Shown here piece after piece: positions 1 to 64,000 of a stretch of DNA of 64,000 nt. The DNA lies in assembly GCA_037131675.1 (NCBI GenBank), contig JBAXQO010000003.1, positions 2,487 through 66,486 of the forward strand. The letters run 5' to 3'. The position numbers and the translations under genes are program-made. This DNA is from a bacterium. Lineage in GTDB: Bacteria > Patescibacteriota > Minisyncoccia > Phycocordibacterales > CAIZIN01. Numbering within the stretch: the stretch's first letter is position 1; each line of letters starts with the position of its first letter. The notes under the pieces were generated by a model that was given only the letters and a program-made list of their open reading frames with translations, was not told the DNA's origin and made no database searches.

Positions 1-218
1 TCTTTACTGGATACAAACCACAATTTTACATTGGTACAACAGACGTTACTGGTGAAGTAACTCTAAAGGAAGGTGTAGAAATGGTTATGCCAGGCGATAC
101 CGTAACCTTCAAGGTTAAACTTATTGCTCCTATTGCTCTCGAAGAGAAGAAGAAATTCGCTATCCGAGAAGGTGGTAGAACAGTGGGTGCCGGTGTTGTA
201 ACAAAAATCGTAGCCTAA
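1..218 (+). CDS. tuf: Elongation factor Tu, C-terminal fragment (5' truncated by window edge)
   Basis: In-frame translation ends ...[41 protein letters not shown] then TAA at 216-218; typical EF-Tu C-terminus; sits upstream of the S10 cluster. Confidence 0.85.
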
Positions 219-271
219 ATTAACCGTGGAAAAGTGACTTCATACGAAGTCACTTCAAAACGGATTGCACT

Positions 272-646
272 ATGACAACAGATACCGTAAAAAAGAAAGC
301 GCCAGCACGAGCAGCAAAGATAAAAGTTCCTACTGAAGGAATCAATAAACTTCGTATCCGTGTTCGCGCATATGAATCAAAAATTCTCGATGCTTCAGTA
401 AAGCAGATTGTTGACACTGCACTTCGCTATGATGCGAAGGTTGTGGGGCCAATGCCTCTTCCTACTGAAATTCGTAAGTACACTGTGAACCGTTCAGCAT
501 TCGTGTATAAAAATGCGCGAGAACAGTTTGAGATGAGGGTGCACAAGCGACTTATAGATATCGAGAATCCAAACGCGAAAGTAATTGAAGCTCTAACAAA
601 TATGTCTCTTCCATCAGGTGTGAATATCGATGTAAAGATGATGTAG
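272..646 (+). CDS. rpsJ: 30S ribosomal protein S10 (with ~22 aa N-terminal extension)
   Basis: KLRIRVRAYESKILDASVKQIV... matches the S10 core; first gene of the conserved S10 gene order. Confidence 0.9.
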   Translation: MTTDTVKKKAPARAAKIKVPTEGINKLRIRVRAYESKILDASVKQIVDTALRYDAKVVGPMPLPTEIRKYTVNRSAFVYKNAREQFEMRVHKRLIDIENPNAKVIEALTNMSLPSGVNIDVKMM

Positions 647-719
647 ATGTGATTGATTTTCAAAATTGAAAATCAAAGAGGGTAGAAGACAGATTTTGAC
701 AGACTAATAATTCGGCAAG

Positions 720-751
720 TATTCCCGCGCGCCCTAGGGCGCGCGGGAATA
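720..751. promoter_or_regulatory. GC-rich perfect palindrome/hairpin between rpsJ and rplC
   Basis: tattcccgcgcgccctagggcgcgcgggaata is a perfect 30-32 bp palindrome in an AT-rich context; possible attenuator or processing hairpin. Confidence 0.5.
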
Positions 752-762
752 CCAATACCACT

Positions 763-1371
763 ATGAAATATATACTTGGAATAAAACAGAATATGACCCA
801 AGTGTTCGACGAAAATGGAATTGTCTACCCCGTAACAGTGGTAAAGACAACTCCTAACGTTGTAACACAGGTTAAAACCAAAGACCGAGATGGCTACGAA
901 GCTCTCCAGGTTGGTTTTGGTGTGCGAAAAGAAAAGAACATAAACAAAGCACAGCTAGGACAGTTCAAGGATCTTGGACTTTTCCAGTTTGTACGAGAAA
1001 TCCGAACAGGTGAAGCTAAAAATGTTGGCGATGCTCTTGATCTTTCTCAATTTACTGAAGGTGAAAAAATCACTATCACTTCAGTTTCAAAAGGAAAAGG
1101 TTTTCAGGGTGTAGTTAAACGACATGGTTTCCATGGAGGTCCCCGAAGTCACGGTCAGAAGCACTCTGAGCGAGAACCAGGTTCTATCTCTGGAGGCAAC
1201 CGAGAAGGTGGACGTGTGCCAAAAGGTATGCGCATGGCAGGTCGCATGGGTGGTGACATCATCACTGTAAAGAATTTAAAAGTAGTACAGATTGATTCAG
1301 AGAAAGGCGAAATCCTTATTAAGGGTGCCGTTCCTGGTCGACGAGGTACATTGGTCGAGATTAAGGCTTAA
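763..1371 (+). CDS. rplC: 50S ribosomal protein L3
   Basis: 202 aa; conserved L3 sequence and position after S10. Confidence 0.9.
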   Translation: MKYILGIKQNMTQVFDENGIVYPVTVVKTTPNVVTQVKTKDRDGYEALQVGFGVRKEKNINKAQLGQFKDLGLFQFVREIRTGEAKNVGDALDLSQFTEGEKITITSVSKGKGFQGVVKRHGFHGGPRSHGQKHSEREPGSISGGNREGGRVPKGMRMAGRMGGDIITVKNLKVVQIDSEKGEILIKGAVPGRRGTLVEIKA

Positions 1372-1389
1372 TACAATAGAAAATATATT

Positions 1390-2052
1390 ATGGAAACAAA
1401 AATATACAACCAAAAAGGACAGGAAGCGGGAACTATTGCATTGCCTGAATCTATTTTCGGCCTTGCATGGAATTCTGACTTGGTACACCAAGTAGCGGTT
1501 TCAATGATGAGTACTGCTCGTCAGCCTATCGCTCATACAAAAGATCGTGGTGAAGTTTCAGGTGGTGGTAAAAAACCATGGAAACAAAAGGGAACTGGTC
1601 GTGCACGACACGGATCTACTCGATCTCCGATCTGGGTAGGTGGAGGTGTTGCACACGGTCCTCGAAATGAAAAGATTTATGACCGAAAGGTAAACCGAAA
1701 GATGAAAACAAAAGCAATCTTTACTATTCTTTCACGAAAGTTTAAGGATGGAGAAATGATTTTTGTTGATTCTCTAAAAATTGCTGAACCAAAAACAAAA
1801 GATGCAAAAAACATTCTTATGTCTCTTGGTGAAGTAAAGGGTTTTGAAAAACTAGCAACAAAACGAAAGAATGCTGCTTACATCGGCCTTATGGCTAAAG
1901 ATGCTGCAACAGAAAAGAGCTTCCAAAATATCGGAAGTGTAATGGTCGATGAATTCCGCAATGTAAACCCGGTTGATCTTTTGAACTCAAAGTTCGTTGT
2001 GATCTCTGAACCGGAAAAAGCATTTGCATTTTTGCAGTCTAAGAAAGCCTAA
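1390..2052 (+). CDS. rplD: 50S ribosomal protein L4
   Basis: 220 aa; KKPWKQKGTGRARHGS motif; gene order. Confidence 0.9.
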   Translation: METKIYNQKGQEAGTIALPESIFGLAWNSDLVHQVAVSMMSTARQPIAHTKDRGEVSGGGKKPWKQKGTGRARHGSTRSPIWVGGGVAHGPRNEKIYDRKVNRKMKTKAIFTILSRKFKDGEMIFVDSLKIAEPKTKDAKNILMSLGEVKGFEKLATKRKNAAYIGLMAKDAATEKSFQNIGSVMVDEFRNVNPVDLLNSKFVVISEPEKAFAFLQSKKA

Positions 2053-2057
2053 ATATT

Positions 2058-2369
2058 ATGGAAAAGACAGCAACAAAAATAAATGTGATAAAACGAGACA
2101 TTTCAAATGTTCTTGTAAAGCCTCGTATTACTGAAAAGGCGGCATACGGTTCTGCTCACAATGCATATGCATTCGAAATCGCTCCTTGGGCAACTAAGGA
2201 TGAGGTTAAGAAAGCGGTACAGGCAGTTTATAAAGTGACTCCAATCAAAGTAACCGTTGTTAACCTTCCAGCAAAGAACGTAGTTGTTCGAGGAAAGAAG
2301 GGTGTAAAGAGCGGTGTTAAGAAAGCATATGTTTTTCTTAGGAAGGGAGATAAAATTGAATTCATCTAG
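2058..2369 (+). CDS. rplW: 50S ribosomal protein L23
   Basis: 103 aa; position between L4 and L2; basic small protein. Confidence 0.85.
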   Translation: MEKTATKINVIKRDISNVLVKPRITEKAAYGSAHNAYAFEIAPWATKDEVKKAVQAVYKVTPIKVTVVNLPAKNVVVRGKKGVKSGVKKAYVFLRKGDKIEFI

Positions 2370-2371
2370 CC

Positions 2372-3220
2372 ATGAAACGATATAAACCAACATCAAAATC
2401 TCGACGCCAGATGACAACCGTTTCTTACGGTGACCATCTTACAGTTGCAGAGCCTCACAAAGCTCTAACTGGTGGTTTCAAGAGATATGTAGGACGAAAC
2501 AATGCTGGACGAGTTTCTATGCGTCACAAAGGTGGTGGCGTAAAGCGACTTTACCGAGCAGTGGACTTCTCATACAATAAGAAAAATATTCCTGCAAAAA
2601 TAGAAACTGTTGAATACGATCCAAACCGAACTGGTTTCATCGGTCTTGCATGTTATGCAGACGGTGAACGCCGATACGTGCTTATTCCAAAGTCTCTCAA
2701 AGTAGGTGATAAGTTTGAGGTCTCAGAAGATGCTCCTGTAAAACCAGGTAACCGACTTGCTCTCAAAAATATTCCAGTAGGTACATTTGTGTACAACGTG
2801 GAAATCAAGATAGACGGCGGTGCCAGAATTGCTCGTTCTGCAGGTAACTACGCTCAAGTGGTTGCTCAAGACGGCGATTGGGTTCACGTAAAGTCTCCAT
2901 CAACTGAAATTCGAAAAATTCTCGCTGGATGTTATGCATCTATCGGAGAAGTTTCAAATGATGAAAATCATCTTGTTAATCTAGGTAAAGCTGGACGCTC
3001 ACGATGGCTCGGTATTAAACCAACTGTTCGAGGTAGTGCTATGAACCCAGTAGACCACCCATACGGAGGAGGTGAAGGTGTTCAGGGACGAGGTACAAGA
3101 CGTGCTAAAACCAAGTGGGGTAAACCTGTTGGTAAAGGACAGAAGTCTCGACGTGCAAAGAAATATTCAAACAAATTTGTTGTTTCTCGCCGAAAGGTTG
3201 GAAAGTCAAAGAAAGGTTAG
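2372..3220 (+). CDS. rplB: 50S ribosomal protein L2
   Basis: 282 aa; GRNNAGRVSMRHKGGG and PVDHPYGGGEG motifs of L2. Confidence 0.95.
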   Translation: MKRYKPTSKSRRQMTTVSYGDHLTVAEPHKALTGGFKRYVGRNNAGRVSMRHKGGGVKRLYRAVDFSYNKKNIPAKIETVEYDPNRTGFIGLACYADGERRYVLIPKSLKVGDKFEVSEDAPVKPGNRLALKNIPVGTFVYNVEIKIDGGARIARSAGNYAQVVAQDGDWVHVKSPSTEIRKILAGCYASIGEVSNDENHLVNLGKAGRSRWLGIKPTVRGSAMNPVDHPYGGGEGVQGRGTRRAKTKWGKPVGKGQKSRRAKKYSNKFVVSRRKVGKSKKG

Positions 3221-3240
3221 TTTGAAATTGTTTCAAAAAC

Positions 3241-3280
3241 AAAGCAAAAAACCACCCCTCTCGGGGTGGTTTTTTGCTTT
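3241..3280 (+). terminator. Rho-independent terminator after rplB
   Basis: aaaaaaccacccctctcggggtggttttttgcttt: GC stem plus T-run. Confidence 0.75.
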
Positions 3281-3346
3281 TGAAAGCTTTTCCTCTAAAT
3301 ATGTGAGTTCGTAAGTCTAGATTGTTAAGTTAAATAAGTAAAACTG

Positions 3347-3375
3347 TTGACAATAATTAATTTTTTGATAATATG
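3347..3375 (+). promoter_or_regulatory. Sigma70-like promoter (TTGACA-16/17-TGaTAATAT) upstream of rpsS
   Basis: TTGACA at 3347-3352, extended -10 TGATAATAT at 3366-3374; the same motif recurs at 8834-8862. Confidence 0.6.
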
Positions 3376-3412
3376 CTTGGCACTGCTCATCTAGAGCTTT
3401 TTCATATACAAA

Positions 3413-3757
3413 ATGACACGATCACTTAAAAAAGGACCATACGTAGACGAGCGATTACTAGGAAAGATCGCTGGTAAAAAACCTCTTGAAACAGGTCTTA
3501 TTAAGACATGGTCACGAGACTGCCAAATCTCTCCAGAAATGATAGGTTTTACATTCGGCGTACACAACGGTAAAGACCATATTGCAGTACTTGTTACAGA
3601 AGATATGGTAGGTCACCGACTTGGAGAATTTTCACTTACACGTAAATTCGTTAAACACGGAGGTAAAATGCAGAAAGAACTTGAACAGTCTAAGAAAGAT
3701 GCCGAACTTGCAGCCGCAAAAGCAGCTAAATCAGCAACTGAAACTAAGAAGAAATAA
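3413..3757 (+). CDS. rpsS: 30S ribosomal protein S19 (with Lys/Ala-rich C-terminal extension)
   Basis: [12 protein letters not shown]...[23 protein letters not shown] conserved S19 core. Confidence 0.9.
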
Positions 3758-3762
3758 TCACT

Positions 3763-4203
3763 ATGAAAGCAACACTCTCACAATACAGACAGTCTCCACG
3801 TAAAGTTCGCGTAGTTGCGGACATGGTTCGTGGTAAGAAAGTTTCAGAAGCTGTTACAATATTTACTCTTGTTCCAAAGCGAGCAGGACTTCCACTTAAA
3901 AAACTCCTAGAATCAGCCATTGCAAACGCAAAGAACAGTGGTGCAGATATAGATTCTTTGATTGTGAAAGAAGTTCGTGTTGATGGTGGTGTGGTTATGA
4001 AACGACAAATGCCTCGTGCTTTTGGTCGTGCATACGCTATAAAAAAGCGAACAAGTCACGTACACATCGAGCTTGGAGTAAAGGAAAGTAAGGTAAAAGG
4101 TATAGCAGCGCCCGTAAAAGAAGCAAAAGCTGAAAAAAAGGCAACAGTTAAAAAAGTTGCTGCAAAAAAAACAACAGTTAAAAAAACTAAGAAATCAGAA
4201 TAA
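3763..4203 (+). CDS. rplV: 50S ribosomal protein L22 (Lys-rich C-terminal tail)
   Basis: 146 aa; gene order; L22 core sequence. Confidence 0.9.
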
Positions 4204-4208
4204 TTATT

Positions 4209-4865
4209 ATGTCACACACAGTTCACCCATATTCACATAGACTTGGTATCATCAGAGATTGGAAATCTCGATGGTTTGGTACACACAAAAAATATCGTGA
4301 CTTCCTTCGTGGCGACATGATCATTCGACGATTTATTGAAAGTAAGTACAGAGGATACTATATTGCTGGTTGTGAAATTGAAAGAAGCGATAAAGCTCTT
4401 CGTGTTATTCTTAAAACTTCACGCCCAGGAATGCTTATCGGACGAAATGGGGAAGGTGTAATCAAACTTAAATCAAATCTTGCTGCTCTACTTAAGAAAG
4501 AAGAACTCATCGGTAAAGAAGATTTACGAATCGATATTGAAGAAGTTCGTTCCCCAGAAGCCAATGCTCACATTGTGAGTCAGATGGTTGCAGAAACGCT
4601 TGAAAAGCGTATGCCATTCCGTCGTGTACTAAAACAGACAATTGAGAAGGTAATGGCAAATAGAGAAGTGAAGGGTGTGCGTATCGCATTGGCGGGCCGA
4701 CTTGGAGGTGCTGAAATGGCTCGTCGTGAAGAACTTAAAAAAGGTCGCATTCCGCTTCAGACATTCCGTGCTGACATTGACTTCTCCCGTTACGAGGCTC
4801 ATATGACATACGGACAGATTGGTATCAAGACCTGGATCTATAAGGGTGAGGTCTTTAAGAAATAA
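4209..4865 (+). CDS. rpsC: 30S ribosomal protein S3
   Basis: 218 aa; KH-like domain; gene order. Confidence 0.9.
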   Translation: MSHTVHPYSHRLGIIRDWKSRWFGTHKKYRDFLRGDMIIRRFIESKYRGYYIAGCEIERSDKALRVILKTSRPGMLIGRNGEGVIKLKSNLAALLKKEELIGKEDLRIDIEEVRSPEANAHIVSQMVAETLEKRMPFRRVLKQTIEKVMANREVKGVRIALAGRLGGAEMARREELKKGRIPLQTFRADIDFSRYEAHMTYGQIGIKTWIYKGEVFKK

Positions 4866-4880
4866 CTTTAATTTATTATC

Positions 4881-5303
4881 ATGTTACTCCCAAAGAAAGT
4901 AAAACATCGAAAATGGCAGAATGCACGACGAAATCCTGCAAGAGCTCGCGTTGAAAACCGTGGGGTAAATCTTGACTTCGGGGGATATGGTCTCAAAGCC
5001 ACAACCCAAGGACGTATAGAGTCAAAACAAATCGAATCAGCTCGAAAGGCAATTTCCCGAACACTCGGAAAAACTGGACGTATGTGGATTCGAATATTCC
5101 CAGACAGACCTTTTACTCAAAAGCCAGCTGAAGTAAAGCTTGGTAAAGGTAAAGGAGATGTTCAGGGTTATTGTGTTGAAATCTGGCCAGGACGAATTCT
5201 TTTTGAAGTTGATGGTGCAACACCAGAAGTTTCAAGAGAGGCTCTACGAAAAGCTGGAACAAAGCTTCCTGTTAAATGTAAAATAATTGCTCGCGAAGCA
5301 TAA
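4881..5303 (+). CDS. rplP: 50S ribosomal protein L16
   Basis: 140 aa; MLLPKKVKHRK... typical L16 N-terminus. Confidence 0.9.
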   Translation: MLLPKKVKHRKWQNARRNPARARVENRGVNLDFGGYGLKATTQGRIESKQIESARKAISRTLGKTGRMWIRIFPDRPFTQKPAEVKLGKGKGDVQGYCVEIWPGRILFEVDGATPEVSREALRKAGTKLPVKCKIIAREA

Positions 5304-5310
5304 TCCAACC

Positions 5311-5490
5311 ATGAAAGATATCAAAACAAAAAATGATAGGGATTTGGTAAAAGATCTTGCAGAAAAACGAGAAGCTATTCGAGCAATCCGTTTTAATATT
5401 GCTGGAAGTAAAACTCGAAACGTAAAAGAATCAAAAGGTCTCAAGAAAGATGTTGCTCGTATATTGACTGAGCTCAACTCTCGAAAATAA
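5311..5490 (+). CDS. rpmC: 50S ribosomal protein L29
   Basis: ATG at 5311 right after the L16 stop; the track ORF at 5287 begins with an overlapping TTG, judged less likely. Confidence 0.8.
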   Translation: MKDIKTKNDRDLVKDLAEKREAIRAIRFNIAGSKTRNVKESKGLKKDVARILTELNSRK

Positions 5491-5498
5491 AAATTATT

Positions 5499-5750
5499 AT
5501 GGAAAAGACACAAGAACAAAAGAAGGGAGGTAGAATCTTCAAAGGCACAGTAGTTTCAGATAAGATGAAAGATACTGTTGTTGTTAAAGTTGAGAGCTAC
5601 CAAAAGCATCCTAAATACGGAAAATTTCTCCGTTCCCAGAAGAAATTCAAAGCTCATAATCCAGGTAATACTGTGAAAGTGGGTGATGTAGTAGAAATTA
5701 TGGAATGTCGACCAATTTCAAAAGATAAGAGTTTTATCGTTGTTAAATAA
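5499..5750 (+). CDS. rpsQ: 30S ribosomal protein S17
   Basis: 83 aa; gene order; S17 core. Confidence 0.9.
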   Translation: MEKTQEQKKGGRIFKGTVVSDKMKDTVVVKVESYQKHPKYGKFLRSQKKFKAHNPGNTVKVGDVVEIMECRPISKDKSFIVVK

Positions 5751-5756
5751 ACTGCC

Positions 5757-6128
5757 ATGATTCAACCACAAACAATCGTAACAATTGCAGACAACTCCGG
5801 AGCAAAAATCGGACGAATCTTCAAGGTGCTTGGTTCTGCAGCAAAACGCTACGCTCGTCTCGGCGAATTGGTAGTTCTTTCAGTACAGAAAGCTGAACCT
5901 CGAAAGGCAACAAAAAAGAAGGATATTCATCATGCAGTTGTGGTACGTACAAAAGCGGCATATCGAAGAAAAGATGGTTCATACATTCGTTTTGATGAAA
6001 ATGCAGTTGTGCTTGTTGATAAGGTAAAAGGTGAACCAATTGCAGGACGTGTATTCGGTCCTATTCCTCGAGAAATTTCTGAAAAAGGTTATCAGTCAAT
6101 TGCCTCAAAAGCTCCTGAAATCGTATAA
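5757..6128 (+). CDS. rplN: 50S ribosomal protein L14
   Basis: MIQPQTIVTIADNSGAK... canonical L14. Confidence 0.95.
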   Translation: MIQPQTIVTIADNSGAKIGRIFKVLGSAAKRYARLGELVVLSVQKAEPRKATKKKDIHHAVVVRTKAAYRRKDGSYIRFDENAVVLVDKVKGEPIAGRVFGPIPREISEKGYQSIASKAPEIV

Positions 6129-6143
6129 TTATAAAAACTATAT

Positions 6144-6458
6144 ATGGCAAAGATTAAAAAAGGCGACAATGTAATAGTGATCACAGGTAAAGATAAAGGC
6201 AAGAAAGGCACTATTTCAAAGTCATTTCCAAAAGAAAACAAAGTACTCATTGACGGTGTTAATGTAGTAAAGGTTCATACAAAACGTGGTAAAAAGGGAA
6301 GCACAAAAGGACAGATTATTGAACGCCCAATGCCAATCAACGTTTCAAATGTAATGATCGCAGATTCTAGTAAAGCAGGCCGAACTCGCGTAGGTTACAA
6401 AGTTATCGATGGCAAAAAGGTACGAATTGCCAAGAAAACCAACAAAGAAATAAAATAA
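6144..6458 (+). CDS. rplX: 50S ribosomal protein L24
   Basis: MAKIKKGDNVIVITGKDKGKKG KOW motif. Confidence 0.9.
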   Translation: MAKIKKGDNVIVITGKDKGKKGTISKSFPKENKVLIDGVNVVKVHTKRGKKGSTKGQIIERPMPINVSNVMIADSSKAGRTRVGYKVIDGKKVRIAKKTNKEIK

Positions 6459-6459
6459 T

Positions 6460-7005
6460 ATGGCACAATTTACATCAGTAAAAGAAAAAATATCACAGGC
6501 TTACGATACAATGAAGCCAGTTTTTGGATACAAAAACAAAATGCAGGCTCCAAAGATTTCAAAAGTTGTAGTGTCTGTAGGTGTTGGTTCTCAGAAAGAT
6601 AAAAAGAAGATTGAGCTTATCGCAAATCGATTAGAAAAAATCACTGGTCAGAAAGCCGCAGCCAGAAATGCAAAGAAATCTATTGCAACATTTAAGGTTC
6701 GTGAAGGCGACTTGAGTGGCTACCAGATCACACTTCGTGGTAAACGAATGTTTGATTTCCTTGACCGACTTCTAAATATCTCACTTCCTCGAACAAAAGA
6801 CTTCCGTGGTATTTCACGAAAGGGTGTTGATGAAATGGGCAACTACACACTTGGTATTAAAGAGCATTCAATTTTCCCTGAAACAGCCGACGAAGATATT
6901 AAGGATGTGTTCGGTATGTCAGTGATTGTTGTAACAAACGTTAAAGACAAGAAAGAAACTCTTACACTTCTCGAAAACATCGGTTTTCCTTTCAAGAAGG
7001 ACTAA
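6460..7005 (+). CDS. rplE: 50S ribosomal protein L5
   Basis: 181 aa; gene order; L5 core. Confidence 0.9.
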   Translation: MAQFTSVKEKISQAYDTMKPVFGYKNKMQAPKISKVVVSVGVGSQKDKKKIELIANRLEKITGQKAAARNAKKSIATFKVREGDLSGYQITLRGKRMFDFLDRLLNISLPRTKDFRGISRKGVDEMGNYTLGIKEHSIFPETADEDIKDVFGMSVIVVTNVKDKKETLTLLENIGFPFKKD

Positions 7006-7016
7006 AGAAAAAAATA

Positions 7017-7060
7017 AAAAACAAGCGGCGTGGACTTTGTCCACGCCGCTTGTTTTTAAA
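7017..7060 (+). terminator. Rho-independent terminator after rplE
   Basis: acaagcggcgtggactttgtccacgccgcttgttttt: stem-loop plus T-run. Confidence 0.75.
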
Positions 7061-7077
7061 CCCACTTTCTTTTTTCC

Positions 7078-7104
7078 TTGAGTTATTTTCTGGGGGGGTA
7101 TAAT
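7078..7104 (+). promoter_or_regulatory. Putative promoter for the inserted secreted-protein gene (TTGAGT-15-TATAAT)
   Basis: TTGAGT 7078-7083, TATAAT 7099-7104. Confidence 0.45.
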
Positions 7105-7131
7105 TTCTTCATATTAGATTAATAATCAGTA

Positions 7132-8772
7132 ATGAAGAAAATTTTATTTCCATTGTTTGTGTTTTTGTGTCTGTTCACCTTTACTCCTCAGACCCATGCT
7201 GCTACCAAATATTGGTATAGTGCAAGTAGTACAAATTGGGCAACTAGTACTAATTGGTTCCTGGATATTAATCTCACTGCCCCAACGGTTGTGGCAACAA
7301 GTGGTGATTATGTAGTTTTGCTGCCCGGATCAGTTGCACCTGTTCTTAATTTAAGTAGTTCAACACCACCTGATTTTATTGAGTCTAGACTGACCGGAGA
7401 TGCTGGTTCTGCTGGTTTCGTTATTACTGGTAGTGGATTTTTCTCTGCGACAACCAGCGGAAATGTTAATTTCAAAGGATCTGTATTTAATAACGCATAT
7501 ATTACGGGAAACGTTGTGTTTAATGATAGTTCTCGAAATAATAATGGAATAATTTCTGGAAGTGCTATTTTTAATAATAGCGCATTAAATTCTGGTGATG
7601 TCCTTGGTAGTGTGACATTTAATGATGGTAGTGTGAATACTGCAGTAAGTGCGTTTGGATCTACTACGGGTTCTGTTATTTTTAATGGTAACTCTAGAAA
7701 TGTTGGTCAGATAAGAAATAATGCTATTTTTAACGGAAGTTCCACAAATGCAGCTAATATAACAGGTAATGCGGTATTTAATAATAATTCATATAATGAT
7801 GGAGGTACTATAGAAGGTAATGCTACTTTTAATACAACTTGGTATAACAATGGTTCTAACAGTGCAAATAATGGAACATTTACTGTTTCTGGTCATAGAG
7901 CCTGGAACTATAGAGTAGGTGGAACTGTTTATGGCTCCGACGGTTTACCGGTGAATGAATTTTTCTTTAAAGATTTTGCTTCCAACTTTGTTCCGATAAA
8001 TAAACCTTCATATTTTTTGGATTTTGCAAAAAATTATTCATCCTCACTGTCCGAAACAGCCACTTTTTGTGGGGATAATTCGGAAGATGTTGGTGGTACA
8101 GCCCAAAGAATGCGTTACTATAGCTCAGATTGTACGCAATCCACGACTACTCGAAATTTTGTAAGTTCAGTACCTTGGGTTGTATCCGCTGATGGTGTTC
8201 GGGTTAACATGGCAAGTAGCACATATAATGCAAGTACAACATTTACTGCAATTAACGGAGGCTCATTTATTCCAAGTAACCTTGTTCCTACGGGTCTTTC
8301 GATTTCAAATCCCGCCACAAGTACTACGGTTACATCGTGGGCGCCAGTAATAAATTGGGGTGATTCAACGAGTTTTGCATATTCTTTCGATGATACTGAT
8401 TACGTCGATCTAGCTTCTGCGACAAGTTCTATTCCAGCCCCAACATTTGGTCAACATGTATTATCAATTCGAGGTACAAATTCAACAGGTATAACAATAG
8501 TTTCATCTTCATTTACTTATTCCCAACCTGTCGTTGTTAATTCTGGAGGTGGTTCATCTGGTGGGTCATCTCATGGAGGTGGTGGAGGTGGAGGGGGCTC
8601 AGCTAAGACGACCGCAACTGCAAGTACCTCGGTATCAACCTTAAAAGTTCCGGTAACTCCGGAAACAATTACAGCACTTAAACAAGAGCTTACAAAACAA
8701 CTTATAGCAGCTCTTCAGGAATTGCTGAAACAGCTTATTGCTGAGTTGGCCAAACTTCAGGCTGCTAAGTAA
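7132..8772 (+). CDS. Secreted beta-helix-like repeat protein with Gly/Ser linker and C-terminal coiled coil (possible surface or adhesin protein)
   Basis: Signal peptide MKKILFPLFVFLCLFTFTPQTHA; many ~19-20 aa repeats of type GN(A/V)xFNxxSxN; GGGSSGGSSHGGGGGGGG linker; heptad coiled coil LKQELTKQLIAALQELLKQLIAELAKLQAAK. Confidence 0.6.
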   Translation: MKKILFPLFVFLCLFTFTPQTHAATKYWYSASSTNWATSTNWFLDINLTAPTVVATSGDYVVLLPGSVAPVLNLSSSTPPDFIESRLTGDAGSAGFVITGSGFFSATTSGNVNFKGSVFNNAYITGNVVFNDSSRNNNGIISGSAIFNNSALNSGDVLGSVTFNDGSVNTAVSAFGSTTGSVIFNGNSRNVGQIRNNAIFNGSSTNAANITGNAVFNNNSYNDGGTIEGNATFNTTWYNNGSNSANNGTFTVSGHRAWNYRVGGTVYGSDGLPVNEFFFKDFASNFVPINKPSYFLDFAKNYSSSLSETATFCGDNSEDVGGTAQRMRYYSSDCTQSTTTRNFVSSVPWVVSADGVRVNMASSTYNASTTFTAINGGSFIPSNLVPTGLSISNPATSTTVTSWAPVINWGDSTSFAYSFDDTDYVDLASATSSIPAPTFGQHVLSIRGTNSTGITIVSSSFTYSQPVVVNSGGGSSGGSSHGGGGGGGGSAKTTATASTSVSTLKVPVTPETITALKQELTKQLIAALQELLKQLIAELAKLQAAK

Positions 8773-8787
8773 TTTAGGGTATTGTTT

Positions 8788-8833
8788 TTATAATCCGACC
8801 ACTCCAGGTGATACCTAGAGTGGTCGGATTTTG
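8788..8833 (+). terminator. Rho-independent terminator after the inserted gene
   Basis: ccgaccactccaggtgatacctagagtggtcggatttt. Confidence 0.7.
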
Positions 8834-8862
8834 TTGACATTCCTCGGTTTTTTTGATAATAT
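8834..8862 (+). promoter_or_regulatory. Sigma70-like promoter (TTGACA-17-TGaTAATAT) upstream of rpsN
   Basis: TTGACA 8834-8839, TGATAATAT 8854-8862; near-identical to the promoter at 3347-3375. Confidence 0.6.
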
Positions 8863-8907
8863 CTGCCGAGCTCTATATGAGCGTTTTCTTATTAATTATA
8901 AATTTAT

Positions 8908-9093
8908 ATGGCAAAAACATCAGTAAAAGTACGTGCTGCCCGAAAGCCGAAATTCAGCTCTCGCATCGTGAGACGCTGTGTTCGCTGTGGTCGAAAGCGA
9001 GGATATATGCGGGACTTCGGGTTGTGTCGCGTTTGCTTCAGAGAAATGGCCAATGACGGCCTTATTCCTGGCATCAAAAAATCATCATGGTAA
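8908..9093 (+). CDS. rpsN: 30S ribosomal protein S14 type Z (zinc-binding)
   Basis: 61 aa with CVRCGR...CRVCFRE Cys4 motif. Confidence 0.9.
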
Positions 9094-9482
9094 TAGACTC
9101 AATCTCAAATCTCATCGTTCATCTTAAAAACTCTAATAATGCAGGAGTTCAAACTGCAAACATTACGTTTTCAAAGATGAAACTTGAGGTTCTTAAGCTT
9201 CTGGAAAAGGAAGGATATGTAGGTAAAGTAAAAGAAGTTGGAAAAAAAGACGTTAAAAAAATGATTGAGGTTGAACTCCTCTATACCAACAAAGAACCAG
9301 CTATCATGGGTGTAAAGCGAGTATCTCACTTTTCACGCCGTGTGTATTTAAAAGCTAAGGAAATCGCTCCAGTCAAGAACGGCTACGGTATTCTTGTTAT
9401 GACAACTCCAAAGGGAATCATGACAGGTAAGGATGCTCAAGCTCAGCATCTTGGTGGTGAGGCCCTATTTAATATTTGGTAA
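9087..9482 (+). CDS. rpsH: 30S ribosomal protein S8
   Basis: 131 aa; gene order. Confidence 0.9.
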
Positions 9483-9493
9483 TTTCTACAAAC

Positions 9494-10030
9494 ATGTCAC
9501 GACTTGCAAAAAAACCAACAGCAATTCCACAGGGCGTAGAAGTTACCTTTTCAGATTGTACTCTTTTTACAAAGGGTCCAAAAGGAAATCTATCCGTTTC
9601 TGTAGATCCTCGAATTACTGTTGAAGTAAAAGATAACGAGGCGCATTTTATCGTAAAAACAAAAAATGATCTTGAAGCTCTAGCGCTTTGGGGTACTTAT
9701 GCTGCACATCTTCGAAATATGATTGAGGGTGTCACAAAGGGTTATACAAAGAAACTTGAAGTTGAAGGTGTGGGCTTCAAATGGGAAGTAAAAGGCAAGG
9801 ACATTGTTATGGCTCTTGGTTTTTCACATCCTGTTATTGTTGCCATTCCAGAAGGTATTCAAGCTATAACTGAAAAGCTTACAATGACCATTACAGGTAT
9901 TGATAAAGAAAAGGTCGGACAATTTGCAGCGCAGGTTCGCAATTACAAGAAGCCTGAACCTTACAAAGGTAAAGGTATCCACTACGTCGGCGAATATATT
10001 CGTCGCAAGCAGGGTAAGAAAACAGTATAA
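9494..10030 (+). CDS. rplF: 50S ribosomal protein L6
   Basis: ATG at 9494 (MSRLAKKP...); the track ORF begins at an upstream TTG at 9476. Confidence 0.85.
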
Positions 10031-10032
10031 TC

Positions 10033-10380
10033 ATGGCCAATACTAACAAAAAAACACTCAAACGAGAGACTCGACATGCACGTATTCGAGCAAAAATCGA
10101 AGGTACAAAAGAGATGCCTCGACTTTGTGTGTACAAATCAAACAAATATATTTACGCTCAGCTCATTGATGACCTTTCAGGCACAACTCTTGCAGCAGCT
10201 TCTTCAATGAAATCAAAAGGAACAATGATGGAAGGAGCTAAAGAAGTAGGAAAGGAGATTGCAGAACTTGCAAAGAAAATCAATATTTCAAAGGTCGCAT
10301 TTGATCGAGGTGGCTTCATTTACACAGGCAAGATAAAGGTTCTTGCGGATGCTGCCCGAGAAGCCGGCTTAACTTTCTAA
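10033..10380 (+). CDS. rplR: 50S ribosomal protein L18
   Basis: 115 aa; gene order. Confidence 0.9.
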
Positions 10381-10384
10381 ATTT

Positions 10385-11050
10385 ATGACAGACAATAAAA
10401 CAGATAATAAAGAAGTAGAGCAGAAAAAAGAAGGGGAGGCCGCACAGGCAGCTCCTGTTGTGTTCGACAGTTTTGATTCTGCTACTGTTGAAAAACAAGA
10501 GACATCAATGACTGCTCCTAAGCGAGATTTCAAAAAGAATACTCGTCGCCCAGGAGGACCAAGACGTGAACCTCGAGTAAAATCTGAGTATGATCAGAAA
10601 ATTCTAAACATCCGACGTGTGACTCGAGTTGCATCAGGAGGACGAAGATTTAGTTTTTCTGTAGCTATCGTTATCGGTAACAGAAAAGGTGCAGTAGGTG
10701 TGGGAACAGGTAAGGCTGGAGACACATCACTTGCTATCGACAAAGCTGTTCGCGATGCAAAGAAAAATCTAATTCATGTTCGTTCAACTAAAGGTTTTTC
10801 AATTCCTCACGAAGTTTCTTGTAAATACTCAAGTGCTCGTATTATGTTGAAACCTGCTAAGGGTCGTGGCATCATTGCCGGATCTGCAGTACGTGATGTT
10901 CTTGAACTTGCTGGTGTGAAAGACGTGAATGCAAAAGTACTTTCTCCAAGTAAGAACAAATTGAACATTGCTCAGGCAACATTGAAAGCAATTCAAATGC
11001 TTAAGACTCCGAAGGCACAGGTCGCAAAAGAACCAAAGAAAGCTGAATAA
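10385..11050 (+). CDS. rpsE: 30S ribosomal protein S5 (N-terminal acidic extension)
   Basis: 221 aa; S5 dsRBD and C-terminal domains; followed directly by L15 with no L30 gene. Confidence 0.9.
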   Translation: MTDNKTDNKEVEQKKEGEAAQAAPVVFDSFDSATVEKQETSMTAPKRDFKKNTRRPGGPRREPRVKSEYDQKILNIRRVTRVASGGRRFSFSVAIVIGNRKGAVGVGTGKAGDTSLAIDKAVRDAKKNLIHVRSTKGFSIPHEVSCKYSSARIMLKPAKGRGIIAGSAVRDVLELAGVKDVNAKVLSPSKNKLNIAQATLKAIQMLKTPKAQVAKEPKKAE

Positions 11051-11059
11051 TCTACTACC

Positions 11060-11503
11060 ATGCAATTTAACACTCTTAAATCAAAAACTCAGCGAACTAC
11101 AAGCACCCAAGTTGGGCGTGGAGGTAAGCGAGGTAAAACAGCAGGACGAGGAACAAAAGGTCAGAAAGCTCGCGCAGGTCACAAAATTCGTCCAGAATTT
11201 CGTGATGTGATCAAGCGTATTCCAAAGATGCGAGGACGAGGAAAGAACAGTAACAAAACTATCCAGACAAAATCAGTAATCGTTCCAATTCTCATTCTTG
11301 AAGCATCATATGAAAATGGTGAAAAAGTTACTCCAAAGACACTTTTGGAAAAAGGTATTATTACTATAATGAAGGGCAAGACTCCAAAAGTAAAAATCCT
11401 TGGTAATGGTTCAATTACAAAGAAAGTTAACATATCAGGCTGTGATGTATCTCTCGCTGCAAAAGCAAGTATTGAAAAGGCAGGCGGTACAGTAGCAGCT
11501 TAA
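11060..11503 (+). CDS. rplO: 50S ribosomal protein L15
   Basis: 147 aa; GRGGKRGKTAGRGTKGQKAR motif. Confidence 0.9.
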   Translation: MQFNTLKSKTQRTTSTQVGRGGKRGKTAGRGTKGQKARAGHKIRPEFRDVIKRIPKMRGRGKNSNKTIQTKSVIVPILILEASYENGEKVTPKTLLEKGIITIMKGKTPKVKILGNGSITKKVNISGCDVSLAAKASIEKAGGTVAA

Positions 11504-11511
11504 GCACAATT

Positions 11512-12783
11512 ATGGAAAATTTTTTCCACAAGATAGGGGTAATCGTGAAAGACAAAAATCTTCGATCGAAATTTTTGTTTACTATAATTGCCCTCATTGT
11601 GTTTCGAGCGTTTGCAGCAATCCCAATTCCAGGAATTGATATCGCGAGACTTCAACAGTTTCTTTCAAACAATCAATTTTTTGGTTTGCTTGATGTGTTT
11701 TCTGGTGGAGGACTCTCAAGTCTTTCAATTGTAATGCTTGGTGTTGGACCATATATTACTGGTTCAATTATCATGCAGCTCTTGACTATGATGTCGCCGA
11801 AACTCAAGGCTCTATATCACGAAGAAGGCGAAGCTGGTAGAAAGAGATTTACACAATATTCAAGAATGCTTACCGTTCCTCTTGCACTCATTCAGTCAAT
11901 TGGCTTCATTTTGCTTCTTAGAAACCAGGGTGTTCTAAATGCAATGACGCCATTTAACCTAGGTGTAAACGTTATCATTGTGTCAGCAGGTTCAGTACTC
12001 TTGATGTGGATTGGTGAGCTCATCACTGAGTTTGGTATTGGAAACGGAGTTTCACTTATTATCTTTTCAGGTATAGTGGCTCGTATTCCAAGTGCTATCA
12101 ACGAACTTGCGCTCAACTATGATGCATCACAGATTCCAATGATAATCGCATTCTTTATCGGTGCTCTAGTAGTTATCGGTGGGGTAGTGTTCATTACTGA
12201 AGCAGAACGTCCTGTTCCTGTTACATATGCTAAACGTGTTCGCGGAAACAAAGTGTATGGAGGTATATCAACATATCTTCCACTTCGTATAAACCAAGCA
12301 GGTGTGATTCCAATTATTTTTGCGCTTTCAATTCTTGTATTTCCTCAGATGATCGCACAGTTTTTGGTTACATCAGGTAATGTTGCGCTTCATGCTGTTG
12401 CTCAGGCAGTTATAAGCGCTCTTCAGAATCAGCTTGTGTACGGAGCTTTGTATTTCTTCTTTGTATTTGTCTTTACTTACTTCTACACAGCTGTAACTTT
12501 CGAGCCAGATTCAATTGCAACAAATTTACAGAAGAACGGTGCGTTTATTCCTGGTGTTAGACCAGGTGTACCAACTTCTGAATACCTTGCAAACATCATC
12601 ACTCGCATTACGCTTGTGGGAGCACTCTTTCTAGGTGCTATCGCTGTTCTTCCTTTAATTTTGCGAGCCGTAACTGGTGTGGCATCTTTGACGATTGGCG
12701 GTACTGCACTTTTGATTGTAGTTTCTGTAGTTATTGACCTCATCAAAAAGGTTGAAGCACAGCTTACAATGAGAGAGTACTAA
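11512..12783 (+). CDS. secY: Preprotein translocase subunit SecY
   Basis: 423 aa polytopic membrane protein following L15. Confidence 0.95.
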   Translation: MENFFHKIGVIVKDKNLRSKFLFTIIALIVFRAFAAIPIPGIDIARLQQFLSNNQFFGLLDVFSGGGLSSLSIVMLGVGPYITGSIIMQLLTMMSPKLKALYHEEGEAGRKRFTQYSRMLTVPLALIQSIGFILLLRNQGVLNAMTPFNLGVNVIIVSAGSVLLMWIGELITEFGIGNGVSLIIFSGIVARIPSAINELALNYDASQIPMIIAFFIGALVVIGGVVFITEAERPVPVTYAKRVRGNKVYGGISTYLPLRINQAGVIPIIFALSILVFPQMIAQFLVTSGNVALHAVAQAVISALQNQLVYGALYFFFVFVFTYFYTAVTFEPDSIATNLQKNGAFIPGVRPGVPTSEYLANIITRITLVGALFLGAIAVLPLILRAVTGVASLTIGGTALLIVVSVVIDLIKKVEAQLTMREY

Positions 12784-12802
12784 AACAGTCATAAATATAA
12801 AA

Positions 12803-12836
12803 CAAAAAGCCAGCATAGCCGCTGGCTTTTTGTTTA
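12803..12836 (+). terminator. Rho-independent terminator after secY
   Basis: aaaaagccagcatagccgctggctttttgttt. Confidence 0.75.
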
Positions 12837-12894
12837 TTTACACATGTCACTCATCTGGTAATTTTCCAAAAAATCGGCTAATATAGAGCTTATA

Positions 12895-13503
12895 ATGATG
12901 CAAAAAGAGAAAAAGCCGATAGCGTTCTTGTTTATTGGTCGGTCTGGTTGTGGTAAGGGTACTCAGGCAGATATTTTCATAAAAAAATTCAAAGAAACTC
13001 ATCCTCATGAACCTTTGTATTATCTTGAATCCGGAAAGAATTTTCGTGAGTTTATTTCTAAAGAAAACTTTTCAAGTGTGCTGTCTAAGAAAATAATGGA
13101 GACAGGTAAGCTTCAACCGGAATTTTTGGCAGTATGGGTGTGGTCACATTTAATGATTAGAAATATGAAGGAAGGTGAACATCTGGTTCTTGACGGTGTT
13201 CCTCGAAAGCTTAGAGAAGCTCATGTGCTTGAAACCGCATTTGATTTTTACGGTTTTAAAGAAGTATATGTTATACATATAGATATTACTCGAGAAGAAA
13301 CAAAACGAAGACTTGCAATACGTGGAAGAATGGATGACAAAGATCCTAAAGAAGTAGATGAGAGACTTGATTGGTTTGACAATGATGTTACACCTGCAAT
13401 TGAATTTTACTCAAACAATCCACGGTACAAATATATTCATGTTAATGGAGAGCGAGAGATAGAAGTGGTACATGATGAAATCATTGAAAAAGTTGGACTC
13501 TAG
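12895..13503 (+). CDS. adk: Adenylate kinase-like nucleoside monophosphate kinase
   Basis: P-loop GRSGCGKGTQ (the GKGTQ signature of adk); VLDGVPRKLREA; position after secY. Confidence 0.75.
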   Translation: MMQKEKKPIAFLFIGRSGCGKGTQADIFIKKFKETHPHEPLYYLESGKNFREFISKENFSSVLSKKIMETGKLQPEFLAVWVWSHLMIRNMKEGEHLVLDGVPRKLREAHVLETAFDFYGFKEVYVIHIDITREETKRRLAIRGRMDDKDPKEVDERLDWFDNDVTPAIEFYSNNPRYKYIHVNGEREIEVVHDEIIEKVGL

Positions 13504-13546
13504 TTTTTGCAGTCACATCAGATGGAGTGGTAATTTAAGAATAGAA

Positions 13547-14311
13547 ATGATTAAATTAAAAACAAAAGAAGATATAGAAATTTTACGGGAAGGTGGCAAA
13601 CATCTGTCTTTTGTCTTATTTCAACTTAAAAAAGCTGCAAAGCCAGGGGTGACAACAAAAGAGCTCGATGATCTAGCTTACAAACTCACCATTGAGAAAG
13701 GAGATACTCCTGCTTTTCTTAACTATCAGCCGTATGGTGCAGATCGGCCATATCCGGCAAGTGCTTGTATTTCTATAAACAATGAAATCGTTCACGGTAT
13801 TCCGAATGAATCAGAAAAGATTTTAAAAGAAGGAGATATTGTTTCTTTAGATATGGGCTTGATACATAAAGGGTTGTTTGTGGATTCTGCTATTACCGTG
13901 CCAGTTGGAAAAATTGATGATGCTGCAAAAAAACTCCTAAAAGCAACTCGTGAATCTTTGGAAGCTGGAATAAAAGCTGTGAAAGTTGGTGGTCACATTG
14001 GGGACATTGGTGCGGCTATAGAGTCTGTGGCAAAGAAATATAAATTTGGAATCGCTGAAGGTTTGTGTGGACACGGTGTTGGTTTTGCTGTACATGAAGA
14101 CCCATATGTACCCAACGAAGGAATGACAGGTGAGGGGCCAGAGCTTGTACCAGGACTTGTAATCGCTATTGAGCCAATGTTTAACGAAGGTACGGGACAA
14201 ATAAAACTTGCAAAGGATAAGTGGACATACGTCACAAAAGATGGGAAGAGAAGCGCTCATTTTGAGCACACAATAGCTGTTACTGAAGAGGGAATAGAGA
14301 TTTTGACTTAA
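13547..14311 (+). CDS. map: Methionine aminopeptidase type I
   Basis: ATG at 13547 (MIKLKTKEDIEILREGG...); the track ORF starts upstream and overlaps adk; MetAP metal-binding residues and position after adk. Confidence 0.85.
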   Translation: MIKLKTKEDIEILREGGKHLSFVLFQLKKAAKPGVTTKELDDLAYKLTIEKGDTPAFLNYQPYGADRPYPASACISINNEIVHGIPNESEKILKEGDIVSLDMGLIHKGLFVDSAITVPVGKIDDAAKKLLKATRESLEAGIKAVKVGGHIGDIGAAIESVAKKYKFGIAEGLCGHGVGFAVHEDPYVPNEGMTGEGPELVPGLVIAIEPMFNEGTGQIKLAKDKWTYVTKDGKRSAHFEHTIAVTEEGIEILT

Positions 14312-14419
14312 CATAATTTATGTTGTCTAGTATATTGGCCTTATTAATGAATAATAAATTCATATAATCTTCATGTAGGTTTTGTTAATGTGTTGAAAGT
14401 TATACGTACCTTAAAACCT

Positions 14420-14480
14420 GTTTTCACTACAGTAGAAAAAGCTTAATTATAGTTATGTTTTTTCTACTGTAGTGAAAAAC
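14420..14480. repeat. 21-bp perfect inverted repeat (long hairpin) in an AT-rich intergenic region
   Basis: gttttcactacagtagaaaaa ...17 nt loop... tttttctactgtagtgaaaac. Confidence 0.8.
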
Positions 14481-14519
14481 ACAGTGTAAACAACAACCAA
14501 CCAACGAAAGGAATTTAGT

Positions 14520-15068
14520 ATGGGATTAATAGGAACATTGGCTGAAAGTGTATTTGGAAAGGGGTGGAGCCCTCAAAATGTGAATTCTGATTTATCAGGA
14601 TCAAAAACCGTAATGGTCAGAGGGACGAGGAGAATATCCTTACCTCTTTTTGAGGTTTTTGCCTCCAATACGAACCGGAGCGCTAAAATTAAAATATCCC
14701 AAGTGTGGCCAGTGTTCGAAAAACTCTTCTACATGAACGGATATGTTGTGACTTCACAATCAGACAGCGTTTTGGTTTGCGACGAGATGAGAGATGGTGC
14801 TCTTATAAACCTTAAAAAGGATGCGTTGGATTTTGACAAATCTGCCATAGTCAGCCTCGGACAAATCTTGTCTTTGCTGCTTGAACAGGGAAGTGGTGAA
14901 GAAGGCTCACTCTTAACTAACGGATGGTCAAATGGGTTCCGTGTTGTTAACGACTATGATGAGCTTTGCACACTTGTTGTCTATGCAGATTCGGAAGGCT
15001 GGTGCATTGGTGTCGAAGCTGATGACAAAGGCGGACTTAAGAAGGGTCGCTTCTTTTATCCTCAGTAA
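14520..15068 (+). CDS. Hypothetical protein (182 aa), locally higher GC; first gene of a two-gene module with the large ATPase
   Basis: Clean ORF with RBS aaaggaa upstream; no family recognisable by eye. Confidence 0.5.
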   Translation: MGLIGTLAESVFGKGWSPQNVNSDLSGSKTVMVRGTRRISLPLFEVFASNTNRSAKIKISQVWPVFEKLFYMNGYVVTSQSDSVLVCDEMRDGALINLKKDALDFDKSAIVSLGQILSLLLEQGSGEEGSLLTNGWSNGFRVVNDYDELCTLVVYADSEGWCIGVEADDKGGLKKGRFFYPQ

Positions 15069-15082
15069 AATAATTGTTGAGT

Positions 15083-15130
15083 CCTGGTTTGTATCTCGTT
15101 GAATTAAACGAAACAAACCAGGGCTTTTAT
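15083..15130 (+). terminator. Hairpin plus T-run after the 182-aa ORF (attenuator or terminator)
   Basis: cctggtttgtatctcgttgaattaaacgaaacaaaccagggcttttattttttt. Confidence 0.6.
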
Positions 15131-15207
15131 TTTTTTATATTATTCACAACTCTATTGGATTTTTTCTATATTTTTTATTTGTATTTTGCGGTACAATTGT
15201 AAAGAAT

Positions 15208-17982
15208 ATGAATCCTAATTTTTCACAAGAAGGTGGGGCTTTTACAAATTCTCAGGATGAACTCGCATTTTTGCGAGAACGTATTGCATCACTTGAAAAA
15301 AACTTTGAGCAGAAAGGTGAAAAAATAAACCGTGAAGAAATAATTCGCGAACAAATAGACTCGTATAAAAAAGTCTCTCCAGAAGTTGCTCTCCATCAAG
15401 ATTTTGCACTCACGCATTCACAAGTAGAGGGGATAGTACTCGACCTCTCTCCAGAAGAGCATGACAAAAAAATGGAAGAATTGGTGGGGACTCTTCAAGA
15501 AAAAGGAATTCATAATACTTTGCGTGTGGTTGAAGGTTTGAAAAATCCGCACCTAGAGGATGATTTCCACAGATTTTTAGTGGAGTATGTAAAAAAAGGA
15601 TATCTGCTCGAAGGGATGAATGAGCGTGCCCCAATATATAAAACACTTCGACGTACTCTATACGAAATTGCTTTTCCTGATGCAGAGAAAGACGAGAAAC
15701 AAAAACCTCTAAAAGAGTTTATTTCAAGCATGGAGCAATTTTATTCTGGTCTTTTGAATGCTGGAGGAATAAAAAGCCTTCACGACTATATAACTATCGA
15801 GCTTGCAAATTCATACAATAGTCAAGAAACTGTGTTTTATATGTCGGTACCAAATGACCAATGTGATTTGTTTGAAAAGCAAATACTTTCTGTTTTTTCC
15901 AAAGCAAAAGTACTTGCTAAACATGATGACTACAATATTTTCAATGAATCCGGAATAACAAGTGGTTCGTTTGCTTCATATGTGAAGAGTGATGCACTAC
16001 CTCTTAAGCTTTATGATGAATATGATTATGATCCTCTCAATATCGTTCTCAACTCATTTTCTAAAATAGGTAAAGCAGGTGAAGGTGCTGCTATACAAAT
16101 TATTCTTAATCCGGCAGGAGATTTTTACCTATCTCGCTTTAAAAAAGCACTTGAGGAAATTGAAAAAGGTGGATCTAAAAAAGAAGCACTAGATGTAACC
16201 TATGATTTAGGTGAAGAGCTTGCAAAAGACTTTAAAATTTTTATTAAAGACATGTTCAAGGGGGATAAAAAGAAAACCGAGAAAGACCAGTTCGAACACA
16301 AATATGTTGACCAAGCTACGGTAGAAAGTTTAAAGAAAAAAATATCCTCTCCTGTGGTTGCTGCAAATATCCGCATTTTGGCATCTGCAGAAAACAGAGC
16401 ACGAGCAGAGGCTATTCGTAGTGAGCTAGAATCTACCTTCAACCAATTTGTAAGCACTACAGGAAATAGTGTTGTTTTCACAAAATGTGAAGGAAGTAAA
16501 CTAAATGTTCTTGTAAGGAATTTCTCGTTCAGGTATTTTATTGATGGTGAAGTTTTGCCTATGAATATTAAAGAACTCACAACTATTATGCATTTTCCTG
16601 CAGGCGGGCTTGCATCAAACCCAAACTTGAAAGAAGCAAAAGCAGGTTCAGCTCCTGCGCCAGTAGGTATGCCAGAAAGTGGATTGTTTCTTGGTACAAA
16701 TATTCACCAAAATATTAAAAAAGAAATTTATATAACTCCAGAAGACAGACTTCGTCATATGTATGTTATTGGTCAGACTGGTACAGGTAAGTCTGTATTT
16801 TTGAAGAATATGGCAATTCAGGATATTAAGAATGGGGAAGGTGTGTGTTTTATTGACCCGCATGGTTCGGATGTAGATGCTGTTCTTGCCTGTGTTCCAC
16901 CTGAGAGATATCAAGATGTTATATATTTTGACCCTGCGTATACAGAAAGACCGATGGCTCTCAACATGCTCGAATTTGATCCAACTCGTCCAGATCAAAA
17001 AACATTCGTAGTAAATGAATTATTTAGTATTTTCAAAAAACTTTTCAGTTCCGACACTATGGGCCCTGCGTTTGAACAATATTTCCGAAACTCTGCTGGT
17101 CTTGTGATGGAACATCCAGAAAGTGGTTGTACCCTTGTTGATGTTTCTCGTGTTCTTTCGGATAAAAGATATCGCGATCTTAAGCTTGCTCATTGTAAAA
17201 ATCCTCTCATTGCACAATTTTGGGCAAATGCAGAAAGAACCAGTGGGGAGCAGGGTTTGGCAAACTATGTGCAATATGTGACAAATAAATTCGATGTCTT
17301 TCTTTCAAATGACATTATGCGTCCTGTTGTTGCTCAAGAAAAATCATCTTTCAATTTTAGAGACATTATGGATAGAAAAAAGATTTTACTCGTCAATCTT
17401 TCAAAAGGACGTCTAGGAGACCTAAATGCAAACCTTATAGGACTTATTCTTGTTGGAAAGATTTTGATGGCAGCTTTGTCTCGTACTGATTTAGTAGGTA
17501 GAGAAGAGTTTCCACCTTTCTATCTTTATATTGATGAGTTTCAGAATATCACAACAGACTCAATCTCAACTATACTTTCTGAGGCCCGAAAATATAAACT
17601 TAGTCTTACGATTGCACATCAATTTATAAAACAGATTGAGGAAAATATTAGAGATGCGGTATTTGGAAACGTTGGGTCTATGGCAGTGTTTCGTGTGGGT
17701 GCCGAGGATGCAGAATTTTTGGTAAAACAATTTGAACCTGTGTTCACGACAAAGGATATTATGAATATCGATAACCTAAATGCTTATTTAAAAATCCTTT
17801 CCCAAGGAAAGCCTGTAAGACCATTTAGTATCCATGAACCTTTTCCACCGCAGGGAAATGTTGATGTGGCTGATAAGCTAAAGCAGCTTTCATATCTTAC
17901 ATATGGAAAAGACAGAACAGAGGTAGAAGAGGGTATTATGGAAAAATATGCTCCTACTGGAGGAATGAGTGTTAAATTATAG
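15208..17982 (+). CDS. Large P-loop ATPase: ~470-aa N-terminal domain of unknown function fused to a HerA/DUF87/VirB4/TraD-like ATPase domain
   Basis: Walker A GQTGTGKS followed by FIDPHGSD (the DPHGE-like motif of HerA/VirB4/VirD4-type ATPases); Walker B LYIDEFQN; 924 aa. Confidence 0.6.
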   Translation: MNPNFSQEGGAFTNSQDELAFLRERIASLEKNFEQKGEKINREEIIREQIDSYKKVSPEVALHQDFALTHSQVEGIVLDLSPEEHDKKMEELVGTLQEKGIHNTLRVVEGLKNPHLEDDFHRFLVEYVKKGYLLEGMNERAPIYKTLRRTLYEIAFPDAEKDEKQKPLKEFISSMEQFYSGLLNAGGIKSLHDYITIELANSYNSQETVFYMSVPNDQCDLFEKQILSVFSKAKVLAKHDDYNIFNESGITSGSFASYVKSDALPLKLYDEYDYDPLNIVLNSFSKIGKAGEGAAIQIILNPAGDFYLSRFKKALEEIEKGGSKKEALDVTYDLGEELAKDFKIFIKDMFKGDKKKTEKDQFEHKYVDQATVESLKKKISSPVVAANIRILASAENRARAEAIRSELESTFNQFVSTTGNSVVFTKCEGSKLNVLVRNFSFRYFIDGEVLPMNIKELTTIMHFPAGGLASNPNLKEAKAGSAPAPVGMPESGLFLGTNIHQNIKKEIYITPEDRLRHMYVIGQTGTGKSVFLKNMAIQDIKNGEGVCFIDPHGSDVDAVLACVPPERYQDVIYFDPAYTERPMALNMLEFDPTRPDQKTFVVNELFSIFKKLFSSDTMGPAFEQYFRNSAGLVMEHPESGCTLVDVSRVLSDKRYRDLKLAHCKNPLIAQFWANAERTSGEQGLANYVQYVTNKFDVFLSNDIMRPVVAQEKSSFNFRDIMDRKKILLVNLSKGRLGDLNANLIGLILVGKILMAALSRTDLVGREEFPPFYLYIDEFQNITTDSISTILSEARKYKLSLTIAHQFIKQIEENIRDAVFGNVGSMAVFRVGAEDAEFLVKQFEPVFTTKDIMNIDNLNAYLKILSQGKPVRPFSIHEPFPPQGNVDVADKLKQLSYLTYGKDRTEVEEGIMEKYAPTGGMSVKL

Positions 17983-18006
17983 GATAAAGTATATAATCAT
18001 AATCCT

Positions 18007-18612
18007 ATGACACACTTCAAAAAAGAAAAAACACTTGTAATTATTAAACCAGACGGAGTGCAACGTTCACTTGTTGGAGAAATCATAAAGCGCTACGAGA
18101 GAGTAGGGCTTAAACTTATCGCAATGAAGATGATAACGGTAGAGGGTGATTTTATAGAGAAACATTACACCCTTGATCCAGAATGGAGAAGAATAACAGG
18201 AGAGAAAACAATAAAAGGGTATTTAGACAAAGGTCTTACACCGCCATCAAATGATCCTCTCGAAATTACTGGTGTGCTTTTAGGAAAACTTAAAAAATAC
18301 ATGACGAGCGGTCCTGTGGTTGCGATGGTGTGGCAAGGAGCTCATGCTGTAGCTCTCGTGCGTAAACTTACGGGCGGAACAGAGCCACTAACCTCCGATG
18401 TGGGGACCATACGTGGAGATTTCGTTCTTGACTCATACCAGATGACTGATAGCGATAACCGTTCTATACGAAATTTGGTGCACGCCTCTGGCTCTGTAGT
18501 TGAAGCAGAACAAGAGATTCCTCATTGGTTTAAGGAAGATGAAATAATTAAATATAATCATATTCAAGAAAAAATTCTCTATGATGTAAATTTGGATGGA
18601 ATTTTAGAATAA
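18007..18612 (+). CDS. ndk: Nucleoside diphosphate kinase (long form with inserted segment)
   Basis: TLVIIKPDGVQRSLVGEIIKRYERVGLKLIAMKM; active-site His in NLVHASGS. Confidence 0.75.
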   Translation: MTHFKKEKTLVIIKPDGVQRSLVGEIIKRYERVGLKLIAMKMITVEGDFIEKHYTLDPEWRRITGEKTIKGYLDKGLTPPSNDPLEITGVLLGKLKKYMTSGPVVAMVWQGAHAVALVRKLTGGTEPLTSDVGTIRGDFVLDSYQMTDSDNRSIRNLVHASGSVVEAEQEIPHWFKEDEIIKYNHIQEKILYDVNLDGILE

Positions 18613-18944
18613 TCTTTCAATTTCTTGATTTAATGATTTTTGGGTGTAATATTCATTTTAGTATGAACTTTCCATCTCAAATAGTAACGGCGGAAGGTGC
18701 CATTGGCATCATTCCGGTAACAGACGATGAAGATTCTGTTTCACCTAGCAACGGAAAAACTGTTTCAGTGACACCAAAACGTGATTCGGTTTTCAAACCA
18801 GTTGATGTAGGTGCTCAGACTCGTCGAGCCTACTCCGGCTGTTTTTTTAGGGTTTAAGGTGATATTTTTTATTTGATTCCATATTGGGTACCTCAAGTTA
18901 ATCTTGTGGTACTTTTTTCTTTGTGGTGCTACATGAAGTTAACA

Positions 18945-19166
18945 TTGCATTCTCAGATTGCAAGTATATAATCCAAATGGGGGATGTTTGAGAATGTTCA
19001 CCGATAAGTTTTCGCAAGGGAGTCTTATATCCTTGAGTTCTGGTTGAATACGTTTACGCGCAATTCCGATGAACTCATATGCGGACACCCACTTGGATTC
19101 TGTTCAAGGCGAACATTCTCGCACTCCCTAATAAAAACACTTCCCTTGGGAAGTGTTTTTATTTTC
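18945..19166 (+). ncRNA. Candidate small RNA (~190 nt) with its own promoter and terminator
   Basis: Promoter TTGCAT(18945-18950)-16-TATAAT(18967-18972); 5' gagaatgttcacc can pair with 3' ggcgaacattctc as a closing stem; strong terminator acacttcccttgggaagtgtttttatttt (19131-19166) lies before the next gene. Confidence 0.35.
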
Positions 19167-19223
19167 CATTTTTATATATATGTGTGATAAAATACAGAAT
19201 AGTTTTTATCAATCATTTTTTAT

Positions 19224-22200
19224 ATGAAATTTTTTCGTTTATTTTTATCAATATTGTTTCTGGTTTGTAGTTTTGTAATAAGCCAACAAAACGTTTCCGC
19301 TTCTGTTGTTCCTGGTCCTGGAATTGAGATTAAAAATCAGACGGAATTTACAAATCTTTCTTTTGAAGACAGGGTTTACAAACCAGGGGATACTGTAAAA
19401 GCCTCGTTTACTTTTGTTAATAAAGATTCTTTTGATTATAGCGATATTTCACTCAGTCCATATCTTGAGGTTTTTTCATCGACAACAAAAGCTTTCGATG
19501 TTTATGGTATCCAAAATAAAGTAGGATCATATTTTATTCCACGTTCTTCCAGTAAAGTAATTTCATTTGAGTATACAATTCCACAATCTGGAAACATAAC
19601 AAAAGATGCAAGTGTGCGTCTTGTGGCTAGTGTATTTCAGGGTACAGGAGCTTCACTTGGACCTGTGGGTAGTTCAATAAAAGTTGATGGATTAATTTCT
19701 TCTGTTAATGTTGTGAATGCTTACTTAAAAGTAAGTAATAATATATATGGTGTTCAGGAAGGTCCTGTTATTTCATCTACGACCCCGGCCCACCTAATTG
19801 TAAAGCTTCAAAATAATACTGGAGATGCTATATCCCTAAAACCAAAAATTACAATTTTCGATCTCCAGCCTTCTCGTCCAGAGGTCGGAGATAAAACGTA
19901 TAGCGTTTTAAGTCTCAAAAAAAGAGAATCCCACGATCTCGATATAGAACTCCCTCAGATAGTAAAGCCCGGCGTGTACGCCGGAGAATTACGTCTTTTT
20001 GACGAAAAAGGGATTGAACGCTCAACTCTTATAACAAGTCGATGGATTATTGATGGAGATATGGTGACTATACCTAGTGTAACCATTGATAAAACTACCC
20101 TTAAAAAAGGAGAACAAGCAAATGTGACTGTGGTCTATACGGGAGCTCCAGTAAATATAGGTACAAGAGGTGTTTATAGTGTAGGTAAGGGAGAGTTAAA
20201 AGTTACTCTTTTTGGAAATGAAAATCAGGTTGTGGCTGAAGATAAGAAAGAGGTTGATTTTGACACGTTGAACTCGAATGCTGTTTTTAATCTTGTCACC
20301 AAAGAAGATGTCTCAAAGCTCAGTGTTCTTGTAATTGCGCTAAAAGGTGAAAAAGAACTTGCTCGCTACAGTACTCTTCTTACAGACCCAGATGTCCCGG
20401 TTGTTGTGGAATCTCCTATAAAAAATATAATTGTTTTTTCGATATTTTCTCTTATTGTTTTGTTGTTGGTTTTTTTTGCATTTTTTAAAATTAAATCAAG
20501 AAAAAAACTACCAACTTTATTTCTTGTAGTTATTTTTTTTACAGCTTTGTTTGGTCTAGGTGGAAAAGAGGTTTTGGCTGCTGACAGAGCCTGTCTTAAT
20601 GGTCAGTTTTGTGCTCAAGGGTCTATGACTTCTAATCTTGTGGTTGCTCCAAGTGCGGATATTTCTTCCAACATTTGGAATGTGGCAGAAGCTCAGGTGT
20701 GTGCTAATGGAGGTGGGCAGACTACTATGGTCTATGCAATCTATGATTCAAATAATAATTTAGTTTCTACAAAGACAGCTGTTCAAAATGATGGAGCTGC
20801 AGCATCCCATGATGATTATAATTCTTGGGTTGACTCTTATAACTCTGATATGTATTGGTACTATCAATACATGTATTATGCAGACACTTGGGTTGATCCA
20901 AGTGATGATAATTCTGATCCATATGGTCAACGTCAAGGTTATATTGATTTTGCGAACCACTATCTGGATCTTGCTAACGACATGTTGTCTTTGATGAATA
21001 ATTATAATCAATGGAGGACATTTACGGGATTTTATCCGAATACTGCAAATAGTATCCCTGTCCATATTATAGCTCCAACAACACCCGGTACATACAGGCT
21101 CGTGACTTCTGTTTCGCTCTTTGCAAATTATCGTGACGCGTGGAGAGCTGCTGGTGATGAGACAAATGGGGGACCAAAAACTCAAGGACCAATATCGTTT
21201 CAGTATAATTTTACTGTAGCCCTTCCTCCCTCCGCTCCCACAATCACCTCAACTGGAGGTCCTCTGTCTTGCGGAGTAAATTCATACACTTTTAATTGGG
21301 GAGCCGTATCGGGAGCAGTCTATTATGGAGCTCATATACTAGATGATACTGTCAGAACTGCAGGAGCTGCAGACTGTACATATGGAACTGATATCTGTGT
21401 AGGAGACTCAAGTATTGGGACTTCATATTCCGTACTTTCTACATCACAAACTCCTTCTTGTGGGATTCTTGCTGTTGGTTCATCTCTCACACCAGGACAA
21501 TCCATTACGTCTTGCGACGGAAGATTTAAATTTATATTACAAACAGATGGAAATGCGGTAATCTATCCTACAAATTCTAGTACGGCCTTATGGAGTTCAG
21601 GAACTAATGGTAAAGCTTCTGCAAAAATAATTATGCAAGGAGATGGAAATCTTGTAATTTACAATTCATCAGGAGGATTTATTTGGGGTTCAATTAACAG
21701 TACTGGTGGTCACGGGGGAACACCAACTGGTTTAAATATGCAAGCAGATGGAAATCTTGTCATATATGCAACAAATGGGGGTGTGTTGTGGAATTCAGGA
21801 ACAGGAGGTCATAGTGTTGTTACTTTGCAACCAGGACATTCATACGAAGCCAGGGCGTATGCATATAATTCAATCGGTTGGAGTGGTGGATCAAACACTA
21901 TTAAATTTAGCGTGCCAAGTTTGTCGCAATGTACTCAGTCATGTACTCGTAGTGACGGTGTTGTTGTTCTTAATAATGGAACAACCACCCTTTATGCTAC
22001 ACCTCAAACTAATTGTATCGATGGGGTGAAGGCTGTGGCTACATGTAATAATGGAGTATTTCTTATTAATGGTACCACAACGGATTATCAAGCAAGTTGT
22101 AGTTGTGTTTCAAACTATATATGTCAAGGTTCAACATTGGTAGACACTAATCATTGTGGACAATCGAGGACAGCTGGTGTGGATCAACAATGTAGTACAG

Positions 22201-22517
22201 GTTCTAGAGGGGTTGATATTTATGGGAATTGGGAGTTTATGAAAATAAATTCTTTCTTGAGTAATCCTAGCTACATTGCAAAAAATAACTCATGTACCCT
22301 CAAGTATAATATCTCAAATGGGTCATCAACATGCTCCATTTCCGGATATGGTTCAAATTTTCCTCGTATAATTAATCTAATAAACGGTTCAGCGATTGGA
22401 TCAGTCACAACCATGCCACTTGCATCAAGTACAACATATAGACTTAGTTGTGGTTATGGAACTGTAAACATAGTAAAGGATGCTGTATGTAGAGTATTGA
22501 GTGTTGCTGAATATTAA
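19224..22517 (+). CDS. Large surface protein: signal peptide, N-terminal beta-rich domain, helical-hairpin membrane anchor, and a C-terminal Cys-rich region with three bulb-type (B-lectin) mannose-binding lectin repeats
   Basis: Signal peptide MKFFRLFLSILFLVCSFVISQQNVSA; two TM segments around aa 395-445; QTDGNAVIY, QGDGNLVIY and QADGNLVIY are the QxDxNxVxY lectin motifs. Confidence 0.6.
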   Translation: MKFFRLFLSILFLVCSFVISQQNVSASVVPGPGIEIKNQTEFTNLSFEDRVYKPGDTVKASFTFVNKDSFDYSDISLSPYLEVFSSTTKAFDVYGIQNKVGSYFIPRSSSKVISFEYTIPQSGNITKDASVRLVASVFQGTGASLGPVGSSIKVDGLISSVNVVNAYLKVSNNIYGVQEGPVISSTTPAHLIVKLQNNTGDAISLKPKITIFDLQPSRPEVGDKTYSVLSLKKRESHDLDIELPQIVKPGVYAGELRLFDEKGIERSTLITSRWIIDGDMVTIPSVTIDKTTLKKGEQANVTVVYTGAPVNIGTRGVYSVGKGELKVTLFGNENQVVAEDKKEVDFDTLNSNAVFNLVTKEDVSKLSVLVIALKGEKELARYSTLLTDPDVPVVVESPIKNIIVFSIFSLIVLLLVFFAFFKIKSRKKLPTLFLVVIFFTALFGLGGKEVLAADRACLNGQFCAQGSMTSNLVVAPSADISSNIWNVAEAQVCANGGGQTTMVYAIYDSNNNLVSTKTAVQNDGAAASHDDYNSWVDSYNSDMYWYYQYMYYADTWVDPSDDNSDPYGQRQGYIDFANHYLDLANDMLSLMNNYNQWRTFTGFYPNTANSIPVHIIAPTTPGTYRLVTSVSLFANYRDAWRAAGDETNGGPKTQGPISFQYNFTVALPPSAPTITSTGGPLSCGVNSYTFNWGAVSGAVYYGAHILDDTVRTAGAADCTYGTDICVGDSSIGTSYSVLSTSQTPSCGILAVGSSLTPGQSITSCDGRFKFILQTDGNAVIYPTNSSTALWSSGTNGKASAKIIMQGDGNLVIYNSSGGFIWGSINSTGGHGGTPTGLNMQADGNLVIYATNGGVLWNSGTGGHSVVTLQPGHSYEARAYAYNSIGWSGGSNTIKFSVPSLSQCTQSCTRSDGVVVLNNGTTTLYATPQTNCIDGVKAVATCNNGVFLINGTTTDYQASCSCVSNYICQGSTLVDTNHCGQSRTAGVDQQCSTGSRGVDIYGNWEFMKINSFLSNPSYIAKNNSCTLKYNISNGSSTCSISGYGSNFPRIINLINGSAIGSVTTMPLASSTTYRLSCGYGTVNIVKDAVCRVLSVAEY

Positions 22518-22579
22518 AATTTCTTTACAAAAAACATCTTTAAAACTAGATGTTTTTTGTATGTAAGCAAGAAAAAACA

Positions 22580-22588
22580 TGATACAAT
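22580..22588 (+). promoter_or_regulatory. Extended -10 element TGATACAAT upstream of the beta-CASP gene
   Basis: tgatacaat; the same 9-mer recurs at 50478-50486 and 58647-58655. Confidence 0.45.
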
Positions 22589-22614
22589 TATTTTGTTCAT
22601 AATTTAAATATTCA

Positions 22615-23979
22615 ATGGCAGAAGTAAAACTTCATTTTTGTGGTGGTGTCGGCACGGTAACAGGTGCTAACTTTTTATTGGAGACAGGAAAGTTGAAAAT
22701 TGTTGTGGATTGCGGGTTAGTTCAGGGGACCAAACTTGATAATGAACAAAATCGAAAAGCCTTTCCGTACGATCCAAAAGATGTAGATATTCTTTTTATC
22801 ACACATGCGCACATGGACCACATAGGTCGTGTTCCAAAGCTGGTGCATGATGGTTTTAACGGTGTAATATATTCCACTCCAGAAACAAAAGCTCTTGCTG
22901 AAGTTATGTTGGCAGATGCTCTAAGTCTTCTCACGAGAGAAGCTCAAAAAGAGGGGCTTGAACCTTTTTATAATGAGCAAGATGTAAAGCAGGCATTAGA
23001 TATGTGGCACATGATTCAATATCACACAATAACTCCAATCGGGGATTCTATTCAGGTATATTTGCGCGACCCGGGGCATATTTTAGGATCTTCCATGGTT
23101 GAATTTAGGCGTAATGCAAAACGGTTGGTGTTTACCGGAGATTTAGGCAATACGCCAACTCCACTTTTGCGAGATACTGAACCACTTGAAAATACGACAT
23201 ATCTAGTTACTGAAAGTGTGTATGGAGATAGAAATCATGAAAATAGGGAAGACCGCAGAGCCAAGCTTGCAGAGGCAATAAACAAAAGTTTAGCACAAGG
23301 TGGAACGCTCCTTATTCCTTCCTTTTCTTTAGAAAAAACTCAAGTACTTCTTCATGAACTTAATGATTTATTGCTTGAACAGAAAATTCGCAAAGTTCCT
23401 ATTTATTTAGATTCTCCTCTGGCGATTAAAGTCACAGAAATCTACCGCGCCATGACACAAAGTTTCAATAATGATGCAAAGTTAGAAATCAGTGGGGGTG
23501 ATGATATTTTCAATTTTCCAGAATTACACAATGTAGATGGTGGTGAAGAATCACAAACTCTTGATCGAACTTCAGGGCCAAAAATAATAATTGCTGGCAG
23601 TGGAATGTCTAATGGGGGACGCATTGTAAAGCATGAAAAGATATACTTACCTGATCCTAATAGCACAGTTTTATTTATTGGATATCAATCTGTGGGAACA
23701 TTGGGACGAGCAATAACAGAAGGTGCAAAATATGTACAAATCGGTGGCGAGACGGTACCTGTTAGGGCGCACATCGCTGTTGTTTCAGGATATTCTTCAC
23801 ATAAAGACTCAGATCATATTGTAGAATTCGTGGAGACTTCTGCAAAAACTTTGAAAAAAGTTTTTGTGGTAATGGGTGAACCCAAAGCTTCACTTTTCCT
23901 TGTTCAAAAACTTAAAGACCTTGCTGGTGTAGATGCATATCACCCAGAGCAAGACGAGGTAGTTACGTTGGATATGTAG
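22615..23979 (+). CDS. MBL-fold beta-CASP family ribonuclease (RNase J/CPSF-like)
   Basis: HAHMDHIGRVP metallo-beta-lactamase motif; ~450 aa with beta-CASP-like C-terminal region. Confidence 0.7.
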   Translation: MAEVKLHFCGGVGTVTGANFLLETGKLKIVVDCGLVQGTKLDNEQNRKAFPYDPKDVDILFITHAHMDHIGRVPKLVHDGFNGVIYSTPETKALAEVMLADALSLLTREAQKEGLEPFYNEQDVKQALDMWHMIQYHTITPIGDSIQVYLRDPGHILGSSMVEFRRNAKRLVFTGDLGNTPTPLLRDTEPLENTTYLVTESVYGDRNHENREDRRAKLAEAINKSLAQGGTLLIPSFSLEKTQVLLHELNDLLLEQKIRKVPIYLDSPLAIKVTEIYRAMTQSFNNDAKLEISGGDDIFNFPELHNVDGGEESQTLDRTSGPKIIIAGSGMSNGGRIVKHEKIYLPDPNSTVLFIGYQSVGTLGRAITEGAKYVQIGGETVPVRAHIAVVSGYSSHKDSDHIVEFVETSAKTLKKVFVVMGEPKASLFLVQKLKDLAGVDAYHPEQDEVVTLDM

Positions 23980-24006
23980 GTGTGTGATATAATACATTTT
24001 TAATAT

Positions 24007-24624
24007 ATGTCTCTACACGATATAAAAATTTGTGTTTCTGGTGCAGCTGAAACTTCCCATTGTGGAAAAGAAGCATATGAACGTGCAAAGGAGATTGGAA
24101 GGGAAATTGCAAGACAGGGTGCAACTATTATGTCTGGTGCGACAACAGGTTTCCCATACTGGTCTTCCATCGGAGCAAAAGAAGCTAATGGTTTTTCCAT
24201 TGGGCTTTCTCCTGCTTCAAATGAAGATGAACATATTCATGCATACCGTCTTCCTACAGAAAATATGGATTTAATTATTTATACGGGTTTTGGTTTCTCA
24301 GGAAGAAACTTAATGCTCACTCGCTCTTCTGATGCTGTAATAGTGGGGTGTGGAAGGATTGGGACTATCAATGAATTTACAATTGCATTTGAAGATAATA
24401 AACCAATTGGTATTTTAGAAGGACCTTGGATGGCGGATGATATTATTCGCATGATTATTGAAAATAGCAATCGACCACATTCGCATGTTGTTTTTGATAA
24501 AGATCCAAAAAAACTCATAGAAAAAGTTATACAAATGGTTATGCTGAGAAAGAAAGGAGTATATCAGGCATATAAAAACTATGATGGGGTAGAGGGTGAT
24601 AGTGCGAAAAGTTCTATCTTATAG
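24007..24624 (+). CDS. LOG/TIGR00725-like (SLOG) Rossmann-fold protein
   Basis: ICVSGAAE...IMSGATTGFPYWSSIGA and VIVGCGRIGTINEF resemble LOG-family GGxGxxG / GGxGTxxE motifs. Confidence 0.45.
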   Translation: MSLHDIKICVSGAAETSHCGKEAYERAKEIGREIARQGATIMSGATTGFPYWSSIGAKEANGFSIGLSPASNEDEHIHAYRLPTENMDLIIYTGFGFSGRNLMLTRSSDAVIVGCGRIGTINEFTIAFEDNKPIGILEGPWMADDIIRMIIENSNRPHSHVVFDKDPKKLIEKVIQMVMLRKKGVYQAYKNYDGVEGDSAKSSIL

Positions 24625-24635
24625 ACTGACTTATA

Positions 24636-24678
24636 TAAAAAGAGTCGCGTCCTTCGGACGCGACTCTTTTTATATAAT
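24636..24678. terminator. Bidirectional GC-rich hairpin terminator between convergent genes
   Basis: aaaaagagtcgcgtccttcggacgcgactcttttt. Confidence 0.75.
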
Positions 24679-24684
24679 ATAAGA

Positions 24685-25032
24685 TTATGCTGTTGCGAGT
24701 TCTGTAATTCTCTGGAAAGTTTCAGGATGAGTTGCTGCAAGTTCCGCAAGCATTTTTCGATTCACATCAATATTCTTTTTCTTGAGGTTGCCGATAAATT
24801 TACTGTATGAAATTCCTTTTACATCAAGTGCTGCATTGATCTTTACATTCCATACTCGTCGAGCTTCACCTTTCTTGTCTCGTCGGTGTGCAAATGCATA
24901 AGTACCAGCATGTGCAATAGCTTCATATGCTTGCTTTTCTTTAGTGCTGCGTCCAAAACGGTAACCTTTTACCTGTTTTAGGATATTTCGTCGTGTTTTA
25001 AGTGCGTTAACACCTTTCTTTACTCGTGCCAT
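24685..25032 (-). CDS. rplT: 50S ribosomal protein L20
   Basis: MARVKKGVNALKTRRNILKQVKGYRFGRS... canonical L20. Confidence 0.95.
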   Translation of the reverse strand: MARVKKGVNALKTRRNILKQVKGYRFGRSTKEKQAYEAIAHAGTYAFAHRRDKKGEARRVWNVKINAALDVKGISYSKFIGNLKKKNIDVNRKMLAELAATHPETFQRITELATA

Positions 25033-25038
25033 GGTTGT

Positions 25039-25230
25039 TTATTTAGAAGGAAGATATCGGCTTTTTGCCTTGTTTGTAAAAAAGTTAGCATAACTAGTAG
25101 CGCGCTTTTTTGAGAGCTGGCTACCTCGGCTTTCTTTTGCATTAAAGTGGTTTTGTCCGGCTTTTCGTCCTACGATTTTGCCGTTCTTTGTCACTTTAAG
25201 TCTTTTTGTGATTGATTTGTTGGTTTTCAT
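25039..25230 (-). CDS. rpmI: 50S ribosomal protein L35
   Basis: 63 aa, MKTNKSITKRLKVTKNGKI... Confidence 0.9.
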   Translation of the reverse strand: MKTNKSITKRLKVTKNGKIVGRKAGQNHFNAKESRGSQLSKKRATSYANFFTNKAKSRYLPSK

Positions 25231-25287
25231 ATTCTTTCCAAAAACGTCCCTCTATATTACTGATTTTTTTGATTTTGTCTAGTTTTC

Positions 25288-25803
25288 TTACTTTTTCTTT
25301 TCAATTAGGGTTGTCCAGCCTTTAGGACTCTTTTTAGGTTCTTCGGCAATTTTGAATTCTACCGTGATAAGTGAAAGCACTTTTTGTAATCTTTCCTTTA
25401 AAAAGTCAGGATTTAGGTACTTTGAGCGGCCTGGGAGAAATAGGTTTATTTGTATTCTGTGTCCCTCTGCTAGCCATTCTGAAGCTTTTTTTGCTTTAAG
25501 TTGAAGGTCGTTGTCCCCAGTACCAATGCGCACCTGTAGGGTCTTCACTTCAATCACGTGTGTACGAGTTTTTGCGACTTTAGCCTTCTTATTTTCGAGA
25601 TATTGAAACTTTCCGTAATCCATTATCTTGGCTACTGGAGGAACTGCGTTTGGAGAAATTTCAATTAAGTCTGATTCTAGTTCCGCAGCTTTTTCAAGAG
25701 CTTCTCGGAAGGAGAGGACTCCGTAATTATTTCCTTCGCTATCAATAACGCGCAATTCTTTTGCTCGTATTTGATGATTAATTCTGTATGTTGGTGCTGC
25801 CAC
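25288..25803 (-). CDS. infC: Translation initiation factor IF-3
   Basis: INHQIRAKELRVIDSEGNNYGV...; conserved infC-rpmI-rplT operon order. Confidence 0.9.
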   Translation of the reverse strand: MAAPTYRINHQIRAKELRVIDSEGNNYGVLSFREALEKAAELESDLIEISPNAVPPVAKIMDYGKFQYLENKKAKVAKTRTHVIEVKTLQVRIGTGDNDLQLKAKKASEWLAEGHRIQINLFLPGRSKYLNPDFLKERLQKVLSLITVEFKIAEEPKKSPKGWTTLIEKKK

Positions 25804-25936
25804 GCGTGTAAATATAAAGTGATTATTTATTAATGTACATTTGAATATAACACAAAAAATGGAATTTTACAATGTAAAAGAAAAAGCCAGAACCTACCAC
25901 GACGTGGTTGGTTCTGGCTTAGAAGTTGAAGTTGCG

Positions 25937-26389
25937 TCAAGAAATTGCCGAGGCGATTTCCATCTGACTCATATTTTCAATGACAACTACTCCGTTTTGG
26001 TAGAGAACACGGAATCCCTCTGTTGGGGATTCGATAGCATGAAACATCCTCGAGCTTCCATTCATGGCATGGAATTGGCGTTTCCTGCCATCAATATCTC
26101 CCATGTATGATTGGTCGACTAGGCCGGGGCAAAAATTTCCTTTCCTTACCTCGTTACATATGAGGGCTTGGATTAAAACTCCTGTGGTATGAACATCCTT
26201 CGGTGTTTCCGCAGTCAGCAGTCCTTTTTTAAAAGTTGCACGGAATACGCGTCCGTCTTTTGTTGAGGGAGGGTTCTTGGGGTCAAATTTGACCTTTGAA
26301 GTGCCAAGGTCAATAAATTTAACCCCGTCAGCTTCCACGTAGGAAACTCCAAGTGTGACTTCGCCACCATTAACTTCGCTAAGTTGCAT
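25937..26389 (-). CDS. dUTPase/dCTP deaminase superfamily protein (dut-like)
   Basis: 150 aa; NFCPGLVDQSYMGDIDG resembles dUTPase motif III G-x-I-D-x-D-Y-R-G; no clear motif V. Confidence 0.4.
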   Translation of the reverse strand: MQLSEVNGGEVTLGVSYVEADGVKFIDLGTSKVKFDPKNPPSTKDGRVFRATFKKGLLTAETPKDVHTTGVLIQALICNEVRKGNFCPGLVDQSYMGDIDGRKRQFHAMNGSSRMFHAIESPTEGFRVLYQNGVVVIENMSQMEIASAIS

Positions 26390-26527
26390 AATGAACTAAT
26401 TTTCTCAAACAAGTATTGTTGTTATTTCCGATTAACATTTATTGTCTTTCGGTGTTTGAGTTCAGCGGTCAATTATACAACTTTGCAAAAATAAGTCAAG
26501 AAAATGAAGATGATATGAAGATTCTTC

Positions 26528-26806
26528 CTAAACTATTTTTATTAAAGTTTGCTCAATCACTTTTGGATTTTTTGTGTATATATAAAGTTCTTGTACAGTT
26601 CCGCTTCCACGAACAATTGCTTTTAATCCGCCAGTAATTGGAAGGAATTTAATTCCGCGCTTTCCTCCTTTACTTGTGGTAGTTTTGATTATTCCAATAC
26701 TGATTTTGCTTACTTCTGGTATGTGGTGGGCCGTTTCAACAACCTCTCGGGCTAAGTCGGTAAGAGTCGTGTGGCTCGCTGTTATTTTTTTATTTACTTT
26801 GGGCAT
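26528..26806 (-). CDS. Small basic protein, possibly an HU/IHF-like DNA-binding protein
   Basis: 92 aa; helical N-terminus then a KGGKRG...PITG segment reminiscent of the HU beta-arm; weak. Confidence 0.3.
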   Translation of the reverse strand: MPKVNKKITASHTTLTDLAREVVETAHHIPEVSKISIGIIKTTTSKGGKRGIKFLPITGGLKAIVRGSGTVQELYIYTKNPKVIEQTLIKIV

Positions 26807-26939
26807 GGGTGTTTAGTATATAACTCATCATGCAATAAATATACAAAAAAATAAACCCAAAAAGATATCCACCTTTAAAGGTTTTGCATATTATTTAATA
26901 GGAGTACAATTTAATGTAGATTTTTTGAGAAGAGTTTCT

Positions 26940-27420
26940 CTTTTGTGGGAAACAATTCAATTGTTTCAATTTAAGTCAACGCCGATTCGCTACCGGCAGG
27001 ACCAGGGCGCACGATGCAATCGTGCGCCCTAATTACTTTATACAAAAACATGAGGCCGGTTCCCTTGGTGGGAACCGGCCAGATTTAGAATCGCCTAAAT
27101 TGTTTTTCAAAAGGACGGTGTAACATTGGCGGCTCTTTTTTGCTTGCAAGCTCTTTTTTTGGTTTTTGCCAAACATAGGGCGCCAAAAGGAAACTTTACT
27201 GAGCAAAATGTCTTAGCCTCCCGTCTACTCTTTACGATCGAAAGAACAATTCAAATGATTGTTGACCTTTGATGTCGGTATACTTTTGAGTCGCAGCGAC
27301 AACCTCTTGCTCCTTCAAGGCGGCATCACCAAAAGCGGTTTAATAGGCACCGCTCGCAGGGTTAGTTAACCACCTTTTAGCCCGAGCGATTTGTATCAAC
27401 TCTCTAAATCTAAACTAAGT
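26940..27420. other. GC-rich, hairpin-dense non-coding region between divergent genes (candidate structured RNA, identity unresolved)
   Basis: No ORF of 60 aa or more in ~700 bp; perfect palindromes agggcgcacgatgcaatcgtgcgccct (26993-27022) and ggccggttcccttggtgggaaccggcc (27062-27092); GC well above local background. Confidence 0.3.
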
Positions 27421-27513
27421 CTACATTAAAATATTATATATGTTAAAGGGTTGGGCTCTGTTGTAATGTGTTGAATTGCACTACATAAACCAAAGGTGTA
27501 GACTGCTTTTAGT

Positions 27514-28005
27514 ATGAAAAAGTTGCAAGGCACTATAGTTTTCGTGGTCAAAGATGGCAAAGTTCTTTTGGCTAGAAAGAAACTTGTGCTTGGTATTGGA
27601 AAATGGAATGGGTATGGTGGAAAGCTCAACGTTGGGGTAGATAAAGATTTTCTCGATTGTGCAGTAAGAGAGTTTAGTGAAGAGTCTGGGAGAGCAGCCA
27701 TAAAGAGGGAAGACCTGGAGCAAGTAGCTCTAATCACTTTTCACAACGGAGATAAATTTGAATTCACTTGCTATATTTACATTGCTTCAGATTTGCAAGG
27801 GTTTCCAAGTGAGACGGATGAAATGGGCGAACCTTCATGGTTTCCTGTGGGTGCAATTCCTCCGAAAGAAGAATTTATGGAGTCGGATTATTTTTGGGTT
27901 CCGAGAATCTTCAAAGGAGAAAAACTCTCAGGTGATATTTGGTACGACGGAGAATTCCATTTGACCGAGCGCGGAGTTGAATTGAAAATAGTCGATCACT
28001 TTTAG
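27514..28005 (+). CDS. NUDIX hydrolase (MutT-like)
   Basis: NUDIX box GGKLNVGVDKDFLDCAVREFSEESG. Confidence 0.8.
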   Translation: MKKLQGTIVFVVKDGKVLLARKKLVLGIGKWNGYGGKLNVGVDKDFLDCAVREFSEESGRAAIKREDLEQVALITFHNGDKFEFTCYIYIASDLQGFPSETDEMGEPSWFPVGAIPPKEEFMESDYFWVPRIFKGEKLSGDIWYDGEFHLTERGVELKIVDHF

Positions 28006-28127
28006 TGGTCGGCTTTTATTTTATGGAGATATCGAGAATCGGTCACGAGTCAGATTTTTGTCGTCACAAAAATCTGCTCTCGACCCCGACTCGCACTTTT
28101 TTCTGCTGAAAAAAGTATGCTCCGTCT

Positions 28128-28173
28128 TTCGATTCCGCACGTAGGCAAAACTCTTTGCCTACTGCATCTCCAC
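28128..28173 (+). repeat. Inverted partial copy of the ssrA 3' end (T-loop plus acceptor), split by a 24-nt hairpin; candidate island boundary or recombination site
   Basis: ttcgattccgc[a cgtaggcaaaactctttgcctac t]gcatctccact; without the bracketed hairpin it equals the reverse complement of 33455-33476 (ttcgattccgcgcatctccact). Confidence 0.5.
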
Positions 28174-28187
28174 TTGAATTTTGTACA

Positions 28188-28222
28188 GAAAAAACACCAG
28201 AAAGGTTCTGGTGTTTTTTCAA
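28188..28222 (+). terminator. Rho-independent terminator
   Basis: aaaaacaccagaaaggttctggtgtttttt. Confidence 0.65.
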
Positions 28223-28448
28223 CAAAATATCAGTGGACATAGTGCGTGAAAGTTGGAACCAACTATATCCTTGGATATTTGAAGCGTCTCAGGCGATTGT
28301 AGGGCAGGGGCGTGTTGAAAATGTTTATGTTTAGAGCAATATCAGAATATATCAGTATCACAAGAAGGGAATTGAATTAGTGAAAAGGAGTTCTGTGTGA
28401 ATATCTACAAATTGACTTTTAATAAGCTTGGAGTAAAGTAAATTCTTT

Positions 28449-28985
28449 ATGAATCCTGACGAAAAAATATTGGAAGCTAAAGATATGAGAAATATAATCC
28501 ATGAAAGAGGGTTGTATTCTGAGGAACGAGCAAACGAAGCCTCTATTGAATTTATTAGACTCGAGGTTCAAATCGCAACACTTCTACTTGGTTTAACTGG
28601 CGTGTTTTGGAATCTTTACTCCTCAAACTTGAAGGGGGTTGCTATTGCTTCAACTGCAGCAATAATTTTGATAAAAATAGCCTTTTCTTTCATATTGTTT
28701 TTTCTTGTAGGTTCTCTTTCGGTAGGTTTAATTCAATTGAAAAGGGTTGAGAAGTTTTGGGACGGAGTATCTTTGACTCGCACAGTTAGATTTAATAAAT
28801 GGCATGATGTTATAGCGAAAAAAACTACTTTTGAAGAGGCTCACGCATATCATGAAGGAACCAAAATAGAAGGAGGAGCTATGATTCAAACACCAAAATG
28901 GCCTTGGATACTTCAGAGTGTTTTTCTAGGGATTTCTATAACTTTAATATTTGGTATAGCGATAGCATTTGTTGTTGTGAGTTAA
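28449..28985 (+). CDS. Hypothetical membrane protein (island cargo)
   Basis: 178 aa with 3-4 predicted TM helices. Confidence 0.5.
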   Translation: MNPDEKILEAKDMRNIIHERGLYSEERANEASIEFIRLEVQIATLLLGLTGVFWNLYSSNLKGVAIASTAAIILIKIAFSFILFFLVGSLSVGLIQLKRVEKFWDGVSLTRTVRFNKWHDVIAKKTTFEEAHAYHEGTKIEGGAMIQTPKWPWILQSVFLGISITLIFGIAIAFVVVS

Positions 28986-29142
28986 GACATACGTGGTAAA
29001 ATAAATGAAGGTTATTAATTAATCTTAGTAATCAAAAATATGAAAATATCTGGAACATCTTCAACTATTTAAGAAACAGCTCCCATCAGGGAGTTGTTTT
29101 ATAATGGTGGCAAAAACAAATTTTAAATAAGCTTTTACTCAA

Positions 29143-29706
29143 ATGATTTCAGAACTCGATTTTAAAAATGAATTGATACGCAAATTGAGTGTCGAAAAAG
29201 GATGGATTGATGGTGATAAAGAAATTTCAGATGGTAAAAAAGTTGATATTTTGAATCACAGAAAAAAGGTTGCGATTGAGGTCAAAGATGACACAGTCCA
29301 TAAATCAGAAATGCCCTCTCCAGAAAGACCAATAATATGTACCACGACGGATATAGGAAGGATGAATAAGATATTGTCCGACCATATTAAAAAAGCCAGA
29401 ATAAAGTTTAAAAAATATTCTGACTATAAAACAATTTTATTGATTAGGACTGAACATAGAATTATGGATACTGTGAGATATGCAATTGATGGCTTACATA
29501 CTTACACTCAAACTTCTTATATTGGTAGGAGAGGAAAATATAGTGAGCACACACGAGAGAACATTGGGTGTTATATCATATGTGATTCTGATGGAGGTCT
29601 TCATTACATACCAAATCCTCATTGTAAGTTTTCAGAGAATTTAGTTTCAAAAAGAGAAGCTGAGGATATACTGGAACAGTCTCTTGATGAAATTCGTGAG
29701 GTTTAA
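29143..29706 (+). CDS. Hypothetical protein, possible PD-(D/E)XK-type nuclease fold
   Basis: KKVDILNHRKKVAIEVKDD gives a D...E-V-K spacing like PD-(D/E)XK; weak. Confidence 0.35.
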   Translation: MISELDFKNELIRKLSVEKGWIDGDKEISDGKKVDILNHRKKVAIEVKDDTVHKSEMPSPERPIICTTTDIGRMNKILSDHIKKARIKFKKYSDYKTILLIRTEHRIMDTVRYAIDGLHTYTQTSYIGRRGKYSEHTRENIGCYIICDSDGGLHYIPNPHCKFSENLVSKREAEDILEQSLDEIREV

Positions 29707-30003
29707 AACGGATACTGATGAACAGTTCAATAACAGTTAAAATACGCTGAGGAACAGCCTAAAAACAGCGTAGCAAAGTCGGATAGATTTTTGGGAAGAA
29801 GTGTATTAAAATATGAAGACAACTTAATAATGTTAGAAGTAGCCTAAACCAGTGAGAAATTGCTGGCATGGTGAAGAAAGACCAGTAACGATTAAAGAAC
29901 CCATCATATGGGGCGTCGTTACTGGCCTTACTGGGAAACTGGTAAGGAGGGCGAAAGCTCTCACCTATGTGGTGGGCTTTTTGCTATCTTAATTTAAAAA
30001 ACT

Positions 30004-30618
30004 ATGTTTAATTTTTTTCATAAATTAGGTATTGGAATTGTATCGGCGTTTGTTGCATTTACAGGGTCCTTCCATACAGCTCCTATTGCTGTAACCCAAA
30101 CTGGAACATCCAGTGCTTCAGAAATCGTAGATACTTCTTCTGTTGTCTCTCATGTTCAAAAAGAGGAAACTAAAAAGTCAGCTGCTATAGACAATTCAGC
30201 AGAGATACAAGCACAGGTTCAATTGCAATTAAAAGCTAAAGCAGAACAAGATGCTTTGATTGCAAAACAAAAAGCTGATGAACAAGCTAAGTTGGATGCG
30301 CAAAAAGCTGAAGCGGATAGGGTGGCTCGAATCAACACAATAAAAGCACAGCAAGCCATAGACAGAGCAAATGAAGATGCAAGAAACGCACAGGCTCAAA
30401 TTGACTCACAAAGACAGGCAAAGCAAGAAAAGCTAGATGCTGTTAATTTAAAAATTGCCAATCTAAATGCTAAATATGCTGCAGACATTAAAGCAGCAAG
30501 AAGTGGAGGTGCTACATTGGAGCAGTCAGATGCTTTTGTAAGAGATTTGAATAGTCGTTACACAGCAGATTACGATGCATTACAAGCTGAGTATCAGCAG
30601 ATTCAGTACAGTAATTAA
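30004..30618 (+). CDS. Secreted or membrane-anchored Ala/Gln/Lys-rich coiled-coil protein
   Basis: N-terminal hydrophobic segment then a long AQ/K-rich low-complexity helix. Confidence 0.5.
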   Translation: MFNFFHKLGIGIVSAFVAFTGSFHTAPIAVTQTGTSSASEIVDTSSVVSHVQKEETKKSAAIDNSAEIQAQVQLQLKAKAEQDALIAKQKADEQAKLDAQKAEADRVARINTIKAQQAIDRANEDARNAQAQIDSQRQAKQEKLDAVNLKIANLNAKYAADIKAARSGGATLEQSDAFVRDLNSRYTADYDALQAEYQQIQYSN

Positions 30619-30623
30619 ATAAG

Positions 30624-31313
30624 ATGGACCAAGCTGAAACAAAAAAAGAAAACCAGCTTTTAAAAAAACTTGAACCGTTGCTGTGGTTTTTCGGTAGGAC
30701 TATAACTTACATTGTTGTTTGGGTTATTTTAAATAGTTGGCTCAACCCAGACACAGCAAATGTTTCTCTGGGTATGCTTACCTTCAATCAATTGTTGTCT
30801 ACGGTATCTTTTTACATAGCTTCTATTTGGTTGATAGTGAAATATTCAAATGGGTTTAGTAAATACTCTGATACAAAAGAGATGTGGTCGAGTGTTGGTT
30901 ACTTGGCTATCATAGGGGTTGTTGTTCTGGTTGGGTATGTTTATTCTTCGGAAAATCCACAAAATAAATATCCTCAAACAGTTGTTCCAGCAAATTCTGG
31001 ATTTCAGAATGTTGCTAAGGACACGCTTGAAAAAACACCCGAACCTGCAAAGACTAAAATGGAACCTAACCAGATACCAGTTCAGGTGATGAAAGTAAAT
31101 AATGGGTTTGCGCTAAAGATACCAAATACGATTTCATCAACTTGTGTTTGGAATTACAATGGGGGAAGCGCTGTTATACCGTACACAAAAACAACACATG
31201 TTGATGACTCAACAGCGTTTCATTATTTGATTCTTGATGGTGACTATTATGATTTTAAAGTTTCTTGCGCTGACAGCTTTGGTAATTCCTACGGCGGAAT
31301 CTTTCCGCAATAA
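30624..31313 (+). CDS. Hypothetical membrane protein with a C-terminal extracytoplasmic domain
   Basis: 229 aa; 3 TM helices then a soluble domain. Confidence 0.5.
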   Translation: MDQAETKKENQLLKKLEPLLWFFGRTITYIVVWVILNSWLNPDTANVSLGMLTFNQLLSTVSFYIASIWLIVKYSNGFSKYSDTKEMWSSVGYLAIIGVVVLVGYVYSSENPQNKYPQTVVPANSGFQNVAKDTLEKTPEPAKTKMEPNQIPVQVMKVNNGFALKIPNTISSTCVWNYNGGSAVIPYTKTTHVDDSTAFHYLILDGDYYDFKVSCADSFGNSYGGIFPQ

Positions 31314-31450
31314 TCACTGAGGGTGTTTGTTTTTATGGTTGTGTCGTGTTATAATTCTGGTAAAGAAGGCATCTAGTTTTTTAAAAACACAGTTTCTATT
31401 TAGCGCTCGGAGACGGTTAATACAAATTACCCTTACCTAAGAGCACTGAA

Positions 31451-31774
31451 ATGGTTTACAAAAACCATCTTAGTGTCTTTTTCGTTTGGAATAAAAAAGA
31501 AGGCACAAAAGATGCCTTCTTTTTTATTTGTATTAACCACATAAAAATGCGCTCTATAAAAGCAAGTTATAAAGCTGTGCAAGATAAGAATCCACATCTG
31601 GGTGATTATCTTTGTTTGGCAAAGGCAGTGAGAGGGAAGAAGTATTCAAGAAAGAATCTGGTAAAAGCATTCAAAGATTTGATTGCAAATGAGGACTATA
31701 TAAAAAACGAAACTAAAGAGCTCGTTAGTTATTTAGAGTATCTCACAAATACCCCTGAGGAGGTCGAAAACTAA
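31451..31774 (+). CDS. Hypothetical small protein upstream of the recombinase
   Basis: 107-aa ORF; no recognisable family. Confidence 0.3.
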   Translation: MVYKNHLSVFFVWNKKEGTKDAFFFICINHIKMRSIKASYKAVQDKNPHLGDYLCLAKAVRGKKYSRKNLVKAFKDLIANEDYIKNETKELVSYLEYLTNTPEEVEN

Positions 31775-31955
31775 GGCATATTTCGTCTAAGAGGCCATTT
31801 AAAATCAAAATGTTAAGCATAGAGCGTTGCAAAGAAATACTTGGGAATAAAACGATTTCTGATACCGAAATTGAAAAACTTCGGGAGGCGCTTTATGCTG
31901 TGGTCGAAAATGTTGTAGACGATTACGTTTACAGTTGTGTTAATATTCAATCAAC

Positions 31956-33524
31956 ATGCAAAAAGCAATTATCTATTGCAGAGTTTCCTCAGAGCGTCAG
32001 AAAATAGAAGGACACGGTTTAGAAAGCCAAGAACATCGATGTCGCGACCTCGCCTTTCAAAAAGGATATGAAGTTGAAAGAGTCTTCAGGGATAGTTTTT
32101 CTGGGGGAGGAGATTACACCAAAAGGCCAGCTATGTCTGAGCTACTTGCCTATATGGACTCCAAGCCATTCAACAGCTATATGGTTATCTTTGATGACTT
32201 AAAGCGACTAGCCAGAGATACAGAGCAGTATATAAAGCTTAAGAGAGCATTGGAGTTACGTCGAGCAAAAGTTGAATGTCCGAATTTTGTTTTTACGGAC
32301 TCTCCTGAAGGGCAGTATGTTGAAACAATAATGGCGGCAACCGCTCAACTTGAACGTGAACAGAATCGAAGACAGGTTATGCAGAAAATGAAAGCAAGGT
32401 TGGAGTTAGGTTATTGGTGTTTTCCAGATGTTCCTGAGGGGTATAAATTCACAAAGGACCCAGTGCACGGGAAGTTGCCAATACTTGTTCTAGAAAAAGC
32501 TTCCATAGTAAAGGAAGCCCTTGAGGGTTTTGCTACAGGTCGGTTTATTGAACAAGAGGACGTTAGAAGATTTCTTCAAGAAAAAAATATCTTGAATGGA
32601 AAACCTGTTTATCTTGAATATGTGAAAAGGATGCTAACAAGAGTATTTTACGCAGGGTACGTTGAATATGCTCCTTGGGAAGTCGCTAGAAGGCAGTCTA
32701 AGCATGAACCGCTAATTGATTTGGTAACCTTTGAAAAGATACAGACCAAGCTCAGAAGTAAAACAACTACTCACACAAAGAAAGTTATTAATGAGGATTT
32801 TCCTTTAAGGGGCTTTGTTCTTTGTGGTGACTGCAAACAGCCTGTTACAGCGAGTTGGAGTAAGGGAAGGAATGGAAAGTTTCCTTATTACCGATGCAAG
32901 ACAAAGGGGTGTTCTGAAAGAAATAAAAGTATACGTAAGAAAACTATTGAAGAAGAGTTTTCCGACATTATAGGAAAGATAAAACCAAGCGAGGAGGTTC
33001 TGAATCTGACTAAAGAAATAGTTGGAGATGTTTGGAGAAAAAGAGAATCTGATTTGGTTATCGGAAAATATCGGTCTGAAACGGAGATAGAAAACCTAGT
33101 AAAAGAGAAGGATAGGTTTTTGGAGTTGTTATCTAGAGCAACTGACAACAATGTGATTTCTGCTTACGAAGAGAAGGTTGCAAAAATATCTGAAAAAGTT
33201 TTGGTTCTAAAAGATTCCTTGATGTCATACGACAAACATAAACCAAACATTGAAACCGCTTTGGATATTGTTTTTGATTTTCTTAAAAACCCTTTAAAAC
33301 AATGGGAGAAGGAAAATATTCACACGAAAAGATTGGTTCTAAAGTTGGTCTTCGAGAAGAATTTGGAATATAACAAAAATAGCGGGTTTGAAACCGCTAT
33401 TCTGTCGCTCCCCTTAAGGGTATTTACCCTCCCAGAGGCTCAAAAATCGTCGCTAGTGGAGATGCGCGGAATCGAACCGCGGTGCAAAAGATTTTTCTCA
33501 ATGAGTCTACAAGGTTTATCGTGA
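31956..33524 (+). CDS. Large serine recombinase (integrase); the annotated 3' end reads through into the ssrA 3' region
   Basis: N-terminal resolvase catalytic motif IYCRVSSERQ; recombinase domain; zinc ribbon CGDCKQ...YYRCKTKGC; coiled-coil region; last ~23 codons overlap the tmRNA 3' end. Confidence 0.8.
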   Translation: MQKAIIYCRVSSERQKIEGHGLESQEHRCRDLAFQKGYEVERVFRDSFSGGGDYTKRPAMSELLAYMDSKPFNSYMVIFDDLKRLARDTEQYIKLKRALELRRAKVECPNFVFTDSPEGQYVETIMAATAQLEREQNRRQVMQKMKARLELGYWCFPDVPEGYKFTKDPVHGKLPILVLEKASIVKEALEGFATGRFIEQEDVRRFLQEKNILNGKPVYLEYVKRMLTRVFYAGYVEYAPWEVARRQSKHEPLIDLVTFEKIQTKLRSKTTTHTKKVINEDFPLRGFVLCGDCKQPVTASWSKGRNGKFPYYRCKTKGCSERNKSIRKKTIEEEFSDIIGKIKPSEEVLNLTKEIVGDVWRKRESDLVIGKYRSETEIENLVKEKDRFLELLSRATDNNVISAYEEKVAKISEKVLVLKDSLMSYDKHKPNIETALDIVFDFLKNPLKQWEKENIHTKRLVLKLVFEKNLEYNKNSGFETAILSLPLRVFTLPEAQKSSLVEMRGIEPRCKRFFSMSLQGLS

Positions 33525-33838
33525 TTCGGATGTTTTAGGTTGATAATGCTCTACATCACGCGACATGCATTATCCGCCGATCTCTTATTTTAGTTTAAGC
33601 TCTTCAAAAGAGAAGTGAAGTGCCGAGTCTCACATTATTACACCAATCGTTTTCCGTGAGGCATTGAAAACGTTGACGTCGTTTTAGCTTACGCTAGAGC
33701 GAATTGAAGATCTGCCACACTGTAGTATGGAGATTTCACTGCTGTTTTTGCAGTTAGGGTTTGTGACCTTTTAAAGAGTTATCACAGCTCTACCTTGCAC
33801 AAAGAAAAAAGGTTCCTTTGTCTATGCCGATCATCCCC
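33457..33838 (-). ncRNA. ssrA: tmRNA (ssrA), ~382 nt
   Basis: 5' GGGGAUGAUCGG... pairs with 3' ...CAUCUCC-A, giving G1-C72, G2-C71, G3.U70 and A73 (Ala identity elements); T-arm GCGGUUCGAUUCCGCG; internal tag frame GCA GAU CUU CAA UUC GCU CUA GCG UAA (ADLQFALA*); smpB lies immediately upstream. Confidence 0.8.
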
Positions 33839-33842
33839 AATA

Positions 33843-34283
33843 TTATCGTTTCAAAGTTCTACCAAGCTCACGCTCTGTGTCTCGCTTTTTTATTGTCTGG
33901 CGTTTGTCGAATTTCTTTTTGCCACGACCAATTGCGATTTCAAGCTTAAGCTTTCGTCCTTTATTATACAACGAAACAGGCACAATAGTCAAACCCTTTT
34001 CAGAGGTTTTTCTTTCAATTTCATAGATCTCCTTTTTGGTGATTATGAGTTTTCTTGTACGAAGTGGTTGGTATTCTGTAGTGAGGTTGTTGGGCTGGTA
34101 TGGACGTATTTCAAAACCTACAATAAATGCTTCGCCACCACGGAGGAGTATGTGAGCGCCAGCCAGTTCACCTTGCTTGTTTCTCAGACTTTTTACTTCA
34201 GTCCCTGTAAGCTCAATACCGACCTCATATTTATCTATGATTTCGTAGTCAAATGTTGCTTTTTTGTTGAAAATAAGAGACAC
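33843..34283 (-). CDS. smpB: SsrA-binding protein SmpB
   Basis: NKKATFDYEIIDKYEVGIELTGTEVKSLR...GKKKFDKR; probable GTG start at 34283 (the track ORF extends to 34367). Confidence 0.85.
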   Translation of the reverse strand: MSLIFNKKATFDYEIIDKYEVGIELTGTEVKSLRNKQGELAGAHILLRGGEAFIVGFEIRPYQPNNLTTEYQPLRTRKLIITKKEIYEIERKTSEKGLTIVPVSLYNKGRKLKLEIAIGRGKKKFDKRQTIKKRDTERELGRTLKR

Positions 34284-34374
34284 AAAGAAAGTGTAACATG
34301 GAGTAGGGAGCTTGTAACGTGAAGAAATGGCCACATTGAGTCCTGTGTTTAATCTGTTATACTTCATAATATAT

Positions 34375-36324
34375 ATGGTAAATAAACCTCAACAGCCTAA
34401 TAAAAAATCACCTCTTAGCAAAGTTCCTAAACCAGGGAAGGGTTTTGCTTCAAATTTAATAACCCTCGTGCTTATATTTCTTTTTATTGGTGCTCTATAT
34501 TCATATATAAGTGAATCAAACAAGAGTAATCCTCAAATACCTATCTCACAGCTTGCGCAGGATATAACTAACGGCAAGATAGCTTCTATTACTGTCTCTG
34601 GTGATGAGGTTCAAGCTACATACAAAGCTGAACAGGGAAAGACAGCAGAAACAAAAAAATCAAAAAAGGAGACGGGAGTAGCGATTACTGAAACTTTGGC
34701 AAAATATGGAATCGCCTCGAGTACACTTCAGTCGGTATCTATAGATGTTAAAGACGAAACAGGATTTATGTATTGGTTTATAACTCTTGCTCCGTTTCTA
34801 CTTCCTATTCTTTTTGTTATATTTTTTCTTTGGTATCTTTCAAGACAAGTAAAAGGTGCTGGTATGCAAGCTTTTACATTTGGTCAGTCAAAGGCAAGAA
34901 TTATTCCGCCAAATGATAAAGGTCAGAGAGTTACTTTCAAAGATGTTGCTGGAGCAAAAGAAGCCAAAGAAGAACTTAAAGAGATTGTGGAATTTTTGCG
35001 AAGTCCAAAGAAATTCTTTGATATCGGTGCAAGAATTCCAAAAGGTATTTTACTTATGGGTGCTCCTGGTACAGGAAAAACATTGCTTGCTCGTGCTGTG
35101 GCAGGGGAGGCAAATGTAGCATTCTTTTCTATTTCTGGTTCAGAATTTGTTGAGATGTTTGTTGGCGTAGGTGCTTCACGTGTACGAGATTTATTTTCGA
35201 TGGCAAAAGCTGCTTCACCTGCAATTATTTTTATTGATGAAATAGATGCTGTAGGACGTACTCGAGGTACTGGTATGGGTGGAGGTAATGATGAACGCGA
35301 ACAAACACTCAACCAGATACTTGTAGAGATGGATGGATTTGAACCAACAGAAAAAGTGATTGTTATGGCAGCAACAAACAGACCGGACGTTCTTGATCCA
35401 GCAATCTTGCGACCAGGAAGGTTCGACAGACGGGTGGTGATTGACTTGCCTGACAGGAGTGATCGTGAAGAAATTTTGAAAATTCATTCTAGAGGTAAAC
35501 CACTAGCTGAAGATGTAAATGTTTCTGTGCTTGCCGAACGCACACCTGGTTTTTCTGGAGCCGATTTATATTCTCTAATGAACGAAGGTGCAATTCTCGC
35601 TGCTCGAGAGGGTCGCACTAAAGTTGCTCAATTTGATTTGATTCGAGCTATTGAAAAAGTAATGCTCGGTCCAGAAAGAAAGAGTCATTTGCTTTCATTG
35701 AAAGAAAAAGAGATTACTGCATACCACGAAGCTGGTCACGCGCTCGTCGCGTCTGTACTTCCGTTTGCTGATCCTGTGCATAAAATTTCCATCATTTCTC
35801 GTGGACGTGCTGCAGGATACACACTCAAACTTCCTTTGGAGGATAGAAAACTTCAATCAAAAAATGAATTCATGGATGATATTGCAATGTCGCTTGGAGG
35901 ATATATTACAGAGAAAATGATATTCGGTGATGTGACAACTGGTCCATCAAATGATTTACAAGTATCGACAGCTCTTGCGCGAGATATGGTAACTCGTTAT
36001 GGAATGTCGGACAAGATTGGTGCGATGGCACTTGAGAGTGCTGGCGGTAAACCACTCTTTGGACAAGGAATGGAAGGAAAAGAATATTCTGAACAAATGG
36101 GCGCAGAGATTGATTCCGAAGTTACTTACATAATGAAAACTGCATACGGAAGAGCGGAAAAGATTTTAATTGAATACAAAGTAGTTCTTGATGCGATTGC
36201 AAAAAAACTGATAGAAGTTGAGACTATTGAAAGGGAAGAGTACGAAGCCTTGATTTCTGCTCATGGAATACCTCTTAAGAAAAAGAAAACTATTGAATCA
36301 GATGTTTTAGAAGTGGTTGGGTAA
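34375..36324 (+). CDS. ftsH: ATP-dependent zinc metalloprotease FtsH
   Basis: Walker [19 protein letters not shown]; zinc motif HEAGHAL; N-terminal TM helices; ATG at 34375 preferred over the track start at 34327. Confidence 0.95.
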
Positions 36325-36337
36325 TTCTAGAATTAAA

Positions 36338-36377
36338 ATAAAAAGCCTCTCACAAAATTGTGAGAGGCTTTTTTTAT
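36338..36377. terminator. Bidirectional terminator between ftsH and the MFS gene
   Basis: aaaagcctctcacaaaattgtgagaggcttttttt. Confidence 0.75.
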
Positions 36378-37678
36378 TACATCCACTCTCTATCTGTAAA
36401 ATATGAAAGTGCATGGATTTTTGGCGGTGTTACATTCTTTCTTACTTCTTTAATTTGATCTATAAAAAGATTTGTAATCAAAAAACGCAATATTCCAGAG
36501 AGTATAAAAATGAGGAAGAATGCATTAATAAATGTTGGTAAATGTATCCGAGTTATAATCAGTCCACCAATTGATGCTCCAATAAAGGCTCCAATTCCGC
36601 TTAATATATTGTGATATGTTACACAAATTGCTCTTCGTTCTGGAGTTACAGCATCGTAAATGAAATTGGATGCTGCAAGAGTAAAAGCTCCCCATCCTAG
36701 TCCAAAAAGAAGTTGTGGAATAAGAGCGAGATAAAATACATTGCTCGAAAAAATCCAGAAAATTGGTGCAGCTATAATAAGGATTGAGCCAATTCTTAAA
36801 AGCTCTTTATTTCCATAATGTTTTGAAAATTTACCCCAGACACCCATTGATATTGTGAGGAAAAGTCCAGATGCAAGACTTACGATTGAAAAAGAGATTG
36901 GATCAAATTTTAATTCTTTCCACATATACACTGCTAAATATGGATTTGCTATATTGATAGTAAATTGTATTGCTGCAACATAAAGGGAGAACTTTCCAAA
37001 GTTATTGAATGGAGCACTTCTCACAAAATCTAACAATGAAAAGTGATAATTGGGAGACATTGTAATCCCAGGGTCGTAATGTTTAGAAAGGAAGTATGCA
37101 GAAATAAGTCTAGATATGCCCGCAATAGAGAATAGAATTATGAAAGTACCAATAAAATTCCAATGCTTTCCATAATAAAGAGCTATTGAGGCCAATATGG
37201 AGGTGCTTAAACTGAAAATATTTGAAATTTTATTACGTCGAGAAAAATATGAATCACGAATATTTTGTGGTACCAAATCTCCCAAAAGAGAAAACCATGC
37301 TGGTCCACCAACAGCGCCGAAAGATGAATAAATAATATAAGAAAAAATAATTGCAGGAATTAAAAAGTTTGATGGGCCATTTTGAATGAACCACCATCCA
37401 ATATATGCAAAGACAAACCACATAGCCGCTTGAAATGGAACAGTGTAGGCAATAATTTTCCTTCGACTATATTTTTCTATAAGCTTGCTTCCGAGAAGTT
37501 GAGAAAGGGGAGAGAGCAAACTTCCTAAAGTGCCAAGAAGTCCTGCTTGCAGATCGCTAGCTTGGAGTTCTATAGCAAATGGCGTTATATAAGAGTCACC
37601 AGCACCTGACATTATGGAGGCTGTTGCTCCGTCAATAATGGAATATTTGCGAGATTTAGATTTTTGAGGATTGTCCAT
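36377..37678 (-). CDS. MFS-type transporter
   Basis: 433 aa; ~12 TM segments. Confidence 0.7.
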   Translation of the reverse strand: MDNPQKSKSRKYSIIDGATASIMSGAGDSYITPFAIELQASDLQAGLLGTLGSLLSPLSQLLGSKLIEKYSRRKIIAYTVPFQAAMWFVFAYIGWWFIQNGPSNFLIPAIIFSYIIYSSFGAVGGPAWFSLLGDLVPQNIRDSYFSRRNKISNIFSLSTSILASIALYYGKHWNFIGTFIILFSIAGISRLISAYFLSKHYDPGITMSPNYHFSLLDFVRSAPFNNFGKFSLYVAAIQFTINIANPYLAVYMWKELKFDPISFSIVSLASGLFLTISMGVWGKFSKHYGNKELLRIGSILIIAAPIFWIFSSNVFYLALIPQLLFGLGWGAFTLAASNFIYDAVTPERRAICVTYHNILSGIGAFIGASIGGLIITRIHLPTFINAFFLIFILSGILRFLITNLFIDQIKEVRKNVTPPKIHALSYFTDREWM

Positions 37679-37771
37679 TGAAGGTGTATTTTTACATGTT
37701 CTGATGAAATAATAAAGCCTTGTTTTCCAAGAAAAAACCGTCCAGGAAATTATGGACGGTTTGAAGGTTTT

Positions 37772-38302
37772 TTAGCCTTCGATTATGGTTCTGGCTGGTT
37801 GGTTTGTGATGAGTGGAGGAAACGCATGTTTGATTTCCTGGAGTTTCCCCCTCAATGCCTTCAGCTGTTTTTTTGTGGTTTTCAGAAAAACATATCCTTT
37901 GAGGTGGACACAAACCACAGTCATGTGATTCGGGTGTTTTCCTTTTTTCTGTTTAATATCGTCATAGCGGAAGGTGTCTCTGCATTTTGACACCACCACT
38001 ATGTAAAATGGGTCAGGACAGATTTGTACCCACCTTAGGACTCTTTGTCGATATTGTTCACTTCTTTTCTCGTGAACAACAGCTCCTCTTCCGAAGAGTT
38101 CGTATCCTCTTGTAAACTCAATGGGTAAAGTTTCCGATTTTAAATGTAGTGGAACGGTGGGAGGATTGAGTTCTGTTTCTTCCCAAGTTATTCCTCCTCC
38201 AAATATTTCTTCAACTGCATTTTTGAACGGTTTCCAAGATTTAATGTGCGTTTGTTTGGAATTTACTGCGACGGGTTTCTTGCATTTTCTAGAGGTGGTC
38301 AT
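37772..38302 (-). CDS. Hypothetical protein (176 aa), just downstream of the tRNA-Ile 3' end
   Basis: ORF with no recognisable family; flanked by 17-bp direct repeats and a GC-rich tract. Confidence 0.45.
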   Translation of the reverse strand: MTTSRKCKKPVAVNSKQTHIKSWKPFKNAVEEIFGGGITWEETELNPPTVPLHLKSETLPIEFTRGYELFGRGAVVHEKRSEQYRQRVLRWVQICPDPFYIVVVSKCRDTFRYDDIKQKKGKHPNHMTVVCVHLKGYVFLKTTKKQLKALRGKLQEIKHAFPPLITNQPARTIIEG

Positions 38303-38597
38303 GGTTGTTTATCTCCAATTTTTTTTTCTGGTGGCTATTTTCCCACTTTTTAAATATAAGTCAAGGGGAGAGGATACAGAAGTCTCTCTCCTTACAGGAG
38401 CTGTAGTCAGATATAATTTTCTGATGAAAATTTACGCCTCCTTACAGGAGCTGTCCACTCATTGGATTTTTATTTCACAAGCTCATAAAAATCTCAATGA
38501 GTCTTGCGCTTGGGTCCCACCCCAAGCTCACCCCGCCTCGCGCCGTCGCGCTCCGGCTCGCACCAAAATAAAAACACCCACCCGGGTGTTTTTATTT

Positions 38598-38673
38598 TGG
38601 TGCGCGCACTAGGACTCGAACCTAGGACCACCGAGGTATAAGCTCGGCGCTCTACCAACTGAGCTATGCGCGC
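38598..38673 (-). tRNA. tRNA with anticodon UAU (Ile, AUA-decoding), CCA encoded
   Basis: Reverse complement GCGCGCA-TA-GCTCAGTTGGTAGAGCG-CCGAG-CTTATAC-CTCGG-TGGTC-CTAGGTTCGAGTCCTAG-TGCGCGC-A-CCA; cloverleaf fits; anticodon loop CU-UAU-AC. Confidence 0.8.
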
Positions 38674-38784
38674 ATGTCTTACTTTTCAAAACCTAATTGC
38701 TCGCATAGCCAGTTTTGCTTTACCTACCAAAACAGCTATGTGCGCATTTGTAACTACTATATCAGAAAATCAGCATGAATCAAT

Positions 38785-39660
38785 TTATGGGCGAGGGAAG
38801 ACATCTAGTAGCTCGTTCGATCTATATATGTTGTATGTAAGTCCTCCAAATGAATATTTGATTCCACCAACTTCTATTTCTGCACCTCCTACTTGAGGGT
38901 TTACTTTTGGTTCTGAGTGTCCGAATCCTATATTATAAAGTGTGCCAATTATTTCTTGTTTATCATCTATATTATTCCCAGAATTTTTCCATGCCTGCTC
39001 TATTTCTTTTATATAGAGTGCACCATAAAGATATGTATAGTACCTATTGTGTTCATCTGTTATTCTAGTGAACCTTTCCTGATCTGTGTTTGTTGCTGAT
39101 ATAAAATCTAATTTGTGTTCAAAATCTTTTCCAAGGTAGTAAGGCGATGTTGGATTTACTAAATTATTTTCTATCTGTTTTGCTGTGTCTGGTTTAATTC
39201 CCATTACACCCCAAGAAAATTGAGTCTGTGTGCCAAGTATCTTAAGAGGGAAGAAGGCTTGTTTGTAAACTTCTCGCTCGCTTGTAAAAAGACGAAGTTG
39301 TTCAACTCCTAGAACGGAAACGATGAGTCGAGCCGGTATTCCAGTTTCGTTCTCCACTCGAGATAAAACGTTCTTATCTTTTTTTATAGCTTCAGAAAAA
39401 GTTTTCCATTCCTCCGTTTGTGCCCATAGAGTGTCTATTGTTGTAGCTGTTGATGAGCTAGAGGATGTGTTTTTATAAAAAGCCTCGGTTTGATTGTCTA
39501 TAATTCCACGAGTATTTGTGAAGCCAAATTTAACAGCAAAAAAACCAACTACCAAACCAAAACCTATTATGGCAAATCCATAAACAAAGATATTGAAAAT
39601 TATGCGTGGTATTTTTTGCATGTGTGTGCAAAACATACCACAATAGACTGTATGTGCCAA
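38785..39660 (-). CDS. Hypothetical membrane-anchored protein downstream of recG
   Basis: 291 aa; N-terminal TM helix (the real start is probably the internal MQKIPRII); Ser/Thr-rich linker. Confidence 0.5.
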   Translation of the reverse strand: MAHTVYCGMFCTHMQKIPRIIFNIFVYGFAIIGFGLVVGFFAVKFGFTNTRGIIDNQTEAFYKNTSSSSSTATTIDTLWAQTEEWKTFSEAIKKDKNVLSRVENETGIPARLIVSVLGVEQLRLFTSEREVYKQAFFPLKILGTQTQFSWGVMGIKPDTAKQIENNLVNPTSPYYLGKDFEHKLDFISATNTDQERFTRITDEHNRYYTYLYGALYIKEIEQAWKNSGNNIDDKQEIIGTLYNIGFGHSEPKVNPQVGGAEIEVGGIKYSFGGLTYNIYRSNELLDVFPRP

Positions 39661-39668
39661 GTTTGCGA

Positions 39669-41840
39669 TTATTCAAAATGTATTTCCTTTCGTGAGGCAA
39701 TTTTTTCGCGAAGTATGTGGTAGGAGACTAGCTCTGGATCGATAGATATTATATGTGAAGCCTCATTGCGTGCCGCTTCCACCATCTTTATGTTTTTAAT
39801 TGCCTCCATGCCGATGTCGGAAATGCCCCATTGTTTTTTTCCATAAAGTTCTCCAGCCCCACGTTGAGCGAAATCAAATTCTGCAAGTTCAAAACCATTT
39901 TTTGCAGTTTTCAAAGCCTTCAATCTATCTCTTGTTTTTTCACTATTGCTTTCTGTGAATACATAACAATATGCTTGGTGGTTTCCACGGATAACTCTTC
40001 CGCGGAGCTGGTGTAGTTGGGCGAGGCCAAATCTTTCTCCGCCTTCAATTAGCATCACCGTGGCATTCGGATTGTTTACGCCTACCTCGACTACAGAAGT
40101 TGAAACTAAAATTTGAATTTTATTTTCCATAAAATCTTTCATAACCTCATCCTTTTCTTTTGGATTCATTTTGCTGTGCAGTATTCCAATCATGAATTCA
40201 GGAAATACATACTTATCAAGTCTCTTTGCTTCTGCGATTACAGATTTGGCGATAATCGCCATTTCTTTAGTTGGGTCTGGTTCCTCAATGCGAGGGCATA
40301 GGATATATACCTGTCTTCCAGCTTTTAATTCATCACGAATTTTTTCGTAAGTTTTTTCTCTATCATGCGGCATTACAATTTCTGTGATGATTGGTTTTCT
40401 ACCAGAGGGCATTTGGTCTAGAAGTGATAAATCCAAATCCCCATAGATTGTGAGTGCGAGAGTGCGGGGGATAGGTGTTGCTGTCATAGAAAGCAAATGT
40501 GGTGCAAAGTTGTCTTTTCTTGTGAGTTTTTGTCGTTGTGCTGTCCCAAAACGATGTTGTTCATCTATTATAACTAGCCCTAAGTTTTTGAATTTTACAT
40601 TTTTGGAAATGAGAGCGTGTGTACCAATAACAATAGGAATATCACCAGATGCTACCCATTTCAAAAGTTGGTTTTTGGAAATTGGAGTGGACTCTGTCGG
40701 ACGAACTTTTGAAGGAAATTTTCTACACTCACTTCCTGTTACGAGTCCCACTGAAATTCCCAGATATGTAAAATATTTTATAAAAGATTCAAAGTGTTGT
40801 TTCGCCAGGATTTCTGTTGGTGCCATGTAGGCAGTTTGTAAATGTGCATAGATATTGCTTGTGGGGGATGAAGCCGTGGCTGCATACACTAAAGCAGCCG
40901 CTACAGCCGTTTTTCCACTTCCCACATCTCCTTCAAGCAAGCGCGACATTGGCTTTCCACTTTTCATATCTTTGATTGCGTCCGTGATGGATTTTATCTG
41001 TGCGTCTGTTGCTGTGAAGGGGAATCGGTCTATGAATTTTTGAATATCTTTATCCTCAGTGTGAACAATAAAAGATTTTTTGTTATTTATTGAATGACGG
41101 TCACGCATTTTCTGAAGCTGTATGAAAAATATCTCTTCAAATGCAAAGCGTTTGCGCGCTGCCTGAGCATCACTTTCTTTTTGTGGAGAGTGTATCCATA
41201 TGAGAGACGTCGTCAGCTTTGGCAGATTATATTTCTTTAATATTTCCTCGGGAATAGGATCTTCTATTTTATCTAAAAGACCTGATGAAAATATTTTTTG
41301 TTCTGCGTGATATATCCACTTACTTGTAATGCCCTTTGTCTCTGGATATACAGGAAACCCAAATTTTTCTAAATTATCCGCAGTTTCTCCCCACAATGAA
41401 TCACCAACACCAATAGGTAATTCTTTGATGGTTTCATATTCAGGGTTTGTAAGATATAAAGTTCCTTTCCTTTCAGATACAACCCCGGAGAGTTTGACCA
41501 ATGCACCGTCAAGAAGCATCTTGGCTACATATGGTTGTCGAAACCACACCGCTTTTATTTTGTTGTTGTTTATGTCCGTAACTTCACCCTCCGCCATGGC
41601 AATATTTGTTTTAAAACTTTTACTAGTCTTGAGTTTTCCAATTTTTCCATACACAGTAACAAATTCCCCTTTTTCAAAAGAGGATATATTTTTTATTTCG
41701 GCAATGTTTCCGTATTTTGAAGGGAAGTAATATAGGAGGTCTAAAATAGTATGAAGACCTAGATTTTTTAGGGCCTTTTTTTGCGTATCAACAAGTCGGA
41801 AAGCGTCTTCTATTTTTGTTTCCGATGAAAATTCTTTCAT
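39669..41840 (-). CDS. recG: ATP-dependent DNA helicase RecG
   Basis: 723 aa; wedge/OB N-terminal domain; helicase motifs GDVGSGKTAVA and DEQHRFG. Confidence 0.9.
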   Translation of the reverse strand: MKEFSSETKIEDAFRLVDTQKKALKNLGLHTILDLLYYFPSKYGNIAEIKNISSFEKGEFVTVYGKIGKLKTSKSFKTNIAMAEGEVTDINNNKIKAVWFRQPYVAKMLLDGALVKLSGVVSERKGTLYLTNPEYETIKELPIGVGDSLWGETADNLEKFGFPVYPETKGITSKWIYHAEQKIFSSGLLDKIEDPIPEEILKKYNLPKLTTSLIWIHSPQKESDAQAARKRFAFEEIFFIQLQKMRDRHSINNKKSFIVHTEDKDIQKFIDRFPFTATDAQIKSITDAIKDMKSGKPMSRLLEGDVGSGKTAVAAALVYAATASSPTSNIYAHLQTAYMAPTEILAKQHFESFIKYFTYLGISVGLVTGSECRKFPSKVRPTESTPISKNQLLKWVASGDIPIVIGTHALISKNVKFKNLGLVIIDEQHRFGTAQRQKLTRKDNFAPHLLSMTATPIPRTLALTIYGDLDLSLLDQMPSGRKPIITEIVMPHDREKTYEKIRDELKAGRQVYILCPRIEEPDPTKEMAIIAKSVIAEAKRLDKYVFPEFMIGILHSKMNPKEKDEVMKDFMENKIQILVSTSVVEVGVNNPNATVMLIEGGERFGLAQLHQLRGRVIRGNHQAYCYVFTESNSEKTRDRLKALKTAKNGFELAEFDFAQRGAGELYGKKQWGISDIGMEAIKNIKMVEAARNEASHIISIDPELVSYHILREKIASRKEIHFE

Positions 41841-41849
41841 TTACCTATA

Positions 41850-42212
41850 TTAGATTGTCTTACTTTTGACTGCAAGCGCCAATGCTGAAAGTATAATAAC
41901 TATGTCTTTGTAGAAAATATCAAATGATGGAGTGCCCCAGCGAGCATTCGAGAAAACTATAAGCCCCAGGTAAACTGCTGCGATCATGGGTGGAACAAAA
42001 GGTTTTCTTTCAAAAATTATAAATGCTGCAACTATCATCCAAAGAGCAGAAAGGATCCAAACAAGTGCATTGTGAGAAATAAATTGAGATAAAAAATTTG
42101 GTATGTAAACTGCAAAATATTTTGGACGCAAGTAAGTTCCCCAGGCCATATAAAGAAGTGGGAAGGCGACTGCAAGTTTTAAAAGTAAATAAGAAAGTTT
42201 TTCTTTGCTCAT
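41850..42212 (-). CDS. Small hypothetical membrane protein
   Basis: 120 aa; 4 TM helices. Confidence 0.45.
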   Translation of the reverse strand: MSKEKLSYLLLKLAVAFPLLYMAWGTYLRPKYFAVYIPNFLSQFISHNALVWILSALWMIVAAFIIFERKPFVPPMIAAVYLGLIVFSNARWGTPSFDIFYKDIVIILSALALAVKSKTI

Positions 42213-42248
42213 GTCCTATATTATTACACATGATAGAATTTTTTGCTG

Positions 42249-42335
42249 CGGAGACGGAGGGATTCGAACCCTCGAGGCCGATTAAAGCCTGGCCCCTTAG
42301 CAAGGGGCTACGTTAGACCACTCTGACACGTCTCC
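42249..42335 (-). tRNA. tRNA-Ser (GCU) with long variable arm
   Basis: Reverse complement GGAGACG-TG-TCAGAGTGGTCTAACG-TAGCCCC-TTGCTAA-GGGGC-long arm-GAGGGTTCGAATCCCTC-CGTCTCC-G; anticodon GCU; discriminator G. Confidence 0.85.
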
Positions 42336-42428
42336 AAATACGTTGCAAATGTATCATAAATTTGAAAAAAATAAAATCGTCTATTTCATTATATAGAAAG
42401 CGTGTAAATTTATGCTACAATATTTTTT

Positions 42429-43235
42429 ATGTCACGACTAGAAAACAAAATCGCCCTTGTTACGGGTGCTGCTGGTGGTATTGGTAAAAGTATTGCCAAA
42501 AGATTTTTACAAGAAGGTGCCACTGTTATTATTTCCGACCTCAATGATGAAAAATCGGAAGAGGTGGCAAAAGAGCTTGGAGAAAAAGCTTTCCATATTC
42601 ACTTGGATGTTTCAAAAGAAGAAGAGTGGGTGAGTGTGATGAAATTTATTAAAGAAAAATTTGGAAGGTTGGATATTCTTGTAAACAATGCAGGTATTAT
42701 CGGTTTTGAGCGAGACTGGGGGCCACAGGATCCAGAAAACACATCACTTGAAAGTTGGAAATTTATACACTCTGTAAACAGTGATAGTGTTTTCTTGGGA
42801 TGTAAACATGCTATCAAACTTATGAAAGAAACTGGCGGAGGGAATATTGTGAACATGTCGTCTCGTTCCGGCATTGTGGGTGTACCTGATACAGCTGCAT
42901 ATGCTTCAAGTAAAGCTTCTGTTCGCAACCATACAAAAAGTGTTGCGCTCTACTGTGCAAAAAATAAATATAACATTCGATGTAATTCACTTCATCCAGC
43001 TTCAATAATGACACATATGTGGGAGATGATGCTGGGAGACGGAGAAAAAAGAGAAGAGAATTTAAAGAAAAAATGCGAGGCAATACCGATGGGTTGTATG
43101 GGGACGCCAGAAGATGTTGCAAATGGTGCTTTGTTTCTGGTGTCTGATGAGGCAAGGTTTATAACGGGTACGGAGCTTGTGATAGATGGAGGGACTTTGG
43201 CTGGTACACTCTCTTCACCGCATAAGGTAGAATAA
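42429..43235 (+). CDS. Short-chain dehydrogenase/reductase (FabG-like)
   Basis: TGAAGGIGKSIA Rossmann motif, NNAG, YASSKAS catalytic motif. Confidence 0.85.
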   Translation: MSRLENKIALVTGAAGGIGKSIAKRFLQEGATVIISDLNDEKSEEVAKELGEKAFHIHLDVSKEEEWVSVMKFIKEKFGRLDILVNNAGIIGFERDWGPQDPENTSLESWKFIHSVNSDSVFLGCKHAIKLMKETGGGNIVNMSSRSGIVGVPDTAAYASSKASVRNHTKSVALYCAKNKYNIRCNSLHPASIMTHMWEMMLGDGEKREENLKKKCEAIPMGCMGTPEDVANGALFLVSDEARFITGTELVIDGGTLAGTLSSPHKVE

Positions 43236-43239
43236 GGTT

Positions 43240-44031
43240 ATGAATATTATAGAGGTTAAAAATTTAGTGAAAAAGTTTGGTGATTTTACTGCTGTAGATG
43301 ATGTTTCTTTCGATGTTGGAAAAGGAGAGATTTTTGCATTTCTCGGCCCGAATGGAGCTGGAAAATCAACAACGATCAAAATGCTTACCACGCTTCTGTC
43401 ACCGACAAGTGGGGAAATAAAAATGAATGGGTATGATCCGGAGAAAAATTCTCATGAAGCGCGACGTTCATTCGGAATTGTTTTCCAAGACCCTAGTCTC
43501 GATGATGAACTCACTGCTTATGAAAATATGGAATTTCATGGGGTATTGTACGATGTGCCAAAAAAAGTCCGTCGAGAAAGAATTCAAGAACTTCTCGAAT
43601 TTGTAGAATTGTGGGACAGAAAAAATAGTTTAGTAAAAGAATTTTCTGGTGGTATGAAGCGTAGACTTGAGATAGCTCGAGGGCTTTTACATCATCCGAA
43701 AATTCTTTTTTTAGATGAGCCAACGATTGGGCTTGACCCACAGACACGAAATCATATGTGGAATTATTTGCTTGAGCTCAATAAAAAAGAGGGGATTACT
43801 GTTTTCTTTACTACACATTATATGGAGGAGGCAGAAAAGGTGGCACAGAGAATTGCAGTGATTGATCATGGAAAAATAATTGAGACTGGGACAACTGAAG
43901 AACTTCTGTCACGCACGAACACAACTTCACTTGAAGAAGCATTTCTTTCACTTACTGGAAAAGTAATTCGTGAAGAAGAAGCTGGTTCTATTGATAGGCT
44001 TCGTACTGCTCGTAAAATGTGGCGACGATAA
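43240..44031 (+). CDS. ABC transporter ATP-binding protein
   Basis: Walker A GPNGAGKST; signature FSGGMKRRL; Walker B ILFLDEPT. Confidence 0.9.
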   Translation: MNIIEVKNLVKKFGDFTAVDDVSFDVGKGEIFAFLGPNGAGKSTTIKMLTTLLSPTSGEIKMNGYDPEKNSHEARRSFGIVFQDPSLDDELTAYENMEFHGVLYDVPKKVRRERIQELLEFVELWDRKNSLVKEFSGGMKRRLEIARGLLHHPKILFLDEPTIGLDPQTRNHMWNYLLELNKKEGITVFFTTHYMEEAEKVAQRIAVIDHGKIIETGTTEELLSRTNTTSLEEAFLSLTGKVIREEEAGSIDRLRTARKMWRR

Positions 44032-44789
44032 TACAAAATACTATGAAAACGATTTATATTTTATGGCTTAGACAAATTAAAAGGTATGTGAGATCTAAAT
44101 CAAGAATGATTGGTTCACTTGCTCAGCCTGTTTTGTTTTTACTTTCTCTCGGGTATGGATTTGGTTCAGTATTTCAAAAGGCTGGGCAGGGAAATTATAT
44201 TGAATTTTTGGCTCCGGGTATTATTGGTATGGGAATCATTTTTTCTGCTGTATTTTCAGGCATTGAAATTATTTGGGATAAGCAATTTGGTTTTTTGAAA
44301 GAAACATTGGTAGCACCGGTGTCGCGGTTTTCTATTATGCTTGGGCGAACGATTGGAGGTGCAACAGTTGCAACATTTCAAGGAGCTCTTGTTCTCTTAG
44401 TTTCTCTTCTTGCTGGCTTTCACCCTACAAACTGGTTTTTCATTCTTCCACTTTTGGTTGCGATGTTTTTGGTAGCTCTCGTTTTTTCTGCTCTTGGTAC
44501 TATGATCGGCTCGCTTTTGAATGACATGCAAGGTTTTCAGCTAATTGTGAATTTTTTGATTATGCCCTTATTTTTCCTTTCGGGTGCGCTTTTTCCACTT
44601 ACAAATTTGCCAGCTATTATGAATGTAGTGGTGCGTCTCGACCCGCTTTCGTATGGGGTTGATGCATTCAGAGGGCTTCTCATTGGTGTCACACATTTCG
44701 GCTTGGCTATGGATATGTCTGTACTTCTTGGGTTTGCACTTGTTTTTGTAACGTTGGGAAGTTACTCGTTTTCGAAGGTTCAGATTTAA
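44019..44789 (+). CDS. ABC-2 type transporter permease
   Basis: 256 aa; 6 TM helices; overlaps the ATPase gene. Confidence 0.8.
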   Translation: MATIIQNTMKTIYILWLRQIKRYVRSKSRMIGSLAQPVLFLLSLGYGFGSVFQKAGQGNYIEFLAPGIIGMGIIFSAVFSGIEIIWDKQFGFLKETLVAPVSRFSIMLGRTIGGATVATFQGALVLLVSLLAGFHPTNWFFILPLLVAMFLVALVFSALGTMIGSLLNDMQGFQLIVNFLIMPLFFLSGALFPLTNLPAIMNVVVRLDPLSYGVDAFRGLLIGVTHFGLAMDMSVLLGFALVFVTLGSYSFSKVQI

Positions 44790-44816
44790 TTTATTTTTTT
44801 TGATATACTTTGGCTT

Positions 44817-45050
44817 ATGGAACAACAACCAGAATTCGGTTTTGCAAAAGAATTAGAGTTGAAGCCCTCAAAGTCACCCGAAGAGGTGAAAGAGGAATCT
44901 AAAAATGTTATCGAAGAAACAGGTGACTTACCTTTAGATGATTCTCATCAGAAGACTGCTGAAATAAAACATTATCCCGCACCATGTCAGTATTGTGAAG
45001 ATTCTGATCCAAATTGTAGATATTGTCAGGGAAGGAATTATTCTGAATAA
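44817..45050 (+). CDS. Small acidic protein with a C-terminal CxxC...CxxC motif
   Basis: 77 aa; acidic N-terminal half then PCQYCEDSDPNCRYCQG. Confidence 0.4.
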   Translation: MEQQPEFGFAKELELKPSKSPEEVKEESKNVIEETGDLPLDDSHQKTAEIKHYPAPCQYCEDSDPNCRYCQGRNYSE

Positions 45051-45052
45051 TT

Positions 45053-45937
45053 ATGGCTGATAAGTACTCTGCAGTGTGGGTATCCCATTCTTCGATGGGG
45101 GATTTTATAAAATGTCCTCGTCTTTACTATTTGCATAATGTATATAAAAATCCAAAAACAGGGAAGAAAATAAATCTCGTATCACCTGCGCTCTCACTCG
45201 GTTCTGCTGTGCATGAAGTGGTGGAAGGCTTGGCAGAATTTCCTGCAGAAAAAAGATTTGAAAACCCATCTGAGCTCCTAGAAAGATTTGAAAAAACATG
45301 GGAGAAATTTTCTGGAAAGAAAGGAGGTTTCAGAAGCGAGGAAGAAGAGCTCGAATACAAGGCGCGTGGGAAAGCTATGATTGAGAGAGTAATACAAAAT
45401 CCTGGTCCGCTCAAAGAGAAAATTATAAAACTCAAAGAAGGTTCAAATGGAATGCTTCCAAATTTTTATCTTTCAGAAAAAGAAAATATTATTTTGTGTG
45501 GACGAATCGACTGGCTCGAATACAAACCCGAAGACGACAGTGTTCATATTCTCGATTTCAAAACAAGTCGGCAGAAAGAAAATGGCGATCATGAAGAAAA
45601 TGAAGAGTCTCTCCAATTACCAATTTACCAGCTACTTCTCAAACATTTGCAAAAGCGAAAAGTTTCTGGTGCTTCCTATTGGTATTTGGATGTGGATGAC
45701 AGACCTAAAGAGAAAACATTGCCGAGTGTAGAGGATTCATATGAGAAGGTGTATAAAGTTGCAAAGGCTATATCTGATGCTCGTGCACTCGCACAAAAAG
45801 AAGGTCCTGAAAAAGTGTTTGTGTGTCCACGCGGTGAAGCTGGATGTTTCGGTTGTGCTCCTTTTGAAAAAATTATTCGTGGCGAAGCGGAATTTTTAGG
45901 AGTGGGTGAGTGGGGGCAGGAGATGTATTTGGTTTAG
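45053..45937 (+). CDS. PD-(D/E)XK nuclease with a Cas4/RecB-like four-cysteine cluster
   Basis: GRIDWLEY...ILDFKTSRQ (D...D-x-K); N-terminal CPRLYY plus C-terminal CPRGEAGCFGCAPF cysteines, as in Cas4/AddB-type Fe-S nucleases. Confidence 0.5.
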   Translation: MADKYSAVWVSHSSMGDFIKCPRLYYLHNVYKNPKTGKKINLVSPALSLGSAVHEVVEGLAEFPAEKRFENPSELLERFEKTWEKFSGKKGGFRSEEEELEYKARGKAMIERVIQNPGPLKEKIIKLKEGSNGMLPNFYLSEKENIILCGRIDWLEYKPEDDSVHILDFKTSRQKENGDHEENEESLQLPIYQLLLKHLQKRKVSGASYWYLDVDDRPKEKTLPSVEDSYEKVYKVAKAISDARALAQKEGPEKVFVCPRGEAGCFGCAPFEKIIRGEAEFLGVGEWGQEMYLV

Positions 45938-46437
45938 GGTTTGTGGGTATAAGATACTTGAAATTTGTTGTGTATATAGACTATTTAAAAAAAAGAAGAG
46001 GTTTTACGTTAATTGAACTTTTGGTTGTTATTTCTATAATAAGTTTTTTATCTTCTATAGTGTTGGCAAGTCTAAATACAGCTCGTGGTAAAGCTCGGTT
46101 TTCTCTAGCTTTAGAACAGATGAATAGTATTGAAAAGGCAGCATCTCTTGATTACAGTGATAATAATACTTACGCCCCAGATGTTCTAACAAATACAGCT
46201 CCATCATTTGTTCCTAAATATTTGCCAGTTTGGCCAACCCCTCCATGTCCTAATTGGGCTTATGATTGGGAAAATTGGCCAGGGTTGGGTATAGCAAGGG
46301 TTAGTTTACGAAAGGGAAACTCTAATGGGAGTCCGACGCTTTATTATTACTGCATTATCTCTACAGGAGATTGTTCTTGGTCGGATGGTTCGGATATAAA
46401 AAATGTAACCAATAAAATACTTACCTGTAATGAATAG
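45910..46437 (+). CDS. Type IV pilin/pseudopilin-like protein (start uncertain; probably a TTG or GTG near 45958-45970)
   Basis: Prepilin signature KKRRG-FTLIELLVVISIISFLSSIVLASLNTARGKAR. Confidence 0.65.
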   Translation: MGAGDVFGLGFVGIRYLKFVVYIDYLKKRRGFTLIELLVVISIISFLSSIVLASLNTARGKARFSLALEQMNSIEKAASLDYSDNNTYAPDVLTNTAPSFVPKYLPVWPTPPCPNWAYDWENWPGLGIARVSLRKGNSNGSPTLYYYCIISTGDCSWSDGSDIKNVTNKILTCNE

Positions 46438-46485
46438 CTTTTCGAAAGGTGGGTCTTCTTCAAGTATTGTCTTCGATATTATTAT

Positions 46486-47157
46486 CTACCTCCAATCTAT
46501 CTCCGTTTTTTCGTGTTCTTGTAAGTATTTATTTGTCTTACTAAAATGTTTGCATCCGAAAAATCCATTTGCGGCTGAGAAGGGTGATGGGTGTGCCGAC
46601 TCGAGCACGAGATGTTTTGAGCGGTCTATAACCATACCTTTTTTCTTTGCGTAATTTCCCCAGAGCATGAAAACTAAATTTTCTCGTTGGTCTGAGAGTG
46701 CTTTGATTGCTGCGTCGGTGAATTCTTCCCAGCCTTTATTTTGATGTGAGCCGGGCGAGCTCGCGCGTACCGTGAGTGTTGCATTCAAAAGCAAAACTCC
46801 TTGCTTGGCCCAGCGCGAAAGGTCTCCGTTTTGTACCGGCTCAATTCCTAGGTCGCTTTTGATTTCCTTAAAAATATTTTGAAGTGACGGAGGGATTTGT
46901 ATACCCTCGTGCACTGCGAAAGAAAGTCCATTGGCTTGGTGCGCTCCGTGGTATGGGTCTTGGCCGATAATGACCACTTTCACTTTGTTAAACGGACACA
47001 TATCAAAAGCTCTAAAAATATCTTTTGGTTGTGGAAAAACTTTATGTTTTTTGTATTCATCTTTCACGAAATCCGAAAGCTCTTTGAAATATGTTTTTCC
47101 AAACTCATTTTCAAGAGCCTTTTTCCAGGATTCTTCAATACGGATGGTTTGTGACAT
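46486..47157 (-). CDS. ung: Uracil-DNA glycosylase (family 1)
   Basis: GQDPYH and HPSPFSA motifs. Confidence 0.9.
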
Positions 47158-47209
47158 CGTATGTATTCTAACCTACATCATTGAAACAAAACAAGAAAAA
47201 ACACCAGTT

Positions 47210-47536
47210 TTATTTCCTGGTGTTTGGTGCGATTTTGTGTTGTGTGGGTGAGATCATTTCAACAGCATCATTAATCGTCATCCCTTCGTGCCATCCGATT
47301 TCACTTACTTCTTTCTGTTTTATCATCTTTCTTACGTCTCGCCTTGAAACGAGAGAGTTGAAAGCTTTGTGTGAAATGAGTGTGGATGGATAAATTTTTT
47401 CCGGATTAACCCCTTCTTTCTTGGCAACCTTGTGTTTTGCAAGGACTAGAAGATCTGTTTTGGTTCTGGCGTAAATTTTCAAAATTTCTCCTTTGTACTT
47501 TTGTTCGAATAATAACCCTGATTTTCCATCTGTCAA
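47210..47536 (-). CDS. Hypothetical small basic protein (possibly an S4-like RNA-binding fold)
   Basis: 108 aa; co-oriented with and upstream of ung. Confidence 0.3.
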   Translation of the reverse strand: MTDGKSGLLFEQKYKGEILKIYARTKTDLLVLAKHKVAKKEGVNPEKIYPSTLISHKAFNSLVSRRDVRKMIKQKEVSEIGWHEGMTINDAVEMISPTQHKIAPNTRK

Positions 47537-47573
47537 TGGTTACAGCTGACTGTTGGCAAAGTAGTATTAGGCC

Positions 47574-48752
47574 ATGGAACCACTCGCTTCAAAAATACGA
47601 CCTAAAACCCTAAAAGAATTTGTGGGGCAAGAACATTTAGTGGGTGAAGGCAAGCCTTTACGAAAGGCCTTGGAAGAAAAACACCTATTTTCATTCATTT
47701 TATGGGGCCCACCTGGTACTGGAAAAACCACCCTTGCACGCATTTATGCAAAATCTTTAGATGTGGAACTTTATGAACTTTCTGCGGTTTCGGCGGGTAA
47801 AGATGATATAAGAAAAATTATTGAAGATAGAAGCGTGCTAACTGCAAAACCAAAAGTTTTGTTTTTAGATGAAATACACCGTTTTAATAAAGCCCAGCAA
47901 GATTTTTTGTTGCCTTATGTGGAAAATGGTGTCATCACACTCATTGGTGCCACGACTGAAAATCCAAGTTTCGAGGTTATTTCCGCATTACTTTCAAGGT
48001 GTAGGGTTTTCACGCTTGCAGAACTTTCACCAGATGATATGAAAAAGATTGTAAAGCGTACGGGTGTGAAACTTGATAAAAAAGCAACAGAGTGGATTGT
48101 GGAAATGGCAGCAGGGGATGCTCGTATGATGATAACCACACTTGAAACAGCTCAAAAATTTTATGGAGAAAAAGGTGTAACAATTACAGTAGAAAATTTA
48201 AAGGATACTGTTCAGAATAGATTTTTACGATTTGATAAAAAAGGTGAAGAGCACTACAACACCATAAGTGCGTTTATAAAAAGCATGCGAGCAAGTGATC
48301 CCGATGCAGCACTTTATTATTTGGCTCGCATGATTTCGGCGGGGGAGGATCCAAAATTTATAGCCAGGAGAATGGTGATATTTGCATCTGAAGATATTGG
48401 ACTTGCACAACCAACAGCTCTTGTTGTTGCAAATGACGTTTTTAGGGCTGTTGAAATTATTGGACTTCCAGAGTGTAGAATAAATTTGGCACATGGTGTG
48501 GCCTACCTTGCACTTGCGAAAAAAGACAAAAGCGCATACGAAGCAATTGGGAAGGCGATGGAGGATGTAGAAAAATATGGAAACCTGACCATTCCAATGA
48601 AACTCCGAAATGCACCGACCAAACTAATGAAAGAAATGGGGTATGGAGAAGGGTATGAAAAATATGGCATGAAAGATTTGTTACCAGAAAAATTGAAAGG
48701 AAAGAAATATTTGAAACGTAAAATTGATATGGTTGATGAAGGTGCGAAATAA
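47574..48752 (+). CDS. rarA: Replication-associated recombination protein A (AAA+ ATPase RarA/MgsA)
   Basis: LWGPPGTGKTTLARIY Walker A; FLDEIHRFNKAQQD; C-terminal MgsA domain. Confidence 0.85.
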   Translation: MEPLASKIRPKTLKEFVGQEHLVGEGKPLRKALEEKHLFSFILWGPPGTGKTTLARIYAKSLDVELYELSAVSAGKDDIRKIIEDRSVLTAKPKVLFLDEIHRFNKAQQDFLLPYVENGVITLIGATTENPSFEVISALLSRCRVFTLAELSPDDMKKIVKRTGVKLDKKATEWIVEMAAGDARMMITTLETAQKFYGEKGVTITVENLKDTVQNRFLRFDKKGEEHYNTISAFIKSMRASDPDAALYYLARMISAGEDPKFIARRMVIFASEDIGLAQPTALVVANDVFRAVEIIGLPECRINLAHGVAYLALAKKDKSAYEAIGKAMEDVEKYGNLTIPMKLRNAPTKLMKEMGYGEGYEKYGMKDLLPEKLKGKKYLKRKIDMVDEGAK

Positions 48753-48768
48753 TGCGAATATAGAAAAA

Positions 48769-49368
48769 ATGGATGATAAAACAATAAATACATATAACCT
48801 TTTAGCAACTGATTATGACAATGAAACTATTGATTTTTGGGAAAGATTTCCACCAACAATAATCAATGAATTTGTTTCAAATACAAAAAAACTTGGGAGA
48901 GTTCTAAATGTGGGTAGCGGTCCAGGTAGAGATGGACTGATTCTGCAGAAGAATGGTCTTGACGTGACATGTCTAGATGCGTCGGAAGCGATGGTAAAAA
49001 TGTGTAAAGAAAGAGGTTTAATTTCTTTGGTTGGGGATTTTAATAAAATGCCGTTTGAAAATGAGGTGTTTGATGGTGTATGGGCATACACATCACTCCT
49101 CCATGTTCCAAAAGAAAAAATAGATATTTCTATGTCGGAAATTGTACGCGTACTTAAGAAGGGTGGGGTTCTCGGACTCGGTCTTATTGAAGGAGATTTT
49201 AATGATTATCGAGAAAGTTCAGGTGTAGGAATGCCACGATGGTTTTCTTTCTACACAAAAGAAGAAGTTGAAAAGCTCCTTCAGAAATTTGGTTTTGAGA
49301 TAGTTCATTTTGAACAGTTCAAACCTGCATCAAAAAATTACCTAAACTTTATTGCGCGACTAAAATAG
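48769..49368 (+). CDS. Class I SAM-dependent methyltransferase
   Basis: Motif I VLNVGSGPGRDG; ATG at 48769 preferred (the track start at 48724 overlaps rarA). Confidence 0.7.
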   Translation: MDDKTINTYNLLATDYDNETIDFWERFPPTIINEFVSNTKKLGRVLNVGSGPGRDGLILQKNGLDVTCLDASEAMVKMCKERGLISLVGDFNKMPFENEVFDGVWAYTSLLHVPKEKIDISMSEIVRVLKKGGVLGLGLIEGDFNDYRESSGVGMPRWFSFYTKEEVEKLLQKFGFEIVHFEQFKPASKNYLNFIARLK

Positions 49369-49391
49369 GAGGTGGTATAATACTATTCATT

Positions 49392-49742
49392 ATGATGAAC
49401 AGTAATTTATATTATCCACAGCGTTTTGACACAGGTTTTGGTCATGGATTTGGTTTTGGCCCAGGTTGGTTTTTGGCAACTGCACTTTTCGGAGGTTTGT
49501 TTATAGTAATTGTTTTAATATCTCTTGCACTTAAAGGTTGGGCTTTGTGGACTGCTGCAAAGAGAAGAGAGAAGTTTTGGTTTATTGCACTTCTTTTTAT
49601 AAACACATTGGGTATTCTTGAATTAGTTTACCTTATCTTTTTTGCAAAAGTTTTGTTTAACAAAAATTGTTGCAAACATGAGGGTTGTACATGTGGAGAT
49701 TGTGATAAATGCAAACAAACAGAAGATAAAAAAGCTGAGTAG
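49392..49742 (+). CDS. Small membrane protein with a Cys-rich C-terminus
   Basis: Two TM helices then NKNCCKHEGCTCGDCDKCKQ. Confidence 0.4.
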   Translation: MMNSNLYYPQRFDTGFGHGFGFGPGWFLATALFGGLFIVIVLISLALKGWALWTAAKRREKFWFIALLFINTLGILELVYLIFFAKVLFNKNCCKHEGCTCGDCDKCKQTEDKKAE

Positions 49743-49760
49743 ATGTTAGTATAAAAATTA

Positions 49761-49803
49761 GGAATACAAATGCGCGGCGCCTATGGCGCCGCGCATTTGT
49801 ATT
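49761..49803. terminator. 20-bp perfect GC-cored palindrome acting as a bidirectional terminator
   Basis: ggaatacaaatgcgcggcgcctatggcgccgcgcatttgtattcc. Confidence 0.7.
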
Positions 49804-49819
49804 CCCCTAAACATTTTAT

Positions 49820-50461
49820 CTAATGCGCGATAGTATAAGCAATAACGTGACGTGCTCCAGCTTTCAAAAGTTCACCACGAGCCTCTCCCAATGTTGCTCC
49901 CGTTGTCCACACGTCATCTATCAATATAATATTTCTCCCTCTAATTTTTTCTGAAAAGTCTACTTTAAATGAATTTTTTAAATTTATCAGTCTAGCGGAT
50001 TTATTTTTTGTATGAGCTTGGCTATCAGTATTTTTTGTCTTAGTGAGTATTTTATATGAAGTCTCAAAAGATTTGTTTATGTCGATTCTTTCAAGTTCAC
50101 GGACAATCCTTTCGCATTGATTGAATCCATGTTCTTTCATTCTTCTCTTTGTGGCAGGTATGGGGATCATTATTGGCTCTCGAAAATCTATCATTAAATG
50201 AATATCTCCTAAATCTTCTAAAATATGTTCATGAAGCATCTCTGCCACGGCTCTCACTAAGGTTTTATTTCCTTTGTATTTTATATCCCAAATAAGTTTT
50301 TTTGTTTTGCTATTTTTATAGTGGAAGAGTGAGAAAAAAATCGGATGCTCATTCGTGGCTTTTGGCAAATCAAGTAGCCCATCTTTTTCTTTTGTGAGAG
50401 TGTTCGAACCGAAAACTACGTCAATGACATATCCCCAGATTTTCTCCATCAACTCTTTCAT
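49820..50461 (-). CDS. comF: ComF family phosphoribosyltransferase (competence protein ComFC-like)
   Basis: C-terminal PRTase motif NIILIDDVWTTGATLGEARGELLKAGARHV; start chosen at MKELMEKIW (50461); the track ORF extends to 50590, overlapping pilM. Confidence 0.7.
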   Translation of the reverse strand: MKELMEKIWGYVIDVVFGSNTLTKEKDGLLDLPKATNEHPIFFSLFHYKNSKTKKLIWDIKYKGNKTLVRAVAEMLHEHILEDLGDIHLMIDFREPIMIPIPATKRRMKEHGFNQCERIVRELERIDINKSFETSYKILTKTKNTDSQAHTKNKSARLINLKNSFKVDFSEKIRGRNIILIDDVWTTGATLGEARGELLKAGARHVIAYTIAH

Positions 50462-50477
50462 ATATATATTATATATA

Positions 50478-50486
50478 TGATACAAT
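50478..50486 (+). promoter_or_regulatory. Extended -10 TGATACAAT upstream of pilM
   Basis: tgatacaat ~16 nt before the pilM ATG. Confidence 0.45.
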
Positions 50487-50501
50487 AAAACAATATTTTG
50501 T

Positions 50502-51644
50502 ATGTCTAATTCTTTTTCTGAAATATTCAATAATTTTTTTAACTCAAAGGAGGAGAGTGTTGTTGGTGTTGATATAGGTTCATCTTCCATTAAGATTGTC
50601 CAACTGAAAAGAAAAAGAGGTAAGGCTGTGCTTGAAACATATGGAGAGCTTGCACTAGGTCCATATGTAGGTTTTCAAGTGGGGCAGGCTACTAATCTAT
50701 CTCAAGAAAAAATAGTTGAAGCTCTTAAGGATATTATGGATCCAAAAGTTGCTAACATAACCACTAAAAATTGCGGAATAGCAATTCCAATAAAATCTAG
50801 TTTAGTATCCACAATCGAGATGCCTAATCTTTCTGAGAAGCAGCTAAACCAGATGATTCCCATCGAGGCCAGAAAATACATTCCAGTACCGATATCTGAG
50901 GTTACGCTTGACTGGTTTGTTATTCCAACCGAGGCAGATATTCCAGAAGAATCATCCGAAGATCTTCCAGACCAAAAAACTGCTGCGGTGGTGGAGAAAA
51001 AAACACATGTGTTGATTGTTGCTATTCACAACGATGTACTTACTCGTTTTTCCAACATTGTCACAAATGCACAGCTAGATGCGGGATTTTTTGAAATAGA
51101 AATGTTTAGTACTGTACGTGCAAGTTTGGATCAAGACACCAACCCTGTGCTGGTTTTAGATATGGGAGCTGCAACAACAAAACTTTATATTGTGGAAAAA
51201 GGAGTGGTTAGAAATTCCCACATCATCAGTCGTGGTTCTCAGGATATTACACTTTCCATATCTTCAGCTTTGGGTGTTCCCATGGATAGAGCAGAAAAAC
51301 TCAAACGTAATTTTGGATCAAATTTGGCAGAAGAAGACAAGCAAGTTGGTGACATTATAGGCCTCATAATTGACCCAATATTATCTGAAGTTGGTAGTGT
51401 TTTGTTGAACTATGAAAAAAAATACAATAAAAACATTTCAAAGGTACTTGTAACAGGTGGGGGAGCTGCTCTCAATGGCTTTACTGAATATGCACAAAAA
51501 AAGCTGACAACTTCTGTTGTGTGCGCTGATCCTTTTTCCAAAGTTGAGACTCCTGCGTTCTTGACTGATGTTCTAAAAAAGACAGGTGTGAGTTTTTCTG
51601 TTGCTTTAGGTGCGGCATTGCGAAGATTGCAAGAAATTTCATAG
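50502..51644 (+). CDS. pilM: Type IV pilus assembly protein PilM (actin-like)
   Basis: VVGVDIGSSSIKIVQLKRK N-terminus; ~380 aa. Confidence 0.8.
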   Translation: MSNSFSEIFNNFFNSKEESVVGVDIGSSSIKIVQLKRKRGKAVLETYGELALGPYVGFQVGQATNLSQEKIVEALKDIMDPKVANITTKNCGIAIPIKSSLVSTIEMPNLSEKQLNQMIPIEARKYIPVPISEVTLDWFVIPTEADIPEESSEDLPDQKTAAVVEKKTHVLIVAIHNDVLTRFSNIVTNAQLDAGFFEIEMFSTVRASLDQDTNPVLVLDMGAATTKLYIVEKGVVRNSHIISRGSQDITLSISSALGVPMDRAEKLKRNFGSNLAEEDKQVGDIIGLIIDPILSEVGSVLLNYEKKYNKNISKVLVTGGGAALNGFTEYAQKKLTTSVVCADPFSKVETPAFLTDVLKKTGVSFSVALGAALRRLQEIS

Positions 51645-51687
51645 CATTGTTTTTTCTTTCGTATTATAATATACACAGTTCATTTTT

Positions 51688-52329
51688 ATGGAACCAAAAT
51701 TTCAAACATCATTTATACCAAAAAAACCTATCGTGTCATCACAAGGTGTGGCGAGAGAGTCTATTAATTTTTTTATGATAATCGCTGTCGTGATTTTTCT
51801 TGGGAGTATAGTGCTTTCAGCTGCTGTGTATGGGTATAAATTTTTTCTAGATAAAAATGTTAAAGATCTTCAGTCGAGCCTAGTAACTGCTAGTGGACAA
51901 TTTGATCAAGACTTTATAAGTTCTGTAAATAGATTAAACACACGCATTGAAACTTCTAAAGACCTTTTGAATAAACATGTTTCAGCATCAACTATTTTTG
52001 GTTTCCTAGGGTCTCACACGTTGAAGACTGTCTCATATACAGACTTCACATATTCTCTGGATAATGACGGTACTATAAAAGTTGTGCTCAAGGGTGTTGC
52101 TCAAAGTTATGGCTCCATTGCTTTACAGTCAGAGGAGTTTGGTAAACAAAATCAATATATTAAAAGTCCTATATTTTCAGACTTGAATCCAGATCAAAAT
52201 GGTAATGTAGTTTTCACGCTCACAGCTCTGCTTGATAAGAACCTTATCTCTTATGTAAAAACACTTTCTCAGAATCCAACACAACAGAAAAATGTAGATG
52301 CGGGAGTAATACCAACTAATACTCAATAA
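51688..52329 (+). CDS. pilN: PilN-like pilus assembly protein
   Basis: N-terminal TM helix then a periplasmic domain; position after pilM. Confidence 0.6.
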   Translation: MEPKFQTSFIPKKPIVSSQGVARESINFFMIIAVVIFLGSIVLSAAVYGYKFFLDKNVKDLQSSLVTASGQFDQDFISSVNRLNTRIETSKDLLNKHVSASTIFGFLGSHTLKTVSYTDFTYSLDNDGTIKVVLKGVAQSYGSIALQSEEFGKQNQYIKSPIFSDLNPDQNGNVVFTLTALLDKNLISYVKTLSQNPTQQKNVDAGVIPTNTQ

Positions 52330-52330
52330 C

Positions 52331-52885
52331 ATGAAATCAATAACCCCTTTTATTTTTATTCTTGTCGCGGTTGTTCTCTTCTTTGGAGTAACAGATCCTT
52401 TATATAAACAGGTGATTACTCTGCGTGCGCAGGGGAACGAGTATAACGATGTTCTTGTTAAATCAACCCAGTTATTAGCAAAACGTAAGAGTTTGCAAGA
52501 GAAGTCTAACAGCTTTTCTCCTACAGATGTTGAGCGTCTTCGGAAACTTCTTCCAGATGGTGTGGACAACGTTAAGTTAATTATTGATATAGATGAGATT
52601 GCAAAGAGGTACGGACTTACTATAAAAAATGTGCGACTAGATGATTCCAAAACAACAAAGAGTGGAGTAAAAGATCCGGCGGCAACTATCACAGCAGGTG
52701 AATCAAAGTACGGTTCTATTCCGATGGGTTTTTCTGTTACTGCTGACTACTCAACATTTATGAATTTTTTGCAAGATCTGGAAGGGAGCTTGAGAATCGT
52801 TGATGTAACAAGTATTAGTCTTAAGCCGGGAACAAATGGTGTTTATTCATTTGATGTATCATTAAAAACTTACTGGCTTAAATAA
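52331..52885 (+). CDS. pilO: PilO-like pilus assembly protein
   Basis: N-terminal TM helix, coiled coil, then a C-terminal domain; position. Confidence 0.55.
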   Translation: MKSITPFIFILVAVVLFFGVTDPLYKQVITLRAQGNEYNDVLVKSTQLLAKRKSLQEKSNSFSPTDVERLRKLLPDGVDNVKLIIDIDEIAKRYGLTIKNVRLDDSKTTKSGVKDPAATITAGESKYGSIPMGFSVTADYSTFMNFLQDLEGSLRIVDVTSISLKPGTNGVYSFDVSLKTYWLK

Positions 52886-52886
52886 T

Positions 52887-53342
52887 ATGTCATCCCTAAT
52901 AAAAACAATCATTACAATTGCGGTCTTGGCGGGAGTTGGTTTTGTTGGATATAACTATTTATCACGAGACACTTCATCTCCTGATGTGCTTCAAGTTCAG
53001 AAAGACGATCCTTCACAAATGGGTGCTCAGGTACTTTCTGCTCTAAATCAACTCCAACAACTAAAGTTGGATGAAAGTATTTTTAGCAATCCAGCATTCA
53101 AGAGTTTGAAAGACTTTAGTCGTTCAATTCCTGCTGAACCAATTGGTCGTTCAAACCCCTTTGCTCCCATTGGCGTAGACGTTGGTTCTGTGGCTACAAA
53201 TACATTAACTGTAGGCACAGCCGTACCTCCAAATAGTACTTCATCACCCCAGAGGGAGTTATTAAAAACATCTCAGGTTTCAAAGCCAAAATTGCCTATA
53301 CCTGAAAATTTACCAGTAGGAGTACAGGTATCAAATAATTAA
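52887..53342 (+). CDS. Small membrane-anchored protein (PilP-like?) within the pilus operon
   Basis: N-terminal TM helix; Ser/Pro-rich; position between pilO and pilB. Confidence 0.4.
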   Translation: MSSLIKTIITIAVLAGVGFVGYNYLSRDTSSPDVLQVQKDDPSQMGAQVLSALNQLQQLKLDESIFSNPAFKSLKDFSRSIPAEPIGRSNPFAPIGVDVGSVATNTLTVGTAVPPNSTSSPQRELLKTSQVSKPKLPIPENLPVGVQVSNN

Positions 53343-53361
53343 GGTAGTTCACAATTTCGAT

Positions 53362-55074
53362 ATGACCTTCATTGACTTTCTTGTTGAAAAAAAAGTAATA
53401 GACAAAAATGATACAACCTTATTAAAAAATGATCTAAAGAAACTTTCTTTAGATGATGCTCTATTAAACCGTGGGCTTACCGGCAATGACATAATTGAGC
53501 TTAAGGGTGAATACTACAATATTCCTATAAGAAGCATTGAAGATGGGTCAGTTCCTTTTGATGTTTTGAAATATATACCAGAAGAATCAGCAACCCATTA
53601 TAATTTTGTTCCGATTGGCGTTCGCGACGGTTTTCTGGAGGTCGGTCTTGTTGATCCTGACAACATTGAAGCACGCGATGCTCTAAACTTCATTGCATCA
53701 AAAGTAAACATGCCATTTAAGGCATATCTAATAACGCCAGAAGATTTTAAAAGAGTTTTGGAAGTGTATAAAGGACTCTCAGGAGAAGTTACAAAGGCGC
53801 TTACCGAGCTCGATAGTGAGTTGTCAGAAGAAGAGGCTTTGTTGATGGATGAAAAAGGAACAATACAAAAATCTGTAACAGGAACAACGATTATTGAAGA
53901 TGCGCCTGTGACAAAAATTGTTGCAACCATACTAAGGTATGCTGTAGAAGGTAATGCCTCAGACGTTCATATAGAACCAATGGCGGATAAAGTTCGTGTT
54001 CGTTTCCGAATGGACGGCGAATTAGGTACAAGTTTAATTCTACCTCTTAAAGTGCTTCCTGCGGTTGCGGCTCGTATTAAAATTTTATGCAGTATGCGTC
54101 TTGATGAAAAAAGAAAACCTCAAGACGGTAGTTTTTCTGCTAAGGTTGAGGGAAGGCAAGTTGATTTTCGTGTCTCAACATTTCCAGTCGTGTATGGTGA
54201 GAAAGTCGTGATGCGTATTCTCGATAAAGAAAAAGGTGTAAAAAAACTTGAGGATTTGGGGATGACACCAGAAAACCTTGCTCTTATTAGGGAAGCAATA
54301 AAGCGACCGTTTGGTCTTATTCTCATTTCAGGTCCGACTGGTTCTGGTAAGTCAACAACTCTTTATTCCATGTTGAATGAAATCGATAAAGAAACTAACA
54401 ACGTGCTTTCTCTTGAGGATCCTGTGGAGTACAACATTCCTGGCATCAGCCAATCTCAAGTACGTCCAGAAATTGGTTACGATTTCTCGACAGGTCTTCG
54501 TACAACACTTCGACAGGACCCAGACGTGATCATGGTGGGGGAGATTCGTGATAAAGAAACAGCTCAGCTTGCTATTCAAGCTTCACTTACAGGACACCTT
54601 GTTCTCTCAACTATTCACACAAATAGTTCTACTGGTATTGTTCCTCGTCTAATAGATATGGGTGTTGATCCTTATCTTATTCCACCAACACTTATTTTAG
54701 GTATAGCTCAACGTCTCGTTAGAACACTTTGTCCTGGTGCAGGTAAGCCCTTGCCAATCAATGACAGTCTTACACTCATGCTAAATAAACAATTCGAAGA
54801 TTTACCAGAATCAAAACGTTCAAAAATTGTATTTCCAAGTGAAGTGCTTGCACTCTCACCATCACCAGATTGTCCAAGTGGAACCCGTGGACGAGAAGCT
54901 GTGATTGAAATGTTTAAGATGGATTCAGATATTGAAAAAGTGATTCTTCAAAGTCCTGTAGAATCAGAAATATATAAAGTTGTTCGCAATAAAGGAATGC
55001 TTACAATGAAAGAAGATGCAATTTTGAAGGCGTTCAATAAGAAAATTCCTTTTGAAGAAGTGAATAATTTGTAA
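53362..55074 (+). CDS. pilB: Type IV pilus assembly ATPase PilB (GspE family)
   Basis: Walker A GPTGSGKSTTLYSM; GspE N-domain; 570 aa. Confidence 0.9.
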   Translation: MTFIDFLVEKKVIDKNDTTLLKNDLKKLSLDDALLNRGLTGNDIIELKGEYYNIPIRSIEDGSVPFDVLKYIPEESATHYNFVPIGVRDGFLEVGLVDPDNIEARDALNFIASKVNMPFKAYLITPEDFKRVLEVYKGLSGEVTKALTELDSELSEEEALLMDEKGTIQKSVTGTTIIEDAPVTKIVATILRYAVEGNASDVHIEPMADKVRVRFRMDGELGTSLILPLKVLPAVAARIKILCSMRLDEKRKPQDGSFSAKVEGRQVDFRVSTFPVVYGEKVVMRILDKEKGVKKLEDLGMTPENLALIREAIKRPFGLILISGPTGSGKSTTLYSMLNEIDKETNNVLSLEDPVEYNIPGISQSQVRPEIGYDFSTGLRTTLRQDPDVIMVGEIRDKETAQLAIQASLTGHLVLSTIHTNSSTGIVPRLIDMGVDPYLIPPTLILGIAQRLVRTLCPGAGKPLPINDSLTLMLNKQFEDLPESKRSKIVFPSEVLALSPSPDCPSGTRGREAVIEMFKMDSDIEKVILQSPVESEIYKVVRNKGMLTMKEDAILKAFNKKIPFEEVNNL

Positions 55075-55089
55075 TATAATAAAATAACC

Positions 55090-55488
55090 ATGACAGATCT
55101 GAAACCAAAAGTACTTATAGTCGATGATGATAAATTTCTCATCGATATGTATGCATTAAAATTTACAAAAAAGGGTTACGAAGTAAATACTTCTTTAAAC
55201 GGAAGTGATGCACTTACCAAACTCAGAGATGGATATGTCCCAGATGTAATTGTCTGTGATATCATCATGCCGGTTATGGATGGGTTAAAGTTTTTAGAAA
55301 ATATGCGTGCAGAAAAACTCGCACCGAAGGCAGCTGTAGTCGTACTCTCAAACCAAGGTCAGCACGAAGATATAGAGAATGCTCAAGCTTTTAATATAGA
55401 TGGATACATTATTAAGGCACTTACCATTCCTTCAGAGGTTATCGACCAAGTTGATACTGTATATCGTGGTAAGGTAAATATTTCATAA
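55090..55488 (+). CDS. Stand-alone response-regulator receiver domain (PilH/CheY-like)
   Basis: VLIVDDDKFLIDMY...VIVCDIIMPVMDG...; phospho-acceptor Asp context. Confidence 0.75.
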   Translation: MTDLKPKVLIVDDDKFLIDMYALKFTKKGYEVNTSLNGSDALTKLRDGYVPDVIVCDIIMPVMDGLKFLENMRAEKLAPKAAVVVLSNQGQHEDIENAQAFNIDGYIIKALTIPSEVIDQVDTVYRGKVNIS

Positions 55489-55497
55489 TTAAAAAAC

Positions 55498-56565
55498 ATG
55501 CCAACAGACTACGCAACAAGACTCGATGATCTTTTAGAAAATGTTATTAAAGAAGGGGCATCAGATTTACATCTTTCGGTAGATAGACATCCAACTGTAC
55601 GTATATCAGGAACTCTTGTTCCTATGGTAAATCAAGAGGTGTTGACTGAAGCTGACACAGAGGGGTTTTTAAAGCAGCTTCTAACATCTGTTAATCAAAA
55701 AGAATTTGAGGAGAATAAAGAAATAGATTTTTCATATAATTTTAAAGACAAATCGCGTTTCCGTGGAAATGGTTTTTATCAAAAAGGAAATGTCGGAATA
55801 GTTTTGCGTTTAATTCCAAAAACAATTCGTACTTTAGGTGAACTAAATCTTCCTCCAATTTTAGAAACTTTCTGTCAAAAAAAACAAGGTTTCTTTTTGG
55901 TAGTGGGTCCTGTTGGTCAAGGTAAAACAACCACATTGGCTTCTATGATTGAGATGATAAATCAACAAAGAGGAGAGCATATCATCACAATTGAGGATCC
56001 AATTGAATATATGTATGAAGCAAAGCGGGCCATGATAGATCAGCGTGAAGTTCGTCTTGATACAAAATACTTTCATACCGCTCTTGTTAGTGCTCTTAGA
56101 GAAGATGTTGATGTTATTTTTGTGGGGGAGATGCGTGATTTTGATACCATATCTGCCGCTGTTACTGCTGCGGAAACTGGACATCTTGTTTTTTCAACTC
56201 TCCACACAAACAACGCAGCTCAAACAATTGACCGAATCATTGATTCGTTTCCACCAGAACAACAAGATCAGATTCGTGTGCAGCTCGCAGGTTCACTGAT
56301 CGGTATATTTTCTCAGCGACTTATCCCTCGTGTCTCTGGGGGTCTTGTTCCTGCGTATGAACTTCTCATAAATAATAATGCGGTTTCAAATCTTATTCGT
56401 GAAAAACGAACACATGAGATAAATAATGTTATTGAAACTGGTTCAGAGCAGGGGATGATTGACATGAATAGATCTATAGCAGAACTTGTTCGCAGAGGTG
56501 AGATAAGTATTGAAAATGCATACTTGCATTCAACAAATCCAAAAACACTTGAGAGGTTGATTTAG
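55498..56565 (+). CDS. pilT: Twitching-motility retraction ATPase PilT
   Basis: Walker A GPVGQGKTTTLASM; 355 aa PilT-size hexameric ATPase. Confidence 0.9.
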   Translation: MPTDYATRLDDLLENVIKEGASDLHLSVDRHPTVRISGTLVPMVNQEVLTEADTEGFLKQLLTSVNQKEFEENKEIDFSYNFKDKSRFRGNGFYQKGNVGIVLRLIPKTIRTLGELNLPPILETFCQKKQGFFLVVGPVGQGKTTTLASMIEMINQQRGEHIITIEDPIEYMYEAKRAMIDQREVRLDTKYFHTALVSALREDVDVIFVGEMRDFDTISAAVTAAETGHLVFSTLHTNNAAQTIDRIIDSFPPEQQDQIRVQLAGSLIGIFSQRLIPRVSGGLVPAYELLINNNAVSNLIREKRTHEINNVIETGSEQGMIDMNRSIAELVRRGEISIENAYLHSTNPKTLERLI

Positions 56566-56579
56566 TTTTAATTTTATAA

Positions 56580-56608
56580 GGGCCAGGTGCGCTTTGCGCA
56601 CCTGGCCC
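56580..56608. promoter_or_regulatory. GC-rich perfect hairpin between pilT and pilC
   Basis: gggccaggtgcgctttgcgcacctggccc. Confidence 0.6.
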
Positions 56609-56627
56609 TTTGAGTTATAATGTACAC

Positions 56628-57836
56628 ATGTTATTTGTCTATAAAGCAGTTGATGCAAACGGATCAGATCAAAGTGGTTCGATTGATGCACTTAATGTTG
56701 ATGTTGCAATAAATTCACTTCAACGTAGGGGGTTTATTATTAAATCCATTAATGCAAAAGAAGAAACTGGTTCAATTTTACAAAAGAAGCTTTCAATATT
56801 TAACCCAATTTCAAACAAAGATGTTGTGGTTATGTCTCGACAGATTGCCACTCTTTTCGAGGCGCAAGTTTCAGCACTCCGAGTGTTTCGTCTTATAGCA
56901 AGTGAAACTACAAATCAAGCCCTTGCAGTTAAGCTCCAAGATATTGCAGATCTTTTGCAGGGAGGGGAATCTATTTCCAAGGCCATGGAAAAGCACTCAG
57001 ATGTTTTTACAGGTTTTTATATAAACATGGTGAAGGCAGGTGAAGAGTCTGGAAAGTTGGATCAAACCTTTGTATTTTTGGCAGACTACCTTGATCGTAA
57101 TTTTGAGGTTAGCACTAAAGCGAAAAACGCTCTTATCTACCCAGCCTTCGTTATTTTTACTTTCTTTTCTGTGATGGGGCTCATGCTTACTATGGTGATT
57201 CCAAAAATTTCGGGTATTCTCAAAGATTCTGGACAGGAAATTCCTGTATATACAAAAGTTGTTATGGGTCTATCAGATTTTCTTGTAAACTATGGAGTAT
57301 TCTTTTTGATCGTTCTTGTTATTGGTGCTTTTGTATTAATAAAGTATGTAAAATCAGATAGCGGAAAAGCTTCATTTGATGAATTCAAACTTTCTATTCC
57401 ATTTGTGGGGAATCTATACAAAACTTTGTACCTTTCGCGCATTGCGGACAACATGAACACAATGCTTACTTCAGGTATTGCTATGGTGCGCGTGCTTGAA
57501 ATAACAAAAGATGTTGTGGACAACAATACATACAACCGGGTTTTAAATGATGTTGTTGAAGATGTGCGTGGAGGTAATGCTGTTTCAGATTCAATGGCTC
57601 GACACAAAGAAATTCCTGGGATCATGACAGCGATGATGAAGATTGGGGAGGAGACTGGTAACCTTGGTGAGATTCTTTCTACGCTTGCAAAGTTTTATCG
57701 TCGTGAAGTTACAAACTCTATAGATACTCTTGTTGACCTTATTGAACCTGTAATGATTGTGGCTCTTGGTCTTGGTGTGGGTATTCTTCTCGCTTCTGTT
57801 CTTATTCCTATTTATAACGTATCATCTAGTTTCTAG
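56628..57836 (+). CDS. pilC: Type IV pilus platform protein PilC (GspF family)
   Basis: Two GspF repeats; ATG at 56628 (MLFVYKAVDANG) preferred over the TTG at 56610 that overlaps the hairpin. Confidence 0.85.
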   Translation: MLFVYKAVDANGSDQSGSIDALNVDVAINSLQRRGFIIKSINAKEETGSILQKKLSIFNPISNKDVVVMSRQIATLFEAQVSALRVFRLIASETTNQALAVKLQDIADLLQGGESISKAMEKHSDVFTGFYINMVKAGEESGKLDQTFVFLADYLDRNFEVSTKAKNALIYPAFVIFTFFSVMGLMLTMVIPKISGILKDSGQEIPVYTKVVMGLSDFLVNYGVFFLIVLVIGAFVLIKYVKSDSGKASFDEFKLSIPFVGNLYKTLYLSRIADNMNTMLTSGIAMVRVLEITKDVVDNNTYNRVLNDVVEDVRGGNAVSDSMARHKEIPGIMTAMMKIGEETGNLGEILSTLAKFYRREVTNSIDTLVDLIEPVMIVALGLGVGILLASVLIPIYNVSSSF

Positions 57837-58075
57837 AGGGTTAAAAATTAAACTATAAAAAACAAAAGATTTTTCCGAAGGAAAAATCTTTTGTTTTTGT
57901 ATTCTTATCCCACTCAATGCATAAGAGTCATATTTGGAGTTATCCACACTCTTAGCTAGTCGTATTATTCATAAACGCGGTATAATTAAGAACGCAGATA
58001 AAATATATAGGTGTCTCGAGCATCTTAAGTTTGCAGAATTATAAATAAGTTTTTAATAAACAAAATTTCATTCGA

Positions 58076-58561
58076 ATGAAAAAATATTCAAAAGGTTTTA
58101 CATTGATCGAACTCTTGGTGGTTATCGCCATCATCGGTATCCTTTCTTCAGTTGTGTTGGCTTCGTTGAACACAGCACGAAATAAAGGTAATGATGCTGC
58201 TGTAAAATCCCAATTGGCTTCTATGCGTGCGCAGGCAGAGATTTACTATGATTCAAATACTAACTATGGAGCTAACGCAACTCTAAATGCTACAGCTGTT
58301 ACTGGAACAGGTTGTGCTGCTCTAACTTCTACTCTTTTTGCTGATCCTACAATCAAAAATCAGGTTGCAGGTGCTGCAGGAGTAGGTCCTACTTATTGTT
58401 CTTTGGATGCTAATCCAGCAACAAAATGGGCAGTGGCAACAGTGCTTAAGAGTTCAAATACATCAGCTTGGTGTGTAGATTCTTCTGGTGCTTCAAAATT
58501 AGAAACTATCACAGCTAGTACGCCATCAACAGCAATTACAACTGCTGGAGTTTGTAACTAA
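58076..58561 (+). CDS. Type IV major pilin (prepilin)
   Basis: MKKYSKG-FTLIELLVVIAIIGILSSVVLASLNTAR. Confidence 0.85.
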   Translation: MKKYSKGFTLIELLVVIAIIGILSSVVLASLNTARNKGNDAAVKSQLASMRAQAEIYYDSNTNYGANATLNATAVTGTGCAALTSTLFADPTIKNQVAGAAGVGPTYCSLDANPATKWAVATVLKSSNTSAWCVDSSGASKLETITASTPSTAITTAGVCN

Positions 58562-58597
58562 GGTTTAAAACTCAGATATTTACTTGCTGGTTAATAT

Positions 58598-58636
58598 TTA
58601 AAACAAAACTCTCGTCACGAGAGTTTTGTTTTTTGT
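58598..58636 (+). terminator. Rho-independent terminator after pilin 1
   Basis: aaaactctcgtcacgagagttttgttttttg. Confidence 0.75.
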
Positions 58637-58646
58637 GGAATATTTA

Positions 58647-58655
58647 TGATACAAT
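58647..58655 (+). promoter_or_regulatory. Extended -10 TGATACAAT upstream of pilin 2
   Basis: tgatacaat. Confidence 0.45.
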
Positions 58656-58692
58656 AAAAGATAATAATTCTTATTAAATTATTATTATCTAA

Positions 58693-59103
58693 ATGAAAAA
58701 ATATTCAAAAGGTTTTACATTGATCGAACTCTTGGTGGTTATCGCCATCATCGGTATCCTTTCTTCAGTTGTGTTGGCTTCGTTGAACTCCGCAAGAACA
58801 AAAGCTAATGTAAATGGAGTAAAAGCAACAATGAAAGAGATGTTGAGTCAGTCTTCTATTTATTACGATTCACATAGTTATTCATACGGAAGCCCTTCAG
58901 ATTGTTCATCTGGAGTATTTTCAGATCCGGTTATACAGCAGGCCATTTCTTATATTAATACAAATGCGACATCAACTACATGTATTGGTACAAACGAAAA
59001 GTGGGCAATCTGGGCACAGCTTAAAGATGGTACCTACTGGTGTGTTGATTCAGTTCCAACAGAAAAAGTTAGCCATGATATTACAAACAGCATTTGTAAT
59101 TAA
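58693..59103 (+). CDS. Type IV major pilin paralog (first 96 nt identical to pilin 1)
   Basis: Same prepilin leader and N-terminal helix as the 58076 gene; divergent C-terminal domain. Confidence 0.85.
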   Translation: MKKYSKGFTLIELLVVIAIIGILSSVVLASLNSARTKANVNGVKATMKEMLSQSSIYYDSHSYSYGSPSDCSSGVFSDPVIQQAISYINTNATSTTCIGTNEKWAIWAQLKDGTYWCVDSVPTEKVSHDITNSICN

Positions 59104-59107
59104 AGAA

Positions 59108-59145
59108 AACAAAAACCCACGCCTATGGCGTGGGTTTTTGTTTTA
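59108..59145 (+). terminator. Rho-independent terminator after pilin 2
   Basis: aaaaacccacgcctatggcgtgggtttttgtttt. Confidence 0.75.
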
Positions 59146-59167
59146 TATCTGATATAATAATCTGCAT

Positions 59168-60001
59168 ATGTTATCTTTATTTTTCTTCTTTGCATTTTTG
59201 CTCGGTACTATCATTGGAAGTTTTTTAAATGTTGTTGCGCTTCGCTATGGTACACAGAAAAATCTAGGTGGGCGTTCATCATGTATGAGCTGTAAAAATA
59301 CTCTTTCGTGGTTTGAGCTTATACCTGTGGTAAGTTTTTGTACTCTTGGTGGAAAATGCAGGAACTGTAAAAGTAAAATATCATTCCAGTATCCTTTGGT
59401 TGAAATAGGGATGGGGATCTTGTTTGCTTTAACATATTTGAAATTTTTGCCGATGCTTATGGTTTCACCATTTGTATTTGCTTTTGTCTTTTCTTTTATT
59501 GTTGTGGTGTTTTCAATTCTTGTGGTTATTGTGGTCTATGACATTCATCACAAAATGATACCCAATCCTCTCGTGTATTGGTTTATAGGGCTTTCATTTC
59601 TATGGGTAATAATGCTTCGCGGTGTTCCAGGTATTTTCATGTTTCCTGCGGTTCTAGACTTGTTAGCTGGGCCTTTGATGGCTTTGCCTTTTGCGCTGCT
59701 TTGGCTTGTATCTTCAGGAAGGTGGATAGGTTTTGGTGACGCAAAGCTCGCTCTTGGTATTGGTTGGTTTTTGGGAATAGTGGGTGGAGTCTCGGCTATA
59801 GCACTTGGTTTTTGGATTGGGGCCGCGGTAAGTATTGTACTTCTTCTGCTTTCAAAATTTGGAAAAGGAAAAGGAAAAATAAAAATAACTCGCACTACAG
59901 AAATACCTTTTGCACCATTTTTAGTTTTCGGTCTTTTAATTGTTTTCTTTTTTAACTTTGATTTCTTCTATATAAGAGATTTAATCGCGTATGTATTCTA
60001 A
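59168..60001 (+). CDS. pilD: Prepilin peptidase (A24 family) PilD
   Basis: N-terminal CxxC...CxxC zinc finger (CMSCKN...CRNCKS); polytopic membrane protein. Confidence 0.8.
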   Translation: MLSLFFFFAFLLGTIIGSFLNVVALRYGTQKNLGGRSSCMSCKNTLSWFELIPVVSFCTLGGKCRNCKSKISFQYPLVEIGMGILFALTYLKFLPMLMVSPFVFAFVFSFIVVVFSILVVIVVYDIHHKMIPNPLVYWFIGLSFLWVIMLRGVPGIFMFPAVLDLLAGPLMALPFALLWLVSSGRWIGFGDAKLALGIGWFLGIVGGVSAIALGFWIGAAVSIVLLLLSKFGKGKGKIKITRTTEIPFAPFLVFGLLIVFFFNFDFFYIRDLIAYVF

Positions 60002-60677
60002 GAAAAAAATAAATAAAAATAGTGGTTTTTCGCTCGTTGAGCTTATGGTTGTTATAGGTATCATGGCAGTCATATCTGGTGTTTCTATTTTTAATTATGG
60101 AAAATTTTCTAGTACCTTAGTGGTGACAAACTTAGCATATCAAGCCGCTCTTGCAGTGCGTGAAGCTCAGGTGTACGGAATTTCGGTGAAACAAACAGGT
60201 ATGGGAACATCCGCCAACTTCAATTCTCCATATGGGGTTTGGTTCAGTACGGATGATCCATCCTTTCATCTTTTTTCGGATAGGGGTACTTTACCCAATA
60301 ATCAATATTCAATTGATGAAAATGAGGAAACATATGTATTGGGGGGCGGTAATAAAATTTCATATTTTTGCGTAACTTTTTCCAGTGGAAGATATTGCAG
60401 TAATGGAACACATGGCTTAAGTGCCATTTCTATAATTTTTAAGAGACCAGAGCCAAATGCTCTTATATATGGTTTTACTGGAAGTTCTGCATCTGGGTAT
60501 TTTGGTGTTGACGCTTCTAATCCAACCTTTAGTGATGCTCAGGTGATGTTCACTTCTGCTAAGGGTGATAAAATATCGCGTATAAACGTTACAAGCACGG
60601 GTCAAATATCGGTTAATTCCTGCAATAACGATGGGGCACACGATGTGCATAGTTGTCCAACAGAAACAAACTTTTAA
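59991..60677 (+). CDS. Minor pilin/pseudopilin
   Basis: KNSG-FSLVELMVVIGIMAVISG prepilin N-terminus. Confidence 0.7.
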   Translation: MYSKKKINKNSGFSLVELMVVIGIMAVISGVSIFNYGKFSSTLVVTNLAYQAALAVREAQVYGISVKQTGMGTSANFNSPYGVWFSTDDPSFHLFSDRGTLPNNQYSIDENEETYVLGGGNKISYFCVTFSSGRYCSNGTHGLSAISIIFKRPEPNALIYGFTGSSASGYFGVDASNPTFSDAQVMFTSAKGDKISRINVTSTGQISVNSCNNDGAHDVHSCPTETNF

Positions 60678-60678
60678 C

Positions 60679-61182
60679 ATGATAAACAAAAAAAAATCCC
60701 AAAAAGGTTTTACTCTTATTGAGATGATGGTCTCAGTTTCTATTTTTGCTATTGTTGTAATGATTTCCATGGGCGCTATTTTCACAGTTGTTGATTCAAA
60801 CAAAAAAGCACAGTCGTTGAAGTCTGTGATGAATAATCTGAACTTTGCCCTTGAAACCATGACAAGAACAATCAAGACAGGACAAATGCAGTCTTTTACT
60901 AGTGGGGGAAATACAATATCAACCCAAATTTTTGATCCTACTATTAGTAATGTAACATATACTTACAGAACAGATGCTAGTGGTGTGGGGTACGTTGAGC
61001 TTTCAAGGGATGGTGTTGTGTCTCGTATTACTGCCCCTGAAGTAAATATAACAAACTTGAAGTTTTACGGAGTAAAACCAATGGTGGTTATGGTGGTACA
61101 GGGGACTGTAAAACTAGATGAGCGTATAAGTTCAGATTTTAATATTCAAACCACTGTCACTCAGCGGCTTCCAAATAATTAG
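60679..61182 (+). CDS. Minor pilin/pseudopilin
   Basis: MINKKKSQKG-FTLIEMMVSVSIFAIVV; ATG at 60679 preferred over the overlapping upstream start. Confidence 0.7.
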   Translation: MINKKKSQKGFTLIEMMVSVSIFAIVVMISMGAIFTVVDSNKKAQSLKSVMNNLNFALETMTRTIKTGQMQSFTSGGNTISTQIFDPTISNVTYTYRTDASGVGYVELSRDGVVSRITAPEVNITNLKFYGVKPMVVMVVQGTVKLDERISSDFNIQTTVTQRLPNN

Positions 61183-61820
61183 TGATTATGAAATTTACTT
61201 CAAATAAAAAAGGATTTACCCAGACACCAACTTCTGTCTTAAAAGCTTTTTATCGATACCTTTCATCGCAGCATCACTCAATAAAACAGAATTTGGTGTC
61301 CGGGTTTACTCTTGTTGAAACACTTGTTGCTATTTCAATACTTATGCTTGCTGTTACTGGTCCAGTGTATTTTGCATCAGAAAGTTTGAAAGCTGCAATA
61401 TATGCTAGAGATCAAATTACTGCATTTTATCTTGCTCAAGATGCATTTGAACAGATTCGGGGGTTGAGAGTTAATAATATTGCTAATAATAGTCCGTGGC
61501 TAAATGGAATTTCTGGTGTGTGCGACAGTTTATGTAAAATTGATCCATATTCTAATTTGAACTCCAACTCTTATCCTTTGGCGTGTGGAAGTGATTGTGG
61601 ACAAATAAAAAAAACACTTGATGGTAGGTATGGTTATGGTTCTAATTCAGATTGGACTGATACGCCATTCAATAGATCTATCAAGGTAGAAACTACTGAA
61701 ACTGATAATGGTACACCACCATCAGCGACTGAGGTTAAAGTTACGGTAACAATTACCTGGAGATCCGGTACTATAGATAGAGTATTTACTGCTTATGAAT
61801 TTTTGCGTAACGTAAGCTAA
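61182..61820 (+). CDS. Minor pilin-like protein (start uncertain; a TTG/GTG at ~61297 would give a short leader)
   Basis: NLVSG-FTLVETLVAISILMLAV prepilin-like segment ~40 aa into the ORF. Confidence 0.6.
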   Translation: MIMKFTSNKKGFTQTPTSVLKAFYRYLSSQHHSIKQNLVSGFTLVETLVAISILMLAVTGPVYFASESLKAAIYARDQITAFYLAQDAFEQIRGLRVNNIANNSPWLNGISGVCDSLCKIDPYSNLNSNSYPLACGSDCGQIKKTLDGRYGYGSNSDWTDTPFNRSIKVETTETDNGTPPSATEVKVTVTITWRSGTIDRVFTAYEFLRNVS

Positions 61821-61867
61821 AATATGAGACAAAAAAGATTTACCCAGGCACCAACTTTTAGATAATT

Positions 61868-64000
<2,133 letters not shown>

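Follow-up and report, generated by a model that had tools for sequence, protein, structure and literature searches.

The locus at positions 14520–17982 of the window, a stretch of 64,000 nucleotides of bacterial DNA, raises the question of whether its two open reading frames work together and what the larger product does. The original prediction was that the two genes form a module in an accessory slot, possibly an uncharacterised translocation or defence system. Both reading frames were recovered by ORF calling on the + strand, one of 182 aa at 14520–15068 and one of 924 aa at 15208–17982, the latter being an ATPase gene that is also backed by profile and structure matches. The higher GC content claimed for the smaller gene was also found, as it has 43.2% GC and a GC3 of 41.5% against 36.8% and 25.9% in the ATPase gene, whose GC content is native.

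A dN/dS of 0.185 against the related locus L001 shows that the 182-aa ORF genuinely codes for a protein. Its orphan status was confirmed, since no match was found in Pfam, PADLOC, NCBIfam, PHROGs or PDB, and a homologue search returned 3 clusters only, all of them at least 75% identical. Comparison of loci showed that it is missing from the relatives L003 (81% identical) and L008, both of which keep the ATPase. The relative L006 has a 157-aa ORF in the same slot which is unrelated to the 182-aa ORF, and other lineages hold unrelated unique ORFs in this gap between map and the ATPase gene. Because the 182-aa ORF occurs in so few clusters and is missing in an 81%-identical relative with the same ATPase upstream region, it is not a partner of the ATPase. 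It is a lineage-specific orphan, a recently acquired insertion unrelated to the ATPase.

The intergenic region gives the same picture. A hairpin followed by a T-run had been noted between the two genes and proposed as an attenuator. The element is present at 15079–15138 on the + strand, with the hairpin at 15079–15126 and then TTTTATTTTTTT, and it folds strongly (dG −26.8 kcal/mol, z −6.8, with 0 of 200 shuffles folding as well) and is kept in L001. It looks like an intrinsic terminator belonging to the inserted 182-aa ORF, and not like an attenuator of the ATPase gene. The segment from about 15128 to 15207 aligns with the map–ATPase spacer of L003, which is without the 182-aa ORF, and a sigma-70-like promoter match lies upstream of the ATPase gene at 15143–15172 on the + strand (TTCACA, a spacer of 18 nt, TATATT). 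Judged from sequence, the ATPase gene has a promoter-like region of its own. The pairing of the two genes was seen only in relatives that are at least 97% identical, and relatives whose identity ranges from 81% down to 50% have the ATPase but not the ORF. With a terminator between the genes, a separate and conserved promoter-like region for the ATPase and a pairing confined to such close relatives, the two-gene module fails.

Of 8,000 candidates that were scored, 3,218 are homologues of the ATPase at E<=1e-3, and relatives are present in at least 595 GTDB species genomes, all of them Patescibacteria by the titles of their records. The order secY-adk-map-[ATPase]-ndk recurs in about half of the related loci: out of 86, 51 have ndk on the downstream side and 43 have map on the upstream side. 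This synteny holds in relatives down to about 50% identity. In other subfamilies the neighbours are dnaX, CysRS, RmuC and YqeY, and the neighbours scanned in the window include map, ndk, a lectin-domain protein and a beta-CASP RNase. The dN/dS of the ATPase gene against L001 is 0.025, which indicates strong purifying selection. Conserved synteny, native GC and this low dN/dS together argue that the ATPase is not accessory. The idea of an accessory slot thus stands for the 182-aa ORF but not for the ATPase, which is a core, vertically inherited and widespread protein of the Paceibacteria (Patescibacteria/CPR), most of which have it.

The C-terminal half of the 924-aa protein is a P-loop ATPase of the FtsK/HerA/VirB4/VirD4 clade, closest to the VirD4/TraD/TrwB coupling proteins. 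The predicted clade was therefore correct, as seen from Pfam, NCBIfam and PDB matches to coupling proteins. Profiles, hhalign and fold place this TraD/VirD4/TrwB-type domain at about aa 488–924 (16669–17982, + strand). Walker A GQTGTGKS at aa 522–529 (16771–16794, + strand) is invariant in the homologue alignments A1 and A3, and in Walker B LYIDEFQN at aa 773–780 (17524–17547, + strand) the residues D776, E777 and F778 are invariant in alignment A1; both motifs had been recognised earlier. FIDPHGSD is also present (aa 548–555), but it lies 18 residues after Walker A and not immediately behind it as had been stated. The alignment of homologues shows that every catalytic motif is intact.

Among Pfam families, TraG-D_C (25.0 bits, cut-off 22) and DUF87 (25.2, cut-off 23.2) pass their cut-offs, while T4SS-DNA_transf (19.0 against 20.1) and TrwB_AAD_bind (18.9 against 20.5) fall narrowly under them. 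The DUF87 match covers only positions 13–63 of the 220 in the profile. TrwB_AAD_bind is matched by all 31 of 31 diverse family members, with a best E of 9.6e-11. In NCBIfam, SXT_TraD reaches 52.7 bits against a threshold of 366 and conj_TOL_TraD 37.3 against 648, both far under. TrwB was matched in PDB by sequence (E 5e-5) and by hhalign of the ATPase (probability 94%), and Foldseek gave TM-scores of 0.57–0.64, normalised to TrwB, over about 413–447 columns against TrwB-deltaN70 of about 420 residues. An all-helical insert is predicted by AF2 at aa 597–722, between the strands at 518–522 and 771–776. The models of other branches of the clade stay under their cut-offs: HerA_C 14.4 bits against 22, PF01580 (FtsK_SpoIIIE) 16.6 against 24 and over the P-loop only, and TIGR00929 20.8 against 643, and the Pfam scan of the ATPase gave no AAA_10 or P-loop_TraG match.

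These data also bear on the proposal that the orphan and the ATPase make up an anti-phage defence or translocation system. When the two proteins were scanned with PADLOC, the ATPase domain alone matched mad8 weakly (47.7 bits) and the HerA proteins of several systems at aa 499–553, and the 182-aa ORF matched nothing. HerA-family ATPases are common in defence systems, and the fold of the ATPase domain matches DUF4297-HerA, TdpAB and DndH, as well as HerA itself and phage large terminase; the 182-aa ORF is compositionally foreign and sits in a variable slot. These matches are generic to the ATPase domain and come without partner genes, as no other mad or defence gene was found in Pfam scans of 20 window ORFs and of examples of the neighbour families. 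Together with the synteny, composition and selection on the ATPase and the failure of the pairing, this largely refutes a defence module, which we regard as very improbable. The likeness to HerA/DUF87 helicases and to mad8 is that of a shared FtsK-HerA superfamily P-loop core, with matches confined to the ATPase domain. The protein differs from HerA systems in having no evident HAS-barrel N-domain and no NurA-like or defence partner, and from MADS in that the scanned neighbours include no other mad genes.

It had been thought that the N-terminal 470 or so residues belong to no recognisable family. This did not hold, as PF26449/DUF8128 is found in the 97%-identical P0001 and in 120 of the 120 best homologues listed, and the same 120 carry TraG-D_C, DUF87 or TrwB_AAD_bind matches beside it; the assignment is made through the precomputed Pfam matches of these homologues. 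UniRef names one family member a 'DUF8128 domain-containing protein', and the NCBI name of this family of DUF8128 plus T4CP-like ATPase is 'TraM recognition domain-containing protein'. The DUF8128 N-domain alone retrieved 860 cluster representatives at E<=1e-3. The DUF8128 core, an alpha/beta domain by AF2 and Foldseek, takes up about aa 140–480 (15625–16647, + strand).

In front of it lies a helical module, aa 1–135 (15208–15612, + strand), with a conserved NPHxEDDFHRFLVEY at aa 113–127 and helices over aa 15–129 in the AF2 model. An HMM built on 56 small ORFs from upstream positions matched aa 13–127 of the 924-aa protein with E 1e-17. In the short-form subfamily, such a small ORF directly precedes the ATPase in 48 of 78 loci, with gaps that are mostly −8 to +20 nt. 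The first 135 residues are thus a separate adjacent small gene in the sister subfamily, and the 924-aa protein is a three-part fusion of helical module, DUF8128 alpha/beta domain and P-loop domain.

Structure prediction of the N-domain, which had been suggested at the outset, gave an AF2 alpha/beta model with pLDDT 78.9 and pTM 0.73. In a Foldseek search of PDB its top 10 matches were all TrwK/VirB4 (E 9e-6 to 1e-3, probability 0.99–1.0), at TM-scores of about 0.3 and rmsd of 8–10 Å, and the next match had an E of 0.05. The best PDB matches of the full-length model were likewise TrwK/VirB4, over about 900 columns with E 3e-14. The only likeness in PDB that the predicted DUF8128 fold seems to show is to the N-terminal half of VirB4. 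At the level of sequence the N-terminal half has no PF03135 match (the TrwK control gave E 4.5e-35), and hhalign to TrwK aligns the P-loop only, with no signal for a VirB4-like N-domain. No transmembrane helix was found in the 924-aa protein by a Kyte-Doolittle scan of 19 residues, in which nothing exceeds 1.6 outside the ATPase core helix at 739–757; the TrwB control peaked at residue 52 (2.48) and at residue 9 (2.15) and so showed two transmembrane segments.

The protein shares features with more than one known motor. Like TrwB of R388, VirD4 and TraD, it carries Walker A and B and a predicted all-helical insert in its nucleotide-binding domain, whereas a soluble N-terminal region of 480 aa replaces their N-terminal transmembrane helices (usually two), relaxase or T4SS linkage is lacking, and the scores are far under the equivalog cut-offs. 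Like VirB4 and TrwK of R388, it is soluble, pairs an N-terminal alpha/beta domain with a C-terminal ATPase and, as a predicted model, has TrwK as its best PDB match. It differs from them in having no CagE_TrbE_VirB or AAA_10 signature, in an ATPase sequence closer to the T4CPs, and in not adjoining VirB3, VirB6 or VirB8. FtsK/SpoIIIE proteins have an N-domain of four transmembrane helices, which the protein lacks, and its motor signature is under their cut-off.

VirD4-type T4CP homologues that are not linked to virB4 were already reported in Patescibacteria in 2025 (Quinonero-Coronel et al., PMC12102498). According to the accessible text of that survey, 96% of Patescibacteria genomes have T4CP homologues and 80% have VirB4, and 148 of 5,713 T4CP homologues lie near virB4. 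The present protein is of this near-universal class of patescibacterial T4CP-like ATPases unlinked to virB4. What had been named as refuting the prediction, a clustering with FtsK/SpoIIIE or with known VirB4-like proteins of CPR, applies only loosely: the protein clusters neither with FtsK nor with patescibacterial VirB4, but it belongs to the T4CP homologues away from virB4 which that text reports. The same text treats such proteins only as T4CP matches. In relation to it, the missing transmembrane anchor, the predicted VirB4-like fold of DUF8128 and the split or fused helical module are new, and the map–ATPase–ndk synteny, of which it makes no mention, is also described here.

Full-length homologues outside the Patescibacteria are encoded on plasmids of Firmicutes, actinobacteria and archaea and by phages of Bacillus/Geobacillus (SPO1-like, G and TP-84). 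A 913-aa 'DUF87 domain-containing protein' of the B. subtilis plasmid NRS6107_2 is one of them (hhalign probability 99.9%, residues 190–900), and its gene lies just ahead of a replication-relaxation gene and a TcpE/TcpF (VirB4) operon. Large plasmids of Clostridium botulinum/sporogenes encode an ATP-binding protein of 800 aa (hhalign probability 99.8%) whose gene adjoins a TrbC/VirB2 gene, and PHROG 5156 (SPO1 gp27.4-like) is a full-length homologue as well (E 6e-82). The plasmid and phage proteins share the DUF8128 core and the ATPase, and transmembrane segments are missing in both; they differ in being only 21–26% identical and in having no N-terminal helical module. On mobile elements the homologues adjoin relaxase-like, VirB4 or VirB2 genes, whereas the gene in the window is chromosomal and isolated. 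Such homologues could suggest that the ATPase is a decaying coupling protein left by an integrated conjugative element or a prophage. That a remnant would keep all its catalytic motifs under strongly purifying selection, at a chromosomal position conserved across hundreds of species and at such low identity to the mobile homologues, is hardly credible, and no integrase, relaxase or repeat boundaries flank the gene in the window.

We consider it moderately probable, taking both parts together, that the ATPase is a core protein of the DUF8128 plus T4CP-like family and that it acts as a motor of type IV secretion. By analogy with its relatives, it would probably assemble as a ring on the cytoplasmic side of the membrane and use ATP to work as a translocase or as a motor for substrate coupling. 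The DUF8128 domain and the helical module, in place of transmembrane helices, could recruit it to membrane partners encoded elsewhere, of which the chromosomal patescibacterial type IV secretion apparatus, with its virB4 cluster near dnaA, would be the most plausible. The ATPase would then feed DNA or protein substrates to that T4SS. The relaxase-like, VirB4 and VirB2 neighbours of the plasmid homologues favour such a motor, and so does the T4SS cluster of Southlakia, which is without a recognisable coupling protein (PMC10633639). The bona fide patescibacterial VirB4 is a separate gene near dnaA. Against such a motor, Southlakia has an essential T4CP-like paralogue but also a dispensable one, the curated equivalog thresholds for TraD/VirD4 are missed by far, the likeness to the VirB4 N-domain is one of predicted structure only, no T4SS, relaxase or defence gene was found by Pfam among the 20 larger ORFs of the 64-kb window, and no T4SS, relaxase or other partner gene is conserved across 169 related loci.

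The excess of T4CP homologues over VirB4 in the accessible text of PMC12102498 suggests at least some role independent of a T4SS. The protein could descend from a conjugative coupling protein that was exapted as a soluble DNA translocase or helicase of HerA/FtsK type, with a housekeeping task in a core DNA transaction, for example repair, segregation or the uptake of transforming DNA behind ComEC. We regard this, tasks included, as rather unlikely. The gene sits where the ribosomal-protein/secY-adk-map cluster ends, together with ndk, and elsewhere beside dnaX, CysRS, RmuC and YqeY; this location would suit such a motor, as would the very strong purifying selection and the fold matches to HerA, DndH, TdpAB and phage large terminase. 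Southlakia has no annotated ComFA, and in L037, L093 and L095 the gene neighbours comFC and genes for type IV pili; however, pilus/comFC adjacency was counted in only 6 of about 170 loci, close to the number that chance alone would produce for a locus of 10 genes in a genome of 800. No nuclease or DNA-repair partner is conserved, a canonical FtsK exists in Patescibacteria (SEML1_0096), the closest families by sequence are coupling proteins and not HerA or FtsK, and the full-length plasmid homologue holds the position of a coupling protein beside a relaxase-like gene.

A bolder form of the secretion-motor reading, which is rather doubtful as a whole, is that the DUF8128 family is a hybrid class of T4SS ATPases, so far unrecognised, and supplies the coupling protein 'missing' from the essential T4SS of Patescibacteria. 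A VirD4-type motor would have had its anchor swapped for a VirB4-like docking domain and a small helical adaptor, which is encoded by a separate gene in some lineages and fused here. The essential SEML1_0142 of Southlakia epibionticum could be an orthologue of this family. If true, this would link a core chromosomal gene to the host-dependent growth of CPR bacteria.

Lastly, the long palindrome that had been described at the edge of the slot is real. It lies at 14421–14478, with no strand assigned, and is near-perfect, with arms of 29 nt that are 90% complementary (dG −34.8 kcal/mol, z −7.4). No Rfam family matches it, and it is not in L003, which is without the insertion. It lies within the inserted segment, upstream of the 182-aa ORF, has one copy in the window and is identical in L001.

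The two open reading frames of the original prediction were found exactly where it had placed them on the forward strand, an ORF of 182 aa at 14520-15068 and an ATPase of 924 aa at 15208-17982. The motifs quoted for the ATPase are present, with Walker A GQTGTGKS at residues 522-529, FIDPHGSD at 548-555 and Walker B LYIDEFQN at 773-780, but FIDPHGSD lies 18 residues past Walker A and does not follow it immediately as had been described. The predicted sequence features around the smaller ORF were likewise recovered: a palindrome with 29-nt arms at 14421-14478, 5' of the ORF (dG -34.8 kcal/mol, z -7.4), a hairpin at 15079-15126, followed by TTTTATTTTTTT, between both ORFs (dG -26.8 kcal/mol, z -6.8), and a GC content of 43.2% (GC3 41.5%), higher than in the ATPase gene (36.8%, GC3 25.9%) and in the window overall (38%). 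The palindrome is not a repeated element, as it occurs in a single copy in the window. Searches of the intergenic regions for riboswitches and known RNAs returned just chance sub-threshold matches to miRNA-like hairpins.

The 182-aa ORF is a real gene, because its dN/dS is 0.185 against the 97%-identical relative (L001), and it has no match in Pfam, PADLOC, NCBIfam, PHROGs or PDB. Its homologues form three clusters only, each at least 75% identical. In an 81%-identical relative (L003), map is separated from the ATPase gene by 92 nt, and this spacer aligns with about 15128-15207 of the window, including a promoter-like TTCACA-N18-TATATT at 15143-15172, 5' of the ATPase gene. Therefore the window bears an insertion of about 0.8 kb (about 14312-15127), made up of the palindrome, the 182-aa ORF and a terminator. 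Across lineages the gap between map and the ATPase gene is either empty, with map directly upstream in 21 loci, or holds unrelated, unclustered ORFs, among them a 157-aa ORF in L006 that is unrelated to the 182-aa ORF. Thus the variable slot that had been proposed applies to the 182-aa ORF only. A partner role for this ORF was rejected, since its homologues occur only in near-identical relatives and it is unrelated to the ORF in the L006 slot. The PADLOC check that had been suggested was run and gave generic ATPase matches and none for the 182-aa ORF, so that a defence-system reading was rejected too. The two-gene accessory module for defence or translocation that had been placed at 14520-17982 does not exist: the smaller ORF is confined to close relatives, and the ATPase is core and syntenic. 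The hairpin, earlier taken as an attenuator of the ATPase, is best read as the terminator of the 182-aa ORF, and the ATPase would be expressed from its own promoter-like region.

It was also observed that the non-coding flanks of the 182-aa ORF are better conserved against L001 than synonymous sites. Identity is 165/168 nt at 14352-14519 and about 135/139 at 15069-15207, whereas third codon positions of the neighbouring genes show 74-87%. The ATPase gene has a dS of 0.60, whereas the 182-aa ORF and ndk are at about 0.27, roughly half as much. These contrasts could stem from recent recombination or from constraint at the regulatory or RNA level.

The ATPase gene is located among housekeeping genes. 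It is preceded by genes for ribosomal proteins, secY, adk and map, and followed by ndk and genes for a lectin-domain surface protein, a beta-CASP RNase and a SLOG protein, and then rplT-rpmI-infC. The order secY-adk-map-ATPase-ndk is kept in relatives of 97%, 81% and about 58% identity (L001-L006 and L008), and of the 86 related loci where an ATPase was called, 51 have ndk downstream of it and 43 have map upstream. The dN/dS of the ATPase against the 97% relative is 0.025. No second paralogue was found in the window.

The C-terminal half of the ATPase matches Pfam TraG-D_C (25 bits, cut-off 22) and DUF87 (25.2 bits, cut-off 23.2), with T4SS-DNA_transf and TrwB_AAD_bind slightly below their cut-offs. 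NCBIfam SXT_TraD scores 52.7 bits, far short of its equivalog cut-off, and PADLOC mad8 scores 47.7 bits, confined to the ATPase domain. The only PDB relatives found by sequence were TrwB and, more weakly, DotL. A homology search gave 3,218 proteins at E<=1e-3, and the 120 homologues listed are full-length, with identities of 55-97%; they come from Parcubacteria, Nomurabacteria or Paceibacterota and are named 'TraM recognition domain-containing protein' at NCBI. In all 120, PF26449 (DUF8128) has a precomputed match over the N-terminal half. The N-domain thus belongs to a named DUF, and the statement that it lacks any recognisable family is outdated; the local Pfam copy does not include the PF26449 model, and the DUF8128 assignment was made through these precomputed hits. 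The N-domain alone gathers 860 cluster representatives at 50% identity, and at least 595 GTDB species genomes have a relative of the ATPase, all labelled as Patescibacteria lineages. This class of patescibacterial ATPases is already described in a published survey (PMC12102498): 2,918 of 3,035 Patescibacteria genomes hold 5,713 homologues of VirD4-type coupling proteins (T4CPs), only 148 of which are near virB4. The present locus adds one member to a known, functionally uncharacterised family and little beyond. In one related locus a 677-aa tandem paralogue (L007:4890-6923) lies upstream of the DUF8128-ATPase; it shares the T4CP-like domain of the DUF8128-ATPase (43% identity, hhalign E 1e-94), lacks DUF8128 and has a C-terminal extension of about 250 aa. 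Its presence fits with reports that Patescibacteria have roughly two T4CP homologues per genome.

TrwB, the coupling protein of R388, has two transmembrane helices, which were seen when it served as control in the hydropathy scan, whereas the ATPase has none; its sole hydrophobic 19-mer (residues 739-757) forms a helix in the core of the ATPase domain. A usable model was obtained from AlphaFold2 on an alignment of 61 sequences (pLDDT 76.9 for the full length; pLDDT 78.9 and pTM 0.73 for the N-domain alone). The model consists of helices at residues 15-129, an alpha/beta region at 149-460 and a RecA-like ATPase, in which an all-helical insertion (597-722) occupies the interval from Walker A to Walker B. 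The best Foldseek match of the full-length model in the PDB was TrwK/VirB4 of R388 (about 900 columns, E 3e-14), followed by HerA, DotL, Cag-beta and TrwB; the last of these covered nearly its entire soluble part with a TM-score of about 0.6, normalised to TrwB. The model of DUF8128 points to a fold like that of the VirB4 N-terminal domain, because the top 10 Foldseek matches of the N-domain model were all TrwK/VirB4 (E 9e-6 to 1e-3, probability 0.99-1.0; next match E 0.05), though with TM-scores to TrwK of only about 0.3. Homology to the VirB4 N-domain at the sequence level was rejected: hhalign of two alignments of family members against TrwK aligned the P-loop alone, and PF03135 was absent from 31 diverse members, as compared to E 4.5e-35 for the TrwK control. 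Against TrwB, hhalign gave a probability of 94%. By sequence the motor is T4CP-like, and from the model the whole protein looks VirB4-like in architecture. The data show a soluble, intact and strongly constrained VirD4/TrwB-type P-loop ATPase that also has a helical module and an additional domain of predicted VirB4-like fold.

The helical module occupies 15208-15612 of the window, corresponding to residues 1-135 of the ATPase. In a sister subfamily from Wolfebacteria and others the proteins are shorter (about 790-850 aa) and start at the equivalent of residue 140 or so. In 48 of the 78 loci of this short form, among L093-L173, an ORF of 116-190 aa lies directly upstream, mostly with gaps of -8 to +20 nt, as with L093:7602-7997 ahead of L093:8001-10379. 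None of these small ORFs has a Pfam match. An HMM built from 56 of them matches residues 13-127 of the window protein (E 1e-17), including a conserved NPHxxDxFH motif; therefore residues 1-135 represent a small helical protein fused to the DUF8128-ATPase. The small ORF and the short-form ATPase are a gene fission/fusion pair, and the genuine conserved partner of the family is found inside the 924-aa ORF and not upstream of it.

Homologues also occur on phages and plasmids. PHROG 5156, of unknown function, matches residues 173-913 (E 6e-82), and tblastn detected homologues of 21-25% identity in SPO1-like Bacillus phages (gp27.4), phage G and TP-84, and others on 263 plasmids of Bacillus, Clostridium, Streptomyces, haloarchaea and Sulfolobus. 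Two plasmid homologues contain the full length of DUF8128 core and ATPase (hhalign probabilities 99.9% and 99.8%), both without transmembrane segments. On the B. subtilis plasmid NRS6107_2 a 913-aa homologue immediately precedes a replication-relaxation gene and a conjugation operon that codes for a TcpE-like protein and a TcpF-type VirB4; this is the classical position of a coupling protein. On Clostridium plasmids a TrbC/VirB2 gene is followed by an 800-aa homologue, and the context past VirB2 is uninformative. Of the evidence from gene context, these plasmid loci best support a role of the family alongside type IV secretion machinery.

The ATPase probably forms a ring translocase or coupling motor, recruited to the membrane by DUF8128 and the helical module instead of transmembrane helices, with the chromosomal patescibacterial type IV secretion system (T4SS) as its client. 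The T4SS gene cluster of Patescibacteria has no recognisable coupling protein (PMC10633639). This T4SS is essential in the single species tested. A VirD4-like ATPase that is near-universal and strongly conserved, lacks an anchor and is encoded amid housekeeping genes makes an obvious candidate for the missing component. Patescibacterial virB4 is located near dnaA. The main rival is a DNA transaction independent of the T4SS. Against a T4SS role, T4CP homologues occur in a larger share of genomes than VirB4 (96% as compared to 80%, PMC12102498), and in the window no T4SS gene is linked to the ATPase, which has no conserved neighbour gene. As further counter-evidence, Southlakia has two T4CP-like paralogues, of which SEML1_0142 (1,019 aa) is essential and SEML1_0293 (921 aa) dispensable; either or neither may be the orthologue of the ATPase. 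Since a canonical FtsK is present in Southlakia, it is unlikely that the ATPase substitutes for FtsK. Patescibacteria, which depend on host cells, account for a large part of bacterial diversity. The interest lies in the family, near-universal in a major bacterial radiation, of unusual hybrid architecture and possibly tied to an essential T4SS or, alternatively, serving a different core task in DNA or protein translocation. Experiments can start from the anatomy of the protein, with its fused helical module, its DUF8128 domain of predicted VirB4-like fold and its T4CP-type motor.

A link to type IV pili or competence was rejected, as adjacency was seen in 6 of about 170 loci, roughly as expected by chance: three loci (L037, L093 and L095) have comFC-pilM-pilB next to the ATPase, and three more (L105, L116 and L153) have pilB-T-C upstream. 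The window has a type IV pilus and competence locus (49820-57836), 33 kb from the ATPase, with a ComFC-like gene on the reverse strand (49820-50590), PilM (50502-51644), PilB (53362-55074), PilT (55498-56565) and PilC (56610-57836).

A DUF5663 protein of about 100 aa (248 aa in one case) is found near the ATPase in 18 of about 169 related loci (L075, L077, L078, L082, L086, L119, L126, L130, L146, L147, L151, L152, L155, L157, L165, L168, L169 and L170). In 17 of the 18 its gene is preceded by that of a large (about 500-2,000 aa), fast-evolving protein without signal peptide, mostly with one or two central hydrophobic segments. Depending on the locus, this pair is placed upstream or downstream of the ATPase, and it could be a membrane partner or substrate. 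The 64-kb window yielded no homologue of either protein.

Two large predicted surface proteins (7132-8772 and 19224-22517) interrupt or flank the housekeeping cluster. One is a repetitive, Asn/Ser/Thr-rich protein of 546 aa which ends in a Gly/Ser run and a helical tail, and the other, of 1,097 aa, has a weak B_lectin match and a central hydrophobic segment. Further along, a large serine recombinase gene with Resolvase, Recombinase and Zn_ribbon_recom domains (31956-33524, forward strand) overlaps the 3' end of the tmRNA gene (33454-33838, reverse strand, 98 bits), an arrangement typical of an element integrated at ssrA. The ORFs upstream of the recombinase, at 28.4-31.3 kb, are mostly without family matches, and a LOOT RNA (Rfam RF03000; 82 bits, gathering score 46) is located at 29841-29962, just upstream of the possible integrated element.

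What the first reader, a model, noticed from the sequence alone, without database searches (positions are those of the whole stretch)
28128..34283. Mobile island with a large serine recombinase inserted at the 3' end of ssrA (tmRNA)
The smpB-ssrA pair lies on the minus strand (smpB 33843-34283, ssrA 33457-33838). Immediately beyond the ssrA 3' end lies a 522-aa large serine recombinase (31956-33524) whose reading frame runs into the tmRNA T-arm and acceptor. About 5 kb further on is a partial copy of the ssrA 3' end, ttcgattccgc...catctccact (28128-28173). tmRNA genes are classic integration hotspots. The ~5.3 kb between the two sites encodes only hypothetical membrane proteins, a coiled-coil protein and a possible PD-(D/E)XK protein, which fits island cargo. 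The second ssrA-end copy is inverted relative to ssrA rather than direct. That orientation fits an invertible segment or a past inversion better than a simple attL/attR pair.
Basis: partly seen in the sequence, partly recalled or inferred. Interest (0 to 1): 0.75.

Follow-up and report, generated by a model that had tools for sequence, protein, structure and literature searches.

The report
Serine-recombinase mini-island at the tmRNA gene

Summary
ssrA, smpB, the 522-aa large serine recombinase (LSR) that runs 69 nt into ssrA, and the split inverted copy of the ssrA end are all where stated. The island reading is right; its boundary and the invertible-segment idea are not.

The element is window 28232-33454 (5,223 bp), flanked by a direct AGTGGA repeat (TCCAC(T), the last bases of ssrA). 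A relative about 90% identical has ssrA and the same flanks but no LSR and no cargo.

Related ~4.3-5.0-kb metagenome contigs show terminal overlaps expected of circles. They carry the two island ends joined at the same core, with the LSR reading frame continuing into a conserved 33-aa tail. That tail exon is intact at the far end of this island and about 30 others. So attP lies inside the LSR gene, and integration swaps the tail for antisense-t(m)RNA residues.

In 66 of the 80 best genome relatives (Patescibacteria and Alphaproteobacteria), ARAGORN finds the 3' end of a tRNA or tmRNA gene under the LSR gene's 3' end.

The inverted ssrA-end copy lies outside the island. It belongs to a structured ~150-nt module also found behind ssrA in island-free genomes.

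The orphan LOOT RNA is frequent cargo.

The parts
33456..33838 (-). ssrA (tmRNA gene), the integration target. Its last bases TCCAC(T) form the crossover core.
   Evidence: ARAGORN; Rfam RF00023, 98.3 bits.
33843..34283 (-). smpB, a chromosomal gene upstream of ssrA.
   Evidence: Pfam SmpB 4.7e-48; exact 146-aa product on record.
28232..33454 (+). The integrated element, 5,223 bp counting one copy of the core. All its genes lie on the + strand.
   Evidence: Homology to island-free L016 and L099 stops at 33456 and resumes at 28022. The left end is conserved in L001 and L004 from 28232-28234 onward. The ends are joined in L017 and L018 with a 6-bp overlap.
33455..33460 (.). ssrA-proximal copy of the core AGTGGA. 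The common core across islands is GTGGA.
28232..28237 (.). Distal copy of the core AGTGGA.
31956..33524 (+). Large serine recombinase, integrated form (522 aa). Residues 1-500 are element-encoded. Residues 501-522 (VEMRGIEPRCKRFFSMSLQGLS) are read from the antisense strand of ssrA.
   Evidence: Pfam; PHROG 95 integrase, 1e-66; alignment of homologues.
28233..28334 (+). Tail exon of the recombinase: VDIVRESWNQLYPWIFEASQAIVGQGRVENVYV plus stop. It is in frame with residue 500 once the element ends are joined, giving a predicted episomal form of 533 aa.
   Evidence: The frame follows from the sequence. Fifteen of 120 database homologues end with this tail. HMM hit of 35.8 bits. Coding-type substitution pattern.
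31810..32007 (+). Conserved 65-aa ORF overlapping the recombinase start. It is the only other gene shared by all five compared elements and is a candidate directionality factor or regulator (inference).
   Evidence: All-against-all BLASTP of island ORFs; no family match.
29841..29962 (+). LOOT RNA (Rfam RF03000), followed by a terminator-like hairpin and T-run at 29960-29976.
   Evidence: 82.2 bits against a gathering score of 46.4; terminator scan; found in 19 related loci.
28449..31774 (+). Variable cargo: ORFs of 178 aa (28449-28985), 187 aa (29143-29706), 204 aa (30004-30618), 229 aa (30624-31313) and 107 aa (31451-31774). None has a significant family match.
   Evidence: The five ORFs had no BLASTP match (E <= 1e-3) to ORFs of the four other compared elements; a stretch around the LOOT RNA is shared with L001 at nucleotide level.
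33376..33403 (-). Terminator-like hairpin and T-run on the ssrA strand, 53-80 nt downstream of ssrA, inside the recombinase codons NSGFETAIL. It is a candidate replacement terminator for ssrA after integration (inference).
   Evidence: the hairpin is kept in the close subfamily.
28188..28220 (.). Perfect 15-bp hairpin flanked by A and T runs, on the chromosomal side. It is probably the original bidirectional terminator behind ssrA.
   Evidence: I24. The equivalent hairpin lies directly behind ssrA in island-free loci.
28024..28174 (-). Chromosomal structured module, not part of the island. It holds the inverted ssrA 3' end (28128-28174) split by hairpin 1, two further hairpins, and a degenerate direct copy of the ssrA end (28024-28049).
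   Evidence: MFE -68.8 kcal/mol, z = -9.8 against mononucleotide shuffles. Homologous module in L016 and 16 further metagenome loci. In hairpin 1, 8 of 9 pairs show compensatory changes.

Best explanation
**What it is.** Window 28232-33454 is a small (5.2 kb) integrative element of a Patescibacteria (CPR) bacterium. Its large serine recombinase (LSR) inserted it at the extreme 3' end of the tmRNA gene.

**Crossover site.** The crossover lies within GTGGA. In ssrA sense this is TCCAC: the last three acceptor-stem bases, the discriminator A and the first C. ssrA therefore stays intact and no long tDNA repeat is made.

**attP inside the recombinase gene.** In the free element the LSR reading frame crosses attP and ends in a conserved ~33-aa tail (VDxVxESWNQLxSWvFEASxAI...). 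On integration the gene is cut after codon 500. Its 3' end is then read from the antisense strand of ssrA (VEMRGIEPR...). The tail exon is parked, intact but without a start codon, at the other end of the island (28233-28334). Excision would rejoin it.

**What is shown.** The boundaries, the empty site in a relative, the joined-end contigs of related elements, the conservation and coding character of the tail, and the spread of this layout across relatives in Patescibacteria and Alphaproteobacteria.

**What is inferred.**
- That the tail swap changes recombinase activity or direction.
- That the conserved 65-aa ORF is a directionality factor.
- That the hairpin inside the LSR codons terminates ssrA transcription after integration.
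- That this particular copy is still mobile.

**The inverted ssrA-end copy.** It belongs to a separate, chromosomally located structured module behind the original ssrA terminator.
For: - **Empty site.** L016 and L099 are about 90% identical in both flanks. They hold ssrA followed by 1.47 kb and then the NUDIX gene, with no LSR. Homology ends exactly at the ssrA 3' end.
- **Conserved ends.** The left end from GTGGAC onward is shared with L001 (89%) and L004 (82%), whose cargo differs. Junction sequences share only GTGGA, and the host base before it varies.
- **Free form.** In L017 and L018 the right end is joined to the left end with a 6-bp overlap. L018, L116 and L118 have exact 30-nt terminal overlaps, which I read as circles of 4,957, 4,748 and 4,270 bp, and ARAGORN finds no t(m)RNA gene on them.
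- **Tail.** Fifteen of 120 database homologues end in the SWNQL tail, 10 of them on contigs of 3.6-5.9 kb. About 30 integrated loci keep an intact tail exon 3.9-8.5 kb upstream, always starting at the core (GTGGAC in most, GTGGAG in a few). Codon-position entropy is 0.97 / 0.67 / 1.28 for positions 1, 2 and 3.
- **Family.** In 66 of the 80 best genome hits, ARAGORN finds the 3' end of a tmRNA or tRNA gene (Ala, Met, Thr, Tyr, Leu, Arg, Ser), on the opposite strand, under the LSR gene's 3' end. Where the frame was read, the LSR ORF runs into it, about 1,500 nt from the LSR start.
- **Enzyme.** Resolvase, Recombinase and Zn-ribbon domains are present. AlphaFold gives the usual LSR architecture with a long coiled coil.
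Against: - No circular or empty-site read or contig was found for this exact strain. All 8 listed contigs (of 11 read) with the identical NUDIX protein carry the island's first genes, so this copy could be fixed.
- Circularity rests on 30-nt terminal overlaps of Logan contigs, which tandem copies could also produce. L017 and L117 show no overlap.
- No replication gene was recognised on the circles. It is unclear whether they are episomes or excision products.
- The tail is helical in the AlphaFold model but at pLDDT 36-58, with no confident contact. Nothing shows what it does.
- Which of the four dinucleotides within GTGGA is cut cannot be told.
- Tail exons were searched for across the alphaproteobacterial loci with the Patescibacteria-derived HMM and none scored; no alphaproteobacterial tail model was built, so their presence is unresolved.
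Confidence: 0.85

Rival explanations
1. Invertible segment. The region between the inverted ssrA-end copy (28128-28174) and ssrA is flipped by the recombinase, or was inverted in the past.
For: The two copies are inverted, exact over 11 + 11 nt and far beyond chance. The enzyme is a serine recombinase, the class that includes invertases (PHROG 125 secondary hit).
Against: - The same inverted copy lies 40-60 nt behind ssrA in L016, L099 and other loci with no LSR nearby.
- The element ends are direct GTGGA repeats, 58 nt inside that copy.
- Related elements L001 and L004 have no such copy.
- All 8 listed contigs with the same NUDIX protein show one orientation.
- The protein has the full LSR C-terminal domains, not the small-invertase layout.
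Confidence: 0.02
2. A fixed, no longer mobile remnant. The island in this genome is inherited vertically and the recombinase is idle or domesticated.
For: - All 8 listed contigs carrying the identical NUDIX protein carry the island's first genes at the same place.
- An LSR next to ssrA recurs in related genomes L001, L004 and L019-L027.
- No free form of this exact element was seen.
Against: - The LSR ORF, both cores and the 33-codon tail exon are intact. Older tandem copies elsewhere show decay, with stops in L023 and L032.
- Cargo differs between islands with 73-77% identical LSRs.
- A 90%-identical relative lacks the island.
Confidence: 0.12
3. The contigs with joined ends are tandem chromosomal arrays or assembly artefacts, not free circles. 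The tail is then only ever expressed from the upstream copy of a tandem pair.
For: - Second, partly degenerate tail exons in L023, L032 and L080 show that tandem accretion happens.
- L017 carries a second LSR start at its end and has no terminal overlap.
Against: - Three independent contigs close on themselves at unit length (4.3-5.0 kb) with no t(m)RNA or chromosomal gene.
- Ten of the 15 tail-bearing homologues sit on contigs of 3.6-5.9 kb.
- attP x attP recombination, which a tandem of complete copies would need, is not a normal LSR reaction (established knowledge of serine integrases).
Confidence: 0.08
4. Prophage or phage satellite integrated at ssrA.
For: tmRNA genes are classic prophage sites. 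The LSR matches a PHROG integrase family.
Against: - The element is only 5.2 kb.
- No cargo ORF matches any PHROG.
- No relative of the LSR was found in 2.9 million viral contigs.
Confidence: 0.03

Closest known systems
Serine integrases of phages and islands (phiC31, Bxb1, A118, TP901-1; CcrB, XisF)
   Same: - Resolvase, Recombinase, Zn-ribbon and coiled-coil architecture. The nearest solved chain is the TP901-1 integrase catalytic domain, and the weak NCBIfam hits are XisF and CcrB.
- Short core with no long att identity.
- The element ends share only 5-6 bp.
   Different: - The target is the 3' terminus of a tRNA or tmRNA gene. A 2020 survey (PMC7192596) found this in only 14 of 297 serine-integrase islands and called it previously unreported.
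- attP lies inside the integrase ORF.
- No curated family reaches its cut-off.
Myxophage Mx8 integrase (IntP/IntX)
   Same: attP lies within the int coding sequence, and integration gives the gene a new 3' end. This is proposed to modulate integrase activity (PMC6070905).
   Different: Mx8 Int is a tyrosine recombinase of a phage of roughly 50 kb (size from my own knowledge). Here the enzyme is a serine recombinase on a 4-8 kb element, and the replacement tail is antisense t(m)RNA sequence of arbitrary length.
Genomic islands in tRNA/tmRNA genes with tyrosine integrases (Islander/TIGER type)
   Same: Integration at the 3' part of ssrA, target gene kept functional, integrase gene next to the target, and tandem accretion of islands.
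   Different: There is no tyrosine integrase and no displaced tDNA fragment of tens of bases as a direct repeat. The identity is 5-6 bp at the very end of the gene.
Tycheposons of Prochlorococcus
   Same: Small cargo-carrying elements beside tRNA or tmRNA genes. A minority (27 of 937) carry a large serine recombinase (bioRxiv 10.1101/2020.12.28.424599).
   Different: The host phylum differs, and most tycheposons use tyrosine recombinases and carry replication genes. Any relationship between their LSRs and this family was not tested.
LOOT RNA (Rfam RF03000)
   Same: Window 29841-29962 matches the full model at 82 bits.
   Different: I found no paper in the held library that discusses its function or genomic context. 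Here it is carried inside LSR elements.

Membership tests
Large serine recombinase (serine integrase) | N-terminal Resolvase catalytic domain with the RVSS serine motif | tested here: met
   PF00239 at 1.6e-24, residues 4-150. The sequence begins MQKAIIYCRVSSERQ.
Large serine recombinase (serine integrase) | C-terminal Recombinase domain, zinc ribbon and coiled coil | tested here: met
   PF07508 and PF13408 both exceed their cut-offs. Long helices at 346-427 in the AlphaFold model of homologue P0013.
Large serine recombinase (serine integrase) | Catalyses attP x attB integration with a 2-nt staggered cut | not testable with these tools
   Only the products are seen: two junctions sharing GTGGA, joined-end forms and an empty site.
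tRNA/tmRNA genomic island of the tyrosine-integrase type | Tyrosine integrase encoded at the island end | tested here: not met
   The only recombinase is the LSR. No other island ORF matches any family.
tRNA/tmRNA genomic island of the tyrosine-integrase type | Direct repeat of a displaced 3' fragment of the target gene at the far end | tested here: not met
   Only AGTGGA (6 bp) is repeated directly at the element ends. The longer copies lie outside the element and also occur in island-free genomes.
Invertible DNA segment with serine invertase | Inverted repeats at the two ends of the segment, serving as crossover sites | tested here: not met
   The element ends are direct repeats. The inverted copy is 58 nt outside and independent of the LSR.
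Invertible DNA segment with serine invertase | Both orientations present in a population | tested here: not met
   All 8 listed contigs with the same NUDIX protein show one orientation. No read-level test was possible.
Mx8-type integrase gene that spans attP | attP inside the integrase ORF, so that integration changes the C-terminus | tested here: met
   Joined-end contigs continue the ORF into the tail. Integrated copies end in antisense t(m)RNA.
Mx8-type integrase gene that spans attP | Tyrosine recombinase | tested here: not met
   The enzyme is a serine recombinase, so the resemblance is an analogy of layout, not membership.
LOOT RNA (RF03000) | Score above Rfam's gathering threshold over the full model | tested here: met
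   82.2 bits against 46.4, model positions 1-121.

The most novel reading that the evidence does not exclude
The C-terminal exon swap is a built-in directionality or activity switch for a serine integrase. The full-length episomal protein, with its conserved SWNQL helix, would be the integration-competent form. The integrated, tail-less form would be either locked or excision-prone. The DNA topology of the element itself would then set the enzyme's state across a whole clade of t(m)RNA-targeting serine integrases in Patescibacteria and Alphaproteobacteria. A second possibility is that the LOOT RNA is a maintenance or regulatory RNA of these 4-8 kb elements, which carry no recognisable replication protein.
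Probability: 0.3. Interest if true: 0.8.

Novelty: new variant of a known kind. Interest (0 to 1): 0.62.

Why it matters
- **Target choice.** Serine integrases are major genome-engineering tools and were thought to avoid tRNA and tmRNA genes (PMC7192596). This clade appears dedicated to the 3' terminus of those genes. The genome scan found 474 relatives among 185,579 species genomes. Among the best 80 hits the targets include tmRNA and several tRNAs.
- **Regulation.** The attachment site sits inside the enzyme's own gene, so integration and excision rewrite the enzyme. For serine recombinases this is an undescribed way to couple enzyme state to element state. I base that on the held library and my own knowledge, not on an exhaustive search.
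- **Testability.** Relatives occur in cultured Alphaproteobacteria, including Thioclava marina, Jannaschia aquimarina and Roseovarius strains.
- **Context for other features.** The finding documents tiny mobile elements in CPR bacteria and places the orphan LOOT RNA in a genomic context.

Tried and rejected
- **Second ssrA-end copies in L001 and L004.** I searched with short-word BLAST and patterns. Only chance-level hits appeared.
- **Viral contigs.** A scan for LSR relatives found none.
- **Cargo families.** Pfam, PHROGs, PADLOC and NCBIfam gave nothing significant for the window's cargo or the 65-aa ORF. Pfam also gave nothing for nine larger ORFs of related elements, so no replication protein was recognised.
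- **FtsH look-up.** An exact look-up with the longest ORF start failed. The smpB look-up succeeded instead.
- **Tail structure.** The AlphaFold tail is helical but low confidence, so no fold search was run.
- **LOOT literature.** The 2017 paper holds no text on LOOT in the held copy and has no supplements on file. A search for 'LOOT motif' found nothing.
- **Patescibacteria literature.** A search for serine-recombinase integrative elements in Patescibacteria returned 0 papers.
- **Readings of the module that I considered and dropped:**
  - A symmetric LSR half-site. The module is displaced by a 40-57-nt terminator and is absent from L001 and L004.
  - A tRNA-like gene on the opposite strand. 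The T-stem does not pair, and both G-U pairs in hairpin 1 fall on the ssrA-sense strand.
  - A relic of an inverted attL. The similarity of the L016 spacer to the LSR 3' end is confined to an A-rich run.

Full report
**1. Observation**

- ARAGORN and Rfam place the tmRNA gene at 33456-33838 on the minus strand.
- smpB lies at 33843-34283. It matches Pfam SmpB, and its 146-aa product is on record verbatim.
- A 522-aa protein with Resolvase, Recombinase and zinc-ribbon domains is encoded at 31956-33524 on the plus strand. It runs 69 nt into ssrA in antisense.
- At 28128-28174 the plus strand reads TTCGATTCCGC, then 25 nt forming a 9-bp hairpin, then GCATCTCCACT. This is the last 22 nt of ssrA, exact, inverted and split. 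The pattern occurs nowhere else in the window and in none of 100 shuffles.

**2. Where the island really ends**

An exact look-up of the smpB product returned a contig, L016, that is about 90% identical to the window.
- In L016, smpB and ssrA are followed by only 1,474 bp and then the same NUDIX gene that lies left of the island here. There is no recombinase and none of the window's cargo.
- Homology stops exactly at the ssrA 3' end (window 33456) and resumes at 28022.
- A second, independent assembly (L099) shows the same layout.

Two related islands were found through LSR homologues of 77% and 73% identity (L001, L004).
- Both have the same layout: small plus-strand ORFs, then the LSR, then convergent ssrA-smpB.
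- Their cargo differs, but they share an ~70-nt left end with the window. It begins AGTGGACATAGTG in the window and L001, and TGTGGACTTGGTG in L004.

Lining up all junctions gives a direct repeat AGTGGA at 28232-28237 and 33455-33460.
- The base before GTGGA is host-specific in other islands, so the common core is GTGGA.
- In ssrA sense this is TCCAC: the last three acceptor-stem bases, the discriminator and the first C.
- The element is therefore 28232-33454, 5,223 bp.
- ssrA is left whole through the first C after the discriminator, and only its trailer changes. CCA is not fully encoded with or without the island.

**3. attP lies inside the recombinase gene**

An alignment of homologues shows a conserved C-terminal stretch, NSGFETAILSLPLRVFxLPEAQxxxL. 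After it the sequences fall into classes.
- Some end in VEMxGIEP..., the antisense translation of the tmRNA acceptor and T-arm.
- Some end in VDPTGLEPATSSLQMR..., antisense of an ordinary tRNA.
- Fifteen of 120 end in a third, mutually conserved tail: VDxVxESWNQLxSWvFEASxAI.... Ten of these 15 sit on contigs of 3.6-5.9 kb.

If the window element is circularised at its core, the LSR frame continues in phase into 28233-28334. It then reads VDIVRESWNQLYPWIFEASQAIVGQGRVENVYV followed by a stop, which is the third kind of tail.

I fetched five tail-bearing contigs.
- In L017 and L018 the island's right end is joined to its left end with exactly the 6-bp overlap.
- L018, L116 and L118 have exact 30-nt terminal overlaps. 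I read these as closed circles of 4,957, 4,748 and 4,270 bp. ARAGORN finds no tRNA or tmRNA gene on any of the five.

An HMM of the tail finds an intact tail exon in about 30 integrated loci.
- It always starts at the core (GTGGAC in most, GTGGAG in a few) and lies 3.9-8.5 kb upstream of the t(m)RNA junction.
- Across 28 such exons, variability is highest at third codon positions (entropy 0.97 / 0.67 / 1.28), as expected of coding sequence.
- The stretch AAAGTTGGAAC is nearly invariant even at third positions. It may also be a recombinase-binding motif (the second point is inference).
- Three loci hold a second, partly degenerate tail exon, which indicates tandem accretion and decay.

**4. Mechanism**

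*Shown.* The free element carries a 533-aa-type LSR whose gene spans attP. Recombination within GTGGA at the end of a tRNA or tmRNA gene cuts the gene after codon 500. The integrated gene ends in whatever the antisense strand of the target encodes (22 residues here, 4 to more than 60 elsewhere). The tail exon is kept intact at the other end of the island.

*Inferred.*
- The swap may alter activity or direction. The layout parallels phage Mx8, whose attP lies in int and whose prophage form has a new 3' end (PMC6070905).
- The 65-aa ORF overlapping the LSR start is the only other gene shared by all five compared elements. It may be the directionality factor.
- The palindrome encoding NSGFETAIL, with the T-run that follows it on the ssrA strand, scores as an intrinsic terminator 53-80 nt behind ssrA. 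It is kept in the close subfamily and may replace the displaced ssrA terminator.
- AlphaFold models the tail as a helix but at low confidence.

**5. Family**

A scan of one genome per species found 474 relatives.
- The best 80 are Patescibacteria at 43-78% identity and Alphaproteobacteria (Roseovarius, Thioclava, Jannaschia, Rhodovulum, Cereibacter and others) at 43-46%.
- In 66 of the 80, ARAGORN finds the 3' end of a tmRNA or tRNA gene (Ala, Met, Thr, Tyr, Leu, Arg, Ser), on the opposite strand, under the LSR gene's 3' end.
- In the 18 alphaproteobacterial loci whose frame I read, the ORF runs from a homologous motif (GYRTAexxFPFKVLA) into ...|MV.., the antisense of the tRNA CCA end. The junction lies about 1,500 nt from the LSR start.
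- The tail HMM, built from Patescibacteria tails, scored no alphaproteobacterial locus. Whether those relatives have a tail exon is therefore open.

A 2020 survey stated that use of a t(m)RNA gene by a serine integrase "has not been reported previously", with 14 of 297 cases (PMC7192596). Prochlorococcus tycheposons include a minority with LSRs. I found no description of this clade or of the split-gene layout for a serine recombinase in the held library. That search was not exhaustive.

**6. The inverted copy**

The copy lies 58 nt outside the island, beyond a perfect bidirectional terminator hairpin (28188-28220).
- L016 has the same arrangement directly behind ssrA: a terminator, then GTGGAGATG, hairpin, GTGCGGAATCGAA, then two more hairpins and a direct copy of the last ~17 nt of ssrA.
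- The module folds at -69 kcal/mol, z = -9.8 against mononucleotide shuffles. It has no Rfam match.
- A pattern scan of metagenomes found it in 16 further loci (one more hit, L100, looks like chance). In the 10 contigs long enough to show ssrA, it sits behind the ssrA terminator, 40-60 nt after ssrA in most and ~210-220 nt in four. None has an LSR nearby.
- The base next to the acceptor strand tracks the local ssrA sequence: G in the window lineage and C in the others.
- In hairpin 1, 8 of 9 pairs show compensatory changes, 99% of cells are paired, and both G-U pairs lie on the ssrA-sense strand.
- A model of the 5' half also finds the module 42-46 nt beyond the left end of other islands (L026, twice in tandem; L029; L061), with weaker hits in L032 and L038.

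The module is thus a chromosomal feature, or an older miniature element, next to the attachment site. It is neither an end of this island nor required by it, since L001 and L004 lack it. Its function is unexplained. My leading guesses are a structured RNA read in the ssrA sense or a non-autonomous miniature element. I hold neither with confidence.

**7. LOOT RNA**

Rfam's LOOT family matches 29841-29962 at 82 bits, followed by a terminator-like hairpin.
- Rfam also finds it in the L001 island.
- A model built from these two copies finds it in 19 of the LSR loci searched, none of them labelled Alphaproteobacteria, 0.4-3.5 kb upstream of the LSR in most and on either strand.
- Wherever island ends are mapped, it lies inside them.
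- It is also present on contig L118, one of the three that close on themselves, and partly on L117.

**8. Verdict**

The island reading is correct and now has exact ends, an empty site in a close relative and joined-end forms of related elements. The inversion reading is wrong. The finding is a new variant of a known kind: a serine-integrase element that targets the tmRNA 3' terminus and whose integrase gene is split by integration. Whether this particular copy is still active, and what the tail does, remain open.

Noticed in passing
window 28024-28174 (also L016 5601-5758, L099-L115, L026 2995-3175, L061 2504-2560): A conserved, strongly structured ~150-nt module sits behind the ssrA terminator. 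It comprises an inverted copy of the ssrA 3' end split by a covarying hairpin, two more hairpins, and often a direct copy of the ssrA end. It has no Rfam match. It occurs in tandem in L103 and L026. Its function is unknown.
   Followed up: partly
window 29841-29962 (+): A LOOT RNA (RF03000) lies inside the island and is followed by a terminator-like hairpin. The same RNA occurs in 19 related LSR loci and on contigs L118 and L117, so it appears to be element-borne.
   Followed up: partly
window 33376-33403 (-): A terminator-like hairpin and T-run on the ssrA strand are encoded by the recombinase codons NSGFETAIL. This could explain part of that motif's DNA-level conservation.
   Followed up: partly
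window 38598-38673 (-): A tRNA-Ile with anticodon TAT is present here, and ARAGORN also calls it in L001-L004 and several module-bearing loci. This anticodon is uncommon in bacteria (from my own knowledge).
   Followed up: no
L016 5759-7038: The island-free relative has its own 1.3-kb insert with three small ORFs between the module and the NUDIX gene. It is bounded by AAAATAAAAA-like repeats and absent from the window, so the site is variable on both sides of the module.
   Followed up: no
L023 1637, L032 3653, L080 2137; L103 about 8040-8060: Second, partly degenerate tail exons lie beyond the current island end. In L103 a degenerate one (GTGGATATTAGTGAATGA) lies between two modules. These look like traces of earlier integrations stacked at the same site.
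   Followed up: partly
L046-L098 (for example L067 Thioclava marina, L051 Jannaschia aquimarina): Alphaproteobacterial relatives (43-46% identity) have the LSR 3' end reading into the CCA end of tRNA-Ala, -Met, -Thr, -Tyr, -Leu, -Arg or -Ser genes. They might correspond to the 'promiscuous' Alpha/Betaproteobacteria serine-integrase clade mentioned in PMC7192596. This was not tested.
   Followed up: partly
L007, L010, L012 (contig ends) and L009 (ends 118 nt past the LSR stop): Several assemblies of the same strain break inside the island near the LOOT region or inside ssrA. This may reflect repeats or population heterogeneity at these points.
   Followed up: no
L116 1081-1569: One circular element carries a SocA_Panacea (antitoxin-type) domain protein. 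It is the only cargo with a family match among the elements examined.
   Followed up: no
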